From contig NZ_CP030918.1 of assembly GCF_003324675.1 (NCBI RefSeq), positions 480,001-512,000 on the forward strand: a DNA stretch of 32,000 bases, read 5' to 3'. The translations under genes were made by a program, and so were the position numbers. Positions 1-32,000 of this stretch are shown here, piece after piece. The stretch comes from Paracoccus suum (lineage in GTDB: Bacteria > Pseudomonadota > Alphaproteobacteria > Rhodobacterales > Rhodobacteraceae). The notes under the pieces were generated by a model. The model was not told the origin of the DNA and made no database searches. It saw only the letters and a program-made list of their open reading frames with translations. Position 1 is the first letter of the stretch; the number at the start of each line of letters is the position of its first letter.

Positions 1-1
1 G

Positions 2-877
2 ATCGAGGCGGTCTTCCTGATCCGTGCCTATCGCACCACCCTGCCCCGCTTTGGCGCGACCGAGCCGGTCGACACTGCCGCCATGCAGGCCGCGCGCCGC
101 GTCTCGGCCACGTTCAAGGACGTGCCGGGCGGGCAGCTGCTGGGGCCGACCTTTGATTACACCCACCGACTGCTGGATTTCCGCCTGCTGGCCGATGGCG
201 CGCTGCCACCCGCGCCCGGTCAGCCAGCAGACGCGGACCCCCAGCCGGTACCGCATGTACTGGGTTATCTCGACCGCGACGGCATGATCGAACCCGCCGC
301 CGACACGGGCACCGAGCCCGCCGACCTGACCCGCGCCCCGCTGGAGCTGCCGGCCAATCGTGCGCTGCGCCTGCAGGCCCTCGCCCGCGGCGACGAGGGG
401 TTCCTGTTGGGCCTCGCCTACTCGACCCAGCGCGGCTACGCCCGCAACCACGCCTTTGTCGGCGAACTGCGCATCGGCACGGTCGAGATCGAGATGTTCG
501 TCCCCGAGATCGGCGAGGTCGTCGGCATCGGCGAGGTCGAGATGACGGAATGCGAGACCATCAACCAGTTCAAGGGCAGCCGGACCGAACCCGCGCAATT
601 CACCCGCGGCTATGGCCTGAGCTTTGGCCAGACCGAACGCAAGGCACTGGCCATGGCGCTGGTAGACCGCGCCCTGCGCTGGGACGAACTTGGCGAGGAT
701 TTTGTCGGCGCTCCGGCGCAGGACGAGGAATTCGTGCTGAGCCATTGCGACAACATCCAGGCGACCGGCTTTCTGGAGCATATCAAGCTGCCCCACTACG
801 TCGATTTCCAGGCCGAACTTGAACTGGTGCGCCGCCTGCGCGCGGGCGTCCCGGACACCGAGGAGGACGCGGCATGA
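2..877 (+). CDS. phnI: C-P lyase subunit PhnI (alpha-D-ribose 1-methylphosphonate 5-triphosphate synthase), 5'-truncated at window edge
   Basis: The frame is open from the window edge (IEAVFLIRAYRTTLPRFG... precedes the listed Met at 83) to TGA at 875-877. The sequence resembles PhnI as I remember it, and phnJ/K/L/N/M follow. Confidence 0.9.
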   Translation: MEAVFLIRAYRTTLPRFGATEPVDTAAMQAARRVSATFKDVPGGQLLGPTFDYTHRLLDFRLLADGALPPAPGQPADADPQPVPHVLGYLDRDGMIEPAADTGTEPADLTRAPLELPANRALRLQALARGDEGFLLGLAYSTQRGYARNHAFVGELRIGTVEIEMFVPEIGEVVGIGEVEMTECETINQFKGSRTEPAQFTRGYGLSFGQTERKALAMALVDRALRWDELGEDFVGAPAQDEEFVLSHCDNIQATGFLEHIKLPHYVDFQAELELVRRLRAGVPDTEEDAA

Positions 878-1470
878 ACATCGTCTTTGACATCGGCAAC
901 GTGCTGCTCCGCTGGGACCTCTGGCCTGCATTCGAGGACGAATTCGCAACGCCAGCCGAGATGACGGCCTATCTGGACGAGATCGGCTTTCACGACTGGA
1001 ACCTGCAGCAGGATCGTGGCCGCAGCTGGGCCGAAGCGCATGACGATCTGCGCGCCCGGCACGGCGCGAGGGCCGAGCCCGCGACGCGCTATGCGGCCCG
1101 CCACGCGCTGACCATCCAGACGCCCATTACTGGCACATGGGCGCTGCTCGACCGACTGGCGCCGCGCCATTCGCTGTTCGCGATCACCAACTGGTCGGCC
1201 GAGACCTGGGCCGACGCGCTGCGCCTGCATCCCCGGCTGGGCCAGGTATTCCGCGACATCGTGATCTCGGGACGTGAGAAACTGGCCAAGCCCGACCCGG
1301 CGATCTTTCGGCTGTTTCTGGACCGCAACGGGTTGGCGGCGGGCGATTGCCTGTTCATCGACGACAATGCGGCCAATGTCGCGGCGGCACGCGAGGTGGG
1401 CATGGACGCGGTGCGGTTCACCGACCCCGAGGCGCTGGAGCGCGATCTGACCGCGCGGGGCCTGCTATGA
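874..1470 (+). CDS. HAD-superfamily phosphatase, subfamily IA (YihX-like, FDxGNV type)
   Basis: 198 aa. HAD motifs are visible: motif I FDIGNVL, motif II ITNWS, motif III KLAKPD, motif IV FIDDNAANV. The ATG overlaps the phnI stop (ATGA at 874-877). Confidence 0.85.
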   Translation: MNIVFDIGNVLLRWDLWPAFEDEFATPAEMTAYLDEIGFHDWNLQQDRGRSWAEAHDDLRARHGARAEPATRYAARHALTIQTPITGTWALLDRLAPRHSLFAITNWSAETWADALRLHPRLGQVFRDIVISGREKLAKPDPAIFRLFLDRNGLAAGDCLFIDDNAANVAAAREVGMDAVRFTDPEALERDLTARGLL

Positions 1471-1531
1471 CCCCTGCCAGACACGCGCCGACCATTCAGC
1501 CCCCCTGCCCCCAATCGCCGGAGCTCCTGTC

Positions 1532-2371
1532 GTGACCGATCAGGCCTTCAACTTTGCCTATCTGGACGAGGACACCAAGCGGATGATCCGCCGGGCGATC
1601 CTGAAGGGCCTCGCGGTGCCGGGTTATCAGGTACCCTTTGCCAGCCGCGAGATGCCGATGCCCTATGGCTGGGGCACCGGCGGGGTCCAGGTCACAGCCG
1701 CCTGCCTGGTACCCGAGGATGTGCTGAAGGTCATCGACCAGGGTGCCGACGACACCACCAATGCGGTCAGCATCCGCAAGTTCTTCCAGCGCACCGCCGA
1801 CGTCGCCACGACCGAGCGCACCGGCGAGGCGAGCGTCATCCAGACCCGCCACCGTATCCCCGAAACCCCGCTGCGCGAGGGGCAGGTGCTGGTCTATCAG
1901 GTGCCGATCCCCGAACCGCTGCGCTTCCTCGAGCCGCGCGAGGTCGAGACGCGGCGCATGCATGCGCTGTCGGAATACGGGCTGATGCAGGTGCGCCTTT
2001 ACGAGGATATCGCCCGCCACGGTGAGATTGCGACCGCCTACGCCTATCCGGTGATGGTCAACGGCCGGCATGTGATGGACCCCTCGCCCATCCCGCGGTT
2101 CGACAACCCCCGGATGCACATGTCGCCGGCGATCCAGCTGTTCGGCGCCGGGCGCGAGCAGCGCATCTACGCCTTGCCGCCGTGGACCGAGGTCGTCAGC
2201 CTCGATTTCGACGACCACCCCTTTACCGCATCCAAGGCGGGCGGCTGCTGCGCGCTGTGCGGCGCGGACAGCAGCTATCTGGACGAAGTCATCACCGACG
2301 ACAGCGGCACGCGGATGTTCGTCTGCTCGGATACCGATTTCTGCACCTCCCGGCAGGAGGATGCCGCATGA
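1532..2371 (+). CDS. phnJ: alpha-D-ribose 1-methylphosphonate 5-phosphate C-P lyase PhnJ
   Basis: 279 aa with a GTG start preceded by GGAG. The protein is PhnJ-like throughout (FNFAYLDE...GYQVPFASREMPMPYGWGTGG) and has a C-terminal Cys cluster (CALCG...CSDTDFC). Confidence 0.95.
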   Translation: MTDQAFNFAYLDEDTKRMIRRAILKGLAVPGYQVPFASREMPMPYGWGTGGVQVTAACLVPEDVLKVIDQGADDTTNAVSIRKFFQRTADVATTERTGEASVIQTRHRIPETPLREGQVLVYQVPIPEPLRFLEPREVETRRMHALSEYGLMQVRLYEDIARHGEIATAYAYPVMVNGRHVMDPSPIPRFDNPRMHMSPAIQLFGAGREQRIYALPPWTEVVSLDFDDHPFTASKAGGCCALCGADSSYLDEVITDDSGTRMFVCSDTDFCTSRQEDAA

Positions 2372-3189
2372 GCTATGCCACGACCGCTGCCCTTGCCGGC
2401 GCCGATGCCTCCGTCATCGCCGTTGCGGAGGCCGATCCGCCCCTGTTGCGGGTCGAGGGCCTCGGCAAATCCTACGGCAGCCGCATCGGCTGCGCGGATG
2501 TCTCGTTCGATCTGTGGCCGGGCGAGGTCATGGGCATTGTCGGCGAAAGCGGCTCGGGCAAGTCGACGCTGCTATCCTGTCTTGCCGGGCACATGGCGCC
2601 CGATGCCGGCCGCGTGATGTTCGACGGCCGCGACACCGTCACGATGCCGGAGGTCGAGCGCCGGCGCCTCGGCCGCACCGACTGGGCCTTTGTCCACCAG
2701 AACCCCCGTGACGGGCTGCGCATGGCGGTCAGCGCCGGCGGCAATGTCGGCGAGCGGCTGATGGCCGTCGGCGCGCGCCACTATGGCAATATCCGCGAGA
2801 CGGCCGAGGACTGGCTCGGCCGGGTCGAGATCGACGCCAGCCGGATCGACGACCGCCCGCGCCAGTTCTCGGGCGGGATGCAGCAGCGGCTGCAGATCGC
2901 GCGCAACCTGGTGACCGGCCCGCGGCTGGTGTTCATGGACGAGCCGACGGGCGGCCTCGACGTGTCGGTGCAGGCGCGCCTGCTGGACCTGTTGCGCGGG
3001 CTGGTGCGCCGGCTGGGGCTGTCGGCGGTGTTGGTGACGCATGATCTGGCCGTGGTGCGGCTGCTGGCCGACCGGCTGATGGTGATGAAGGATGGCCGGG
3101 TGGTCGAAGCCGGGCTGACCGATCAGGTGCTTGACGATCCCCAGCATCCCTATACCCAGCTGCTGGTCTCATCCGTGCTGCAGGTCTGA
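2368..3189 (+). CDS. phnK: C-P lyase system ATP-binding protein PhnK
   Basis: The ATG at 2368 overlaps the phnJ stop (ATGA). Walker A is GESGSGKST, the signature is FSGGMQQR, and the C-terminus is HPYTQLLVSSVLQ as in E. coli PhnK. The upstream part of the 2182 ORF overlaps phnJ and was not used. Confidence 0.93.
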   Translation: MSYATTAALAGADASVIAVAEADPPLLRVEGLGKSYGSRIGCADVSFDLWPGEVMGIVGESGSGKSTLLSCLAGHMAPDAGRVMFDGRDTVTMPEVERRRLGRTDWAFVHQNPRDGLRMAVSAGGNVGERLMAVGARHYGNIRETAEDWLGRVEIDASRIDDRPRQFSGGMQQRLQIARNLVTGPRLVFMDEPTGGLDVSVQARLLDLLRGLVRRLGLSAVLVTHDLAVVRLLADRLMVMKDGRVVEAGLTDQVLDDPQHPYTQLLVSSVLQV

Positions 3190-3192
3190 GCC

Positions 3193-4152
3193 ATGATCCA
3201 CGCCTACGCCACAAGCGACCACTGCCTTGTGCCCCTGCCCGAGGACGCGCCGCTGGCCAGCGCGCGCTGGATTGACATGTTCGATCCGCAGCCGGCCGAG
3301 GTGGCGGCAGTCGACAGCCTGGGCTTTTCCGTCCCGACCCTCGAGGACATGGAGGAAATCGAGATCTCGAACCGCCTCTTTCGCGAGGGCGAGACCGATT
3401 ACATGACCGCGGTCCTGCCCGGCGCGGGACCGGACGGCCGCATCGTGGCGATGCCCGTGACATTCATCCTGTCACTCGACCGCTTGGTCACAGTGCGCCA
3501 CCACGAGCCGCGTCCCTTCGTCACCTTCCCGACCCGGGCCGATCGCGGTACGGCCGGGGTGGTCAATGCCGATCGCATCTTTCTGGGCCTGATGGAGGAG
3601 ACTGTCTCGCGCCTCGCCGACCTGATCGAGGGTGTCGGACGGGTGTTGGACCTGGTCGGCGGGCATGTCTTCGACGGCGGCGGCAGCGCCAAGGACGCGG
3701 TCCTGCGCGTCGCGCTGATGAAGATCGGCCAGCAGGCCGAGGTCATGGCCCGGGTGCGCCTGGGGTTGCTCTCGATCGAGCGGGTGCTGAGCTTTTACAC
3801 CGCCACCGCCGATGCGCGCGACGATGTCGAAAAGCTGCGCGCCCTGTCGCGCACGCTGAACCGCGACGTGCAGGCGCTGGAGGTTCATGCCGATTTCCTC
3901 GGCAACCGGATCGGCATGACGGTCGATGCGACGTTGGGCCTGATCAACCTGCAACAGAACAACACCGTTCGCGTGCTGTCGGTGGTCGCGGCGCTGTTCC
4001 TGCCGCCGACGGTGATCGCCTCGATCTACGGCATGAACTTCGACCACATGCCCGAGTTGCATTGGGCCTTTGGCTATCCCTTCGCGCTGGGGCTGATGGC
4101 CCTGTCGGCGCTGCTGATCTACCTGCTGGCGAAATGGAAGAAATGGTTATGA
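3193..4152 (+). CDS. CorA-family divalent metal ion channel
   Basis: 319 aa with a soluble N-domain, a YGMNF signature, and two C-terminal hydrophobic helices ending KWKKW. It starts 3 nt after the phnK stop, and its stop overlaps the phnL start. Confidence 0.85.
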   Translation: MIHAYATSDHCLVPLPEDAPLASARWIDMFDPQPAEVAAVDSLGFSVPTLEDMEEIEISNRLFREGETDYMTAVLPGAGPDGRIVAMPVTFILSLDRLVTVRHHEPRPFVTFPTRADRGTAGVVNADRIFLGLMEETVSRLADLIEGVGRVLDLVGGHVFDGGGSAKDAVLRVALMKIGQQAEVMARVRLGLLSIERVLSFYTATADARDDVEKLRALSRTLNRDVQALEVHADFLGNRIGMTVDATLGLINLQQNNTVRVLSVVAALFLPPTVIASIYGMNFDHMPELHWAFGYPFALGLMALSALLIYLLAKWKKWL

Positions 4153-4835
4153 TCCGGATCGAGAATGTCGCCAAGGATTTCACCCTACACAATCAGGGCG
4201 GCACGGTCCTGCGGGTGATGGAGGATGCCAGCCTGACCATCGCCCCGGGGGAATGCGTCGGGCTGATCGGCGCCTCGGGCGCAGGAAAATCGACGCTGAT
4301 GCGCATGGTCTGGGGCAACTACCGCGCCGCCAGCGGCCGCATCATGGTCGGCGATACCGATGTCGCACAGGCCGACCCCCGCGCCATCACCCGGCTGCGG
4401 CGCGGCACGCTCGGCTATGTCAGCCAGTTCCTGCGGGTCGTGCCGCGCGTGCCGACGCTGGACGTCGTGGCCGAGCCCCTCCTGACCCTGGGCACGCCCG
4501 AGCCCGAGGCAAAGGCCCGCGCCGCTGCTATGCTGCAGCGGCTGAACATTCCGCAGCGCCTATGGGGGCTGTCGCCGACGACCTTTTCGGGGGGCGAGCA
4601 GCAGCGGGTCAACATCGCCCGTGGCTTTATCCACCCCTCGCCTGCACTGCTGCTGGACGAGCCGACCGCCAGCCTCGACGCCGCCAACCGCGAGCAGGTG
4701 CTGCAGCTGATCGAGGAGGCCAAGGCGCGCGGCGCGGCTATCCTCGGGATCTTTCACGACGAGGCCGCCCGCGATCGGGTCTGCGACCGTTGCATCGACG
4801 TGGCCGGGTTCGCGCCCAAAGCCGCAGCGGCGTGA
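4149..4835 (+). CDS. phnL: C-P lyase system ATP-binding protein PhnL
   Basis: The ATG at 4149 overlaps the corA-like stop (ATGA). MIRIENVAKDFTLHNQGG..., Walker A GASGAGKST, FSGGEQQRVNIARGF and GIFHDE closely resemble E. coli PhnL. Confidence 0.92.
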   Translation: MIRIENVAKDFTLHNQGGTVLRVMEDASLTIAPGECVGLIGASGAGKSTLMRMVWGNYRAASGRIMVGDTDVAQADPRAITRLRRGTLGYVSQFLRVVPRVPTLDVVAEPLLTLGTPEPEAKARAAAMLQRLNIPQRLWGLSPTTFSGGEQQRVNIARGFIHPSPALLLDEPTASLDAANREQVLQLIEEAKARGAAILGIFHDEAARDRVCDRCIDVAGFAPKAAAA

Positions 4836-5392
4836 TAGCGCCCGTGGATCAGGCAGCCGCCCGGGCCTTTGCGCTCGTCGGGCCGTCGGGCGCGGGTAAG
4901 GATACGCTGCTCGCGGTGGCAAAGGCAGCGCGGCCGGACCTGCTGCTGGCCCGGCGCGTCATTACCCGCCCGAGCGAGGCGGGCGGCGAGGATTTCGAGG
5001 GCGTCAGCAACGCCGAGTTCGACGCCCGGAGGCCCGAGTTCGCCCTGACCTGGGCCGCCCATGGACTGCGCTATGCCATCCCCGCCAGCCTGCGCGCGGC
5101 CCAATGCGCGGGCCGCACCGTCATCTTCAACGGCTCGCGCGGGATGCTGGCCGAGGCGGCGCGCGCCTTTGCCCCGCTGTCAGTGATCGCGCTGGAAGCC
5201 GCGCCCGAGGTGCTGGCCGCCCGGCTGGCTGCGCGCGGACGCGAGGACGCCGCCGATATCCGCGCCCGGCTGGCGCGGGCCGACCTGTCCCTGCCCGAAT
5301 TGCCGGGCGTTCCGGTTCACAGGATCGACAATTCCGGCGACCTGGGCGCGGCGGTGGCGGCGCTGCTGGCCGTTCTGGACCGCGGCCGATGA
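4832..5392 (+). CDS. phnN: ribose 1,5-bisphosphate phosphokinase PhnN
   Basis: The GTG at 4832 overlaps the phnL stop (GTGA). The protein is 186 aa with P-loop GPSGAGKD and PhnN-like WAAHGLRYAIP and NGSR motifs. The long upstream part of ORF 4253.. overlaps phnL and was not used. Confidence 0.88.
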   Translation: MIAPVDQAAARAFALVGPSGAGKDTLLAVAKAARPDLLLARRVITRPSEAGGEDFEGVSNAEFDARRPEFALTWAAHGLRYAIPASLRAAQCAGRTVIFNGSRGMLAEAARAFAPLSVIALEAAPEVLAARLAARGREDAADIRARLARADLSLPELPGVPVHRIDNSGDLGAAVAALLAVLDRGR

Positions 5393-5394
5393 GC

Positions 5395-6075
5395 CTAGGC
5401 GGACAGCGGCAAGCGGCGGATCAGGTGGAAGCGGCCCTCGGCGTCCTCGCCCATCAGGCTCAGCGCCTCGATCGGCTGCGGGTCAGCCAGCAGCGGTGCG
5501 AGGCGAGGCTCGAGCGCGGCGCTGGCGCGTGCGGCAGTGTCCGCGTCCAGATTGCCGGTCAGCGTCATGTGGAACTGGAAATCCTCCATCACATGGGGAT
5601 AGCCCCAGCGTTGCAGGTGATCGCGCTGCCGTGGGCTGAGGCGGTCGGGATTGCGCCGCGCAATTTCGGCCGGGGTCAGGGGCGCGCGAAAGCGGTCAAG
5701 GGCTGCGACCAGCCGCGCCTCCAGCCCCGCCAGCGCCGCGCTGCGGGCGGTCGGGATCAGCGCCAGGAATCCGCCGCCCAGCCGTGCCAGTCGCAGGCCG
5801 CCGGCAAGGCCGAAGGCTGCCTCGGTCGCGCAGAAATTGGCAAAGGCAGCCTCCAGGGCGGCACGCTCGCCCGCCAGCCGGAACGGGGCTTTCATCGTCG
5901 CGTGAAAGCCATAGCGGCGCGGGGTATCGGTCAGCGCTGCCATGTCGAGCCCGTCAATCCGTGGCTGCGGCACCGCGCGGCCGGCAGCCACGTCCCAACC
6001 CAGCCATGCGGCCCCAAAATCGCCCAGCGCGCCGGGCGCCGTGTAATAGACCGCAAATCGTGCCAGACCCTGCAT
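5395..6075 (-). CDS. DUF1045-type 2H phosphoesterase (putative phosphonate-metabolism cyclic phosphodiesterase)
   Basis: I chose the start at Met 6075 (MQGLARFAVYY), which is preceded by GGGAGGA. Two H-x-T motifs (GFHATMKAPF and FQFHMTLTG) mark the 2H superfamily. The gene sits inside the phn cluster. Confidence 0.8.
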   Translation of the reverse strand: MQGLARFAVYYTAPGALGDFGAAWLGWDVAAGRAVPQPRIDGLDMAALTDTPRRYGFHATMKAPFRLAGERAALEAAFANFCATEAAFGLAGGLRLARLGGGFLALIPTARSAALAGLEARLVAALDRFRAPLTPAEIARRNPDRLSPRQRDHLQRWGYPHVMEDFQFHMTLTGNLDADTAARASAALEPRLAPLLADPQPIEALSLMGEDAEGRFHLIRRLPLSA

Positions 6076-6128
6076 GGTCCTCCCCTGGGGTTGCATCAAC
6101 GACATGTCCCTGCGCCAGACGCCCACCG

Positions 6129-7304
6129 ATGACCAGCCAGAACCCGAGTATCCCGATGACCCAAGACGCGATCCTTGCCAATGCCATCCTGATCCTGCCG
6201 GGCGAGACGCGCCGCGGCGGCCTGCGCCTGAAGGACGGCGCGATCGCCGAGATCCTGGACGGCGCAGAAGTACCGGCCGGCGCGCTCGATCTGGACGGCG
6301 ACTACCTCGCACCCGGCCTCGTCGAGTTGCACACCGACAACCTGGAGCAGCATCTGCAGCCGCGTCCCGGCGTGAACTGGCCTCATGCGGCGGCAATCAT
6401 CGCCCATGATGCCGAGTTGGCGGGCGTCGGCATCACCACCGTGTTCGACGCGATGCGCGTGGGGTCTATCAACAGCGGCGACCGGACCACCGATTACGCC
6501 CGCTACGCGCGCCCGCTGGCGACGGAACTGCTGGCAATGCGGGCCACCGGGGCGCTGCGGATCAGCCATTTCCTGCACCTGCGCGCCGAGGTCTGCAGCG
6601 AGACCCTGATCGAGGAACTAGACGAATTCGACGAAGGTGACCGCGTCGGCCTCATCAGCCTGATGGACCATACGCCCGGGCAGCGACAGTTTCGCGACGT
6701 CTCGCAACTGGAAAAATATGTGAAGGGCAAGTTCAACGTCGATGACGCCGGCTTCGCCGCCCATATCGCCCGGCTGCACGAGTTGCGGGCCCGCTTTGGC
6801 GACGATCACGAGGCGGCGGCAGTGGCGGTGGCCGGGCGCCTTGGGGCAGTGCTGGCCAGCCATGACGACACCACTGCCGAGCAGGTCGAGACCTCGGCCC
6901 GCTACGGCATCCGCCTGGCCGAGTTCCCGACCACCATCGAGGCTGCCGCCGCCTGCCACGAGCATGGCATCAAGACCATCATGGGCGCGCCCAACCTGAT
7001 CCGCGGTGCCAGCCACAGCGGTAACGTCGCCGCGCGCGAGTTGGCCGAGGCCGACCTGCTGGACATCATCAGCAGCGATTACGTCCCCTCGGCGCTGCTG
7101 ACCTCGGCCAATGTGCTGGCCGATCTGTGGGACGATCTGCCGCGCGCGATCGCGACCGTTACCGCGACTCCGGCCGCCGCCGCCGGGCTGGCGGATCGCG
7201 GACACATCGCCCCGGGCATGCGTGCCGACCTGATCCGTTTCCGCCGCATGGGCGGCAATGCCGTGCTGCGTGAAACCTGGGTGCAGGGCCGCCGCGTCGC
7301 CTGA
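6129..7304 (+). CDS. phnM: alpha-D-ribose 1-methylphosphonate 5-triphosphate diphosphatase PhnM (amidohydrolase fold)
   Basis: Start at ATG 6129, with an alternative ATG at 6156. It shows the amidohydrolase hallmark (LAPGLVELHTDNLE) and SHDD / GAPNLIRGASHSGN segments like PhnM. The upstream portion of ORF 5784.. is antisense to the DUF1045 gene. Confidence 0.9.
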   Translation: MTSQNPSIPMTQDAILANAILILPGETRRGGLRLKDGAIAEILDGAEVPAGALDLDGDYLAPGLVELHTDNLEQHLQPRPGVNWPHAAAIIAHDAELAGVGITTVFDAMRVGSINSGDRTTDYARYARPLATELLAMRATGALRISHFLHLRAEVCSETLIEELDEFDEGDRVGLISLMDHTPGQRQFRDVSQLEKYVKGKFNVDDAGFAAHIARLHELRARFGDDHEAAAVAVAGRLGAVLASHDDTTAEQVETSARYGIRLAEFPTTIEAAAACHEHGIKTIMGAPNLIRGASHSGNVAARELAEADLLDIISSDYVPSALLTSANVLADLWDDLPRAIATVTATPAAAAGLADRGHIAPGMRADLIRFRRMGGNAVLRETWVQGRRVA

Positions 7305-7411
7305 CGCCGGGCGCCGTCAAGGCGGGCGGCGCCACGGTGCTTGCGCGGCGCGCGCGCAGGGGCTAGTTCCGGCCGTCCCCCGGACCGCCGGGGGCCAGAT
7401 GCAAAGGGTCA

Positions 7412-8440
7412 ATGCCGATGGGCTACAAGGTCGTTGTCGCCGGCGCCACGGGCAACGTGGGCCGCGAAATGCTGAACATCCTGGCCGAGCGCCAGTTCCC
7501 GGTGGACGAGATCGCGGTGCTCGCATCGCGCCGTTCGCTGGGCACCGAGGTCAGCTTTGGCGAGCGAACCTTGAAGGTCAAGGACATTGACAGCTTCGAT
7601 TTCACCGGCTGGGACATGGCGCTCTTCGCCATCGGCTCGGAGGCGACGAAGCAATATGCCCCGATCGCGGCCAAGGCCGGCTGCGTGGTGATCGATAACT
7701 CGTCGCTCTACCGCTACGACCCGGACGTGCCGCTGATCGTGCCCGAGGTGAACGCCGACGCCATCGCCGGCTATGCCAAGCGCAACATCATCGCCAACCC
7801 CAACTGCTCGACCGCGCAGATGGTGGTGGCGCTGAAGCCGCTGCACGACCGGGCACGGGTCAAGCGCGTGGTCGTCAGCACCTATCAATCTGTCAGCGGC
7901 GCCGGCAAGGACGGCATGGACGAGCTGTGGGAGCAGACCAAGGCGGTCTACAACCCGACCTCGGAAGTGCCGCCGCGCAAGTTTCCCAAGCAGATCGCGT
8001 TCAACGTGATCCCGCAGATCGACGTGTTCCTCGAAGGTGGCGACACCAAGGAGGAATGGAAGATGTCGGCCGAGACCAAGAAGATCATGGGTTCGGAGAT
8101 CAAGGTCACCGCGACCTGCGTGCGCGTGCCGGTGTTCGTCGGCCACTCCGAGGCGGTGAACGTCGAGTTCGAGGACTTCCTCGACGAGGATGAGGCGCGC
8201 GACATCCTGCGCGAGGCGCCGGGGATCCTGGTGATCGACAAGCGCGAGCCGGGCGGCTACACGACCCCGGTCGAATGCGTCGGCGATTACGCAACCTTCG
8301 TCAGCCGCATCCGCCAGGACGCGACGGTGGAGAACGGTCTGAACCTGTGGGTCGTCAGCGACAACCTGCGCAAGGGCGCGGCCCTGAACGCTGTGCAAAT
8401 TGCGGAACTGCTTGGCAGCAAGATGCTGAAGAAGGGCTGA
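7412..8440 (+). CDS. asd: aspartate-semialdehyde dehydrogenase
   Basis: GYKVVVAGATGNVGREML is the NAD(P)-binding N-terminus and NPNCSTAQMV is the active-site Cys segment. The alternative start at 7418 (MGYKV) has better spacing to AAGGG. Confidence 0.95.
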   Translation: MPMGYKVVVAGATGNVGREMLNILAERQFPVDEIAVLASRRSLGTEVSFGERTLKVKDIDSFDFTGWDMALFAIGSEATKQYAPIAAKAGCVVIDNSSLYRYDPDVPLIVPEVNADAIAGYAKRNIIANPNCSTAQMVVALKPLHDRARVKRVVVSTYQSVSGAGKDGMDELWEQTKAVYNPTSEVPPRKFPKQIAFNVIPQIDVFLEGGDTKEEWKMSAETKKIMGSEIKVTATCVRVPVFVGHSEAVNVEFEDFLDEDEARDILREAPGILVIDKREPGGYTTPVECVGDYATFVSRIRQDATVENGLNLWVVSDNLRKGAALNAVQIAELLGSKMLKKG

Positions 8441-8465
8441 GGGTCTTCACCACCTGAAATGCTGG

Positions 8466-8494
8466 AAACGCCCGCGCGAGCCGCGGGCGTTTTG
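8466..8494 (+). terminator. Rho-independent terminator after asd
   Basis: An 11-bp perfect stem aaacgcccgcg / cgcgggcgttt (8466-8476 / 8482-8492) with a 5-nt loop runs into a TTT(T)G tract. Confidence 0.8.
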
Positions 8495-8683
8495 CTGTCT
8501 GTGGCCCCTCTTGGCAGCTCTTTGCCACTGGCGCGACACCTGCCGCCGAGACCGGAACACCGCATGGAGGCAGACGTTGTCTGCAGGATGCCGGGACGAT
8601 CACGCCCCGCGCGCTGAACAGTGACCCCAGCGGATGCCGCAACCATGGCAGACTGGGGCGCGAGATAAACAGAGGAGCTCGAT

Positions 8684-9625
8684 ATGAGCTATTATGGACG
8701 CCTTCCGACGGGCTACAGCATTGGCGGTAGCATTTCGCCCGTTGGCGAGACCGACAGTTATCGGGTGACCTTGGTTCCCGGGCTGACTTATTCCATTACT
8801 GCCCAAGGTTCCTCAAGCGGCAACGGTACGCTGGTCGATCCTCATATGGCGCTGACCACCCTTAGCGGGCGTCAGCTTGCTTATGATGACGACATATCGA
8901 GCAGCAATTACGATGCGCAAATTGTGTGGACAGCGCCCGCAGGTGGTTCTTCTCTCGATTATTTTGTCAACGTCGCGGAGAATGGGGATAATGCGAGTGG
9001 CACATACAAGCTGACCGTCTCTGCCGGATATGCATCTAACTACGCGGACCGCGTGGTTGGGAGTGCCTACGGCGATGCCATTGCCGGTATGGACGGTAAC
9101 GACCAGTTGGCGGGCGGCAACGGGAATGACTACCTGTATGGCCAGAACGGCAACGATTACCTGATGGGCTTGAATGACCACGACTACCTCAGCGGCGCAA
9201 CGGGCAACGATTCACTTCGCGGCGGGACGGGGTCAGATCGCTTGGTCGGCGGAGCCGGAGCGGACCAGTTGGTAGGTGGATCAGGCGCTGACCGCTTCAT
9301 CTTCTACGCAGGAGATTCTGGTCGCTATGATTACGATGCCATTATGGCTGGCGATGGAGGCCTTGCATTCGACGGAATCGGCGCGGCGGCAGGCGATGTC
9401 ATCGACCTTTCGGCGATCGACGCCAACCCTTATGTGGCCGGTAACCAAGCGTTCCAGTTCAGCTCGACCCTGACAACTGGGACGGCCTACCTTACCGAGA
9501 ACACACGCGGCGACACTGTGCTCATGGCCTCGACCGACGCGGATAGCGAACCCGAACTCGTGATCCAGATCCGCGACGGCGCATACACAGCGAGCCAATA
9601 CGCCGCCAACGACTTCATCCTGTAG
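8684..9625 (+). CDS. RTX-type calcium-binding protein with N-terminal PPC-like (pre-peptidase C-terminal) domain and type I secretion-style C-terminus
   Basis: 313 aa with RBS AGAGGAG upstream. The N-terminus (GETDSYRVTLVPGLTYSI...YKLTV) is PPC-like. About 8 GGxGxDxUx nonapeptides follow. The C-terminus DVIDLSAIDAN...GNQAFQF is typical of T1SS substrates, and there is no Sec signal peptide. Confidence 0.85.
   Translation: MSYYGRLPTGYSIGGSISPVGETDSYRVTLVPGLTYSITAQGSSSGNGTLVDPHMALTTLSGRQLAYDDDISSSNYDAQIVWTAPAGGSSLDYFVNVAENGDNASGTYKLTVSAGYASNYADRVVGSAYGDAIAGMDGNDQLAGGNGNDYLYGQNGNDYLMGLNDHDYLSGATGNDSLRGGTGSDRLVGGAGADQLVGGSGADRFIFYAGDSGRYDYDAIMAGDGGLAFDGIGAAAGDVIDLSAIDANPYVAGNQAFQFSSTLTTGTAYLTENTRGDTVLMASTDADSEPELVIQIRDGAYTASQYAANDFIL
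9062..9301 (+). repeat. RTX nonapeptide (GGxGxDxUx) repeat block inside the CDS
   Basis: Consecutive units: GMDGNDQLA GGNGNDYLY GQNGNDYLM GLNDHDYLS GATGNDSLR GGTGSDRLV GGAGADQLV GGSGADRFI. Confidence 0.85.
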
Positions 9626-9647
9626 AAAAACCGACCGGCGGCGGGCG

Positions 9648-10295
9648 CTAGACTGCGGTAAAGCGCTCGCCGTCGTACTGACGCAGACCGCCCGTGCCAA
9701 TGTCGTGCAGCAGGCCGTGCAGCGTCATCTGGTCGCTCTCGACCGCGGCGCTCACAAAGGGGAAGGTCATTAGGTTCTCCAGCGAGATCGCCACTGCCTG
9801 CTCCTCCAAGGCCGGGATCTGGCGCTCGGCCGGCAGATCCTTCACGCGCTCATAGCCCGGTCGCAGGATGTCCATCCAGCGGCCGACGAAGCTGGTCGAG
9901 GCCTCCAGGTCCGGTGCGTGGCCCGAGCACATTTCGTGGCAGGCATCGACCCCGCCGCAATTAGTGTGACCCATGACGATCAACTGCGCGACATGCAGCG
10001 TGGTCACCGCATATTCGATTGCGGCCGAGGTGCCGTGCTGCTCACCATCGGGGGTGAAGGGCGGCACCAGGTTCGCGATGTTGCGATGTATGAAAAATTC
10101 GCCGGAATCCGCACCAAAAATCGAGGTCACGTGCACGCGCGAGTCGCAGCACGAGATGACCATCGCGCGCGGCCGCTGGCCGTCCTCTGCCAGGCGTCGG
10201 TACCAGCTGCGATTTGCCTGATAACCGGTGGCATGCCAGCCGTGAAAGCGTTGCACGAGATAGGGCGGCAGGGGTTGGATCATGGACATGGACAA
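9648..10295 (-). CDS. can: beta-class carbonic anhydrase
   Basis: 215 aa. The zinc-ligand motifs CCDSRV and GHTNCGG are typical of beta-carbonic anhydrases. Confidence 0.9.
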   Translation of the reverse strand: MSMSMIQPLPPYLVQRFHGWHATGYQANRSWYRRLAEDGQRPRAMVISCCDSRVHVTSIFGADSGEFFIHRNIANLVPPFTPDGEQHGTSAAIEYAVTTLHVAQLIVMGHTNCGGVDACHEMCSGHAPDLEASTSFVGRWMDILRPGYERVKDLPAERQIPALEEQAVAISLENLMTFPFVSAAVESDQMTLHGLLHDIGTGGLRQYDGERFTAV

Positions 10296-10389
10296 CTTCG
10301 CATCATGATGAACCCTCGGTTATTACGCCGGATTTGACGATCATTCGAGGGAAAAGGCATTCGCCAGATCGTGATGGGCATGCCATGGG

Positions 10390-10866
10390 ATGACGCCTGA
10401 GACAGGTACGCCGCAATCCGAGGATCCTATGGGCAATGTCAGCTTTTTGCCGGTCGACGAAAGGGTCGATGTCGACGGCGCCCTGCTGAGCGAGGTGATG
10501 AGGCAACTGGGCCCCGAGACGGCCGAGCGGCTGATCGAGGATGCCTTGGCCGGGATGCAGGTAGAATTGGCCGAGGTCGCGGCCCTAGTCGCGGCAGTGG
10601 CGAGTGCCGGCAAGACCTGCGCCGAGGATCACGGCAACCCCGAGGACTCGCCCGCGCGCCTGTTGGCCGATCTGCTCGCCGCAACGGACCGCCTGTCGCG
10701 CACGGCGTGGGAGTTCGGGCTGACCACCTTGTCGGGGGTCTCCATTGATCTGGCGCTCTGCGCCGAGCGCAGCGACCACACGGCCCTGGGCGCAGTCGGG
10801 GCGCGCCTGCAACGCGTTGGGCGGCGCTCGCTCGGCCCGGCATGGGACGAGGCTACCTTCGGCTAA
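10390..10866 (+). CDS. hypothetical acidic Ala/Leu-rich protein, no family recognised
   Basis: Codon usage is normal high-GC3, whereas the overlapping minus-strand ORF is Arg/Pro-rich junk. The alternative start at ATG 10429 is preceded by GAGGA. Confidence 0.55.
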   Translation: MTPETGTPQSEDPMGNVSFLPVDERVDVDGALLSEVMRQLGPETAERLIEDALAGMQVELAEVAALVAAVASAGKTCAEDHGNPEDSPARLLADLLAATDRLSRTAWEFGLTTLSGVSIDLALCAERSDHTALGAVGARLQRVGRRSLGPAWDEATFG

Positions 10867-10957
10867 GCGTGCCCGTGAACGGGCGGAAGAGAGCGGCCCT
10901 TGCGGTCCGCCCCCTCGCGGCTAGGCTGCGCGGCGATCCATACGCCCGAGGCTACAC

Positions 10958-12397
10958 ATGCACCGTTCCGACCCCGACCGCCTTCGCTTTGCTGACCCGT
11001 CCTCCACCGGGCTGCCGCTGTGGGTGGTCGCGCCGGGGGAATGGCCGGCGGACCTGCCCGCCGGCGCGCGCACCCATGCCGAGGCCTGCGGTTTTACGGG
11101 CAAGGCTGGCCAGACCTGCCTTCTGCCCGGCGGGGTCGAGGGAGGCTTGGCCGGGGCCCTGTTTGGCTGGGGCGCGCCCGGCCCGCGCACCGACGCAGCC
11201 CCGCGCGAGCGGTTCCCCCTCGCCCGCGCCGTTGACACTTTGCCGCTGGGAACTACCTGGCGGCTGGCCGCGATCCCGACGGGCGTCGATCAGGGCATCG
11301 CCAGCCTTGGCTGGTTGCTCGGACTCTACCGATTCGACCGCTACACAAAACCCGCCGAAGGCCCGGCGCGCGCCGCCCCCATCTGTCCGGAGGGGGTGGA
11401 TCGCGCCCGGATCGAAGCGCTCGCCGCCGGTGAGGCGCTGAGCCGCGACCTGATCAACACTCCGGCTTCGGACCTGGGCCCGGCGGAGTTGGAGGCCGCC
11501 GCCCGCACGCTGGCCGAGCGCTGTGGCGCGACGGTCGAGGTGACCACGGGCGGCGATCTGCTGGCCGCCAACCTGCCCATGATCCACGCCGTGGGCCGCG
11601 CCGCTGCCAGCGACCGGGCGCCGCGCCTGATCGACCTGCGCTTTCCCGGCTCAGGCCCGCGCGTGACGCTGGTTGGCAAGGGCGTCTGCTTTGACACCGG
11701 CGGCCTTGATATCAAGCCGCCTTCGGCCATGGGCCTGATGAAAAAAGACATGGGCGGCGCGGCGGCCGTCCTCGGTCTGGCGCAGATGCTGGCCGATCTG
11801 GGCCTGACCAAGGACATCCAACTGCGCGTGCTGATCCCTGCGGTCGAGAACGCCATTGCCGGCGATGCGATGCGGCCCGGCGATATCCTGACCAGTCGCA
11901 AGGGCCTGACCGTCGAGGTGAACAATACCGACGCCGAGGGGCGGCTTGTGCTGGCCGATGCCCTCGCGCTCGCGGCAGAGGAGGCGCCGGACTGGCTGAT
12001 CTCGATGGCAACGCTGACCGGCGCGGCACGGGTGGCGCTGGGGCCCGACCTGCCGCCGATGTTCTGTGACGATGACGATGCAGCGGCGGTGCTGCTCGCC
12101 GCGGGACGCGCCGCCGCCGACCCGATCTGGCGCATGCCCTTCTGGGAGCCTTACGAGGCCATGATCGAGCCCGGCATCGCCGATCTGGACAACGCCCCTT
12201 CGGGCGGCTTTGCCGGCGCGATCACCGCCGCGCTGTTCCTGCGCCGCTTTACCGAGGGTGCCGCCCGCTACGCCCATTTCGACATCTATGGCTGGCAGCC
12301 AGCCTCGGCCCCCGGCCGCCCGAAGGGGGGCGTCCAGCAGGGCGCCCGGGCGATCCTGACCGCATTGCCAGAGCTGCTTGCGGGATCGCGCGGATGA
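10958..12397 (+). CDS. M17-family leucyl aminopeptidase-like protein
   Basis: 479 aa. It carries the M17 signature NTDAEGRLVLADAL plus VGKGVCFDTGG and the MKKDMGGAA metal-site region. Confidence 0.9.
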   Translation: MHRSDPDRLRFADPSSTGLPLWVVAPGEWPADLPAGARTHAEACGFTGKAGQTCLLPGGVEGGLAGALFGWGAPGPRTDAAPRERFPLARAVDTLPLGTTWRLAAIPTGVDQGIASLGWLLGLYRFDRYTKPAEGPARAAPICPEGVDRARIEALAAGEALSRDLINTPASDLGPAELEAAARTLAERCGATVEVTTGGDLLAANLPMIHAVGRAAASDRAPRLIDLRFPGSGPRVTLVGKGVCFDTGGLDIKPPSAMGLMKKDMGGAAAVLGLAQMLADLGLTKDIQLRVLIPAVENAIAGDAMRPGDILTSRKGLTVEVNNTDAEGRLVLADALALAAEEAPDWLISMATLTGAARVALGPDLPPMFCDDDDAAAVLLAAGRAAADPIWRMPFWEPYEAMIEPGIADLDNAPSGGFAGAITAALFLRRFTEGAARYAHFDIYGWQPASAPGRPKGGVQQGARAILTALPELLAGSRG

Positions 12398-13215
12398 GCG
12401 ACCGGCGCACCACCCCCGCAACCGACCGAATTGCGCTGGAGCGCCTGCGCGGAGCGGTGGACCGCCCCGCCTACACAGCCGGGCGCCCGGCCACGGTCAT
12501 AGCGCCCGTTGTCGACCTTTGCGCCGCGCCCGACGGCCCGCGCGAGCGGCAACTGCTGTTCGGCGCGCCCGTGACCGCAGTTGATACCGAGGGCGCCTGG
12601 ACCTTTGTCGAGGCGCGGGACGATGGCTATTGCGGCTGGCTGAACTCGGGCACACTGGCCGAGGGCTTGCCGCCCGCAACCCATCGCGTGGCCGTTCCCG
12701 CAACGCATGTTTACCACCACCCCGACATCAAGAATGGCGAGGTAATGTCGCTGTCACTTGGCGCGCGTCTGGCCGTGACCGGGACCGAGGGGCGCTTCGC
12801 CTGCCTCTCCGGCGGCGGGTTCGTCCCGTTGGTGCATCTGTCGGACCAACCGGCCGGCGATCCGGTTGAGGTCGCGGAACTGCTGCTCGGCACGCCATAT
12901 CTGTGGGGCGGCAACAGCCGCTCGGGCATCGATTGCTCGGGGTTGGCGCAGACTGCGCTGCGCGCTTGCGGACGCAACTGCCCCGGCGACAGCGACCAAC
13001 AATTCGCCGCCATGAGCCACGAGGTGCCGCTGGCCGAAATTCAGCGCGGCGATCTGTTGTTCTGGCGCGGTCATGTGGCCATGGCAACGGGACCTGACCG
13101 GATGATCCATGCCAACGGCCACACGATGTCGGTCGCCTACGAAGGCATCACCGCAGCGCTGACCCGGATCGAAAGCGCAGGGGACGGCGCGTTCCTGGGC
13201 GTGCGCCGTCCCTGA
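12394..13215 (+). CDS. NlpC/P60 (C40) peptidase with N-terminal SH3-like region, no signal peptide
   Basis: The ATG overlaps the M17 stop (ATGA at 12394-12397). Catalytic region: GTPYLWGGNSRSGIDCSGL ... GHVAM ... IHAN. Confidence 0.85.
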   Translation: MSDRRTTPATDRIALERLRGAVDRPAYTAGRPATVIAPVVDLCAAPDGPRERQLLFGAPVTAVDTEGAWTFVEARDDGYCGWLNSGTLAEGLPPATHRVAVPATHVYHHPDIKNGEVMSLSLGARLAVTGTEGRFACLSGGGFVPLVHLSDQPAGDPVEVAELLLGTPYLWGGNSRSGIDCSGLAQTALRACGRNCPGDSDQQFAAMSHEVPLAEIQRGDLLFWRGHVAMATGPDRMIHANGHTMSVAYEGITAALTRIESAGDGAFLGVRRP

Positions 13216-13216
13216 G

Positions 13217-13236
13217 GGGCACGTTTTCAGGTGCCC
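13217..13236. terminator. Possible bidirectional hairpin between convergent genes
   Basis: Inverted repeat gggcac / gtgccc (13217-13222 / 13231-13236) with an 8-nt loop gttttcag that contains the stop codon of the giant gene. The stem is short and there is no clear U-tract. Confidence 0.25.
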
Positions 13237-16200
13237 ACGCTGGTAAGGACAGAGATTTCGCGCTCGATCATCAGATCGGCGTCAGATTGCGCCCGCACTC
13301 GCCGGGCCGCGGCCTCCGACAGGCGGAGGAACAAATCCGGTTCGTGATACAAGCGCTCAATAGCGTCGGCGAGCGCCTGAGCATCATCAGGCGGGACGAG
13401 AATTCCGCAGGTTTCGTCCACGAACTCTGGAACTGCGGCGACAGCGGTAGTGACCGGCACCAGGCCTGACGCCATCGCCTCGTCGCGCGACACGCCATGA
13501 GTATCGGTGCGCGTGGGGACCAGAAATATGCCGGCCTCACGGTGAAGGCCCGCGATCTCGGTATGCGACAGAAAGCCTTTCTGGATTTCGACATTATCCA
13601 TGCCGCGCAGCGGGGCCACCGTCTCCTCCAACAGCGGGCCGTCACCTGCGATGCGGAAGTGCATCTGGTCGAACCAAGGCTTGGCTGACAGGATCCGAAT
13701 CGCGGCGACCGCCAGATCATTGGCGTATACGCTGGATGCAAACGGCCGAAGCAGCAGTACTTTTAGCCTGTCTTCGGTTTTTTTGGGCTGGTAGGCAAAT
13801 ATCCCGGTGTCGATCGGATTGTGAATGACCTCGATTTGGCCAGGCACAAAGCTGATCCCCAGATCCTCAGCCGCCGTATCCGCAAGCTGCTGCGAGACGA
13901 ACACCAGCTTCAGGTTCGGATGTTGCGGCCTCAGAACGCCGTGCCAGAAGGCCATACGCGCATCACTGGCGCGCTGTGCCGCCTCACGCTCTGCTGGCGT
14001 GGTGTAAAGGAATGCGCGCCGCGTCCAAGGCTGAATGTCTACGCCGTGGCACCAGACGACCACCCTCACCCGATCTAGATGCGGTCGCAGGATGTCCCAC
14101 ACTTCCGGCGTCAGGAAATGAACTGCCACGGTGTCATAACCGCCCTCGGCGAGCATCTTGTCGAGCGTCACACGGTCAGCCGTCATCACGTCGGTGTTTT
14201 CGAACTCGGTGAAGGTCGGCGCGACGCTCTCTCGGAAGCGCAATACGGAGGGGCGGAGCCCGAGGGCGGCATAGCGGCGCACCCGACTGTGCAGGAAGGC
14301 GTTACGATAGAGGTCCGAATAGGCCGGGTATTGGTTTGTGACGATCAACACCCGCCCCCGGTCCAACAGGGTGCTCGGCGTCAACTGCCGATGGGTCAGG
14401 TCGAGCGACTTGATCTCGCACATACCGCTGCCGAGGACGCGCAGGCCGAGTCGAACCGAGGCGGTGCCGGCGGGGGGCTCGGCGGTCTCGTTGCGCAGCG
14501 GATGGATCATCGCGTGGCCAAGGCGGCTGCCCTTGGCGTCGAGCCAAATCATTACGAACGAAATCGAGAGGCCCGGGCTCACGTCGACATGACAACGCAA
14601 CACTCCATTCTCGAGAACCTCGGACGGGCGGAGCGATGTCGTGCTGTAGATGTAGGCATGCTTGCCGTCGGCCAATTCGGAGGCGACCTCGAACGAGATC
14701 GGTGAGACGACGATCTGAACACCCGGTGCGCTTTGGCCGCGGAACAGCCGGGCCAAATCACGGTTGTCGAGACGGCGTGCCGTCGCCGGCATGTCTGCCG
14801 GCTTGATGGACTCGGCCCTCGAGAGGATCTCGGGCAGGGGCAGGCCGGGGTCGATGCCGCGCAGGTCGTCGACCACGCTGGCGATGGTGGTGCGGTCCGC
14901 GACCTCATGGCAGTAGTTGAACGGATCGACCGACAGGACGCGATCGGCTCGCCAGTCACCGGTATCGATTCCGTCAAGCAGCCCCGCGCGGTCCTGTTCG
15001 TTCAGCAATGCGCCACGGATGATCCCCCGCCGGCGGGAAATGCCCGCGACCGGGATATAGGCCGCGGCCGGGTCCATCAACGTGCCATCCCCCGTGGGGT
15101 AGGCAGCCTTGCCGATCACATCCGCCCCGCTGTAGCGAGTCGCGAGCACCAGATCGCGCAGGTAGTTCGGCCCGTAATAGTCCTTGGCGCTGAAGCAAGC
15201 CAGCCAGCCAGCCGCCAGTTCTTCAGTCAGGTCGGGCGGGGCTTCCCCCTCGGATAGCAGGCGCACGCGCGGATCGTGGTCCGCCGCCCTGAACCCTTCC
15301 GGGGCAATCAGCAGCAGCCTGGCGTCGCGGTGGGTCTGGGCGGTGAACGCGGCGAGCAGGTGGCGTGCAGATTCCTCGTCCGGCGCGTGGGCGATGACCG
15401 TCACGGCTGGCAGGTCCGCCTGCGGCGCGCGATCCGGCAGCGCCTTTGAGACGACATAGGCCAACCGGTCGGCCGAGGTATGCTGCGACATGATCTTGCG
15501 CAAACCTGCAAGGCGCAGCCGGTCGGCATGGCCGGGCTGGTCCGCGACCTTTTCAAATCGGCGCGTAACCTCGCCGTGATCGTCCGACGAGATCACCAGA
15601 TCCCCGAACATCATGCGCAGCCCGCGCGAGAAATTGCTGATCGTCACGGTACCCGAGGCGAGCAGTTCATAGACGCGCCGGGCAAACATGCTCTGCGATT
15701 GCTTCACCGAATTCAGGTTGATCGCGTAGCGATAGCCCTTGTAAGCGACGTCGATCCGGCTCGCCGGCAGCGTGCCGACGATGAACGTCCTGAAGGACTC
15801 CGGAAAGGCGTAGTTCGGGTCGTCCCTGCCCCAGTTGCGGTCAAAGATGTCGAGCGGTCGCAGCAGCGGCAGGCCGGCGGTGAAGTTTTCCAGATCGCGG
15901 GTCCGCTCGGGGTAGCGGGTATAATACGCGCCGGCGAAGTTGATCGCATCGCGGCGGGCGAACAGTTCGATCGGATTGTGCACGCGCGGCTGGCAGGCGA
16001 AGGGCAGCAGCCAGACCCGGTCGTGGCGCAGCGCCTGCCGGTAGAGGTGGATGCAGTCGATATCGGTCGTAAAGACGTGGTCGAACAGCTTGGCGGTGCT
16101 CAGAAAAGAGGTGTAGTGGACCGGATCTTCCTTGTTCCAGAAGACCGTCGGCACGCCATTCTTGCGGCACCATCCCACCAGGTCATGCAGTTCCTGGCTG

Positions 16201-18998
16201 CGGTGGCCAATCTTGCGGTCCCAGCTGTCGTTCTTGCCGCGCCAAGCAGATTCAACGAACAGAAGGTCCGGCTTGAAGCCCTCGATCTCGGACTGCCAGT
16301 TGCCGGCGGTCAGGCCGAGCAGATCGGCCTCGGGCGCAAAGCAGGTGTAGGTGAAATCGTCCATGATTGCGGCGACACGCAGGTCCTTGCGCGGAGCAAG
16401 CAGAATGTCGGCAACTCTCGCCGCGCCCTCGCGCGCGGCGAGGGGCTCCGGCGGGGCGTAACCATCACGAAAGATCGGCGCCGTGATGGCGGGTGCGGCG
16501 GCGGCCTTGGCCTGCACCTCGGTCGAGGATGCGGCCTGCGGCGCCTCCCCGGGTGGGGGCCCCGACGTGGGCGCGGCGACCGGCCCGGGCCTCGCCGGAG
16601 GTGCCGCTTCGACGGGCGGGGGCAAAAGACCCGGCGGCGGCGAGTCGAGATGGGTGCGGAACACCCGCGCCATCCGCACCGGAATGGCGGCAAAGCCGCG
16701 CACCGAGGCGGCGCCATCGCGCAGCACCTCGCCGGCGCGATAGGTGCGGCTGTTGGCCATGCTGACCAGTCGACCGCGCAGCAGCGAGTTCTGCCCCTGA
16801 GCTTCACGCAGCCGCCGCTCGGTCATGGTCAGCGCCGCCCGCAGTTGCGGGACGGTCTGGTCGTAACGACCTGTCAGTTCGCGGTACTTGGTATTTGCGG
16901 CGTCAAGTTTCTGGCGCGCGGTCTCGGCCTCAATCTGCCGTTTTTGGCTCTCGCTGCGGACACCAACCAGCTGGCTCTGGAGTTCGGCGATCTCCCGCTG
17001 ATCAGCCTCGCGCCGGGTTTTGGCGGCAGCCATATCCATCGCATGGATCTGGGCTTTGGCCTTGGCGTCACGCAAGTCGGCCTGGATGCGGTCGTAGTCC
17101 GCAGTCAGCGATTTGATATCGGCGAGTGCGCCTGACAGCGCGGCCGTCTTGCTCTCGACCGCGCTGCGAATCGCCGCCGTGTCCTTGCGCGCGGCCTGCA
17201 ACTGTTCACTCACGTTGCGGTATTTGGTGTTCGCTTCGCTCAGGGCCTTTTTGAGGCGCGCAAGTTCCAATCCGCTGCGATACGATTCAACCGCGAGGCG
17301 CAAGCCCGCTTGTTCCAACCGGTCTTTCTGGTCTGCCAACGCCGACGGGAGGAAAAGATGGGTCGGCGTCGCGTTGAACGTATCCCAGTACTTATAGCCC
17401 AAAGGGTGCAGCAGACGCAGGACGGCACGAAAGCTGGCCTCGTTTTCACACTCGACATACAGTATCGGCTGGTCGCGCTTGATTAGATCCTCGGCTCCGG
17501 CGAGAACCGCGCTTTCCATTCCCTCCACGTCGATCTTGATGGCGCGGACTGGTCCCGGAAACGACTGCGAGTCAAGCGTCACAACGTCAATTTCACCCGC
17601 GCCCAACTCGAGGTGTTGGCCACCCAGATTTTCTGGACGCTCGACGCCGAACTTTGCCCGACCAGCGCTGGCGCCGACCCCGAATTTGCGGATCGACAGC
17701 CGCTCGCCGAGATCATTTTCGGCGATGGACTGTTCGATCGCCTCAACAAGGTGGGGGTTGGGCTCGAAGGCAATGACGCGGCAATCTGCGACGACGGCCA
17801 GATACATCGCGTGATTACCGATATTCGCGCCGATATCGAGGACCAGATCGCCTGGCGATAGGCGCGACGCCATGTCGCGCAGCATTTCGCGCTCGTAAGG
17901 TTCGCGCGTCTGGGCAATGCCCTTCTGGATGTAGTCCGTGGCAGAATCCGGCAGGACCATCCGATAACTGCGGTCCCCTTCGATGACCTCGAACGGACCG
18001 TCGGGGGCGGCAGGCGTGGCCTCGTCAGAGGTGACGACCGGCTCGGCGCGCGTTGGCTGATGCGCCTTTACTTCGTCAACAGGGCTGCGCGATTCGGCCA
18101 TCAAATCTTCCGTATGGGTCTGTTTCAAGCCTTGCGACTTGAGGGCGATGGGTTGAGCCCCCGGCTGAATGGTATCTCCCGGCGCAGCTGGCATGTGAAG
18201 GGCGGCCGAAGGGCGGTGCCGGGAGGAAGGATCATTCTGACCAGCGATCTCGCCCGCCTGAATGATCTCTCGTAGCTGGGAAATCGCGGTATCGTAAATG
18301 CTTTGCTGATAGTGAAACGGTTCGAGGCCCCATTTGTGCCCATGATCGGCCAACAGAGAGTCTGTTTGATATGTCAACCATCGTGTTTGCGGCAGCGCCT
18401 CAGCCAGGGCGTCATACATTTTTGCAAGTAAAAGATTCTGACGTTTCGCCACGGCCGCGGGATATTCGTCGATTGGAGCGCCCGATTGATCTGTCAGCGC
18501 CCAGAATACGCGATTCACCACCAGCCGTTCCTGCCAGCCTCGCGCCTTGATCAGGGTAGCAAAGTGGATCAGGCCTTCTCGCCACCGATCGTAACGCTCT
18601 GGATCGCTATTCACCAAGCGACGACCCGCCATAGAACCAGCAGCGGAATCAGCCCCAGATAAGAATTCGGGGGAAACTGTGACCGCGTCACCGCTCGCCC
18701 GTAACAAGATATCAAATCGCTCGTCGATGAAATCCAGTAAGATCAGATCGAAATCGTCATCCCGCAAGGCGGCGAGCAGGCTCTTGTCCATGTCCCGCAA
18801 TACCATGCGGCGCTGAAACGGGCTGTCGATGCGGGCCAGGAGCGCATGGTCCACTAGCGGATGCGCGTTAAGCACCGCAAAACTGCTGCGGGCATAATAG
18901 TCGCTAATCACGAAATCCGGACTCGGGCTGAGCGCAAAGATGTCGCGGCTGGCGCAACTTCCGATGATCAGCACTCGGGTCTGGCGGCCTTCGTTCAT
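13227..18998 (-). CDS. Giant multidomain glycan-assembly protein: unknown N-domain + FkbM-family methyltransferase + long coiled coil + Pro/Ala linker + CgeB-like glycosyltransferase + GT-A-like module + beta-rich module + GT4 glycosyltransferase
   Basis: A single uninterrupted frame. The Met at 18998 forms an ATGA overlap with the wecC stop; the longest ORF starts at 19013. Motifs: LDIGANIGNH / AFEPNP / IKIDVEGME (FkbM); INLNSVKQSQSMFARRVYELLASG (CgeB-like GT-B); GVSRDEAMASGLVPV (GT4). Confidence 0.9.
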   Translation of the reverse strand: MNEGRQTRVLIIGSCASRDIFALSPSPDFVISDYYARSSFAVLNAHPLVDHALLARIDSPFQRRMVLRDMDKSLLAALRDDDFDLILLDFIDERFDILLRASGDAVTVSPEFLSGADSAAGSMAGRRLVNSDPERYDRWREGLIHFATLIKARGWQERLVVNRVFWALTDQSGAPIDEYPAAVAKRQNLLLAKMYDALAEALPQTRWLTYQTDSLLADHGHKWGLEPFHYQQSIYDTAISQLREIIQAGEIAGQNDPSSRHRPSAALHMPAAPGDTIQPGAQPIALKSQGLKQTHTEDLMAESRSPVDEVKAHQPTRAEPVVTSDEATPAAPDGPFEVIEGDRSYRMVLPDSATDYIQKGIAQTREPYEREMLRDMASRLSPGDLVLDIGANIGNHAMYLAVVADCRVIAFEPNPHLVEAIEQSIAENDLGERLSIRKFGVGASAGRAKFGVERPENLGGQHLELGAGEIDVVTLDSQSFPGPVRAIKIDVEGMESAVLAGAEDLIKRDQPILYVECENEASFRAVLRLLHPLGYKYWDTFNATPTHLFLPSALADQKDRLEQAGLRLAVESYRSGLELARLKKALSEANTKYRNVSEQLQAARKDTAAIRSAVESKTAALSGALADIKSLTADYDRIQADLRDAKAKAQIHAMDMAAAKTRREADQREIAELQSQLVGVRSESQKRQIEAETARQKLDAANTKYRELTGRYDQTVPQLRAALTMTERRLREAQGQNSLLRGRLVSMANSRTYRAGEVLRDGAASVRGFAAIPVRMARVFRTHLDSPPPGLLPPPVEAAPPARPGPVAAPTSGPPPGEAPQAASSTEVQAKAAAAPAITAPIFRDGYAPPEPLAAREGAARVADILLAPRKDLRVAAIMDDFTYTCFAPEADLLGLTAGNWQSEIEGFKPDLLFVESAWRGKNDSWDRKIGHRSQELHDLVGWCRKNGVPTVFWNKEDPVHYTSFLSTAKLFDHVFTTDIDCIHLYRQALRHDRVWLLPFACQPRVHNPIELFARRDAINFAGAYYTRYPERTRDLENFTAGLPLLRPLDIFDRNWGRDDPNYAFPESFRTFIVGTLPASRIDVAYKGYRYAINLNSVKQSQSMFARRVYELLASGTVTISNFSRGLRMMFGDLVISSDDHGEVTRRFEKVADQPGHADRLRLAGLRKIMSQHTSADRLAYVVSKALPDRAPQADLPAVTVIAHAPDEESARHLLAAFTAQTHRDARLLLIAPEGFRAADHDPRVRLLSEGEAPPDLTEELAAGWLACFSAKDYYGPNYLRDLVLATRYSGADVIGKAAYPTGDGTLMDPAAAYIPVAGISRRRGIIRGALLNEQDRAGLLDGIDTGDWRADRVLSVDPFNYCHEVADRTTIASVVDDLRGIDPGLPLPEILSRAESIKPADMPATARRLDNRDLARLFRGQSAPGVQIVVSPISFEVASELADGKHAYIYSTTSLRPSEVLENGVLRCHVDVSPGLSISFVMIWLDAKGSRLGHAMIHPLRNETAEPPAGTASVRLGLRVLGSGMCEIKSLDLTHRQLTPSTLLDRGRVLIVTNQYPAYSDLYRNAFLHSRVRRYAALGLRPSVLRFRESVAPTFTEFENTDVMTADRVTLDKMLAEGGYDTVAVHFLTPEVWDILRPHLDRVRVVVWCHGVDIQPWTRRAFLYTTPAEREAAQRASDARMAFWHGVLRPQHPNLKLVFVSQQLADTAAEDLGISFVPGQIEVIHNPIDTGIFAYQPKKTEDRLKVLLLRPFASSVYANDLAVAAIRILSAKPWFDQMHFRIAGDGPLLEETVAPLRGMDNVEIQKGFLSHTEIAGLHREAGIFLVPTRTDTHGVSRDEAMASGLVPVTTAVAAVPEFVDETCGILVPPDDAQALADAIERLYHEPDLFLRLSEAAARRVRAQSDADLMIEREISVLTSVGT

Positions 18999-20275
18999 GC
19001 GGCTTTGGTCCATGCACCGCGGGTGTCGATGACACGGGTTCCCGGACGCAGCTTTGGCGCCGCGGACTTGAACTGGCTGTGATCGACCAGCAGGACGGCG
19101 ATGTCAGCCTTGGCCAAGGCGCTTTCCGTGTCAGCCAGGCGTGCGGCTTGCAGGCCCTCGGGCAGCGCGTCCGTGTGGGGTTCAACCACCATCAGGCCGG
19201 GGAGCTGGGCCGACAGCGTGCGGGCGATGGCGAGGGCGGGGCTTTCGCGCAGATCGTCGATATCGGCCTTGAAAGCCAGGCCGAAGCAGGCGACCTGCGG
19301 CTGGCGGCCGGGGTTGGCGTCGGTCCAGTCGGCGATCGCGGCGTGGACGCGCGCGATGACCCAGCCGGGCTTGCTGTCATTGACCTCGCGCGCGGTGCGG
19401 ATCAGGCGTGCCTCGGCAGGGACCTGGCTTACGATGAACCACGGGTCGACCGCGATGCAATGTCCCCCGACACCCGGGCCGGGTTGGAGGATGTTGACGC
19501 GTGGATGACGGTTCGCGAGGCGGATAAGTTCCCAGACGTCGATGCCGAGGCGGTCGCAGATCAGCGACAATTCGTTGGCAAAGGCAATGTTGACATCGCG
19601 AAAGCTGTTCTCGGTCAGCTTGGCGAGTTCTGCCGTGCGGCAGTCGGTCTCGATGCACTCACCCTCGACGGCCAGCTCGTAGAGCGCGCGCGCCCGGGTA
19701 GCGCAAGCCGCGGTCATGCCGCCGATGATCCGGTCGTTGCTGACCAACTCCTCCAGCGCGCGGCCGGGCAGGATGCGTTCCGGGCAATGGGCGATGCGGA
19801 TGTCCGACTGCTCGCCATGGGTGGCGGGAAAGGTCAGGTCGGGCCGCTCGGCCGCCAGCCAGTCCGCCATCTGCTCGGTCGCGCCGACTGGGCTGGTCGA
19901 TTCGAGGATCACCAGATCCCCCGCTTTCAGGACCGGCGCAATGGCCCGCGCGGCGCTTTCGATATAGCGCAGATCGGGGTCATGTGCGCTCTCACCCTCG
20001 CGGAACGGGGTTGGCACGGCGATGAGGAATGCGTCGGCCGCCTCAGGGGTGGTCGTCGCGCGCAAATGACCCGAAGCGACGACCTCCTGCAGCGCCTCCT
20101 CCAGTCCCGGCTCGACGATATGGGTCTGCCCGGCATTGATCTTGTCGACCGCCGCGGCATTGACGTCAAAGCCGATCATGCGCACCCCGCGCCGGGCAAA
20201 GACGACCGCCGTCGGCAACCCGATATAGCCCAGCCCGACCATGCAGACGGTGCCGAAAGAGGTGCTGTCGCTCAT
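18995..20275 (-). CDS. wecC: UDP-N-acetyl-D-mannosamine dehydrogenase
   Basis: 426 aa and near-colinear with E. coli WecC as I remember it ([11 protein letters not shown]..., [56 protein letters not shown]). The ATG overlaps the wecB stop (ATGA). Confidence 0.93.
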
Positions 20276-21405
20276 GCTAAGAGGCCTTTGAAATCGAGGA
20301 GGGCGGTCAGGATGCGGTCGACGGCCTTGCCGTCGCCGTAGGGGTTATGGGCGAAGCTCATGGCATCGTAAGCGGCCTGATCGGTCATCAACCGCGAGAC
20401 TGCGCCCACGATCGCACCGCGATCCGTGCCGACGAGCTCGACCGTGCCGGCATCGATTGCCTCGGGGCGTTCGGTCCTGTCGCGCATCACCAGCACGGGC
20501 TTGCCCAGAGAGGGGGCCTCTTCCTGGATGCCGCCAGAGTCGGTCAGAATGATATGCGCCCGGCGCATCAGCCAGACGAAGGGCAGATAATCCAGCGGCT
20601 CGATCAGGTGGACATTGCCCAGCCCACTGAGGATGCGCTGCACGGGCTCGCGCACATTCGGGTTAAGATGCATCGGATAGACGATTTGCAGCGTGGGAAA
20701 GCGCGCTGCGAGGTCGGCCAGCGCCTGGCAGATCGATTCAAAACCGCCACCAAAGCTTTCCCGGCGGTGGCCGGTCACCAGCAGCACCGGGCTGCCCTGG
20801 GGCAGAAAGTCGAACTGCGCCGCCAGTTCGGCCGTGAGGGTCGGGTCGGCATCAATGCGCGCCACGACCTCCAGCAACGCATCGATCACGGTGTTGCCGG
20901 TGACAGTGATGCGGTCCGCGGCCACTCCCTCGGCCAGCAGGCAGTCGCGCGACTTGGCCGAAGGGGCGAAGTGCAGCGTTCCCATAGCGCCGACGATCTT
21001 GCGATTACCCTCCTCGGGCCAAGGTGAATAGATATTTCCGGTCCGCAGGCCGGCCTCGACATGACCCACCGGGACGCGCCCGTAATAGGCGGCGAGGGTG
21101 CTTGCGAGGGTGGTCGCCGTGTCGCCATGAACCAGAACGATGTCTGGCGCCTCGGCCTCGATCACCGGCTTGAGGCCCATCAGGATGGCGGCGGTCACGC
21201 CGTTCAGGTCCTGCCCGCTACGCATGACGTTCAGATCGTGATCGGGGACGATCCCGAAAAGGGCGGTCACCTGATCGAGCATCTCGCGGTGCTGGGCAGT
21301 GACACAGACGCGGCTCTCAAAGCGCGGATCGCGGGCCAAGCCCAGGACCAGCGGCGCCATCTTGATCGCCTCTGGCCGGGTTCCGAAGACGGAAAGGACT
21401 TTCAT
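20272..21405 (-). CDS. wecB: UDP-N-acetylglucosamine 2-epimerase (non-hydrolysing)
   Basis: I chose the start at Met 21405 ([19 protein letters not shown]). [34 protein letters not shown] and [21 protein letters not shown] match WecB. Confidence 0.93.
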
Positions 21406-21504
21406 CGTAATATCCCGGTTCAATCTCGCCGGGTCTATATATGGTGACAGAAGGCATGGCCAGCCGGGCAAATCACGGCCTGCGCCTCTCCGCCGCCGGC
21501 CGCC

Positions 21505-22413
21505 TTACCCCGCCCCGTCGCCCAGAACGAACACCCGCTCCGGCTGGACTTCGCCGCCCTGATATCGGCCGATGCAGAGCGGCCGGCCGCCCCGTGCCAC
21601 GAGCACCAGATCGCCCCAGGCGGCAGTTCCCAGGACCTGGCCGGGGTTGCCATTTGCGATCCTCAGAGCGCCGGTTTCGGTCGCCTGAAGAAGGGGCAGA
21701 TCGCCCAGCGCGGCTTGCAGGGGCAGGATGCGGGCGGCGAGGATGGTGGGGTCGCCGCCGTCGAGTTCGGCTGGGGTCACGGCTTGGTCCAAGGTGAACG
21801 GTCCGGACCAGACGCGGCGCAGCCAGGCGGTATGGCCAAGGCAGCCCAGCGCGCGGCCCAGATCGCGGGCGATGGCGCGGACATAGCCGCCCTTGCCGCA
21901 GACCATGTGTAGCAACGCGCCGTCGGTATCCGTGTCCGCCAAGTCGAGTTGCGCTACGTGCAGCGGCCGCGCGCCGAGGTCGGGCCGCAACCCCTCGCGC
22001 GCGAGATCATAGGCCCGTTCGCCCGCGACCTTGACTGCGGAAAAAGCCGGCGGCACTTGCATGATGTCGCCGCGAAATGCCGGCAGGGCGGCCTCGATCT
22101 CGGACGCCGTCGGTCGCAAATCGCTGGTCTGCAGCACCGTGCCCGAGGCATCGTCGGTATCCGTCTCCGCCCCCCAGGCGACGCGGAAATCATAGGCCTT
22201 CAGCGCCGCCTCGACAAACGGGACGGTCTTGGTCGCCTCGCCCAGGGCGACCGCGAGGATGCCGGTCGCATCCGGGTCCAGCGTGCCGGCATGGCCGGCC
22301 TTTTTCGCGTCCAGCAACCAGCGCACGCGGCCGACCACGGAGGTCGAGGTCATGCCGGCGGGTTTGTCGACCACCAGCCAGCCATGAATGTCGCGGCCCT
22401 TCTTGCGTGCCAT
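21505..22413 (-). CDS. truB: tRNA pseudouridine(55) synthase
   Basis: Start at Met 22413 ([23 protein letters not shown]). The catalytic-Asp motif is [12 protein letters not shown]. Confidence 0.93.
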
Positions 22414-22467
22414 GATTGTCCCTTGTTGCAGGGCGGGGCAGCTAGCCCGCCCCGCACCCGGCGTCAA

Positions 22468-23256
22468 TCACAGCCCGCCGACCAGCGCCTCGGTCATCTG
22501 GCTGGTTGGGTCGGTCAGGCCTTCGACGATGTCGAAGTGATGGCGGCCGCGCTCCTCGACCAGACGCGTCGGCGCGCCCAGCAGCGCCCAGGTGGCGGCC
22601 ATGGCGCGCGACTGCCACAGAAAGGGGGTGCGCTCGGCCGCGCCCACCCAGACGATCATCGGCGCGAGGCTGGCGGGGCCGAGCAGCGGTGGGCTCTCAG
22701 CCATCGCTTCGGCCGGATCGATCTGCAACTGCGCGTTCACGGCCAGCCGCATCAGCGGTCGCAAGTCGAACAGGCCCGACACCGGCACGGTGCGGGCAAC
22801 GCGGGTCAGCACCTCGGGCGGCAGGGGTGTCTGGGCGGACACCATCCGCGCTGTCAGGTGGCCGCCAGCCGAGTGACCGGTCAGGACGACCGGTCCCGCG
22901 ATCTGGGCCGCGGCGGCGGCAATTGCCCCCGCCACTTGTTGGCCGATCTGGGCAATGCGCGCGCCCGGGGCGAGGGTATAGCGCGGGATCAGGACCGCCC
23001 AGCCGCGGGCGAGCGCGCCGGCCGCCAGATGCGACCAGTCGTCGGGCGAGAACCGGACCCACCAACCGCCATGGATCACGACCGCCAGACCCTTTGGCGT
23101 GCCCTCCGGCCAGAAGATGCCGTCGCGCATGATCGCGGTACTGCGGAAGTCGGCGGCCGCCTGCGCCCAGCGCGCCGGGTACTCGGCCCCGCCCGGGATG
23201 TGCGGGCCGTTTGCCCAGGCGTCCTCCCAGTCCGTGATCACATCGGCTTCCATCAT
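22468..23256 (-). CDS. alpha/beta-fold hydrolase (arylformamidase/esterase-like)
   Basis: Oxyanion motif HGGWW and nucleophile elbow GHSAGGH. The start at 23256 (MMEADV) is preceded by GGGGGA. It lies 40 bp from, and divergent to, kynU. Confidence 0.8.
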   Translation of the reverse strand: MMEADVITDWEDAWANGPHIPGGAEYPARWAQAAADFRSTAIMRDGIFWPEGTPKGLAVVIHGGWWVRFSPDDWSHLAAGALARGWAVLIPRYTLAPGARIAQIGQQVAGAIAAAAAQIAGPVVLTGHSAGGHLTARMVSAQTPLPPEVLTRVARTVPVSGLFDLRPLMRLAVNAQLQIDPAEAMAESPPLLGPASLAPMIVWVGAAERTPFLWQSRAMAATWALLGAPTRLVEERGRHHFDIVEGLTDPTSQMTEALVGGL

Positions 23257-23296
23257 TCCCCCGGCGCTGCTAGCCCTCGCATCAACGGAGGACATC

Positions 23297-24484
23297 ATGG
23301 CCGACTTTAACCGCACGCGCGCACTGTTCCATATCCCCGAAGGGGTCAGCTACCTGGACGGCAATTCGCTGGGGCCGATGCCGCTGGCGGCGGCGGATCG
23401 CGCGGCAGCGGTGATCCGGGATGAATGGGGCGGCCAGCTGATCGGCGGCTGGAACAGCGCCGGTTGGTATGTCCAGCCGCGCCGGGTGGGCGATCGCATC
23501 GCAAGGCTGATCGGCGCCGGGCCGGGGGAGGTCGTCATGGGCGACACCCTGACCGTCAAGGTGTTCCAGGCGGTCAGCGCGGCGCTGAAGCTGGCTTCTG
23601 CCAGGCGCAATGTGGTGCTGTCTGACAGTGGCAATTTTCCGTCCGACCTTTACGCGGTGCAGGGCCTTTCGGCGATGGGCGCCGAGTTGCGCGTGGTCGC
23701 GCCCGAAGAGGTGGAGGCGGCCATCGACGAGAGCATCGCCGTGTTGATGCTGACCGAGGTGGATTATCGCACGGGCCGGCGCCACGACATGCCGGCGCTG
23801 ACCGCCAAGGCGCATGCCGCAGGGGCGATTGCGGTCTGGGACTTGGCCCACTCGGCCGGCGCGGTCGACGTGGATGTGACCAGCGGCGATGCCGATTTCG
23901 CGGTCGGGTGCAGCTACAAATACCTCAACGGCGGCCCGGGCGCGCCGGCCTTTATCTGGGCCAATCCGCGCATTGCGGCCGAAGCCCAGCCGATCCTGCA
24001 GGGCTGGATGGGCCATGATGCCCCGTTCGATTTTGTTACCGACTACCGGCCCGCCGGCGGGATCGAGCGGATGCGCGTCGGCACGCCCCCGGTGATCGCG
24101 ATGAGCATCCTCGACGCCGCGCTCGACGCCTTTGACGGGATCACGATGGCGGAGATCCGCGCCCGCTCGATCGAGTTGTCGCAGCGCTTCATCGCCGGGG
24201 TGGAGGCTGCCTGCCCCGGGTTGCGCCTGAACTCGCCGCGCGATCCGATGGCGCGCGGCAGCCAGGTCAGCTTTTGCCACGACGAGGCCTATGCGGTGAT
24301 GCAGGCGCTGATCGCGCGCGGTGTGGTGGGCGATTATCGCGCGCCCGACGTTCTGCGCTTTGGCTTCACGCCCCTTTACCTGAACGAGGGCGACGTCGAC
24401 CGCGCGGTCTCCATCATTTCCGAGGTGCTGGACACCGGGGCCTGGGACCGGCCGGAGTTCAAGCAACGTCAGGCGGTGACCTGA
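23297..24484 (+). CDS. kynU: kynureninase
   Basis: ATG 23297 follows GGAGGA. YLDGNSLGP, GGWNSAGW, GCSYKYLNGGPGAPAF and GDYRAPDVLRFGFTPLY resemble Pseudomonas KynU as I remember it. Confidence 0.92.
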   Translation: MADFNRTRALFHIPEGVSYLDGNSLGPMPLAAADRAAAVIRDEWGGQLIGGWNSAGWYVQPRRVGDRIARLIGAGPGEVVMGDTLTVKVFQAVSAALKLASARRNVVLSDSGNFPSDLYAVQGLSAMGAELRVVAPEEVEAAIDESIAVLMLTEVDYRTGRRHDMPALTAKAHAAGAIAVWDLAHSAGAVDVDVTSGDADFAVGCSYKYLNGGPGAPAFIWANPRIAAEAQPILQGWMGHDAPFDFVTDYRPAGGIERMRVGTPPVIAMSILDAALDAFDGITMAEIRARSIELSQRFIAGVEAACPGLRLNSPRDPMARGSQVSFCHDEAYAVMQALIARGVVGDYRAPDVLRFGFTPLYLNEGDVDRAVSIISEVLDTGAWDRPEFKQRQAVT

Positions 24485-24490
24485 GCAGCC

Positions 24491-24955
24491 TCAGGCCCGG
24501 TGGTAGGGGCCGCCGGACAGGATTGTCGCGGCGCGGTAAAGCTGCTCGGCCAGCATCACCCGCACCAGCATATGCGGCCAGACCATCGCCCCGAGGCTGA
24601 TCGCCAGATCGGCGCGCGCGCGCAAGTCGGGCGCGATCCCGTCCGCGCCGCCGATCACAAAGGTCGCGTCACGACCAGCGTCTCGCCAGCCGCCAAGGCG
24701 GCCGGCGAACTGGGGTGAGGTCAGGGTCTCGCCGCGCTCGTCCAGCGTCACCAGGAGGCTGCCAGCGGGCACGGCGCGGGCCAGCAACGCAGCCTCCGCC
24801 GCCATCCCGCCGGATTTAGCCTCGACTTCGGCCAAGCTGACGCGCGGCAGGCCGATCGCCCTGCCCGTCCGGGCGAAGCGGTCGAGGTAGTCCGCCAGCA
24901 GCGTGGCCTCGGGGCCGGGCCGCAGGCGGCCGACGGCTGCAATGGTCAGCCGCAT
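24491..24955 (-). CDS. rlmH: 23S rRNA (pseudouridine1915-N3)-methyltransferase RlmH
   Basis: 154 aa SPOUT protein (MRLTIAAVGRL..., FVIGGADG, EQLYRA) located immediately downstream of rsfS, as is usual. Confidence 0.9.
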   Translation of the reverse strand: MRLTIAAVGRLRPGPEATLLADYLDRFARTGRAIGLPRVSLAEVEAKSGGMAAEAALLARAVPAGSLLVTLDERGETLTSPQFAGRLGGWRDAGRDATFVIGGADGIAPDLRARADLAISLGAMVWPHMLVRVMLAEQLYRAATILSGGPYHRA

Positions 24956-24968
24956 GGCGGTCCTTGGA

Positions 24969-25388
24969 TCAGACGTCGGCCGGCGAGGCCGACATCTGCG
25001 GCCGACGCAGCGCGCTCAGCGCGTCGGTGGGCAGCCACATCTTTTCCAGCTGGTAGAACTCGCGCACCTCGGGACGGAAGATGTGAACGATCACGTCGTC
25101 CGCATCGACCAGCACCCAGTCGCCGGTCTCCTTGCCTTCCACCCGGGCGGGGCGCCCGGTCGCGATCTTCAGCCGCTCGGAAAGTTTTTCGGCGATGGCT
25201 CCGACCTGGCGGGCACTGCGGCCCTGACAGATCACCATGTTGTCCGCCATGGCCGAACGGCCGCGCAGGTCGATGGTGACAACATCCTCGGCCTTGTCGT
25301 CATCGAGCGAGGCCAGCACGAGGGCCAGAACCTGCTCGCTGGTCAGGGGTGAGGGGGTGCCGCTGGGGGCGGCGGTCGCGGCCGGCAT
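24969..25388 (-). CDS. rsfS: ribosome silencing factor RsfS
   Basis: 139 aa (DDKAEDVVTIDL..., DWVLVD..DVIVHIF, REFYQLEKMW). The N-terminal extent is uncertain. Confidence 0.88.
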   Translation of the reverse strand: MPAATAAPSGTPSPLTSEQVLALVLASLDDDKAEDVVTIDLRGRSAMADNMVICQGRSARQVGAIAEKLSERLKIATGRPARVEGKETGDWVLVDADDVIVHIFRPEVREFYQLEKMWLPTDALSALRRPQMSASPADV

Positions 25389-25461
25389 GGTCCCGGTGGA
25401 TTGCGGGGCCGGCGTGACAAGTCCGTTCAGGGGTCGATCCTCCGATCATCGCGCCGGCATC

Positions 25462-25480
25462 AAAGCCCCCGGCGCGGGGC
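25462..25480 (-). terminator. Possible weak terminator after the MscS-family gene
   Basis: On the minus strand, gcccc-gcgccg-ggggc (5-bp stem) is followed by TTT. The stem is weak. Confidence 0.3.
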
Positions 25481-25523
25481 ATATGTCAAAGATAGCAGTT
25501 GCAGCGGTTTTCTCAATGCCTGC

Positions 25524-26915
25524 TCACGCGTCCTTCAACGGTTGGCTGCCCGCCGCCGACGGCCCGGCCTCGCCGGGCGGGGTGGCCAGGGGCTCACCTG
25601 GCATCGCGGCTCCGGCGGCCGCGCCGCCGAGCAGCCTGATTTCGGTCTGGGCCAGCGGCAGGGTGATGCCACGCTTGCGGAACGCATCCCACAGCGCCAG
25701 ATAGACCTGCCCGCGCACGTTGGTCAGTCCCGCCTGGGGATCGCTGATCCAGAAACGCAGCATGTAGTGCACGCCGCTCTCGCCAAAGGCCGTGACCCAG
25801 CACACCGGCGTGCGCTGCGCCAGAACCCGCTTGACGGTCATCGAGGCGTTGATGGCGATCCGGCTGACCTCGTGCGGATCGTCGCGATACGAGGCGCGAA
25901 ATTCGATGTCGAGACGAACGAAATCATTGGTATGGGACCAGTTGACCACCTGCCCGGTAACCAGTTCCTCGTTCGGGATCAGGTATTCCTTGCCGTCACG
26001 GGTGACGACGCTGACATAGCGCGCGCCCAGCGCGTCGATCCAGCCGAAGGTGTCGCCGATGCTGATGACGTCGCCGGGCTTGATCGACTTGTCGAGCAGG
26101 ATGATAACCCCCGACATCAGGTTCGAGACAATCTTTTGCAGGCCGAAGCCGAGGCCGACGCCCAGCGCGCCGGAAAAGATCGTCAGGCCGGTCAGGTCGA
26201 TCCCGGTCGCGGCCAGCCCGACGACGATGGCCAGAAACAGAAGCACCGCCTGCATGATCTTGGCGATCAGCACCCGCATGGTGGGCGAGACGTCGGTGTT
26301 CTTGGCCAAGCTGGCCGACGTCAGGCGCGAGAGCACCCGCGCCGCGGCGATCAGCAAGCCGGTGATGACCACCGCCTTGATGACGGTCAAGGCCGACAAA
26401 CGGAAATCGCCCAGCCCGATGGCAAGCGAATCGAGGAATTTGGCGGTCGGGTTGCTGAGGTTCAGGAAATACAGCGTGACCCAGACCCAGGCGCCCCAAC
26501 GGATGATGCGCCGCAGGAACTTGTTGGCGATCAGCCGGACCAGAAACTCGATCGCGACCCATGCGGACGAGATCGCGGCGGCCAGCGCGATCAGGTGGCT
26601 GCGCGACGGCCAGGTCACGTTGCGCATGATGATGACCAGCGCCCAGGCCAGCAGCGCGAACAGGATCACCCGCAGCTTGCGCTGGATCAGGATGCCGATC
26701 CGCAGCCGCCACTTGGGCCAGCCATGGCGGCCGCGGAGCCAGCGATTCAGGCGCGGGGCGAGAAGGTTACGCGACAGCTGGGCCACGGCGCCGACGCACA
26801 GGATCGCCAGCAGCTGCCACAGGCGCCAGGGCAGCAGCATGTTCTGGACGATCGGCTTGATCTGCGCCCACAGCCCCTGCGCCGCGTCGACCATGTCTGG
26901 ATTGACGTGTTCCAT
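25524..26915 (-). CDS. MscS-family mechanosensitive ion channel
   Basis: 463 aa with multiple N-terminal TM helices and the conserved MscS core GVGLGFGLQKIVSNLMSGVIILLDKSIKPGDVI. Confidence 0.9.
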   Translation of the reverse strand: MEHVNPDMVDAAQGLWAQIKPIVQNMLLPWRLWQLLAILCVGAVAQLSRNLLAPRLNRWLRGRHGWPKWRLRIGILIQRKLRVILFALLAWALVIIMRNVTWPSRSHLIALAAAISSAWVAIEFLVRLIANKFLRRIIRWGAWVWVTLYFLNLSNPTAKFLDSLAIGLGDFRLSALTVIKAVVITGLLIAAARVLSRLTSASLAKNTDVSPTMRVLIAKIMQAVLLFLAIVVGLAATGIDLTGLTIFSGALGVGLGFGLQKIVSNLMSGVIILLDKSIKPGDVISIGDTFGWIDALGARYVSVVTRDGKEYLIPNEELVTGQVVNWSHTNDFVRLDIEFRASYRDDPHEVSRIAINASMTVKRVLAQRTPVCWVTAFGESGVHYMLRFWISDPQAGLTNVRGQVYLALWDAFRKRGITLPLAQTEIRLLGGAAAGAAMPGEPLATPPGEAGPSAAGSQPLKDA

Positions 26916-27212
26916 CCGCCCCGCATCCGCCTGTGCGGGCCAATCACAGCACCCCGCCCCGCGCCCGGCAAGGGGCGCCGGGCACTTCTCGCAGTCCGGT
27001 GTGACGCCTGCGCGTCCCCGCCATCTGCGCCCTTGCCGCAGCGTCCGCCAGCCGTTAATCTGCGCCGTTATGATGCGTTATTTTGACATCACGGACCGCG
27101 CCCGCCTGCCGGGACGCTTTTATGGCGAGGCCATGGCGATTCTCGGGCTTGGCTGAGGACGGCTGCGCCGACCCCACCCATTTTCCGCCATCAGACCCGA
27201 GGCCTGACAGCC

Positions 27213-28661
27213 ATGACGACCACACCTACAACGGGCACCGCCCGCACCCTGTATGACAAGATCTGGGACGCGCATGTCGTCGACCGCCAGCCGGACGGCA
27301 CCTGCCTGCTCTATATCGACCGGCACCTGGTCCACGAAGTGACCAGCCCGCAGGCCTTCGAGGGGCTGCGTCTGTCGGGCCGCAAGGTGCGCCGTCCGGA
27401 CCAGACCATTGCCGTACCCGACCACAACGTGCCGACCACGCCTGACCGAGTGAACGGGATCGAAAACCCCGAAGGCCGCATCCAGGTCGCCGAACTGGAC
27501 AAGAATGCCCGCGATTTTGGCCTGAACTATTACCCCATGAACGATGTGCGTCAGGGAATCGTGCATATCGTGGGCCCCGAGCAGGGGTGGACCCTGCCCG
27601 GCATGACCGTCGTCTGCGGTGACAGCCATACCGCGACCCATGGTGCCTTTGGCGCGCTGGCGCATGGCATCGGCACCTCGGAGGTCGAGCATGTGCTGGC
27701 CACCCAGACGCTGATCCAGCAGAAATCCAAGAACATGAAGGTCGAGATCACGGGGAAGCTGCGCCCCGGGGTCACGGCCAAGGACATCACCCTGCAGGTG
27801 ATCGGCCTGACCGGCACCGCCGGCGGCACCGGCTATGTCATTGAATACTGCGGCGAGGCGATCCGCGCGCTATCGATGGAAGGCCGTATGACGGTCTGCA
27901 ACATGGCCATCGAGGGCGGTGCCCGCGCTGGCCTTATCGCCCCCGACCAGACCACCTTCGACTATGTCGAGGGCCGCCCGCACGCCCCCAAGGGCGCGGC
28001 GTGGGAGGCGGCGATGGACTGGTGGCGCACGCTCTATTCCGATGACGACGCGCATTGGGACAAGGTGGTGACAATCCGCGGCGAGGACATCGCCCCGGTC
28101 GTGACCTGGGGCACCTCACCCGAGGATGTGCTGCCGATCACCGCCTCGGTCCCCGCGGCCGAGGATTTCGAGGGCGGCAAGGTCGAGGCAGCGCGCCGCA
28201 GCCTCGACTACATGGGCCTTACCCCCGGCACCCCGCTGGCCGAGATCGCAATCGACGCAGTGTTCATCGGCAGCTGCACCAATGGCCGGATCGAGGACCT
28301 GCGCGCTGCCGCCGGCATCCTGAAGGGCAAGCACTTGGCGCCGACGGTGCGCGGCATGGTCGTGCCCGGCAGCGGGCTCGTTCGCCTGCAGGCTGAGGAA
28401 GAAGGCCTCGACGTCATCTTCCGCGACGCCGGCTTTGAATGGCGCCTCGCTGGTTGCTCGATGTGCCTTGGCATGAACCCGGACCAGTTGGCCCCGGGCG
28501 AGCGTTGCGCCGCGACCTCGAACCGCAACTTCGAGGGGCGGATGGGCCGCGGCGGGCGTACCCACCTGATGTCGCCGGTCATGGCCGCAGCTGCCGGCAT
28601 CGCCGGCCATCTGGTCGATGTCCGCGAGGTCATGGACGCGCCCGCGCCCGCCACGGCCTGA
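27213..28661 (+). CDS. leuC: 3-isopropylmalate dehydratase large subunit
   Basis: 482 aa ([53 protein letters not shown]). Confidence 0.96.
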
Positions 28662-28666
28662 CGGCC

Positions 28667-29176
28667 ATGGACGACGAGAGCGAGTACACCGGCCTGCCCT
28701 TCGATCCGCAGGACGCGGTCAGCCAGTTCGATGATCGCGACGACATGGACGCGGCCATCGCCGCGCTCGAGGCCGAGGGGTTCAGCACCCGCCGCATCGT
28801 CTGCGAGGATGATGCGGTGATGCTAGGGGGCATCGCCCGCGCACTCGACTGGCAGGCGCAGTTCGGACGCCCGCTTCGGCGGCTGAACCTCGACGCCTTC
28901 GCCGACGCCCTGCGTGGCGTCCCCTCGGACGAGGACAGTCGCGTGCTGCTGGTGCTGGAGCGTTTTCGCAGCTTCGAGGCGCGCGACGCAGCCGCGGCCG
29001 AAGGCATTGTCGAGGCGATCCGCGACGCGGCCGCCGACCATCTCGAGGTGAACCGCCGCCTGCTCGCCTTCATCTGCACCGATCCCGACGACGACGATTT
29101 CGACGATTCAGACAGCGCGGAGGATGGCGATCAGATCGACCATGACCCCGCAGAGGAGTGGCTACGCCATGGATAA
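28667..29176 (+). CDS. acidic barstar-like (RNase-inhibitor family) protein
   Basis: 169 aa with strong GC3 coding bias. The core aligns by eye to barstar: [11 protein letters not shown] vs [22 protein letters not shown] vs [23 protein letters not shown] vs SVLQVFREAKAE. It starts 6 nt after the leuC stop and overlaps the leuD start by 8 nt. Confidence 0.7.
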
Positions 29177-29774
29177 GTTCACTACCCTGACCGGTATCGC
29201 GGCGCCCATGCCGCTGGTCAACATCGACACCGACATGATCATCCCCAAGCAGTTCCTGAAGACGATCCATCGCACGGGCCTCGGCAAGAACCTGTTCGAC
29301 GAGATGCGCTTTCTGGCCGACGGGACCGAGAACCAGGATTTCGTGCTGAACCAGCCCGCATGGCGCAGCGCCGAGATCATCGTCGCGGGCGACAACTTCG
29401 GCTGCGGCAGCTCGCGCGAGCATGCGCCTTGGGCGCTGCTGGATTACGGCATCCGCTGCGTGATCTCGACCAGCTTCGCCGACATCTTCTACAACAACTG
29501 CTTCAAGAACGGCATCCTGCCGATCACCCTGCCGGCCGAAGCGGTCGAGGCGCTGATGGAGGACGCCAATCGCGGCGCCAACGCACGCCTGACCGTGGAC
29601 CTGGAGGCGCAGACGGTCACCGCCTCGGACGGCGAGGTGTATGACTTCGAGATTGACGCGCACAAGAAGCATTGCCTGCTGAACGGGCTCGATGACATCG
29701 GCCTGACCATGGAAAAGGGCGCGGCGATCGACAGCTACGAGGCGCGCATGGCCCAGGCCCAGCCCTGGGTCTAA
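29169..29774 (+). CDS. leuD: 3-isopropylmalate dehydratase small subunit
   Basis: Start at Met 29169 ([31 protein letters not shown]). It also carries [17 protein letters not shown]. Confidence 0.95.
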
Positions 29775-29781
29775 AGCGACT

Positions 29782-29819
29782 GCCGGGCGCGGCGGCATCC
29801 CCGTCACGCCCGGCTTTTT
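29782..29819 (+). terminator. Rho-independent terminator after leuD
   Basis: An 8-bp stem gccgggcg / cgcccggc (29782-29789 / 29807-29814), plus 3 further inner pairs, is followed by TTTTT (29815-29819). Confidence 0.6.
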
Positions 29820-29903
29820 CGGCCGGCGGCAACCGTCACATGATTGTGAGAACAGGTGCCTCGTGCTAGGGTTGCGGCAATTCCCAACTGGCAAGGCCGC
29901 ACC

Positions 29904-30428
29904 ATGCGTAGCAGCACCCTGATGATCGTCGCCGGCGTCCTCTCACTTCTGGCCGGACTGGTCGCGCTGGTTTTCCCCTTGCCGGCGTCGCTGGCGGTCA
30001 CCGTGCTGACCGGCTGGGCCTTCCTGATCAGCGGTGTCCTCGGCCTTTGGGCCGCCTTCTCGAACGAGACCTTGCAGCATCGCGGCTGGGTTGGGGCGAT
30101 CGGCGTTCTGAACATGGTGGTCGGCGTCTGGATGCTGGCCAATCCGCTGGCCGGGATGATTTCGCTGACGGTGGTGGTCGGGGCCATGCTGCTCGCCTCC
30201 GGCGTCGCGCGGATTGTCGGTGGCTTCGGGCCCTACAAGGGGACGCAGATGCAGTGGATGATGGTGCTGTCCGGCATCATCTCGGTCGCGCTGGGAATTT
30301 ACATCATCGCCGCGCTGCCGGTTTCCAGCATCGTCACCCTCGGCATCCTGGTCGCGATCGAGTTGATCGTCGTCGGCGTGACGCTGACTTCGGCCGGCAT
30401 CACCCTGCGCCGGACCCGCACGCTCTGA
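29904..30428 (+). CDS. HdeD/DUF308-family small membrane protein
   Basis: I chose the start at Met 29904 (MRSSTLMIVAGVLSLLAG). It has six hydrophobic helices with repeated G-rich helix pairs typical of DUF308. Confidence 0.75.
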   Translation: MRSSTLMIVAGVLSLLAGLVALVFPLPASLAVTVLTGWAFLISGVLGLWAAFSNETLQHRGWVGAIGVLNMVVGVWMLANPLAGMISLTVVVGAMLLASGVARIVGGFGPYKGTQMQWMMVLSGIISVALGIYIIAALPVSSIVTLGILVAIELIVVGVTLTSAGITLRRTRTL

Positions 30429-31477
30429 TCCGACAGGCGCTCGCGGTCGGGGCGATCTGGCTCGCCGCCGCATGGGCTGGCGGGGCGGCGGCGGATACAG
30501 TGCGCCTCGCCACCTGGGCGCCGGACCTGACCCGCGACGGGCCGGGCTTGCTGCTGCGCGACATCCAGTCCGGAAAGGACCCGCAAATCGCGGCGGCGGT
30601 GGGGGTCATCCGCGCCGCGAATGCCGACGTGCTGCTGCTGACCGCGTTCGACTGGGACCACGAGGGCCGCGCATTGCAGGCCTTTTCCGACCTGCTCGCA
30701 AAGGCGGGGATGAGTTATCCGCACCGCCTCGCCCTGCGGCCGAACAGCGGCATGGCGACGGGGATCGACCTGGACGGGGACGGCCGGACCGGCACCGGAG
30801 ACGACGCGCAAGGCTTTGGTCTGTTCACCGGGCAATCGGGGATGGTTCTGCTCTCGCGCCGCCCGCTTGGCGAGGTGCGCGACCTTAGCGCCACGCTGTG
30901 GCGCGACGTGCCCGGCAACACAATGCCCCCGGCCCCGCCAGATGCCGCCGCCATCCAGCGCCTCAGCACCACGGGGCATTGGGACGTCGCCTTGCCCGCT
31001 GGGCCGACCACGCTGCACCTGCTGGTCTATGCCGCCAGCCCCCCGGTCTTTGGCACCGGCACCCGCAATCTGCGCCGCAATCATGACGAGACGGCCTTCT
31101 GGACGGCCTATCAAGCCGCCGGGCCGATGGTGGTCATGGGCAGCGCCAACCTGGACCCGGTGGATGGCGATGGCGAGGGCGAGGCGATCCGCGCCCTGAT
31201 CGCGCGCCTGCAGGACCCTGAGCCCCGGTCAGAGGGCGGCGCAGCAGCCCCGCAGACCGGCAGCAACGCCAGGCAAAAGGGCGATCCGGCCCTCGACACG
31301 GCCGATTGGCCGGATGCCGACGGGCCCGGCAACCTGCGGGTTGATTACGTGCTGCCAGACAAGGGTTTGAAGGTCACGGGATCGGGCGTGCTATGGCCAG
31401 CCGATGGGCCGCTGGCCGAGACTGTGATGACTGCCTCGCGTCACCGCCTTGTCTGGGTCAACCTGGCGCTGCCCTAG
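30425..31477 (+). CDS. secreted endonuclease/exonuclease/phosphatase (EEP)-family protein; start codon uncertain
   Basis: The mature part resembles EEP proteins (DVLLLTAFDWD..., the SRHRLVWV end). A clear Sec signal peptide (IRQALAVGAIWLAAAWAGGAAA) lies upstream of the first in-frame GTG (30500). The only start-like codons before it are CTG 30425 and ATC 30428. Confidence 0.7.
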   Translation: MIRQALAVGAIWLAAAWAGGAAADTVRLATWAPDLTRDGPGLLLRDIQSGKDPQIAAAVGVIRAANADVLLLTAFDWDHEGRALQAFSDLLAKAGMSYPHRLALRPNSGMATGIDLDGDGRTGTGDDAQGFGLFTGQSGMVLLSRRPLGEVRDLSATLWRDVPGNTMPPAPPDAAAIQRLSTTGHWDVALPAGPTTLHLLVYAASPPVFGTGTRNLRRNHDETAFWTAYQAAGPMVVMGSANLDPVDGDGEGEAIRALIARLQDPEPRSEGGAAAPQTGSNARQKGDPALDTADWPDADGPGNLRVDYVLPDKGLKVTGSGVLWPADGPLAETVMTASRHRLVWVNLALP

Positions 31478-32000
31478 GCGTCCCCGGCCAGCAGGCGCGC
31501 GCCGTCATGAGCCTTGAGCCGCACATGCACCACCTGCCCCTCGGGCATGTCCCGCTCGAACGCGACCTCGGCGAACTGCGGGGTGCGCCCGACGCGCGGG
31601 CCCTCGGTCAGCACACCTGTGGTCTGGCCGACTTGGGCGGCCAGATGCCGCCGCAGCGCGACATCGCCTGCGGCCCGCAGCCGGGCGGCGCGGGCGCGGA
31701 TCACCTCGCCCCGCACCTGCGGCATCCGGGCCGCAGGCGTGCCCTTGCGCGGGCTGTAGGGAAAGACGTGCAGGAAGCTGAGTCCGCAGTCCTCGACCAG
31801 GGCCAGCGACTGCTGGAAATGCGCCTCGGTCTCGGTCGGGAAGCCGGCGATCAGGTCGGCGCCAAAGGCGATGTCGGGCCGCAGGCGACGCGCCTCGTCG
31901 CAAAAGCGGATGGCGTCGTCGCGCAAATGGCGGCGCTTCATCCGCTTGAGGATCAGGTCATCGCCATGTTGCAGCGACAGGTGCAGATGCGGCATCAGCC
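31474..32000 (-). CDS. mtaB: tRNA (t6A37) methylthiotransferase MtaB, C-terminal part (5' end beyond window)
   Basis: Radical-SAM MiaB/MtaB C-terminal region (HLHLSLQHGDDLILKRMKRRH, DLIAGFPTETE, FPYSPRKGTPAA) followed by a TRAM-like tail. The frame is open to the window edge. Confidence 0.88.
   Translation of the reverse strand, partial: LMPHLHLSLQHGDDLILKRMKRRHLRDDAIRFCDEARRLRPDIAFGADLIAGFPTETEAHFQQSLALVEDCGLSFLHVFPYSPRKGTPAARMPQVRGEVIRARAARLRAAGDVALRRHLAAQVGQTTGVLTEGPRVGRTPQFAEVAFERDMPEGQVVHVRLKAHDGARLLAGDA

Follow-up and report, generated by a model that had tools for sequence, protein, structure and literature searches.

The locus described here raises the question of what is achieved by joining, in one polypeptide of about 1.9 kaa, a methyltransferase, a long helical segment and several glycosyltransferase (GT)-like modules. 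The gene was found in a 32-kb stretch of Paracoccus suum DNA (32,000 nucleotides, referred to below as the window), and a preliminary description had read its product as polymerase, chain terminator and ruler in one, by analogy with WbdD/WbdA and WbbB of O-antigen synthesis. We consider it probable that the giant protein combines a polymerase, a methyl-capping terminator and a helical ruler for a surface polysaccharide. This reading is well supported by comparison, because of the patterns of fused and split methyltransferases, of spacer length and of ABC-transporter genes among the relatives; the architectural analogy itself held in comparative tests of spacer length, tip enzymes, split versions and ABC genes.

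The giant gene and its modules

The giant gene is translationally coupled with the genes for a UDP-GlcNAc 2-epimerase and a UDP-ManNAc dehydrogenase:

13227..19013, minus strand: giant open reading frame, one unbroken frame of 1928 aa
18995..20275, minus strand: WecC-like gene of the UDP-ManNAc/UDP-Glc dehydrogenase family, whose stop overlaps the start of the giant gene
20272..21471, minus strand: WecB-like UDP-GlcNAc 2-epimerase gene, which leads the three-gene unit

The reading frame was confirmed, but the gene more probably begins with the ATG at 18998, whose overlap with the stop codon of the upstream dehydrogenase gene reads ATGA; the protein then has 1923 aa. This is also the length of the database entry, a Paracoccus suum "FkbM family methyltransferase" to which the giant protein is 100% identical. 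No transmembrane segment was found in it (the top 19-residue Kyte-Doolittle mean was 1.44). All eight segments assigned to this single uninterrupted minus-strand frame were found where they had been placed, on the basis of Pfam, TIGR01444, AlphaFold2, Foldseek and composition:

18309..18968, minus strand: DUF6270 domain, aa 16-235 (Pfam match)
17979..18248, minus strand: low-complexity linker, aa 256-345 (comparison with relatives)
17334..17978, minus strand: FkbM-family SAM methyltransferase, aa 346-560 (PF05050, TIGR01444), the proposed chain-capping enzyme
16764..17333, minus strand: coiled-coil-like helical spacer, aa 561-750 (composition, periodicity, profiles), the proposed ruler
16389..16763, minus strand: family-conserved motif after the spacer (aa ~751-790) and Pro/Ala-rich linker (aa ~790-875) (consensus, composition)
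15429..16388, minus strand: CgeB-like GT-B module, aa 876-1195 (PF13524)
14769..15428, minus strand: GT-A-fold module, aa 1196-1415 (AlphaFold2, Foldseek)
14364..14768, minus strand: CBM-like beta-sandwich module, aa 1416-1550 (AlphaFold2, Foldseek)
13230..14363, minus strand: GT4 (GT-B) module, aa 1551-1928 (Pfam)

Methyltransferase and helical spacer

The assignment of aa ~345-560 to the FkbM family was borne out by two profiles, both above their curated cutoffs (match at aa 391-542; PF05050, 52.9 bits, cutoff 22.7; TIGR01444, 84 bits, cutoff 37.7). The SAM-binding motif D-x-G-A-N-x-G, which reads LDIGANIGNH in this protein, is nearly invariant across the family, and the family profile matched the FkbM structure 2py6 in the PDB at E 5e-10.

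The following segment, described earlier as a coiled coil (aa ~560-745), has the expected properties. It contains one Pro in 190 residues, and would span about 28 nm if it formed a continuous helix; its 3.5-residue hydrophobic periodicity reaches z = 2.1 against shuffles (catalytic domains, z < 1.3), and weak profile matches were obtained to SMC, tropomyosin and TPR_MLP1_2. With a z of this size, the sequence evidence for a coiled coil in P. suum itself is moderate. In the FkbM-type homologues the spacer varies from 165 to 728 aa and is Pro/Gly-poor and heptad-rich, and the flanking catalytic modules are conserved. The Pro/Ala linker noted at aa ~790-850 is likewise present, with 11 Pro within aa 801-850. 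The module order, FkbM, spacer and GT modules from the N- to the C-terminus, is identical in all 120 homologues.

The polymerase core

Three GT-like modules had been proposed for the C-terminal part, and all three were recovered, two by sequence profiles and one by its predicted fold. The CgeB-like GT-B module (PF13524, Glyco_trans_1_2, aa 1073-1187; 56.7 bits, cutoff 25) is the best-conserved module of the family, with typically 55-65% identity (54-92% over 120 matches). The GT4 module gave matches within aa 1594-1904 (PF13439 at aa 1594-1736, PF00534 at aa 1766-1904, and also PF13692), and its motif R..D..GVSRDEAM..GL is invariant in the family (R1835, D1837, G1840-V-S, D1844, E1845).

Neither the GT-A nor the beta-sandwich module has a Pfam match; for the former, no Pfam GT2 match appeared even at E <= 1. 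The AlphaFold2 model of the GT-A module (aa ~1204-1410) has a pLDDT of 93, and Foldseek matched it to SpsA, RmlT, TarP, WrtF and PmHS2 (E ~1e-5 to 1e-6, probability 1.0), in agreement with a GT-A fold. However, the canonical DxD motif was not found in this module, the sequence reading K-D1278-Y-Y-G, nor was the early nucleotide-binding Asp, as the position following strand 2 varies. The invariant residues of the module are Q1226, D1278, Y1284, D1287, G1301, K1302 and Y1367. The beta-rich module expected at aa ~1420-1530 corresponds to a predicted CBM-like beta-sandwich (aa ~1432-1538), which in the AlphaFold2 model resembles CBMs and lectin-like tailspike domains according to Foldseek.

The N-terminal DUF6270 domain

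The extra N-terminal domain, left unassigned in the preliminary description, is DUF6270 (PF19786; E 1.4e-62, 212 bits, profile positions 1-222 of 222). Its AlphaFold2 model (pLDDT 94) found GDSL esterases as the best Foldseek matches (E ~3e-4, TM 0.4-0.55, about 10% identity), and a distant SGNH/GDSL-like fold is thus predicted. The similarity to SGNH/GDSL esterases and to SGNH-like polysaccharide O-acetyltransferases is weak and concerns the overall fold class, the N-terminal G-x-nucleophile motif after strand 1 and the conserved C-terminal histidines. In DUF6270 the motif is GSC(A/V)SRD, and C20, H226 and H234 are invariant or nearly so; the invariant Cys20 occupies the position of the nucleophile Ser of SGNH enzymes. 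The Asp of a D-x-x-H block was found in 81/121 sequences. Our literature search found no paper mentioning DUF6270. The domain would most likely act on the polymer as an accessory SGNH-like O-acyl (acetyl) transferase or esterase.

Comparison with relatives indicated that the domain, although present, is not integral to the terminator head, since it is encoded by a separate gene in the two nearest relatives (L086 and L080) and lies at the C-terminus in three other family members (P0004, P0109 and P0117). In L086 a gap of 94 nt, which contains a strong ribosome-binding site, lies between the two genes, and in L080 they overlap as ATGA. In the sequences compared, the N-terminal fusion is specific to the P. 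suum lineage, and the linker at aa 256-345 corresponds to a read-through of the intergenic gap and gene start of the relatives. The ancestral start, M305, survives within this linker, with GGAAGA before its ATG.

The single 1.9-kaa chain could then be partly an artefact, with DUF6270 and the FkbM-polymerase separate in vivo, either by initiation at M305 or because a stop codon was lost to a sequencing error. The separate genes of the two relatives, the retained M305 and the low complexity of the linker would all agree with this. The frame is, however, open in the window, the identical sequence is deposited in the database from a 3.25-Mb contig, and the independent C-terminal fusions of DUF6270 suggest that such fusion is tolerated. 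We regard the artefact as unlikely and treat the protein as one chain.

Distribution of the family and arrangement of its loci

The four-module core (CgeB-like GT-B, GT-A, beta-sandwich and GT4) was found in at least 593 species genomes from many phyla, and its hosts include Paenibacillus, Clostridia and Campylobacterota. To judge from the gene neighbourhoods, it defines a large, unstudied family that lies mostly in capsule-export gene clusters. The recurrent neighbours that could be identified were ABC transporter, KpsD/E/C/S-like and WecB/WecC genes, glycosyltransferases, Hepar_II_III proteins and DUF6270. In 52 of the 85 loci used for neighbour counts, the polymerase gene has a WecC homologue immediately upstream, and WecB is present in 47/85; the wecB-wecC-polymerase linkage recurs in Stutzerimonas, Sinisalibacter, Marinobacter and Caldimonas.

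Paenibacillus, Clostridia and Campylobacterota commonly carry glycans on flagellin and S-layer proteins, and in the S-layer glycan pathway of Geobacillus the protein WsaE joins a methyltransferase with rhamnosyltransferase domains. The occurrence of the core in these groups might therefore mean that the family glycosylates a protein, such as flagellin or an S-layer protein, instead of assembling a lipid-linked capsule or O-antigen. Flagellar families were, however, absent from the annotated recurrent neighbours, and no flagellar or S-layer gene was found in the window, so that we consider protein glycosylation very improbable.

A profile of fused versus split homologues, suggested in the preliminary description, was obtained for 83 loci. 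An N-terminal methyltransferase is fused to the core in 37/83 (FkbM in 19, an unrelated class-I type in 18, by BLAST); where the tip enzyme is other than FkbM, Pfam identified a non-orthologous class-I methyltransferase in 9/10 proteins. In 12/83 the methyltransferase is encoded separately, immediately upstream of a polymerase gene that has the core alone, and the two split methyltransferases scanned with Pfam (~380-390 aa) carry the methyltransferase at the N-terminus and a coiled coil at the C-terminus. In 28/83 loci, no methyltransferase was detected on the core or within 2.5 kb, which indicates that the core can work without one.

These last loci are consistent with an alternative in which there is no ruler: the methyltransferase and DUF6270 would decorate the polymer within the chain, the helix would oligomerise or act as a scaffold, and competition between synthesis and export would set the length. 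The occurrence of DUF6270 at either end of the protein fits such decoration, and the length of ABC-transporter-dependent capsules is presumed to be the product of synthesis plus export (2025 review, PMC12220298). Furthermore, the ABC ATPases in the related loci are short (227-270 aa). In cap-dependent systems of the O9a/O12 type, Wzt bears a C-terminal cap-binding module; the short ATPases are without one, and therefore capping would not gate export. On the other hand, a scaffold leaves unexplained why spacer length varies more than four-fold between conserved flanks, why two unrelated methyltransferase families are always placed at the distal tip, and why the layout of the two split proteins scanned resembles that of WbdD. 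In addition, all characterised coiled-coil proteins of this kind are terminators (PMC11231755). In-chain modification without a ruler appears rather unlikely to us, and capping at a distance remains our preferred reading.

Export genes and the kind of glycan

A short ABC ATPase with an ABC-2 permease is encoded in 41/85 related loci. KpsD-like (16 loci), KpsE-like (16), KpsS-like (6) and KpsC-like (5) genes were also counted; kps-type genes surround the homologues in Cupriavidus, Ralstonia, Aliarcobacter, Brucella/Ochrobactrum, Nitrotoga and Caldimonas. The O-antigen precedent invoked earlier holds for the cap-and-ruler layout but not for the kind of glycan, as the related loci are mostly of the kps-type capsule (KpsM/T/E/D/C/S-like) or Gram-positive. 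This gene content points to a kps-type capsule more than to O-antigen. We know of no polysaccharide structure from P. suum.

In the window itself, neither an ABC transporter nor KpsC/S/D/E nor an initiating transferase was found within 13 kb on one side and 11 kb on the other side of the giant gene, and KpsM and KpsT were likewise not found. The three-gene island lies between housekeeping genes, with truB at one end and M17 peptidase and NlpC/P60 genes at the other. Over 17001-19000 the G+C content is down to 0.58-0.61, against 0.67-0.72 in most other parts of the window. All this would suit an orphan island acquired horizontally without its exporter, whose product is unexported or passed to an unrelated pathway, or whose genes are silent. 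Against this stand the intact frame across 5.8 kb and the retention of all residues that are invariant across 63 aligned family members, owing to which no module of the P. suum protein looks decayed. Moreover, the minimal wecB-wecC-polymerase arrangement recurs with no transporter nearby in several Stutzerimonas and Pseudomonas genomes (none within 10 kb of the locus in Stutzerimonas, Sinisalibacter or Marinobacter), which suggests that exporters are encoded elsewhere. We consider an orphan island quite unlikely and assume a functional protein below.

Proposed mechanism

Beside the observed domain identities, gene linkage and comparative pattern, we infer the substrates, a methylation that is terminal and not in-chain, a ruler role for the spacer and the route of export as follows. 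In our estimate it is fairly probable that the giant protein, a cytoplasmic enzyme of soluble or peripheral type, builds, modifies and terminates a polysaccharide with N-acetylmannosaminuronic acid (ManNAcA) for ABC-transporter export. The WecB-like and WecC-like products would make UDP-ManNAc and UDP-ManNAcA. On a lipid-linked primer, the C-terminal core would extend the chain at its non-reducing end, and its CBM-like beta-sandwich may hold the nascent chain. The ~190-residue helical, probably oligomeric spacer and the Pro/Ala linker would keep FkbM away from the polymerase, so that it could reach the growing end only after the chain is long enough; O-methylation of the chain end would then block extension and set the chain length. 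DUF6270, joined to the N-terminus only in the P. suum lineage, would provide an accessory modification of the polymer.

Comparison with known systems

A coiled coil with a distal terminator marks ABC-transporter-dependent assembly, as in WbdD, WbbB and Klebsiella O7 ORF6 (PMC11231755). The module combination had not been recognised as a described enzyme. The exact set does differ from those known, but ORF6 of Klebsiella pneumoniae O7 is a close published precedent: it is a single protein made up of a methyltransferase-kinase, coiled coil, CBM and two GT2 modules, and its terminator function was demonstrated both in vivo and in vitro (Kelly et al. 2024; PMC11231755). By analogy of layout, we take it as a closer precedent than WbbB: both ORF6 and the P. 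suum protein combine an N-terminal SAM methyltransferase and C-terminal polymerising GTs with a coiled coil in the middle and a CBM-like domain. The head of ORF6, however, contains a class-I-like methyltransferase and an AmiN-like kinase that form a methyl-phosphate cap, whereas P. suum has FkbM and no kinase; the CBM lies in the head of ORF6 but inside the polymerase in P. suum, and the two GT2 modules contrast with CgeB-like GT-B, non-canonical GT-A and GT4. ORF6 uses dTDP-Rha, while the genes linked to the P. suum protein are predicted to make UDP-ManNAcA. The O7 pathway is ABC-transporter-dependent, from an rfb (O-antigen) locus with wzm/wzt, and the P. suum window is without a transporter.

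WbbB of Klebsiella O12 / Raoultella terrigena likewise unites terminator, coiled-coil ruler and two-module polymerase in one protein, but its terminator is a beta-Kdo glycosyltransferase (GT99) and the P. suum candidate is a methyltransferase. In the WbdD/WbdA systems (E. coli O8/O9a, Klebsiella O5/O3), the coiled coil that sets O-antigen length has at its tip a methyltransferase, with or without a kinase, and WbdA is a separate multi-GT polymerase, which matches the split members of the family in 12 loci; the catalytic domains belong to unrelated families. When the PDB was searched with phmmer and with the family profile, the matches were confined to GT4/glycogen synthase, FkbM 2py6 and coiled-coil chains, with no homology to WbdD or WbbB, so the likeness to these proteins is architectural and not by descent.

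With the kps-type (group 2/3) capsules of E. coli, Neisseria and others, the related loci share KpsM/T/E/D/C/S-like genes, unlike the P. suum window. For group 3 clusters of E. coli, mention has been made of putative methyltransferase genes whose coiled coils vary in length (PMC13171606), and a 2025 review presented no established chain-terminating or ruler mechanism for the kps-type pathway (PMC12220298). A tentative extension, to which we give only a small chance, is that the family supplies cap-and-ruler length control to kps-type (group 2/3-like) capsules, with a two-enzyme capping head of DUF6270 and FkbM in P. suum and its close relatives. If true, it would address kps-type chain-length control, which is currently unexplained, and cap-and-ruler control may extend to ABC-transporter-dependent Gram-positive wall polymers and possibly to one archaeal lineage. 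This acyl and methyl capping head would then be analogous to the kinase and methyltransferase head of WbdD.

Domain organization of the giant protein

The giant protein was scanned with Pfam and NCBIfam models at curated cutoffs, and five of the segments named in the preliminary description were confirmed above these cutoffs. In the database search, the ORF was 100% identical to a Paracoccus suum protein named only "FkbM family methyltransferase" on a 3.25-Mb contig. The ORF and the matches within its product are as follows:

13227..19013, (-), giant ORF, single uninterrupted frame, 1928 codons
aa 16-235, DUF6270 (Pfam, E 1.4e-62)
aa 391-542, FkbM methyltransferase (Pfam/NCBIfam)
aa 582-753, coiled-coil-type matches SMC, tropomyosin and TPR_MLP1_2 (weak)
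aa 1073-1187, CgeB-like Glyco_trans_1_2, inside module 876-1195 (Pfam)
aa 1594-1904, GT4, two lobes (Pfam)

The spacer contained a single proline in 190 residues, and its 3.5-residue hydrophobic periodicity stood 2.1 SD over shuffles, compared with less than 1.3 SD for the catalytic domains; it was followed by the Pro/Ala-rich linker. Right after the spacer (window 16650-16763, aa ~751-790) we also noticed a family-conserved motif, approximately R-x-S-x4-LG-x2-L-x2-A-x2-S-x6-LP-x2-L-x-R, which could be a membrane- or partner-docking site, by analogy with the C-terminal region of WbdD. No transmembrane segment was found across the sequence of the giant protein.

After alignment of homologues, two regions (aa 1-260 and residues 1196-1550) were modelled with AlphaFold2. 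Residues 1196-1550 yielded a confident fold (pLDDT 93) in two parts: a GT-A domain, with structural matches to SpsA, RmlT, TarP, WrtF and heparosan synthase 2, and a beta-sandwich whose matches were carbohydrate-binding modules and lectin-like tailspike domains. The canonical DxD motif was absent from the GT-A module, which reads K-D1278-Y-Y-G; the module's own invariant residues, as indicated by the family alignment, were Q1226, D1278, Y1284, D1287, G1301, K1302 and Y1367. Since the previously unassigned modules also received folds, in addition to the profile matches, all eight segments of the preliminary description proved to be real on the basis of Pfam/NCBIfam matches, composition, and AlphaFold2 and Foldseek folds.

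The 5' end of the gene carries two in-frame ATGs (window 18995-19013), and the second, at 18998, is the likelier start codon as judged by its ATGA overlap with the dehydrogenase stop codon, which would imply translational coupling with that gene and a 1923-aa product. Scanning for a terminator and promoter at the 3' end returned nothing.

The DUF6270 domain

DUF6270 (aa 1-260) was also predicted to fold confidently (pLDDT 94). Its top structural matches in the PDB were GDSL/SGNH esterases and acylhydrolases, at a distant level (E ~3e-4, TM 0.4-0.55, ~10% identity). In an alignment of 121 sequences, G18-S19-C20 stands where the SGNH G-D-S block is; C20 is kept in 120 of them and S19 is variable, while H226, W228, H234, R42, D74, D94, R99, T112 and S114 are invariant. 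We infer that the domain would use a Cys nucleophile for an acyl-transfer or esterase reaction. Our literature search found no paper mentioning DUF6270. The domain gains here a first structural and contextual assignment, as an SGNH-like, Cys-type putative enzyme linked to polysaccharide synthesis. We also considered whether it corresponds to the "unannotated 223-aa kinase" of Klebsiella O7 ORF6 and rejected this identity, the O7 domain being AmiN-kinase-like and DUF6270 SGNH-like.

In the two nearest relatives (77-79% identity), DUF6270 is encoded by a separate gene just upstream (locus L086, 410-1320; locus L080, 3796-4800), and the junction with the polymerase gene is a 94-nt gap with a strong ribosome-binding site in one and an ATGA overlap in the other. 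The P. suum linker of aa 256-345 (window 17979-18248) matches a read-through of this junction, and the ancestral start M305, preceded by GGAAGA, is still present. The P. suum fusion thus looks like the result of stop-codon loss, with the former intergenic region now read through. That the fusion is partly an artefact seems unlikely, and this would be compatible with the main model.

In three other family members DUF6270 lies at the C-terminus, after GT4, and a stand-alone DUF6270 gene occurs in 15/85 loci, usually directly following the polymerase gene. The extra N-terminal domain of the preliminary description is therefore not integral to the head of the protein. Because it is separate or C-terminal elsewhere, its position relative to the spacer is free, which argues for a putative in-chain modifying enzyme, e.g. 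an O-acetyltransferase, rather than a cap enzyme. A further fusion partner was seen in an Aliarcobacter MAG (locus L009, 13169-16903), in which the gene following the core polymerase encodes a 1244-aa protein with the DUF6270 motif (MKLFILGSCVSRD) at its N-terminus.

Gene context in P. suum

Immediately upstream of the giant gene, on the same strand, are UDP-GlcNAc 2-epimerase and UDP-ManNAc/Glc dehydrogenase-family genes, and in this tight three-gene unit the stop and start codons overlap. The two enzymes correspond to the WecB/WecC pair, which makes UDP-ManNAcA. Around the unit lie housekeeping genes or genes with no relation to it: truB, an alpha/beta hydrolase, M17 peptidase, NlpC/P60, carbonic anhydrase, an RTX-repeat protein and the phn operon. 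Two of these, both unrelated to the giant gene, are a phosphonate C-P lyase operon fragment (window 83-7304; phnI, a HAD-family gene, phnJ, a phnK-like ABC ATPase and an amidohydrolase) and a 313-aa RTX calcium-binding repeat protein (window 8684-9625).

The G+C content is 0.58-0.61 at window 17001-19000, compared with 0.67-0.72 over most of the remaining window, as would fit if the 5' part of the gene, encoding DUF6270 and FkbM, had been acquired horizontally. The 32-kb window contains no transporter, export protein or initiating transferase, and the pathway assignment for P. suum therefore rests on relatives. The three genes could also be read as an orphan, horizontally acquired island, which appears quite improbable.

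The protein family and its loci

The database search returned more than 200 family proteins of 1500-2000 aa, and the order FkbM, spacer, CgeB-like, GT-A, beta-sandwich, GT4 was common to all 120 homologues listed. Conservation is highest in the CgeB-like module (typically ~55-65% identical). The FkbM-to-first-GT spacer is 165-728 aa long, poor in Pro/Gly and rich in heptads throughout, and in Stutzerimonas occurs as discrete alleles of 189, 498 and 545 aa.

Scanning one genome per species, we found the four-module core in at least 593 genomes, from Alpha-, Beta-, Gamma- and Epsilonproteobacteria, Nitrospira, Actinobacteria, Firmicutes, Planctomycetes, Verrucomicrobia, Chloroflexi and one Poseidoniales archaeal MAG. 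On the contig of the latter (locus L036), the core polymerase adjoins ABC-2 permease and ATPase genes and WecB copies, owing either to a horizontal gain by archaea or to misbinning. Some family members (P0090, P0114 = L078 4135-10362; Colwellia, 2075 aa) have a C-terminal radical-SAM/SPASM extension beyond GT4, and other members are annotated with PF24161, PF28160 or DUF3880; P0115 is a Cellulomonas member (locus L077).

Gene neighborhoods were surveyed in 85 loci; the counts are approximate because ORFs were called heuristically and clustered by BLAST, and Pfam annotation was limited to cluster representatives. For one locus, the result was compared with precomputed annotation as a check. WecC lies directly upstream of the polymerase gene in 52/85 loci and WecB is present in 47/85. 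A short ABC ATPase (~262 aa) and an ABC-2 permease were each found in 41/85, mostly on the same strand and just upstream, KpsD-like Poly_export proteins and a KpsE-like bitopic protein each in 16/85, KpsS-like proteins in 6/85 and double-domain KpsC-like Capsule_synth in 5/85. The full kps-type layout is seen in loci of Cupriavidus, Ralstonia pickettii, Aliarcobacter, Brucella/Ochrobactrum, Nitrotoga and Caldimonas.

In kps-type loci, a stand-alone CgeB-like glycosyltransferase of ~330-360 aa, ~32% identical to the giant-protein module, accompanies the polymerase (L009 19800-20795, L010 14342-15337, L020 13192-14196, L070 16151-17212 and others) and may be an adaptor or priming transferase. 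Heparinase II/III-like proteins neighbor the polymerase in 20/85 loci (e.g. L001 15539-19775, L003 16892-19105, L087 23393-24821). As uronate lyases and epimerases share chemistry, one idea is that these proteins might have lyase or C5-epimerase activity (ManNAcA to GulNAcA) on the polymer.

Long polymerase forms carry an N-terminal methyltransferase and spacer, with FkbM in 19 loci and class-I Methyltransf_11/23 in 18; Pfam confirmed the class-I domain in 9/10 non-FkbM proteins scanned. The short forms (~1050-1260 aa) consist of the core alone. A methyltransferase gene lies directly upstream of the short form in 12 loci, and the two split representatives scanned with Pfam (~380-390 aa) carry a coiled coil on the C-terminal side of a class-I or FkbM methyltransferase. 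No methyltransferase was detected near the core in 28 loci, a heuristic count that may contain misses.

Discussion

We hold, with moderate confidence, that a polymerase, a methyltransferase terminator and a coiled-coil ruler in one polypeptide, as proposed in the preliminary description, would best explain the giant protein. The methyltransferase, from two unrelated families, is always at the distal tip, the spacer varies more than 4-fold, the modules are fused or adjacently encoded, and many related loci have an ABC transporter; this is the pattern of the precedents, and the terminator-ruler model is preferred for this reason. Set against this same pattern, methylation within the chain, with a purely structural helix, is rather unlikely. 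The CgeB-like domain and the Firmicutes/Campylobacterota members prompted us to consider a flagellin/S-layer glycosylation island, which was rejected as a general reading since no annotated recurrent neighbor family is flagellar; protein glycosylation as such is very improbable.

A strictly O-antigen framing was weakened, as the related loci are kps-type or Gram-positive. A kps-type capsule is the more likely glycan, with a wall polymer as its expected counterpart in Gram-positive members. In cap-dependent O-antigen systems, Wzt carries a cap-binding module. The transporter ATPases of the family loci, by contrast, are short and without this module, suggesting that a methyl cap would probably stop growth but not license export.

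To our knowledge, rulers and terminators are proven only for a few enterobacterial O-antigens, and the family sits in a pathway class where cap-and-ruler logic lacks demonstration. Our literature searches turned up no characterised orthologue, including among ManNAcA capsule polymerases, and no paper joining FkbM, coiled-coil, glycosyltransferase and polysaccharide. The only related remark among the literature found concerns E. coli group 3 capsule clusters, whose putative methyltransferase genes are noted in passing to have coiled coils of variable length (PMC13171606), and a 2025 review describes chain-length control in ABC-transporter-dependent capsules as presumed and needing investigation (PMC12220298). 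A methyltransferase on a naturally variable spacer (165-728 aa) beside a conserved four-module polymerase, mostly in kps-like loci, provides in its spacer-length series and its fused and split variants a ready-made test of the ruler model in capsules, and the cassette could serve to make ManNAcA-containing polymers of defined length.

The terminator/ruler pattern has been established by experiment for WbdD/WbdA, WbbB and O7 ORF6, and an extended coiled coil is regarded as a marker of this assembly strategy (PMC11231755). PDB sequence and profile searches detected no sequence homology to WbdD or WbbB, so the likeness to these is architectural only. The closest precedent, ahead of WbdD/WbdA and WbbB, is Klebsiella pneumoniae O7 ORF6, a single chain-terminating polypeptide that joins a methyltransferase-kinase head to a coiled coil, a CBM and two GT2 modules (PMC11231755). 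Compared with these systems, the family would follow a familiar terminator-ruler logic with a new, unstudied set of domains, and it is found very widely (in at least 593 species genomes).

Follow-up and report, generated by a model that had tools for sequence, protein, structure and literature searches.

The stretch of Paracoccus suum DNA analysed here (the window, 32,000 nucleotides) contains on its minus strand an inserted cassette of 8.3 kb (13216..21504), which fills the space between the stop of an NlpC/P60 peptidase gene (13215) and that of truB (21505). It comprises three genes in the order wecB (20272-21408), wecC (18995-20275) and a giant ORF (13227-18998), all on the minus strand. 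The wecB product is a non-hydrolysing UDP-GlcNAc 2-epimerase that matches PF02350 (395 bits) and TIGR00236 (490 bits; cutoff 210), covering positions 1-363 of the 366 in the latter model and exceeding its curated equivalog cutoff. WecC is a UDP-ManNAc dehydrogenase, yielding UDP-ManNAcA, with three UDPG_MGDP_dh domains and a match to NF008286 (664 bits; cutoff 459) that spans model positions 2-419 of 420 and likewise exceeds the curated equivalog cutoff. The conversion of UDP-GlcNAc to UDP-ManNAcA by these two enzymes is shown at the family level, and is predicted here from their membership in those families. The product of the third gene is annotated by NCBI as an 'FkbM family methyltransferase' of 1923 aa (P0001, 100% identical).

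As the sequence-only reading had noted, both junctions in the cassette are ATGA overlaps on the minus strand: the wecB stop TGA and the wecC start ATG share 20275-20272, and the wecC stop and the start of the giant gene share 18998-18995. The NCBI annotation begins at the Met of the latter ATGA; an in-frame ATG at 19013, 15 nt upstream, is a possible alternative start. In 19 related loci the polymerase gene follows wecC directly, no more than 42 nt away, and the same ATGA overlap of these genes is seen in L004, L010 and L012; in L088, too, the two genes share 4 nt. As such tight junctions recur across related loci they are no chance feature, and the overlaps make translational coupling and a single transcript of the three genes plausible. 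wecB truly begins with the ATG at 21408, 96 nt away from the truB stop. This intergenic region (21409..21504, minus strand) might, on reading its sequence, hold a promoter, a 5' UTR or read-through from truB; neither a sigma-70-like promoter nor an intrinsic terminator was detected in it, and no Rfam family matched it.

The cassette is flanked by core genes, namely truB (21505..22413, minus strand; PF01509/PF16198; P0121, 302 aa, 100% identical) upstream on the same strand and the convergent NlpC/P60 gene (12394..13215, plus strand; PF00877 and SH3_16). These two genes directly adjoin each other, in convergent orientation, in Paracoccus sp. S-4012 (L087) and in the closest relative, L085, whose TruB is 80% identical; in P. 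albus (L086) they are separated by one small acetyltransferase gene. The junction alignment shows that homology with the relatives stops at the truB stop and restarts at the NlpC/P60 stop. As the cassette is missing at this site in all three related Paracoccus genomes, the 8.3 kb represents a lineage-specific insertion, which was probably acquired horizontally and is specific to P. suum. This agrees with the insertion proposed by the sequence-only reading, and the core synteny beside truB that would have contradicted it is not observed. One of its arguments, however, has to be given up: the separation of truB from infB-rbfA and rpsO-pnp is no sign of an insertion, since the upstream neighbors of truB (a hydrolase and kynureninase) are the same in the relatives without the cassette. 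The GC3 of the cassette genes is 0.63-0.83, as against 0.80-0.90 in the flanking core genes. Among the hallmarks of genomic islands, absence from relatives at the same site is thus present, whereas a search found no direct or inverted repeats at the cassette flanks, no tRNA gene, and, in Pfam scans of plausible ORFs across the window, no integrase or transposase. A related locus in Sinisalibacter has transposases and an integrase-type gene on its flanks.

The giant protein is predicted to be a soluble polymerase-terminator. No transmembrane segment was found over its 1923 residues, the maximal 19-residue Kyte-Doolittle mean being 1.44, and the AF2 models contain soluble domains only. It retains all residues that are invariant across 12 diverse homologues. 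At the N-terminus is a DUF6270 domain (18309..18968, minus strand; PF19786, 212 bits), which has no relative in the PDB and was left unresolved by AF2. The nearest relative (P0002) lacks this domain and begins at the FkbM domain; elsewhere DUF6270 is encoded by a separate gene adjoining the polymerase gene, on its downstream side rather than N-terminal as in P. suum. It is followed by an FkbM-type SAM methyltransferase (17388..17843, minus strand; TIGR01444, 84 bits, cutoff 37.7; PF05050, 53 bits), the predicted chain-capping terminator, which was modeled by AF2 with block-mean pLDDT mostly above 90 and has an FkbM structure (2py6) as its top Foldseek match. Next is a coiled coil (residues 559-748; 16755..17324, minus strand), predicted to serve as a molecular ruler. 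AF2 models it as one continuous 190-residue helix, which would extend about 28 nm if straight; its heptad periodicity exceeds 99.6% of shuffles (only 0.4% matched it), and it shows weak matches to SMC and TPR_MLP1_2. In the comparison with P0002, few stretches of the protein are less conserved than this coil. A flexible Pro/Ala-rich linker (16449..16646, minus strand; 20 Pro and 22 Ala in residues 751-850) connects these N-terminal elements to the remainder.

The C-terminal half was modeled by AF2 as four modules (mean pLDDT 89, pTM 0.85). The first glycosyltransferase (GT) module (15441..16382, minus strand) is a Glyco_trans_1_2/DUF3880-like α/β domain (PF13524, 56.7 bits; residues 17-330 of the C-half, at high confidence) with invariant FWNKEDP and ESAWRG motifs. 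No PDB relative of it was found by sequence, and it is the part of the family with the tightest linkage to wecB and wecC. The second (14871..15404, minus strand) is a divergent GT2-like (GT-A) module without a Pfam or PDB match of its own, which was detected with hhalign (probability 97%, E 1.1e-10) by its match to residues 418-621 of a 638-aa Sinisalibacter protein with the Pfam domains Glyco_trans_1_2 and Glycos_transf_2. It has a single invariant Asp, in 'DYYGPNYL'; its DxD motif is degenerate, and the module possibly lacks activity. An all-β, sandwich-like domain (14391..14774, minus strand; C-half residues ~570-680, all β-strands in the AF2 model) is possibly a carbohydrate-binding module. 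The third GT module (13242..14351, minus strand) belongs to the retaining GT4 (GT-B) family, with matches above the cutoffs to PF13692 (68 bits), PF00534 (56 bits) and PF13439 (31 bits), and Foldseek matches to the retaining GT4 enzymes 7qsg, MshA, BshA and PimA, and also to glycogen synthase (E down to 1e-17). Two invariant residues of this module, D1832 and E1840, are spaced by eight positions and can be taken for the EX7E motif of GT4 enzymes in a variant form, D-x7-E. When the whole protein was compared with all PDB chains using phmmer, GT4-type matches to this C-terminal module were the only ones obtained.

The polymerase core defines a large, unstudied family (2393 clusters at 50% identity) that is normally partnered with an exporter of capsular or cell-wall polysaccharides. 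In 29 of 31 loci with the full core, drawn from many phyla, wecB and/or wecC accompany it, which supports the earlier proposal that the giant protein builds a ManNAcA-containing polymer. Of these loci 20 encode an ABC ATPase within 10 kb (beside a polytopic permease in 17 of them); KpsC/E/D are encoded in 10. Kps genes surround the homologues in L006, L007, L008, L010, L011, L027, L034, L078, L089, L094, L095 and on an E. coli plasmid, and the Kps or ABC-2 neighbors were confirmed with Pfam in L007, L008, L089, L094, L095 and the E. coli IncF plasmid. Gram-positive loci instead show ABC-2 pairs and an LCP ligase, and in actinobacteria the homologues are accompanied by wecB/wecC as well as by genes for an ABC-2 exporter and an LCP ligase. 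About a third of the homologous loci, including plasmid-borne ones, have no linked transporter; linked transporters are generally missing from the Rhodobacterales loci, and a P. seriniphilus plasmid carries a second isolated wecB-wecC-GT trio. Full loci with kpsC/kpsS also contain a small extra Glyco_trans_1_2 gene that is missing from the P. suum cassette.

The N-terminal extension varies from about 330 to 900 aa among the homologues. Of ten that lack FkbM, seven have an unrelated class I methyltransferase (Methyltransf_11/23/25) in this extension, followed in two of the seven (L017 and L051) by coiled-coil-type Pfam matches. Judging from these domain matches, the family retains a methyltransferase at the N-terminus even though its type has been swapped. 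The KpsT-type ATPases encoded beside homologues are only 215-221 aa long, which would leave no room for the cap-reading carbohydrate-binding module of the O-antigen systems and makes a purpose for the cap in Kps contexts less evident.

The rest of the window was surveyed by Pfam scans of plausible ORFs. On the NlpC/P60 side of the cassette are phnI/J/K/M and genes for HAD, CorA, asd, an RTX protein, carbonic anhydrase, an M17 peptidase and NlpC/P60; on the other are truB, an α/β hydrolase, kynureninase, rlmH, rsfS, MscS, leuCD, DUF308, EEP and radical SAM genes. The cassette is therefore an isolated locus across the 32 kb, and its immediate flanks (M17 and NlpC/P60 on one side, truB on the other) are the housekeeping genes they had been taken for. 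These scans detected no glycan exporter, flippase or initiating transferase in the window: the only ORFs with at least four predicted TM segments encode MscS and DUF308, and ABC-ATPase-like sequences are confined to the phn (C-P lyase) genes. Specifically, the 32 kb lacks an ABC-2 transporter such as Wzm/Wzt or KpsM/KpsT, the Kps proteins KpsE/KpsD and KpsC/KpsS, and any primer-forming enzyme, so that the pathway is incomplete as observed. Nor is there an ECA cluster, in which wecA, the ManNAcA transferase gene wecG, wzxE, wzyE and wzzE would accompany wecB/wecC: the window shows no PF00953 protein and no polytopic flippase/polymerase ORF, and no further glycosyltransferase was found in it. 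While the absences reported by the sequence-only reading are confirmed, not all of them are puzzling. That of Wzx/Wzy is expected, as the giant enzyme is of an ABC-transporter-dependent type that has no use for them. In Kps-type loci the lipid acceptor is built by KpsS/KpsC, which makes the lack of a WecA/WbaP initiator less puzzling. The real gap is only the missing ABC-2 exporter, and it is common to about a third of the homologous loci, including those of other Rhodobacterales.

We consider it probable that the insertion is an acquired 'region 2' cassette, equivalent to the polysaccharide-specific portion of a glycan pathway that relies on an ABC transporter; it would encode a polymerase-terminator and depend on unlinked genes for export and acceptor synthesis. 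WecB and WecC would supply UDP-ManNAcA from UDP-GlcNAc, and the 1923-aa protein would act as a cytoplasmic or peripheral single-polypeptide polymerase-terminator. Its C-terminal core, working on the inner side of the membrane, would processively extend a lipid-linked acceptor with a ManNAcA-containing heteropolymer, drawing the second sugar from the housekeeping UDP-sugar pool. The Pro-rich linker and the ~190-residue coiled coil would keep the FkbM methyltransferase and DUF6270 apart from the polymerase, such that only chains of a certain length receive a methyl cap and are terminated, on the model of WbdD, WbbB and Klebsiella O7 ORF6. These ruler and capping roles are proposed from architecture only, because the protein has no sequence homology to WbbB, WbdD or a characterised terminator. 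Export and acceptor synthesis would have to be provided by unlinked genes, either KpsMT-KpsED with KpsS/KpsC, or Wzm/Wzt with a polyprenol-linked primer. P. suum would thereby have gained, in one compact unit, the means to make an unusual acidic sugar and a giant enzyme predicted to polymerise and cap the chain.

A variant of this explanation, differing in the acceptor, is that the cassette adds a ManNAcA domain to the non-reducing end of a resident ABC-exported glycan, either an O-antigen or a capsule. There is a precedent in K. pneumoniae O1, where an unlinked, acquired polymerase and terminator, wbbY-wbbZ, extends the O2a chain (PMC10629545). The minimal content of the cassette, without the small Glyco_trans_1_2 gene of full kpsC/kpsS loci, the other isolated trio in P. 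seriniphilus and the general lack of linked transporters in Rhodobacterales would fit such a role. However, no resident glycan pathway of P. suum is known to us or visible in the window, and the presence of most homologous loci within a complete, dedicated kps or wzm/wzt locus suggests that the cassette makes the main polymer. We therefore regard this variant as a minority possibility. It is less likely still that the cassette is a recently gained orphan without acceptor and export genes, which would be silent or yield only cytoplasmic UDP-ManNAcA or polymer, and would be heading for loss. The partner genes missing from the 32 kb, the GC3 that is not yet host-like, the want of a recognisable promoter and the absence from the three Paracoccus relatives could be explained in this way. 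Against this, all three ORFs are intact, with a calculated chance of about 1e-24 that a 1923-codon frame of this base composition stays open without selection, the residues invariant across the 12 homologues are all retained, and the translational-coupling overlaps are undamaged. Furthermore, the unlinked state does not imply lost function, because one third of the homologous loci also lack linked transporters.

A third proposal, that the giant enzyme decorates in the cytoplasm a protein secreted by its own route (e.g. an RTX-repeat protein or flagellin), would account for the missing exporter and initiator, and an RTX calcium-binding protein gene indeed lies 3.6 kb away (8684-9625). Yet this gene is part of a conserved neighborhood in L085 and L087, both of which lack the cassette, and so the two were not co-inherited. 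What consistently recurs beside members of the polymerase family is an ABC-2 exporter, a Kps protein or an LCP ligase and not a common target protein, and a multi-GT polymerase with a coiled-coil terminator is the layout of lipid-linked polymers (PMC11231755), all of which makes protein glycosylation very improbable. Finally, a synthase-type protein that both polymerises and translocates the chain, as the great size of this single multi-GT protein and the want of a neighboring transporter might suggest, is effectively refuted by the complete lack of TM segments and the soluble AF2 models, as well as by the dedicated ABC-2 exporters that adjoin homologues.

The acquired polymerase-terminator cassette favored here finds its closest architectural parallel in the coiled-coil polymerase-terminator model, in which O7 ORF6 combines a methyltransferase, a kinase, a coil and two GTs (PMC11231755). 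WbbB (Klebsiella pneumoniae O12/Raoultella terrigena) and O7 ORF6 are likewise single soluble polypeptides (PMC11231755) with the same order of an N-terminal distal terminator, a long coiled coil and at least two C-terminal GT modules, and function in ABC-transporter-dependent assembly as is predicted for the P. suum enzyme. The latter has at least two GT modules C-terminal to the coil in the same polypeptide, an extended coiled coil between terminator and polymerase, and a predicted FkbM methyltransferase as the putative distal terminator, a position taken in this class by a methyltransferase, a kinase or a Kdo transferase. The terminator unit of O7 ORF6 also pairs its methyltransferase with an extra domain of ~220 aa; this is a kinase in O7, whereas in P. 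suum it is DUF6270, placed N-terminal to the methyltransferase. There are further differences: the P. suum methyltransferase is FkbM-type, the GT families differ (Glyco_trans_1_2-like, divergent GT2-like and GT4) as does the predicted donor, UDP-ManNAcA, the 32 kb has no Wzm/Wzt pair whose Wzt bears a carbohydrate-binding module, and relatives of the enzyme are often found in Kps capsule loci rather than O-antigen loci. As phmmer gave no homology to WbbB or WbdD, and none to O7 ORF6 is detectable, the P. suum enzyme is an analogue by architecture and not a homologue.

In the WbdD/WbdA systems (E. coli O8/O9a and Klebsiella O5/O3) a methyltransferase held by a coiled coil sets chain length by adding a methyl or phospho-methyl cap, and WbdA-type polymerases have several GT modules like the P. 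suum core (PMC11231755). Unlike in P. suum, the terminator and polymerase are separate proteins, and WbdD ends in a helix that binds the membrane. They produce a mannan whose cap is read by the carbohydrate-binding module of Wzt, and no sequence homology between these proteins and the P. suum enzyme was found.

The Kps region 2 cassettes (group 2/3) resemble that of P. suum in that wecB and wecC adjoin polymerising GTs; they yield an acidic polymer containing ManNAcA, which KpsMT-KpsED exports on a lipid anchor made by KpsS/KpsC. The UDP-GlcNAc 2-epimerase and UDP-ManNAc dehydrogenase genes occur in region 2 of E. coli K7, H. influenzae types d and e, N. meningitidis serogroups I and K, and M. 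haemolytica A1, and also on the E. coli plasmid pCE1537-B. Kps loci also hold homologues of the P. suum polymerase, whereas the P. suum cassette is set apart from kps genes within the window. To our knowledge, in no characterised Kps system are a methyltransferase and coiled coil fused to the polymerase. The group 3 kps clusters of E. coli encode putative coiled-coil methyltransferases (PMC13171606).

The wbbY-wbbZ locus of Klebsiella pneumoniae O1, which works with the resident ABC pathway, resembles the P. suum cassette as a small acquired locus with an unlinked exporter, a dual-GT polymerase and a chain-terminating modifier (PMC10629545). It differs in its separate pyruvyltransferase terminator, lack of precursor genes, galactan product and other GT families, and its proteins are unrelated. 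Lastly, the teichuronic acid of Micrococcus luteus, [-4-beta-D-ManNAcA-(1->6)-alpha-D-Glc-1-]n (PMC3005890), is a wall-linked polymer of a Gram-positive bacterium, unlike that expected in P. suum. Nevertheless, it alternates ManNAcA with a hexose, as would be expected from an inverting GT combined with a retaining GT4, and may be connected to the gene family of the P. suum polymerase.

The giant protein, the 1923-aa product of the last gene of the cassette, matches an NCBI protein of Paracoccus suum at 100% identity, and the window belongs to the P. suum chromosome. Its gene (13227-18998, minus strand) follows wecB (20272-21408, minus strand) and wecC (18995-20275, minus strand), and successive genes share ATGA stop/start overlaps at 20275-20272 (wecB/wecC) and 18998-18995 (wecC/giant gene). 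A longer, 1928-aa version of the giant ORF returned no match in an exact look-up because the annotated start is the Met of the ATGA. WecB and WecC score 490 and 664 bits on their NCBIfam equivalog models (curated cutoffs 210 and 459, respectively), and it is well established that these two families together convert UDP-GlcNAc to UDP-ManNAcA. Pfam searches of the plausible ORFs and a search for polytopic ORFs recovered no ABC-2 permease/ATPase pair, Kps, Wzx/Wzy or WecA/WbaP protein and no outer-membrane export protein in the 32 kb, where the only ABC-like ATPases are those of the phn (C-P lyase) genes. The sequence-only reading had described an ATGA-coupled three-gene glycan locus standing apart from any initiator, flippase or exporter, and both its layout and its isolation within 32 kb are borne out by the coordinates, the overlaps, and the Pfam and membrane-ORF scans. 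A consensus scan for promoters and terminators found none in the truB-wecB gap or past the giant gene. The phn cluster (83-7304) is interrupted: phnI and phnJ are separated by a HAD hydrolase gene, and phnK is followed by a gene for a CorA-type Mg2+ transporter. The ORF scanned at 4253-5392 is not in the frame of a weak ABC-ATPase-like match at ~4070-4830, which may be phnL.

The neighborhoods of relatives were fetched via their TruB orthologues, and three were compared: that of the closest relative among those available (L085, TruB 80% identical), that of P. albus (L086) and that of Paracoccus sp. S-4012 (L087). In L085 and L087 a hydrolase gene and truB are followed convergently by the NlpC/P60 gene, M17, a small hypothetical gene, carbonic anhydrase, an RTX protein and asd, with the 3' ends of truB and the NlpC/P60 gene overlapping, and in P. 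albus one small acetyltransferase gene separates the two. None of the three neighborhoods contains wecB, wecC or the giant gene, and in the junction nucleotide alignment homology stops at the truB stop codon and restarts at that of the NlpC/P60 gene. The 8.3 kb at 13216-21504 is therefore a lineage-specific insertion, and an insertion or rearrangement at this site had been suggested from the sequence; the argument then drawn from the separation of truB from rbfA/infB has no bearing on the event, as the same separation is found in the relatives that lack the cassette. No target duplication, flanking direct or inverted/terminal repeat, tRNA, integrase or Rfam element was found. GC3 ranges from 0.63 to 0.83 across the cassette, against 0.80-0.90 in the adjoining core genes, and is lowest in the segments encoding the DUF6270 and FkbM domains, which supports a foreign, possibly mosaic, origin.

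Two further features of these neighborhoods are of note. The RTX/HemolysinCabind gene (8684-9625, plus strand) has a GC content markedly low for the genome (0.58; GC3 0.66); as it is syntenic in L085 and L087, its odd composition is attributable to its repeats or to an older acquisition rather than to the insertion of the cassette. A compact trio coding for an MFS transporter, a GT4 enzyme and a sialyltransferase-like Glyco_transf_29 protein occurs in P. albus (L086 14958-17801) and Paracoccus sp. S-4012 (L087 274-3111), at differing positions relative to the truB/carbonic-anhydrase neighborhood. The P. suum window lacks this trio, which may be a further glycan module that is small and mobile.

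The giant protein comprises five consecutive regions (residue numbers are those of the 1923-aa protein; Pfam/NCBIfam coordinates on the 1928-aa ORF run five higher). An N-terminal DUF6270 domain (residues ~11-230; PF19786, 212 bits) is followed by an FkbM SAM methyltransferase (~336-551), for which AF2 block-mean pLDDT is mostly >90 and the top fold match is the FkbM structure 2py6. Next come a single continuous helix in the AF2 model (~559-748), with significant heptad periodicity, and a linker rich in Pro and Ala by composition (~785-850). The remainder (~857-1923; AF2 mean pLDDT 89, pTM 0.85) is the polymerase core, which consists of a Glyco_trans_1_2/DUF3880-like α/β module, a second α/β module that is a divergent GT2-type by hhalign (probability 97%), an all-β domain, and a GT-B module resembling the retaining GT4 enzymes. 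Profile searches of PDB sequences gave no matches for the first GT module and nothing meaningful for the mid module, and Pfam likewise gave no match to mid-module sequences at E <= 10. By sequence profile, no relative of solved structure is detectable for DUF6270 or for either of the first two GT modules. Foldseek with the whole C-half model yielded GT4 matches only, which left the folds of modules 1 and 2 and of the β domain without matches of their own.

The core defines a family of 2393 clusters at 50% identity (E <= 1e-30), distributed over Alpha-, Beta-, Gamma- and Epsilonproteobacteria, Myxococcota, Planctomycetota, Firmicutes, Actinobacteria and one archaeon; among the matches listed, all 150 lie at E <= 2.5e-252 and nearly all span the full core. 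Gene neighborhoods were surveyed within 10 kb of the polymerase at the 31 loci that have the full core and for which 18 kb or more of sequence was available. WecB and/or wecC genes are present at 29 of these, an ABC ATPase at 20 and an ABC ATPase with an adjacent polytopic permease at 17, while KpsC, KpsE or KpsD homologues occur at 10/31, DUF6270 genes at 14/31 and heparinase II/III-like genes at 10/31. In Cupriavidus (L007), for example, Pfam identifies the order ABC ATPase, KpsE-like, KpsD-like, wecB, wecC, polymerase, while in Brucella haematophila (L008) KpsM and KpsT come after a Capsule_synth (KpsC-like) protein of 740 aa. Pfam also places KpsC and KpsS at one end of two further kps loci, L089 and that of Telluria (L095); the former also has KpsM and KpsT and the latter a KpsD-like gene at the locus edge, and similar kps-type loci are found in Acinetobacter (L094) and on an E. 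coli IncF plasmid. In Cellulomonas the polymerase lies near an ABC-2 pair and an LCP ligase (Pfam), a combination that tblastn also detected in other Actinobacteria and that is the signature of a wall-linked polymer; most Firmicutes loci have ABC-2 pairs by the same search. Taken together, the wecB/wecC, ABC-2, Kps and LCP neighbors mark the family as a probable polymerase of ABC-transporter-dependent pathways with a specific tie to the supply of ManNAcA. One third of the homologous loci have no transporter within 10 kb, including those of Sinisalibacter, Cribrihabitans and a Leisingera plasmid.

Several variations on this organization were observed. Another isolated trio of wecB, wecC and a large GT gene within Paracoccus is found on the P. 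seriniphilus plasmid p599725 (L093 12858-19462; NZ_CP067130.1 312740-319344), flanked by copper-uptake genes and Hint-domain/Nqr genes and with no transporter annotated within 16 kb; its 1163-aa GT has Glyco_trans_1_2 and the mid unit, then a canonical GT2 in place of a GT4. A stand-alone Glyco_trans_1_2 gene of 330-350 aa lies directly upstream of kpsC-kpsS in L089 (18937-19971), L094 (11674-12672) and L095 (14370-15419), and one adjoins kpsE and wecB on the E. coli plasmid (L092 14007-14999). This enzyme could be a "transition transferase" joining the Kdo-lipid anchor to the first repeat; the P. suum window has no separate gene of this type. At about one third of loci the polymerase gene has heparinase II/III-like or alginate-lyase-like genes in its company (L001 15849-18791 and 21314-22993, L003 16892-19105, L091 23269-25446, L088 10258-12477, L094 7104-8849), with none in the P. 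suum window. Their products might act on the polymer, either as C5-epimerases that turn ManNAcA into L-GulNAcA or as lyases. Two tandem core paralogues, of ~1100-1150 aa and 1465-1679 aa occur in Cribrihabitans (L035 9710-18207) and on the Leisingera plasmid (L091 14954-23294), where they adjoin glmS/glmU/glmM and an asparagine-synthase-like gene whose product could amidate the uronic acid. In L089 a gene for a PF00953 (WecA/MraY-family) transferase (1247-2353) lies just upstream of kpsM in a complete kps locus; such a gene would not be expected for a capsule with a Kdo-lipid anchor, and some members may use a different primer.

The core makes up the whole protein (~1050-1200 aa) in some members of the family and in others follows an N-terminal extension of ~330-900 aa. 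Where the extension lacks FkbM, an unrelated class I methyltransferase (Methyltransf_11/23/25) is present in seven of the ten cases tested, in two of which (L017, L051) it is followed by coiled-coil-type Pfam matches. A methyltransferase ahead of the polymerase is thus retained although its family was replaced, which we regard as the strongest argument that it is functional. DUF6270, which has more than 150 homologues, is a dedicated partner of the polymerase and is elsewhere usually encoded by a separate gene of 230-400 aa that adjoins the polymerase gene or sits a few genes downstream. In Stutzerimonas its fusion partner is a heparinase II/III-like protein, and in P. suum it is fused to the N-terminus of the giant protein. 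The nearest known relative of the giant protein (P0002, 77% identical) begins at the FkbM domain and lacks DUF6270, which, with the low GC3 of this segment, points to a recent fusion in P. suum. The presence of invariant Arg, Asp, His, Asn and Trp suggests that DUF6270 is an enzyme. A profile search against PDB sequences gave nothing meaningful (best E 0.054), and AF2 left the domain unresolved because only four of the aligned sequences carry it. An SGNH-like fold was considered for its conserved S, N and H and dropped, as the motif positions are unlike those that this fold needs.

These features would fit a scheme in which WecB and WecC supply UDP-ManNAcA and the core, working at the cytoplasmic face, assembles on a lipid-linked acceptor a heteropolymer that contains ManNAcA. 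ManNAcA would be added by one module, probably the Glyco_trans_1_2/GT2-like pair, since no other part of the family is linked to wecB/wecC as widely, and the retaining GT4 module would contribute an alpha-linked second sugar; the donor and acceptor specificities, the methyl cap and the ruler are all predictions. A chain reaching the distal end of the ~28-nm coil would be methylated at its non-reducing end by FkbM and stop growing, with DUF6270 perhaps assisting the terminator or making a further modification. Export and acceptor synthesis would depend on unlinked genes. If the route were of the Kps type, the lack of a WecA/WbaP-type initiator would be accounted for, as KpsS/KpsC build the acceptor, and we know of no ABC-dependent route that uses Wzx/Wzy. 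An unlinked exporter has precedent in one third of the homologous loci, the P. seriniphilus trio among them, and the wbbYZ genes of Klebsiella O1 are an unlinked polymerase/terminator pair that uses a resident ABC pathway (PMC10629545).

The cassette could instead extend a glycan that the host already makes, using it as the acceptor; this is compatible with all the data and fits them as well as synthesis on a dedicated lipid-linked acceptor. That the detached cassette is a non-functional orphan is disfavored by the intact 1923-codon frame, the full conservation of the family-invariant residues in the giant protein and the preserved ATGA overlaps. Glycosylation of a protein, such as the nearby RTX protein, is likewise disfavored by the consistent linkage of the polymerase family to exporters, and the RTX protein itself was rejected as a target since its gene is core synteny. 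A synthase-type enzyme is excluded, as the giant protein has no membrane-spanning hydrophobic segment along its length.

With assembly on a lipid-linked acceptor and export through unlinked genes as the main reading, P. suum is predicted from the cassette to have an acidic surface polymer that contains ManNAcA and that close relatives lack, likely to be relevant to phage and immune recognition and to surface properties. More generally, the analysis defines an abundant enzyme family with no characterized or structurally solved member, in which UDP-ManNAcA supply is apparently coupled to a conserved three-GT core and an N-terminal methyltransferase on a coiled coil recurs, Kps capsule loci included. 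We put forward tentatively, as a proposal somewhat more apt to fail than to hold, that these ManNAcA-polymer polymerases bring an O-antigen-style methyl cap and coiled-coil ruler into Kps (group 2/3) capsule and Gram-positive wall-polymer pathways, that the wecB-wecC-polymerase trio is a self-contained plug-in for the recipient's ABC-2 exporter, and that DUF6270 is a new enzymatic partner in termination or polymer modification. Chain-length control in ABC-transporter-dependent capsules is still open according to a 2025 review, and the family is a testable candidate for its "yet-to-be-identified factor" (PMC12220298). It might also offer glycoengineering a compact single-enzyme route to ManNAcA polymers.

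The polymerase-terminator principle is already known from ABC-transporter-dependent O-antigens: WbdD adds a methyl or phospho-methyl cap and has a coiled-coil ruler, WbbB combines a Kdo terminator, a coil and two GTs, the K. pneumoniae O7 ORF6 protein joins a methyltransferase, a cryptic 223-aa kinase, a carbohydrate-binding module, a coil and two GTs, and in these systems the coil length fixes the chain length (PMC11231755). Many group 3 kps clusters of E. coli have also been noted to encode putative, uncharacterized methyltransferases with coiled coils of variable length (PMC13171606). Uncharacterized here are the family to which the GT core belongs, the terminator end made up of FkbM and DUF6270, the fusion of DUF6270 at the N-terminus, and the detached cassette in its minimal form of three genes. 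The giant protein shares the methyltransferase-coiled coil-polymerase order of this experimentally established model; however, its likeness to WbbB and O7 ORF6 is one of architecture and not of homology, as the PDB sequence search matched GT4 enzymes only, and the linked Wzm/Wzt with a carbohydrate-binding module that goes with the WbbB/O7 ORF6 type is absent from the P. suum window. By its genomic company, the P. suum cassette is a region-2-type cassette of Kps or Wzm/Wzt pathways, detached from the conserved genes.

Follow-up and report, generated by a model that had tools for sequence, protein, structure and literature searches.

The described system closest to the gene analysed here is the barstar of Bacillus amyloliquefaciens (PDB 1BRS, 1BTA), a protein of 89 amino acids, acidic overall, that belongs to Pfam family PF01337 and is built as a parallel sheet flanked by helices, one of which carries a DxxxD motif (D35 and D39). 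As established by mutagenesis of the barnase-barstar pair, the hot spots of barstar for barnase binding are Y29, W38, T42, W44, E76 and E80. In polymorphic toxin systems the family is represented by Imm-Barstar, with an alpha/beta fold, conserved hydrophobic residues and DxxxD as its signature (Zhang et al. 2012, PMC3482391). Imm-Barstar is tied specifically to barnase-like toxins, the table of pairings also including Ntox21, and the typical member is a small gene on the strand of its neighbours, that follows immediately on a Tox-Barnase or Ntox21 toxin or cassette; also listed are alpha-proteobacterial members to which no toxin is linked (PMC3482391).

The gene of Paracoccus suum considered here (open reading frame 28667-29176, plus strand; the gene and its product are both called X) differs from the typical Imm-Barstar arrangement in that it lies between two housekeeping genes, with leuC immediately upstream, where a cognate RNase toxin gene normally stands, and leuD downstream. 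In this it resembles the alpha-proteobacterial Imm-Barstar members that have no linked barnase toxin, and like Imm-Barstar genes generally it is small and lies on the strand of its neighbours. The assignment of X to the barstar family is already public in RefSeq and UniProt: the exact protein is on record for P. suum as AXC48700.1 / WP_114075019.1, labelled "hypothetical protein" in GenBank, "barstar family protein" in RefSeq (WP_114075019.1) and "Barstar (barnase inhibitor) domain-containing protein" in UniRef. A literature search returned no report of a barstar or other immunity-type gene in the leuC-leuD interval, and a search on barstar and orphan immunity gave nothing relevant; the placement thus appears to be unreported.

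A barstar-family protein with an altered interface

The features of the locus on which the argument draws are as follows.

27213-28661, plus strand: leuC, 3-isopropylmalate dehydratase large subunit, the upstream edge of the slot (NCBIfam TIGR00170, 775 bits)
28667-29176, plus strand: gene X, encoding a 169-aa acidic barstar-family protein (open reading frame, Pfam Barstar, AF2, dN/dS, database names)
28718-28774, plus strand: predicted extra N-terminal strand-helix unit, residues 18-36 (AF2 E18-21 and H24-36; subfamily alignment)
28784-29077, plus strand: barstar core, residues 40-137, predicted as beta1-alpha1-(short helix)-alpha2-beta2-alpha3-alpha4-beta3 (AF2, Foldseek, hhalign, hmmsearch)
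28886-28918, plus strand: signature helix, residues 74-84, with DxxxD as D76...D80 (hhalign and hmmsearch alignments)
29081-29173, plus strand: poly-acidic tail, variable, with the conserved AEEWL motif at its end, residues 139-169 (pLDDT <55)
29153-29158, plus strand: GAGGAG, a Shine-Dalgarno-like hexamer for leuD within the Glu-Glu codons of AEEW (sequence)
29169-29774, plus strand: leuD, the small subunit, the downstream edge of the slot (NCBIfam TIGR00171, 263 bits)

The ATG of X at 28667 begins 6 nt past the leuC stop, which ends at 28661 and leaves a 5-nt spacer, and its TAA, ending at 29176, overlaps the leuD ATG at 29169 by 8 nt, exactly as the initial annotation had placed it. Equally accurate was its description of X as a very acidic protein of 169 residues with acidic tails at both ends: the pI is 4.05, 45 Asp and Glu residues face 16 Lys and Arg, and acidity is highest in residues 1-39 and in the last 31 (139-169). 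The GC content at codon positions 1/2/3 (0.78/0.42/0.83) is like that of the adjoining native genes, so that X has the appearance of neither a recent foreign arrival nor a chance frame; in the acidic tail GC3 falls to 0.62.

Membership of X in the barstar family (Imm-Barstar, PF01337) is clear from the curated profile, which matches residues 46-126 of X (profile positions 11-85 of 96) with E = 1.6e-8 and a score of 34.9 bits, the gathering score being 23.4, and which also individually matches 42 of 46 aligned subfamily relatives. The three blocks that had been aligned by eye between X and Bacillus barstar were recovered by both hmmsearch and hhalign. Identity to barstar itself is just ~18-20%. 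Against the PDB, phmmer with X alone gave no match, and barstar was reached only with the subfamily profile, as its top PDB match at a marginal E = 0.012; hhalign of the subfamily with the barstar sequence gave E = 2.3e-4. Other collections added little, with no matching model in NCBIfam, nothing for X in PADLOC, no tblastn match of X in the plasmid and phage collections, and one weak match in PHROGs to a family annotated as of unknown function (E = 0.03).

An AlphaFold model of X, built from a 25-sequence alignment, has a mean pLDDT of 81; values exceed 90 in the core and stay below 55 in the acidic tail. Its predicted elements are E18-21, H24-36, E40-45, H49-59, H62-66, H75-84, E92-98, H100-106, H108-127 and E131-137. 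From residue 40 on, the model repeats the barstar order beta-alpha-alpha-beta-alpha-alpha-beta, so that the alpha/beta fold of barstar, with three parallel strands and four helices, is the predicted fold of X, as expected of a barstar-like protein. One additional strand-helix unit precedes it (residues 18-36), absent from the canonical 89-aa barstar and common to the ~170-aa subfamily described below. Foldseek aligned the model with many barstar chains at a barstar-normalised TM of 0.63-0.71 and rmsd ~3.3 A, with a weak E of ~6e-3. The top ranks went, at similar E-values, to alpha/beta domains of ORC subunits (AAA+-type); we dismissed a P-loop/AAA+ kinship because X has, on our reading of its sequence, no Walker A motif and because the ORC matches are to a generic alpha/beta sandwich inside much larger proteins, with a TM on the target of 0.2-0.3.

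The claim that X retains the residues of barstar that plug the barnase active site held for one part of the interface and failed for another. D76-A-F-A-D80 of X aligns with D35-A-L-W-D39 of barstar, which preserves the DxxxD signature, and L75 and D80 are nearly invariant across the subfamily. The acidic positions E76 and E80 of barstar become D120, a conservative swap placed by hhalign, and D124, placed by carrying the alignment register further. The remaining barnase-contact hot spots are not conserved. By hhalign, Y29 corresponds to Q65, W38 to A79 (the Trp-to-Ala exchange already seen by eye), T42 to R83 and W44 to V85, and a 5-residue, Arg-rich insertion (PLRRL) follows G67 in the alpha1-alpha2 loop, beside the binding helix. 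With several barnase contacts replaced, canonical barnase is an unlikely target, and the alignments suggest that the target of X is probably another one; family membership is unaffected by this. Compared with barstar, X further differs in length (169 as against 89 residues), through its N-terminal strand-helix unit and a long acidic C-terminal tail.

Selection on X and the ~170-residue subfamily

Four full-length orthologues of X, at 62-70% identity, and one chimera were found in a word-indexed search of 5.8 billion proteins. Together with P. suum X, the DNA of all four orthologues gave five sequences and 10 pairs for dN/dS by the Nei-Gojobori method with bootstrap 95% limits. Over all 10 pairs, dN/dS was 0.22-0.47 at a dS of 0.49-0.90, with every 95% upper limit at or below 0.70, as compared to 0.10 for leuC and 0.18 for leuD at equal divergence. 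X is therefore under purifying selection, weaker than that on leuC and leuD, its values being 2-4 times theirs. The reading frame is whole in all five diverged sequences. Between the window and L001, the core (residues 40-138) showed 75% identity and an omega of 0.43. The acidic tail differs in length and sequence between orthologues, and E164 and W165 within it are nearly invariant. From its orthologues, its dN/dS and its native codon GC profile, X is a real, conserved gene.

When 1.84 billion cluster representatives were searched exhaustively by profile, 90 relatives were returned at E <= 1e-3, most of them 165-172 aa long, aligned across nearly their full length and mostly metagenomic (P0008, P0010 and P0095 are examples); no characterised member was found among these 90 representatives. 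Judged by these alignments, X belongs to a separate barstar subfamily of ~170 aa, whose shared features are the N-terminal strand-helix, a QFGY-x5-NLDALNDAL motif and a C-terminal LGxRxxxWNxxEW...RG. X has in common with it the full-length homology, the strand-helix, QFG...NLDAxxDAL, the C-terminal EW and a mostly solitary occurrence. Its own clade stands apart from the rest as a diverged branch (20-35% identity), with FGR in place of FGY, Ala in place of the subfamily's conserved Asn at the barstar W38 position, and LGxRxxxWN swapped for a variable poly-Asp/Glu linker, the terminal EW being kept.

Neighbourhoods were inspected or fetched for 38 loci with subfamily members, and the neighbours were clustered for recurrent partners; a degenerate DNA pattern for GNLDALNDA occurred at 28 metagenome loci and 0 viral loci. 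The gene neighbourhoods vary between loci, the subfamily genes being mostly solitary and in housekeeping contexts. No recurrent partner toxin emerged from clustering the neighbours in the 38 loci, nor was a barnase-type or toxin gene recognisable next to a subfamily member in those loci with precomputed annotation. The sole neighbour common to independent loci is a small protein encoded upstream in L086 and L093, which looks like another immunity-type protein, not a toxin. Both loci carry distant subfamily members, and the genes around these form same-strand clusters of small genes, most without a Pfam family, and by analogy these clusters resemble immunity gene islands. The X clade is the only branch of the subfamily found inside a leu cluster.

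The leuC-leuD junction as a variable slot

To the initial annotation, an immunity-type protein hard-wired into a core amino-acid biosynthesis operon was unexpected, and it asked whether the order leuC-X-leuD is conserved in relatives. Neither the hard-wiring nor the conservation was borne out. Since scanning the genome collection for a pattern drawn from the X-clade alignment gave no relative, the survey was anchored on leuD: the best 80 of at least 598 leuD-matching stretches in one-genome-per-species GTDB contigs were taken and leuC was then located. X was found by tblastn in none of these best 80, and there is thus no conserved co-occurrence of X with leuC and leuD across these relatives. 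Both genes were in reach at 58 of the best 80 loci, mostly from Rhodobacterales; many more distant matches, largely Rhizobiales/Hyphomicrobiales-type records, have no leuC within 4 kb of leuD. Over the 58 loci the distance from leuC to leuD ranges from an overlap of ~28 nt to 3290 nt, each value being taken from tblastn alignment ends and possibly overestimated by up to ~24 nt. At 28 of the 58 it exceeds 250 nt and is filled by unrelated families; many of the other gaps are only 2-30 nt.

The cargo comprises DUF308 membrane proteins (in several genera), an ABM monooxygenase, a GT4 glycosyltransferase, an isochorismatase, methyltransferases, HupE/UreJ with MFS and DUF4198 proteins, a Hva1-TUDOR protein, RDD proteins, a cyclopropane-fatty-acid synthase-like enzyme, transporters and several proteins without a family, and part of it is encoded on the opposite strand. 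The flanks of the slot are stable, with an MscS-type channel gene upstream of leuC and, in most of the surveyed Rhodobacterales loci, an endonuclease/exonuclease/phosphatase-family gene downstream of leuD. A functional link between X and this latter gene, located two genes downstream of X, was considered and dropped, as the gene follows leuD with or without X. In P. solventivorans and others DUF308 occupies the leuC-leuD interval; in P. suum it comes after leuD.

X itself was seen only in P. suum and in closely related metagenome contigs (L001-L005 and L124-L126), which arrange the slot differently:

The window (the whole stretch of 32,000 nucleotides analysed) and L001: leuC - X - leuD - DUF308 - EEP
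L124: leuC - second barstar paralogue of 133 aa - X - leuD
L125: DUF308 - X - leuD
L126: leuC - X - alpha/beta-hydrolase - leuD
L005: hydrolase::X chimera - leuD

The second barstar of L124 is 36% identical to the core of X and stands in tandem with it in the slot. As the X-bearing clade is itself polymorphic, X is best described as lineage-specific cargo in a slot where genes are added, pile up and are swapped for others. Its position is much less special than it had looked: about half of the sampled loci carry unrelated cargo at a junction that is generally permissive. The leuC-leuD junction of Rhodobacterales may even be a true intra-operon cargo slot in which accessory genes have repeatedly been gained, stacked and exchanged. 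An origin of X by duplication of the leuC 3' end, which a 29-nt repeat could suggest, was rejected because the repeat is missing from L001 and the segment of X concerned is homologous to the wider subfamily.

The gene anatomy is suited to joint expression, in agreement with the co-expression that had been proposed from the tight spacing. A simple scan detected neither a sigma-70-like promoter nor a terminator-like hairpin inside leuC-X-leuD, and Rfam returned no leader or riboswitch in the window; having no promoter or terminator of its own in that scan, X is probably transcribed with leuC and leuD. Start and stop codons overlap or abut in the four orthologue loci examined; shared nucleotides (ATGA or TGATG) join the ATG of the first cargo gene to the preceding stop in L001, L124 and L126. 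The GAGGAG hexamer lies 10 nt ahead of the leuD ATG. In each of the five X sequences GAGGAG or a hexamer like it lies within the final codons (...AEEWL..G), and behind it the next gene begins in overlap with X; the arrangement recurs in L001, L124, L125 and L126, the downstream gene being leuD or, in L126, the hydrolase. These tight or overlapping codons, together with a putative leuD ribosome-binding site in the end of X, suggest that translation is probably coupled as well. The EW motif is kept also in subfamily members that have no leuD or other such gene downstream, so that the segment would have a double role as protein motif and ribosome-binding site.

Possible roles of X

We propose, at what we judge to be an even chance, that X is an orphan inhibitor of immunity type, specific to its lineage and carried on the leu transcript, RNase inhibition and an immunity role being what we infer from family and fold. 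The lineage of P. suum would have acquired X as cargo in the variable leuC-leuD slot, where the gene would be expressed by riding the leu transcript with its translation coupled to leuC and leuD. The product would act as a stoichiometric acidic inhibitor whose DxxxD helix (residues 75-84) docks on the basic active-site face of a ribonuclease, presumably one of the barnase/BECR class, whose gene would lie elsewhere in the genome or which competitors would deliver. Pfam models applied to the 32 other open reading frames of the window identified no RNase or toxin domain, so the earlier description of X as an orphan there stands, and no toxin, secretion-system or Rhs/CdiA gene was found in the 32-kb window. 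The tandem diverged paralogue in L124, a point of likeness to Imm-Barstar, fits the behaviour of immunity genes, and so do the same-strand clusters of L086 and L093 and the published tie of Imm-Barstar to barnase-like toxins, with its alpha-proteobacterial members that lack a linked toxin (PMC3482391). Counting against the proposal are the negative result for toxins in the window, the failure to find a recurrent partner beside independent subfamily members, the replaced barstar hot spots and the loop insertion, the marginal matches to solved barstar with ORC folds in the top Foldseek ranks, and a dN/dS above that of leuC and leuD.

The main rival, to which we assign a rather low but still appreciable likelihood, is a repurposed scaffold: X and the ~170-aa subfamily would bind a non-toxin partner, for example a housekeeping RNase or a nucleic-acid-binding protein, the acidic tails would mimic nucleic acid, and the dose of X, being expressed with the leu genes, would follow leucine limitation. 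The nearly always solitary occurrence of the subfamily in housekeeping neighbourhoods is consistent with this, as are the loss of three aromatic barnase contacts and the insertion in the binding loop, the extra modules conserved in the subfamily (the N-terminal strand-helix and the C-terminal WN..EW..RG tail), the strongly acidic tails added by the X clade and the coupling anatomy with leuC and leuD kept in the orthologue loci examined. A tie to leucine biosynthesis is, however, difficult to reconcile with the confinement of X to a very narrow clade whose relatives fill the slot with unrelated genes, and the acidic linker is variable in both length and sequence, as expected of a weakly constrained spacer. 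A more far-reaching form of the idea takes the long barstars as functionally distinct solitary inhibitors of an endogenous RNA- or DNA-handling enzyme instead of barnase-type toxins, the P. suum copy with its nucleic-acid-mimicking tails having been captured into the leu transcript so that leucine starvation would raise the inhibitor dose; this we regard as improbable.

It is somewhat less doubtful than that last proposal, though still unlikely, that X is a decaying or functionless remnant of an orphaned immunity gene, persisting because its 3' end provides the ribosome-binding site and start context of leuD. The dN/dS of X well above that of the flanking genes would agree with decay, as would the failure to find a partner toxin in the window, the replacement of LGxRxxxWN by low-complexity acidic sequence in the X clade and the coincidence of the conserved AEEW codons with the leuD Shine-Dalgarno sequence. 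Yet a frame intact in five sequences diverged to a dS of 0.49-0.90, with no omega upper limit above 0.70, a conserved core with a predicted fold at high pLDDT, and the conservation of EW in subfamily members without leuD downstream all speak against it. Finally, an accessory factor for isopropylmalate isomerase, serving in the assembly or protection of the LeuC Fe-S cluster or as a subunit bridging LeuC and LeuD, would explain both the position and a stoichiometric co-translation of X, its gene lying exactly between those of the two subunits with the coupling anatomy conserved in L001 and L124. We nonetheless hold it to be very improbable: none of the best 80 of at least 598 leuD loci contains X and many leave only 2-30 nt between the genes, the alpha/beta-hydrolase gene of L126 separates X from leuD while DUF308 precedes X in L125, the other subfamily members lie well away from leu genes, and what other genera have in the slot is unrelated cargo, often in the opposite orientation.

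If X does actively inhibit an RNase, it would be a case of an immunity-type gene that, rather than standing beside a toxin, relies for its expression on the signals of an essential pair of biosynthetic genes, and this would offer a possible route by which orphan immunity genes are kept and constitutively expressed. Current understanding is not overturned by these findings. The ~170-aa barstar subfamily would be worth studying structurally and biochemically. Perhaps the more useful result is the leuC-leuD junction itself, a tractable case of a recurrent insertion slot within a conserved gene pair, and the presence of unrelated cargo at roughly one sampled locus in two (mostly from Rhodobacterales) counsels caution in reading function from operon position here.

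The leuC–leuD junction

Compared with 80 leuD-anchored loci of GTDB species representatives (L006-L085; the best 80 of at least 598 matching stretches), the junction of leuC and leuD (window 28661-29169) proves to be a cargo slot of variable content. In the 58 sampled loci with both genes in reach, mostly from Rhodobacterales, the distance between the two ranges from an overlap of ~28 nt up to 3290 nt; each distance is derived from tblastn alignment ends and may be overestimated by up to ~24 nt. In 28 of these 58 loci, unrelated genes fill a gap longer than 250 nt. The cargo comprises DUF308, ABM, GT4, HupE/UreJ+MFS+DUF4198, isochorismatase, methyltransferases, Hva1-TUDOR, RDD and CMAS-like genes, and the slot is flanked by MscS and EEP genes that keep their place across most of the Rhodobacterales loci.

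The DUF308 genes compared were:
Window 29856-30428, DUF308 membrane-protein gene 3' of leuD
L006:3382-3903, its compared counterpart

The gene is placed after leuD in P. suum and in the metagenome contig L001. P. solventivorans and a minimum of seven other genera carry it between leuC and leuD. One gene thus takes either of two slots around leuD.

The barstar-family gene and its metagenomic relatives

A 29-nt direct repeat (window 28615-28643 and 28728-28756; 24/29 identical, same codon phase) is shared between the 3' end of leuC and codons 21-30 of X, the acidic barstar-family gene. Its score of 24/29 exceeds all 200 codon shuffles (maximum 22); the repeat is not present in the L001 orthologue of X.

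One metagenomic relative, L124, carries a tandem pair of barstar-family genes between leuC and leuD:
L124:142-543, 133-aa paralogue with 36% identity to the X core, without acidic tail
L124:555-1049, X orthologue

On contig L126 (190-1546), X is separated from leuD by an alpha/beta-hydrolase gene. On contig L005 (353-1105), a 250-aa ORF fuses the N-terminal part of a hydrolase to residues 67-169 of X, and the two parts meet at a shared ...W/RRLNLDA... sequence. The ORF is a true recombinant or else a chimera produced in assembly at a microhomology.

Two independent metagenome loci with distant members of the long-barstar subfamily each have a small protein gene directly 5' of the long-barstar gene:
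L086:4495-4998, small upstream protein gene
L093:2085-2411, small upstream protein gene

The small protein, for which no Pfam family was found, ends in ...NDWGWTGPE(N/D)RRP(A/T)WSK. Both loci are clusters of small same-strand genes, the majority without Pfam family, and resemble immunity-gene islands.

Other loci in the window

Window 83-7304, C-P lyase cluster for phosphonate utilisation
Window 8684-9625 (+), 313-aa protein with RTX calcium-binding repeats
Window 13227-19013 (-), giant 1928-aa multidomain protein

The C-P lyase cluster comprises PhnI, PhnJ, two PhnK/L-like genes of the ABC ATPase type and a PhnM-like amidohydrolase, together with a DUF1045 match on an overlapping minus-strand ORF and a CorA-type Mg2+ transporter gene situated within the cluster. 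The RTX protein gene has a GC3 of 0.66, distinctly below the surrounding genes, and the N-terminal ~170 residues lack a Pfam family; the protein may therefore be horizontally acquired and secreted. The 1928-aa protein, whose gene has a GC3 of 0.75, below its neighbours, combines DUF6270, an FkbM methyltransferase, a coiled coil and several GT1/GT4 glycosyltransferase domains; UDP-glucose dehydrogenase and UDP-GlcNAc 2-epimerase genes adjoin it. The region is probably a polysaccharide-modification locus.
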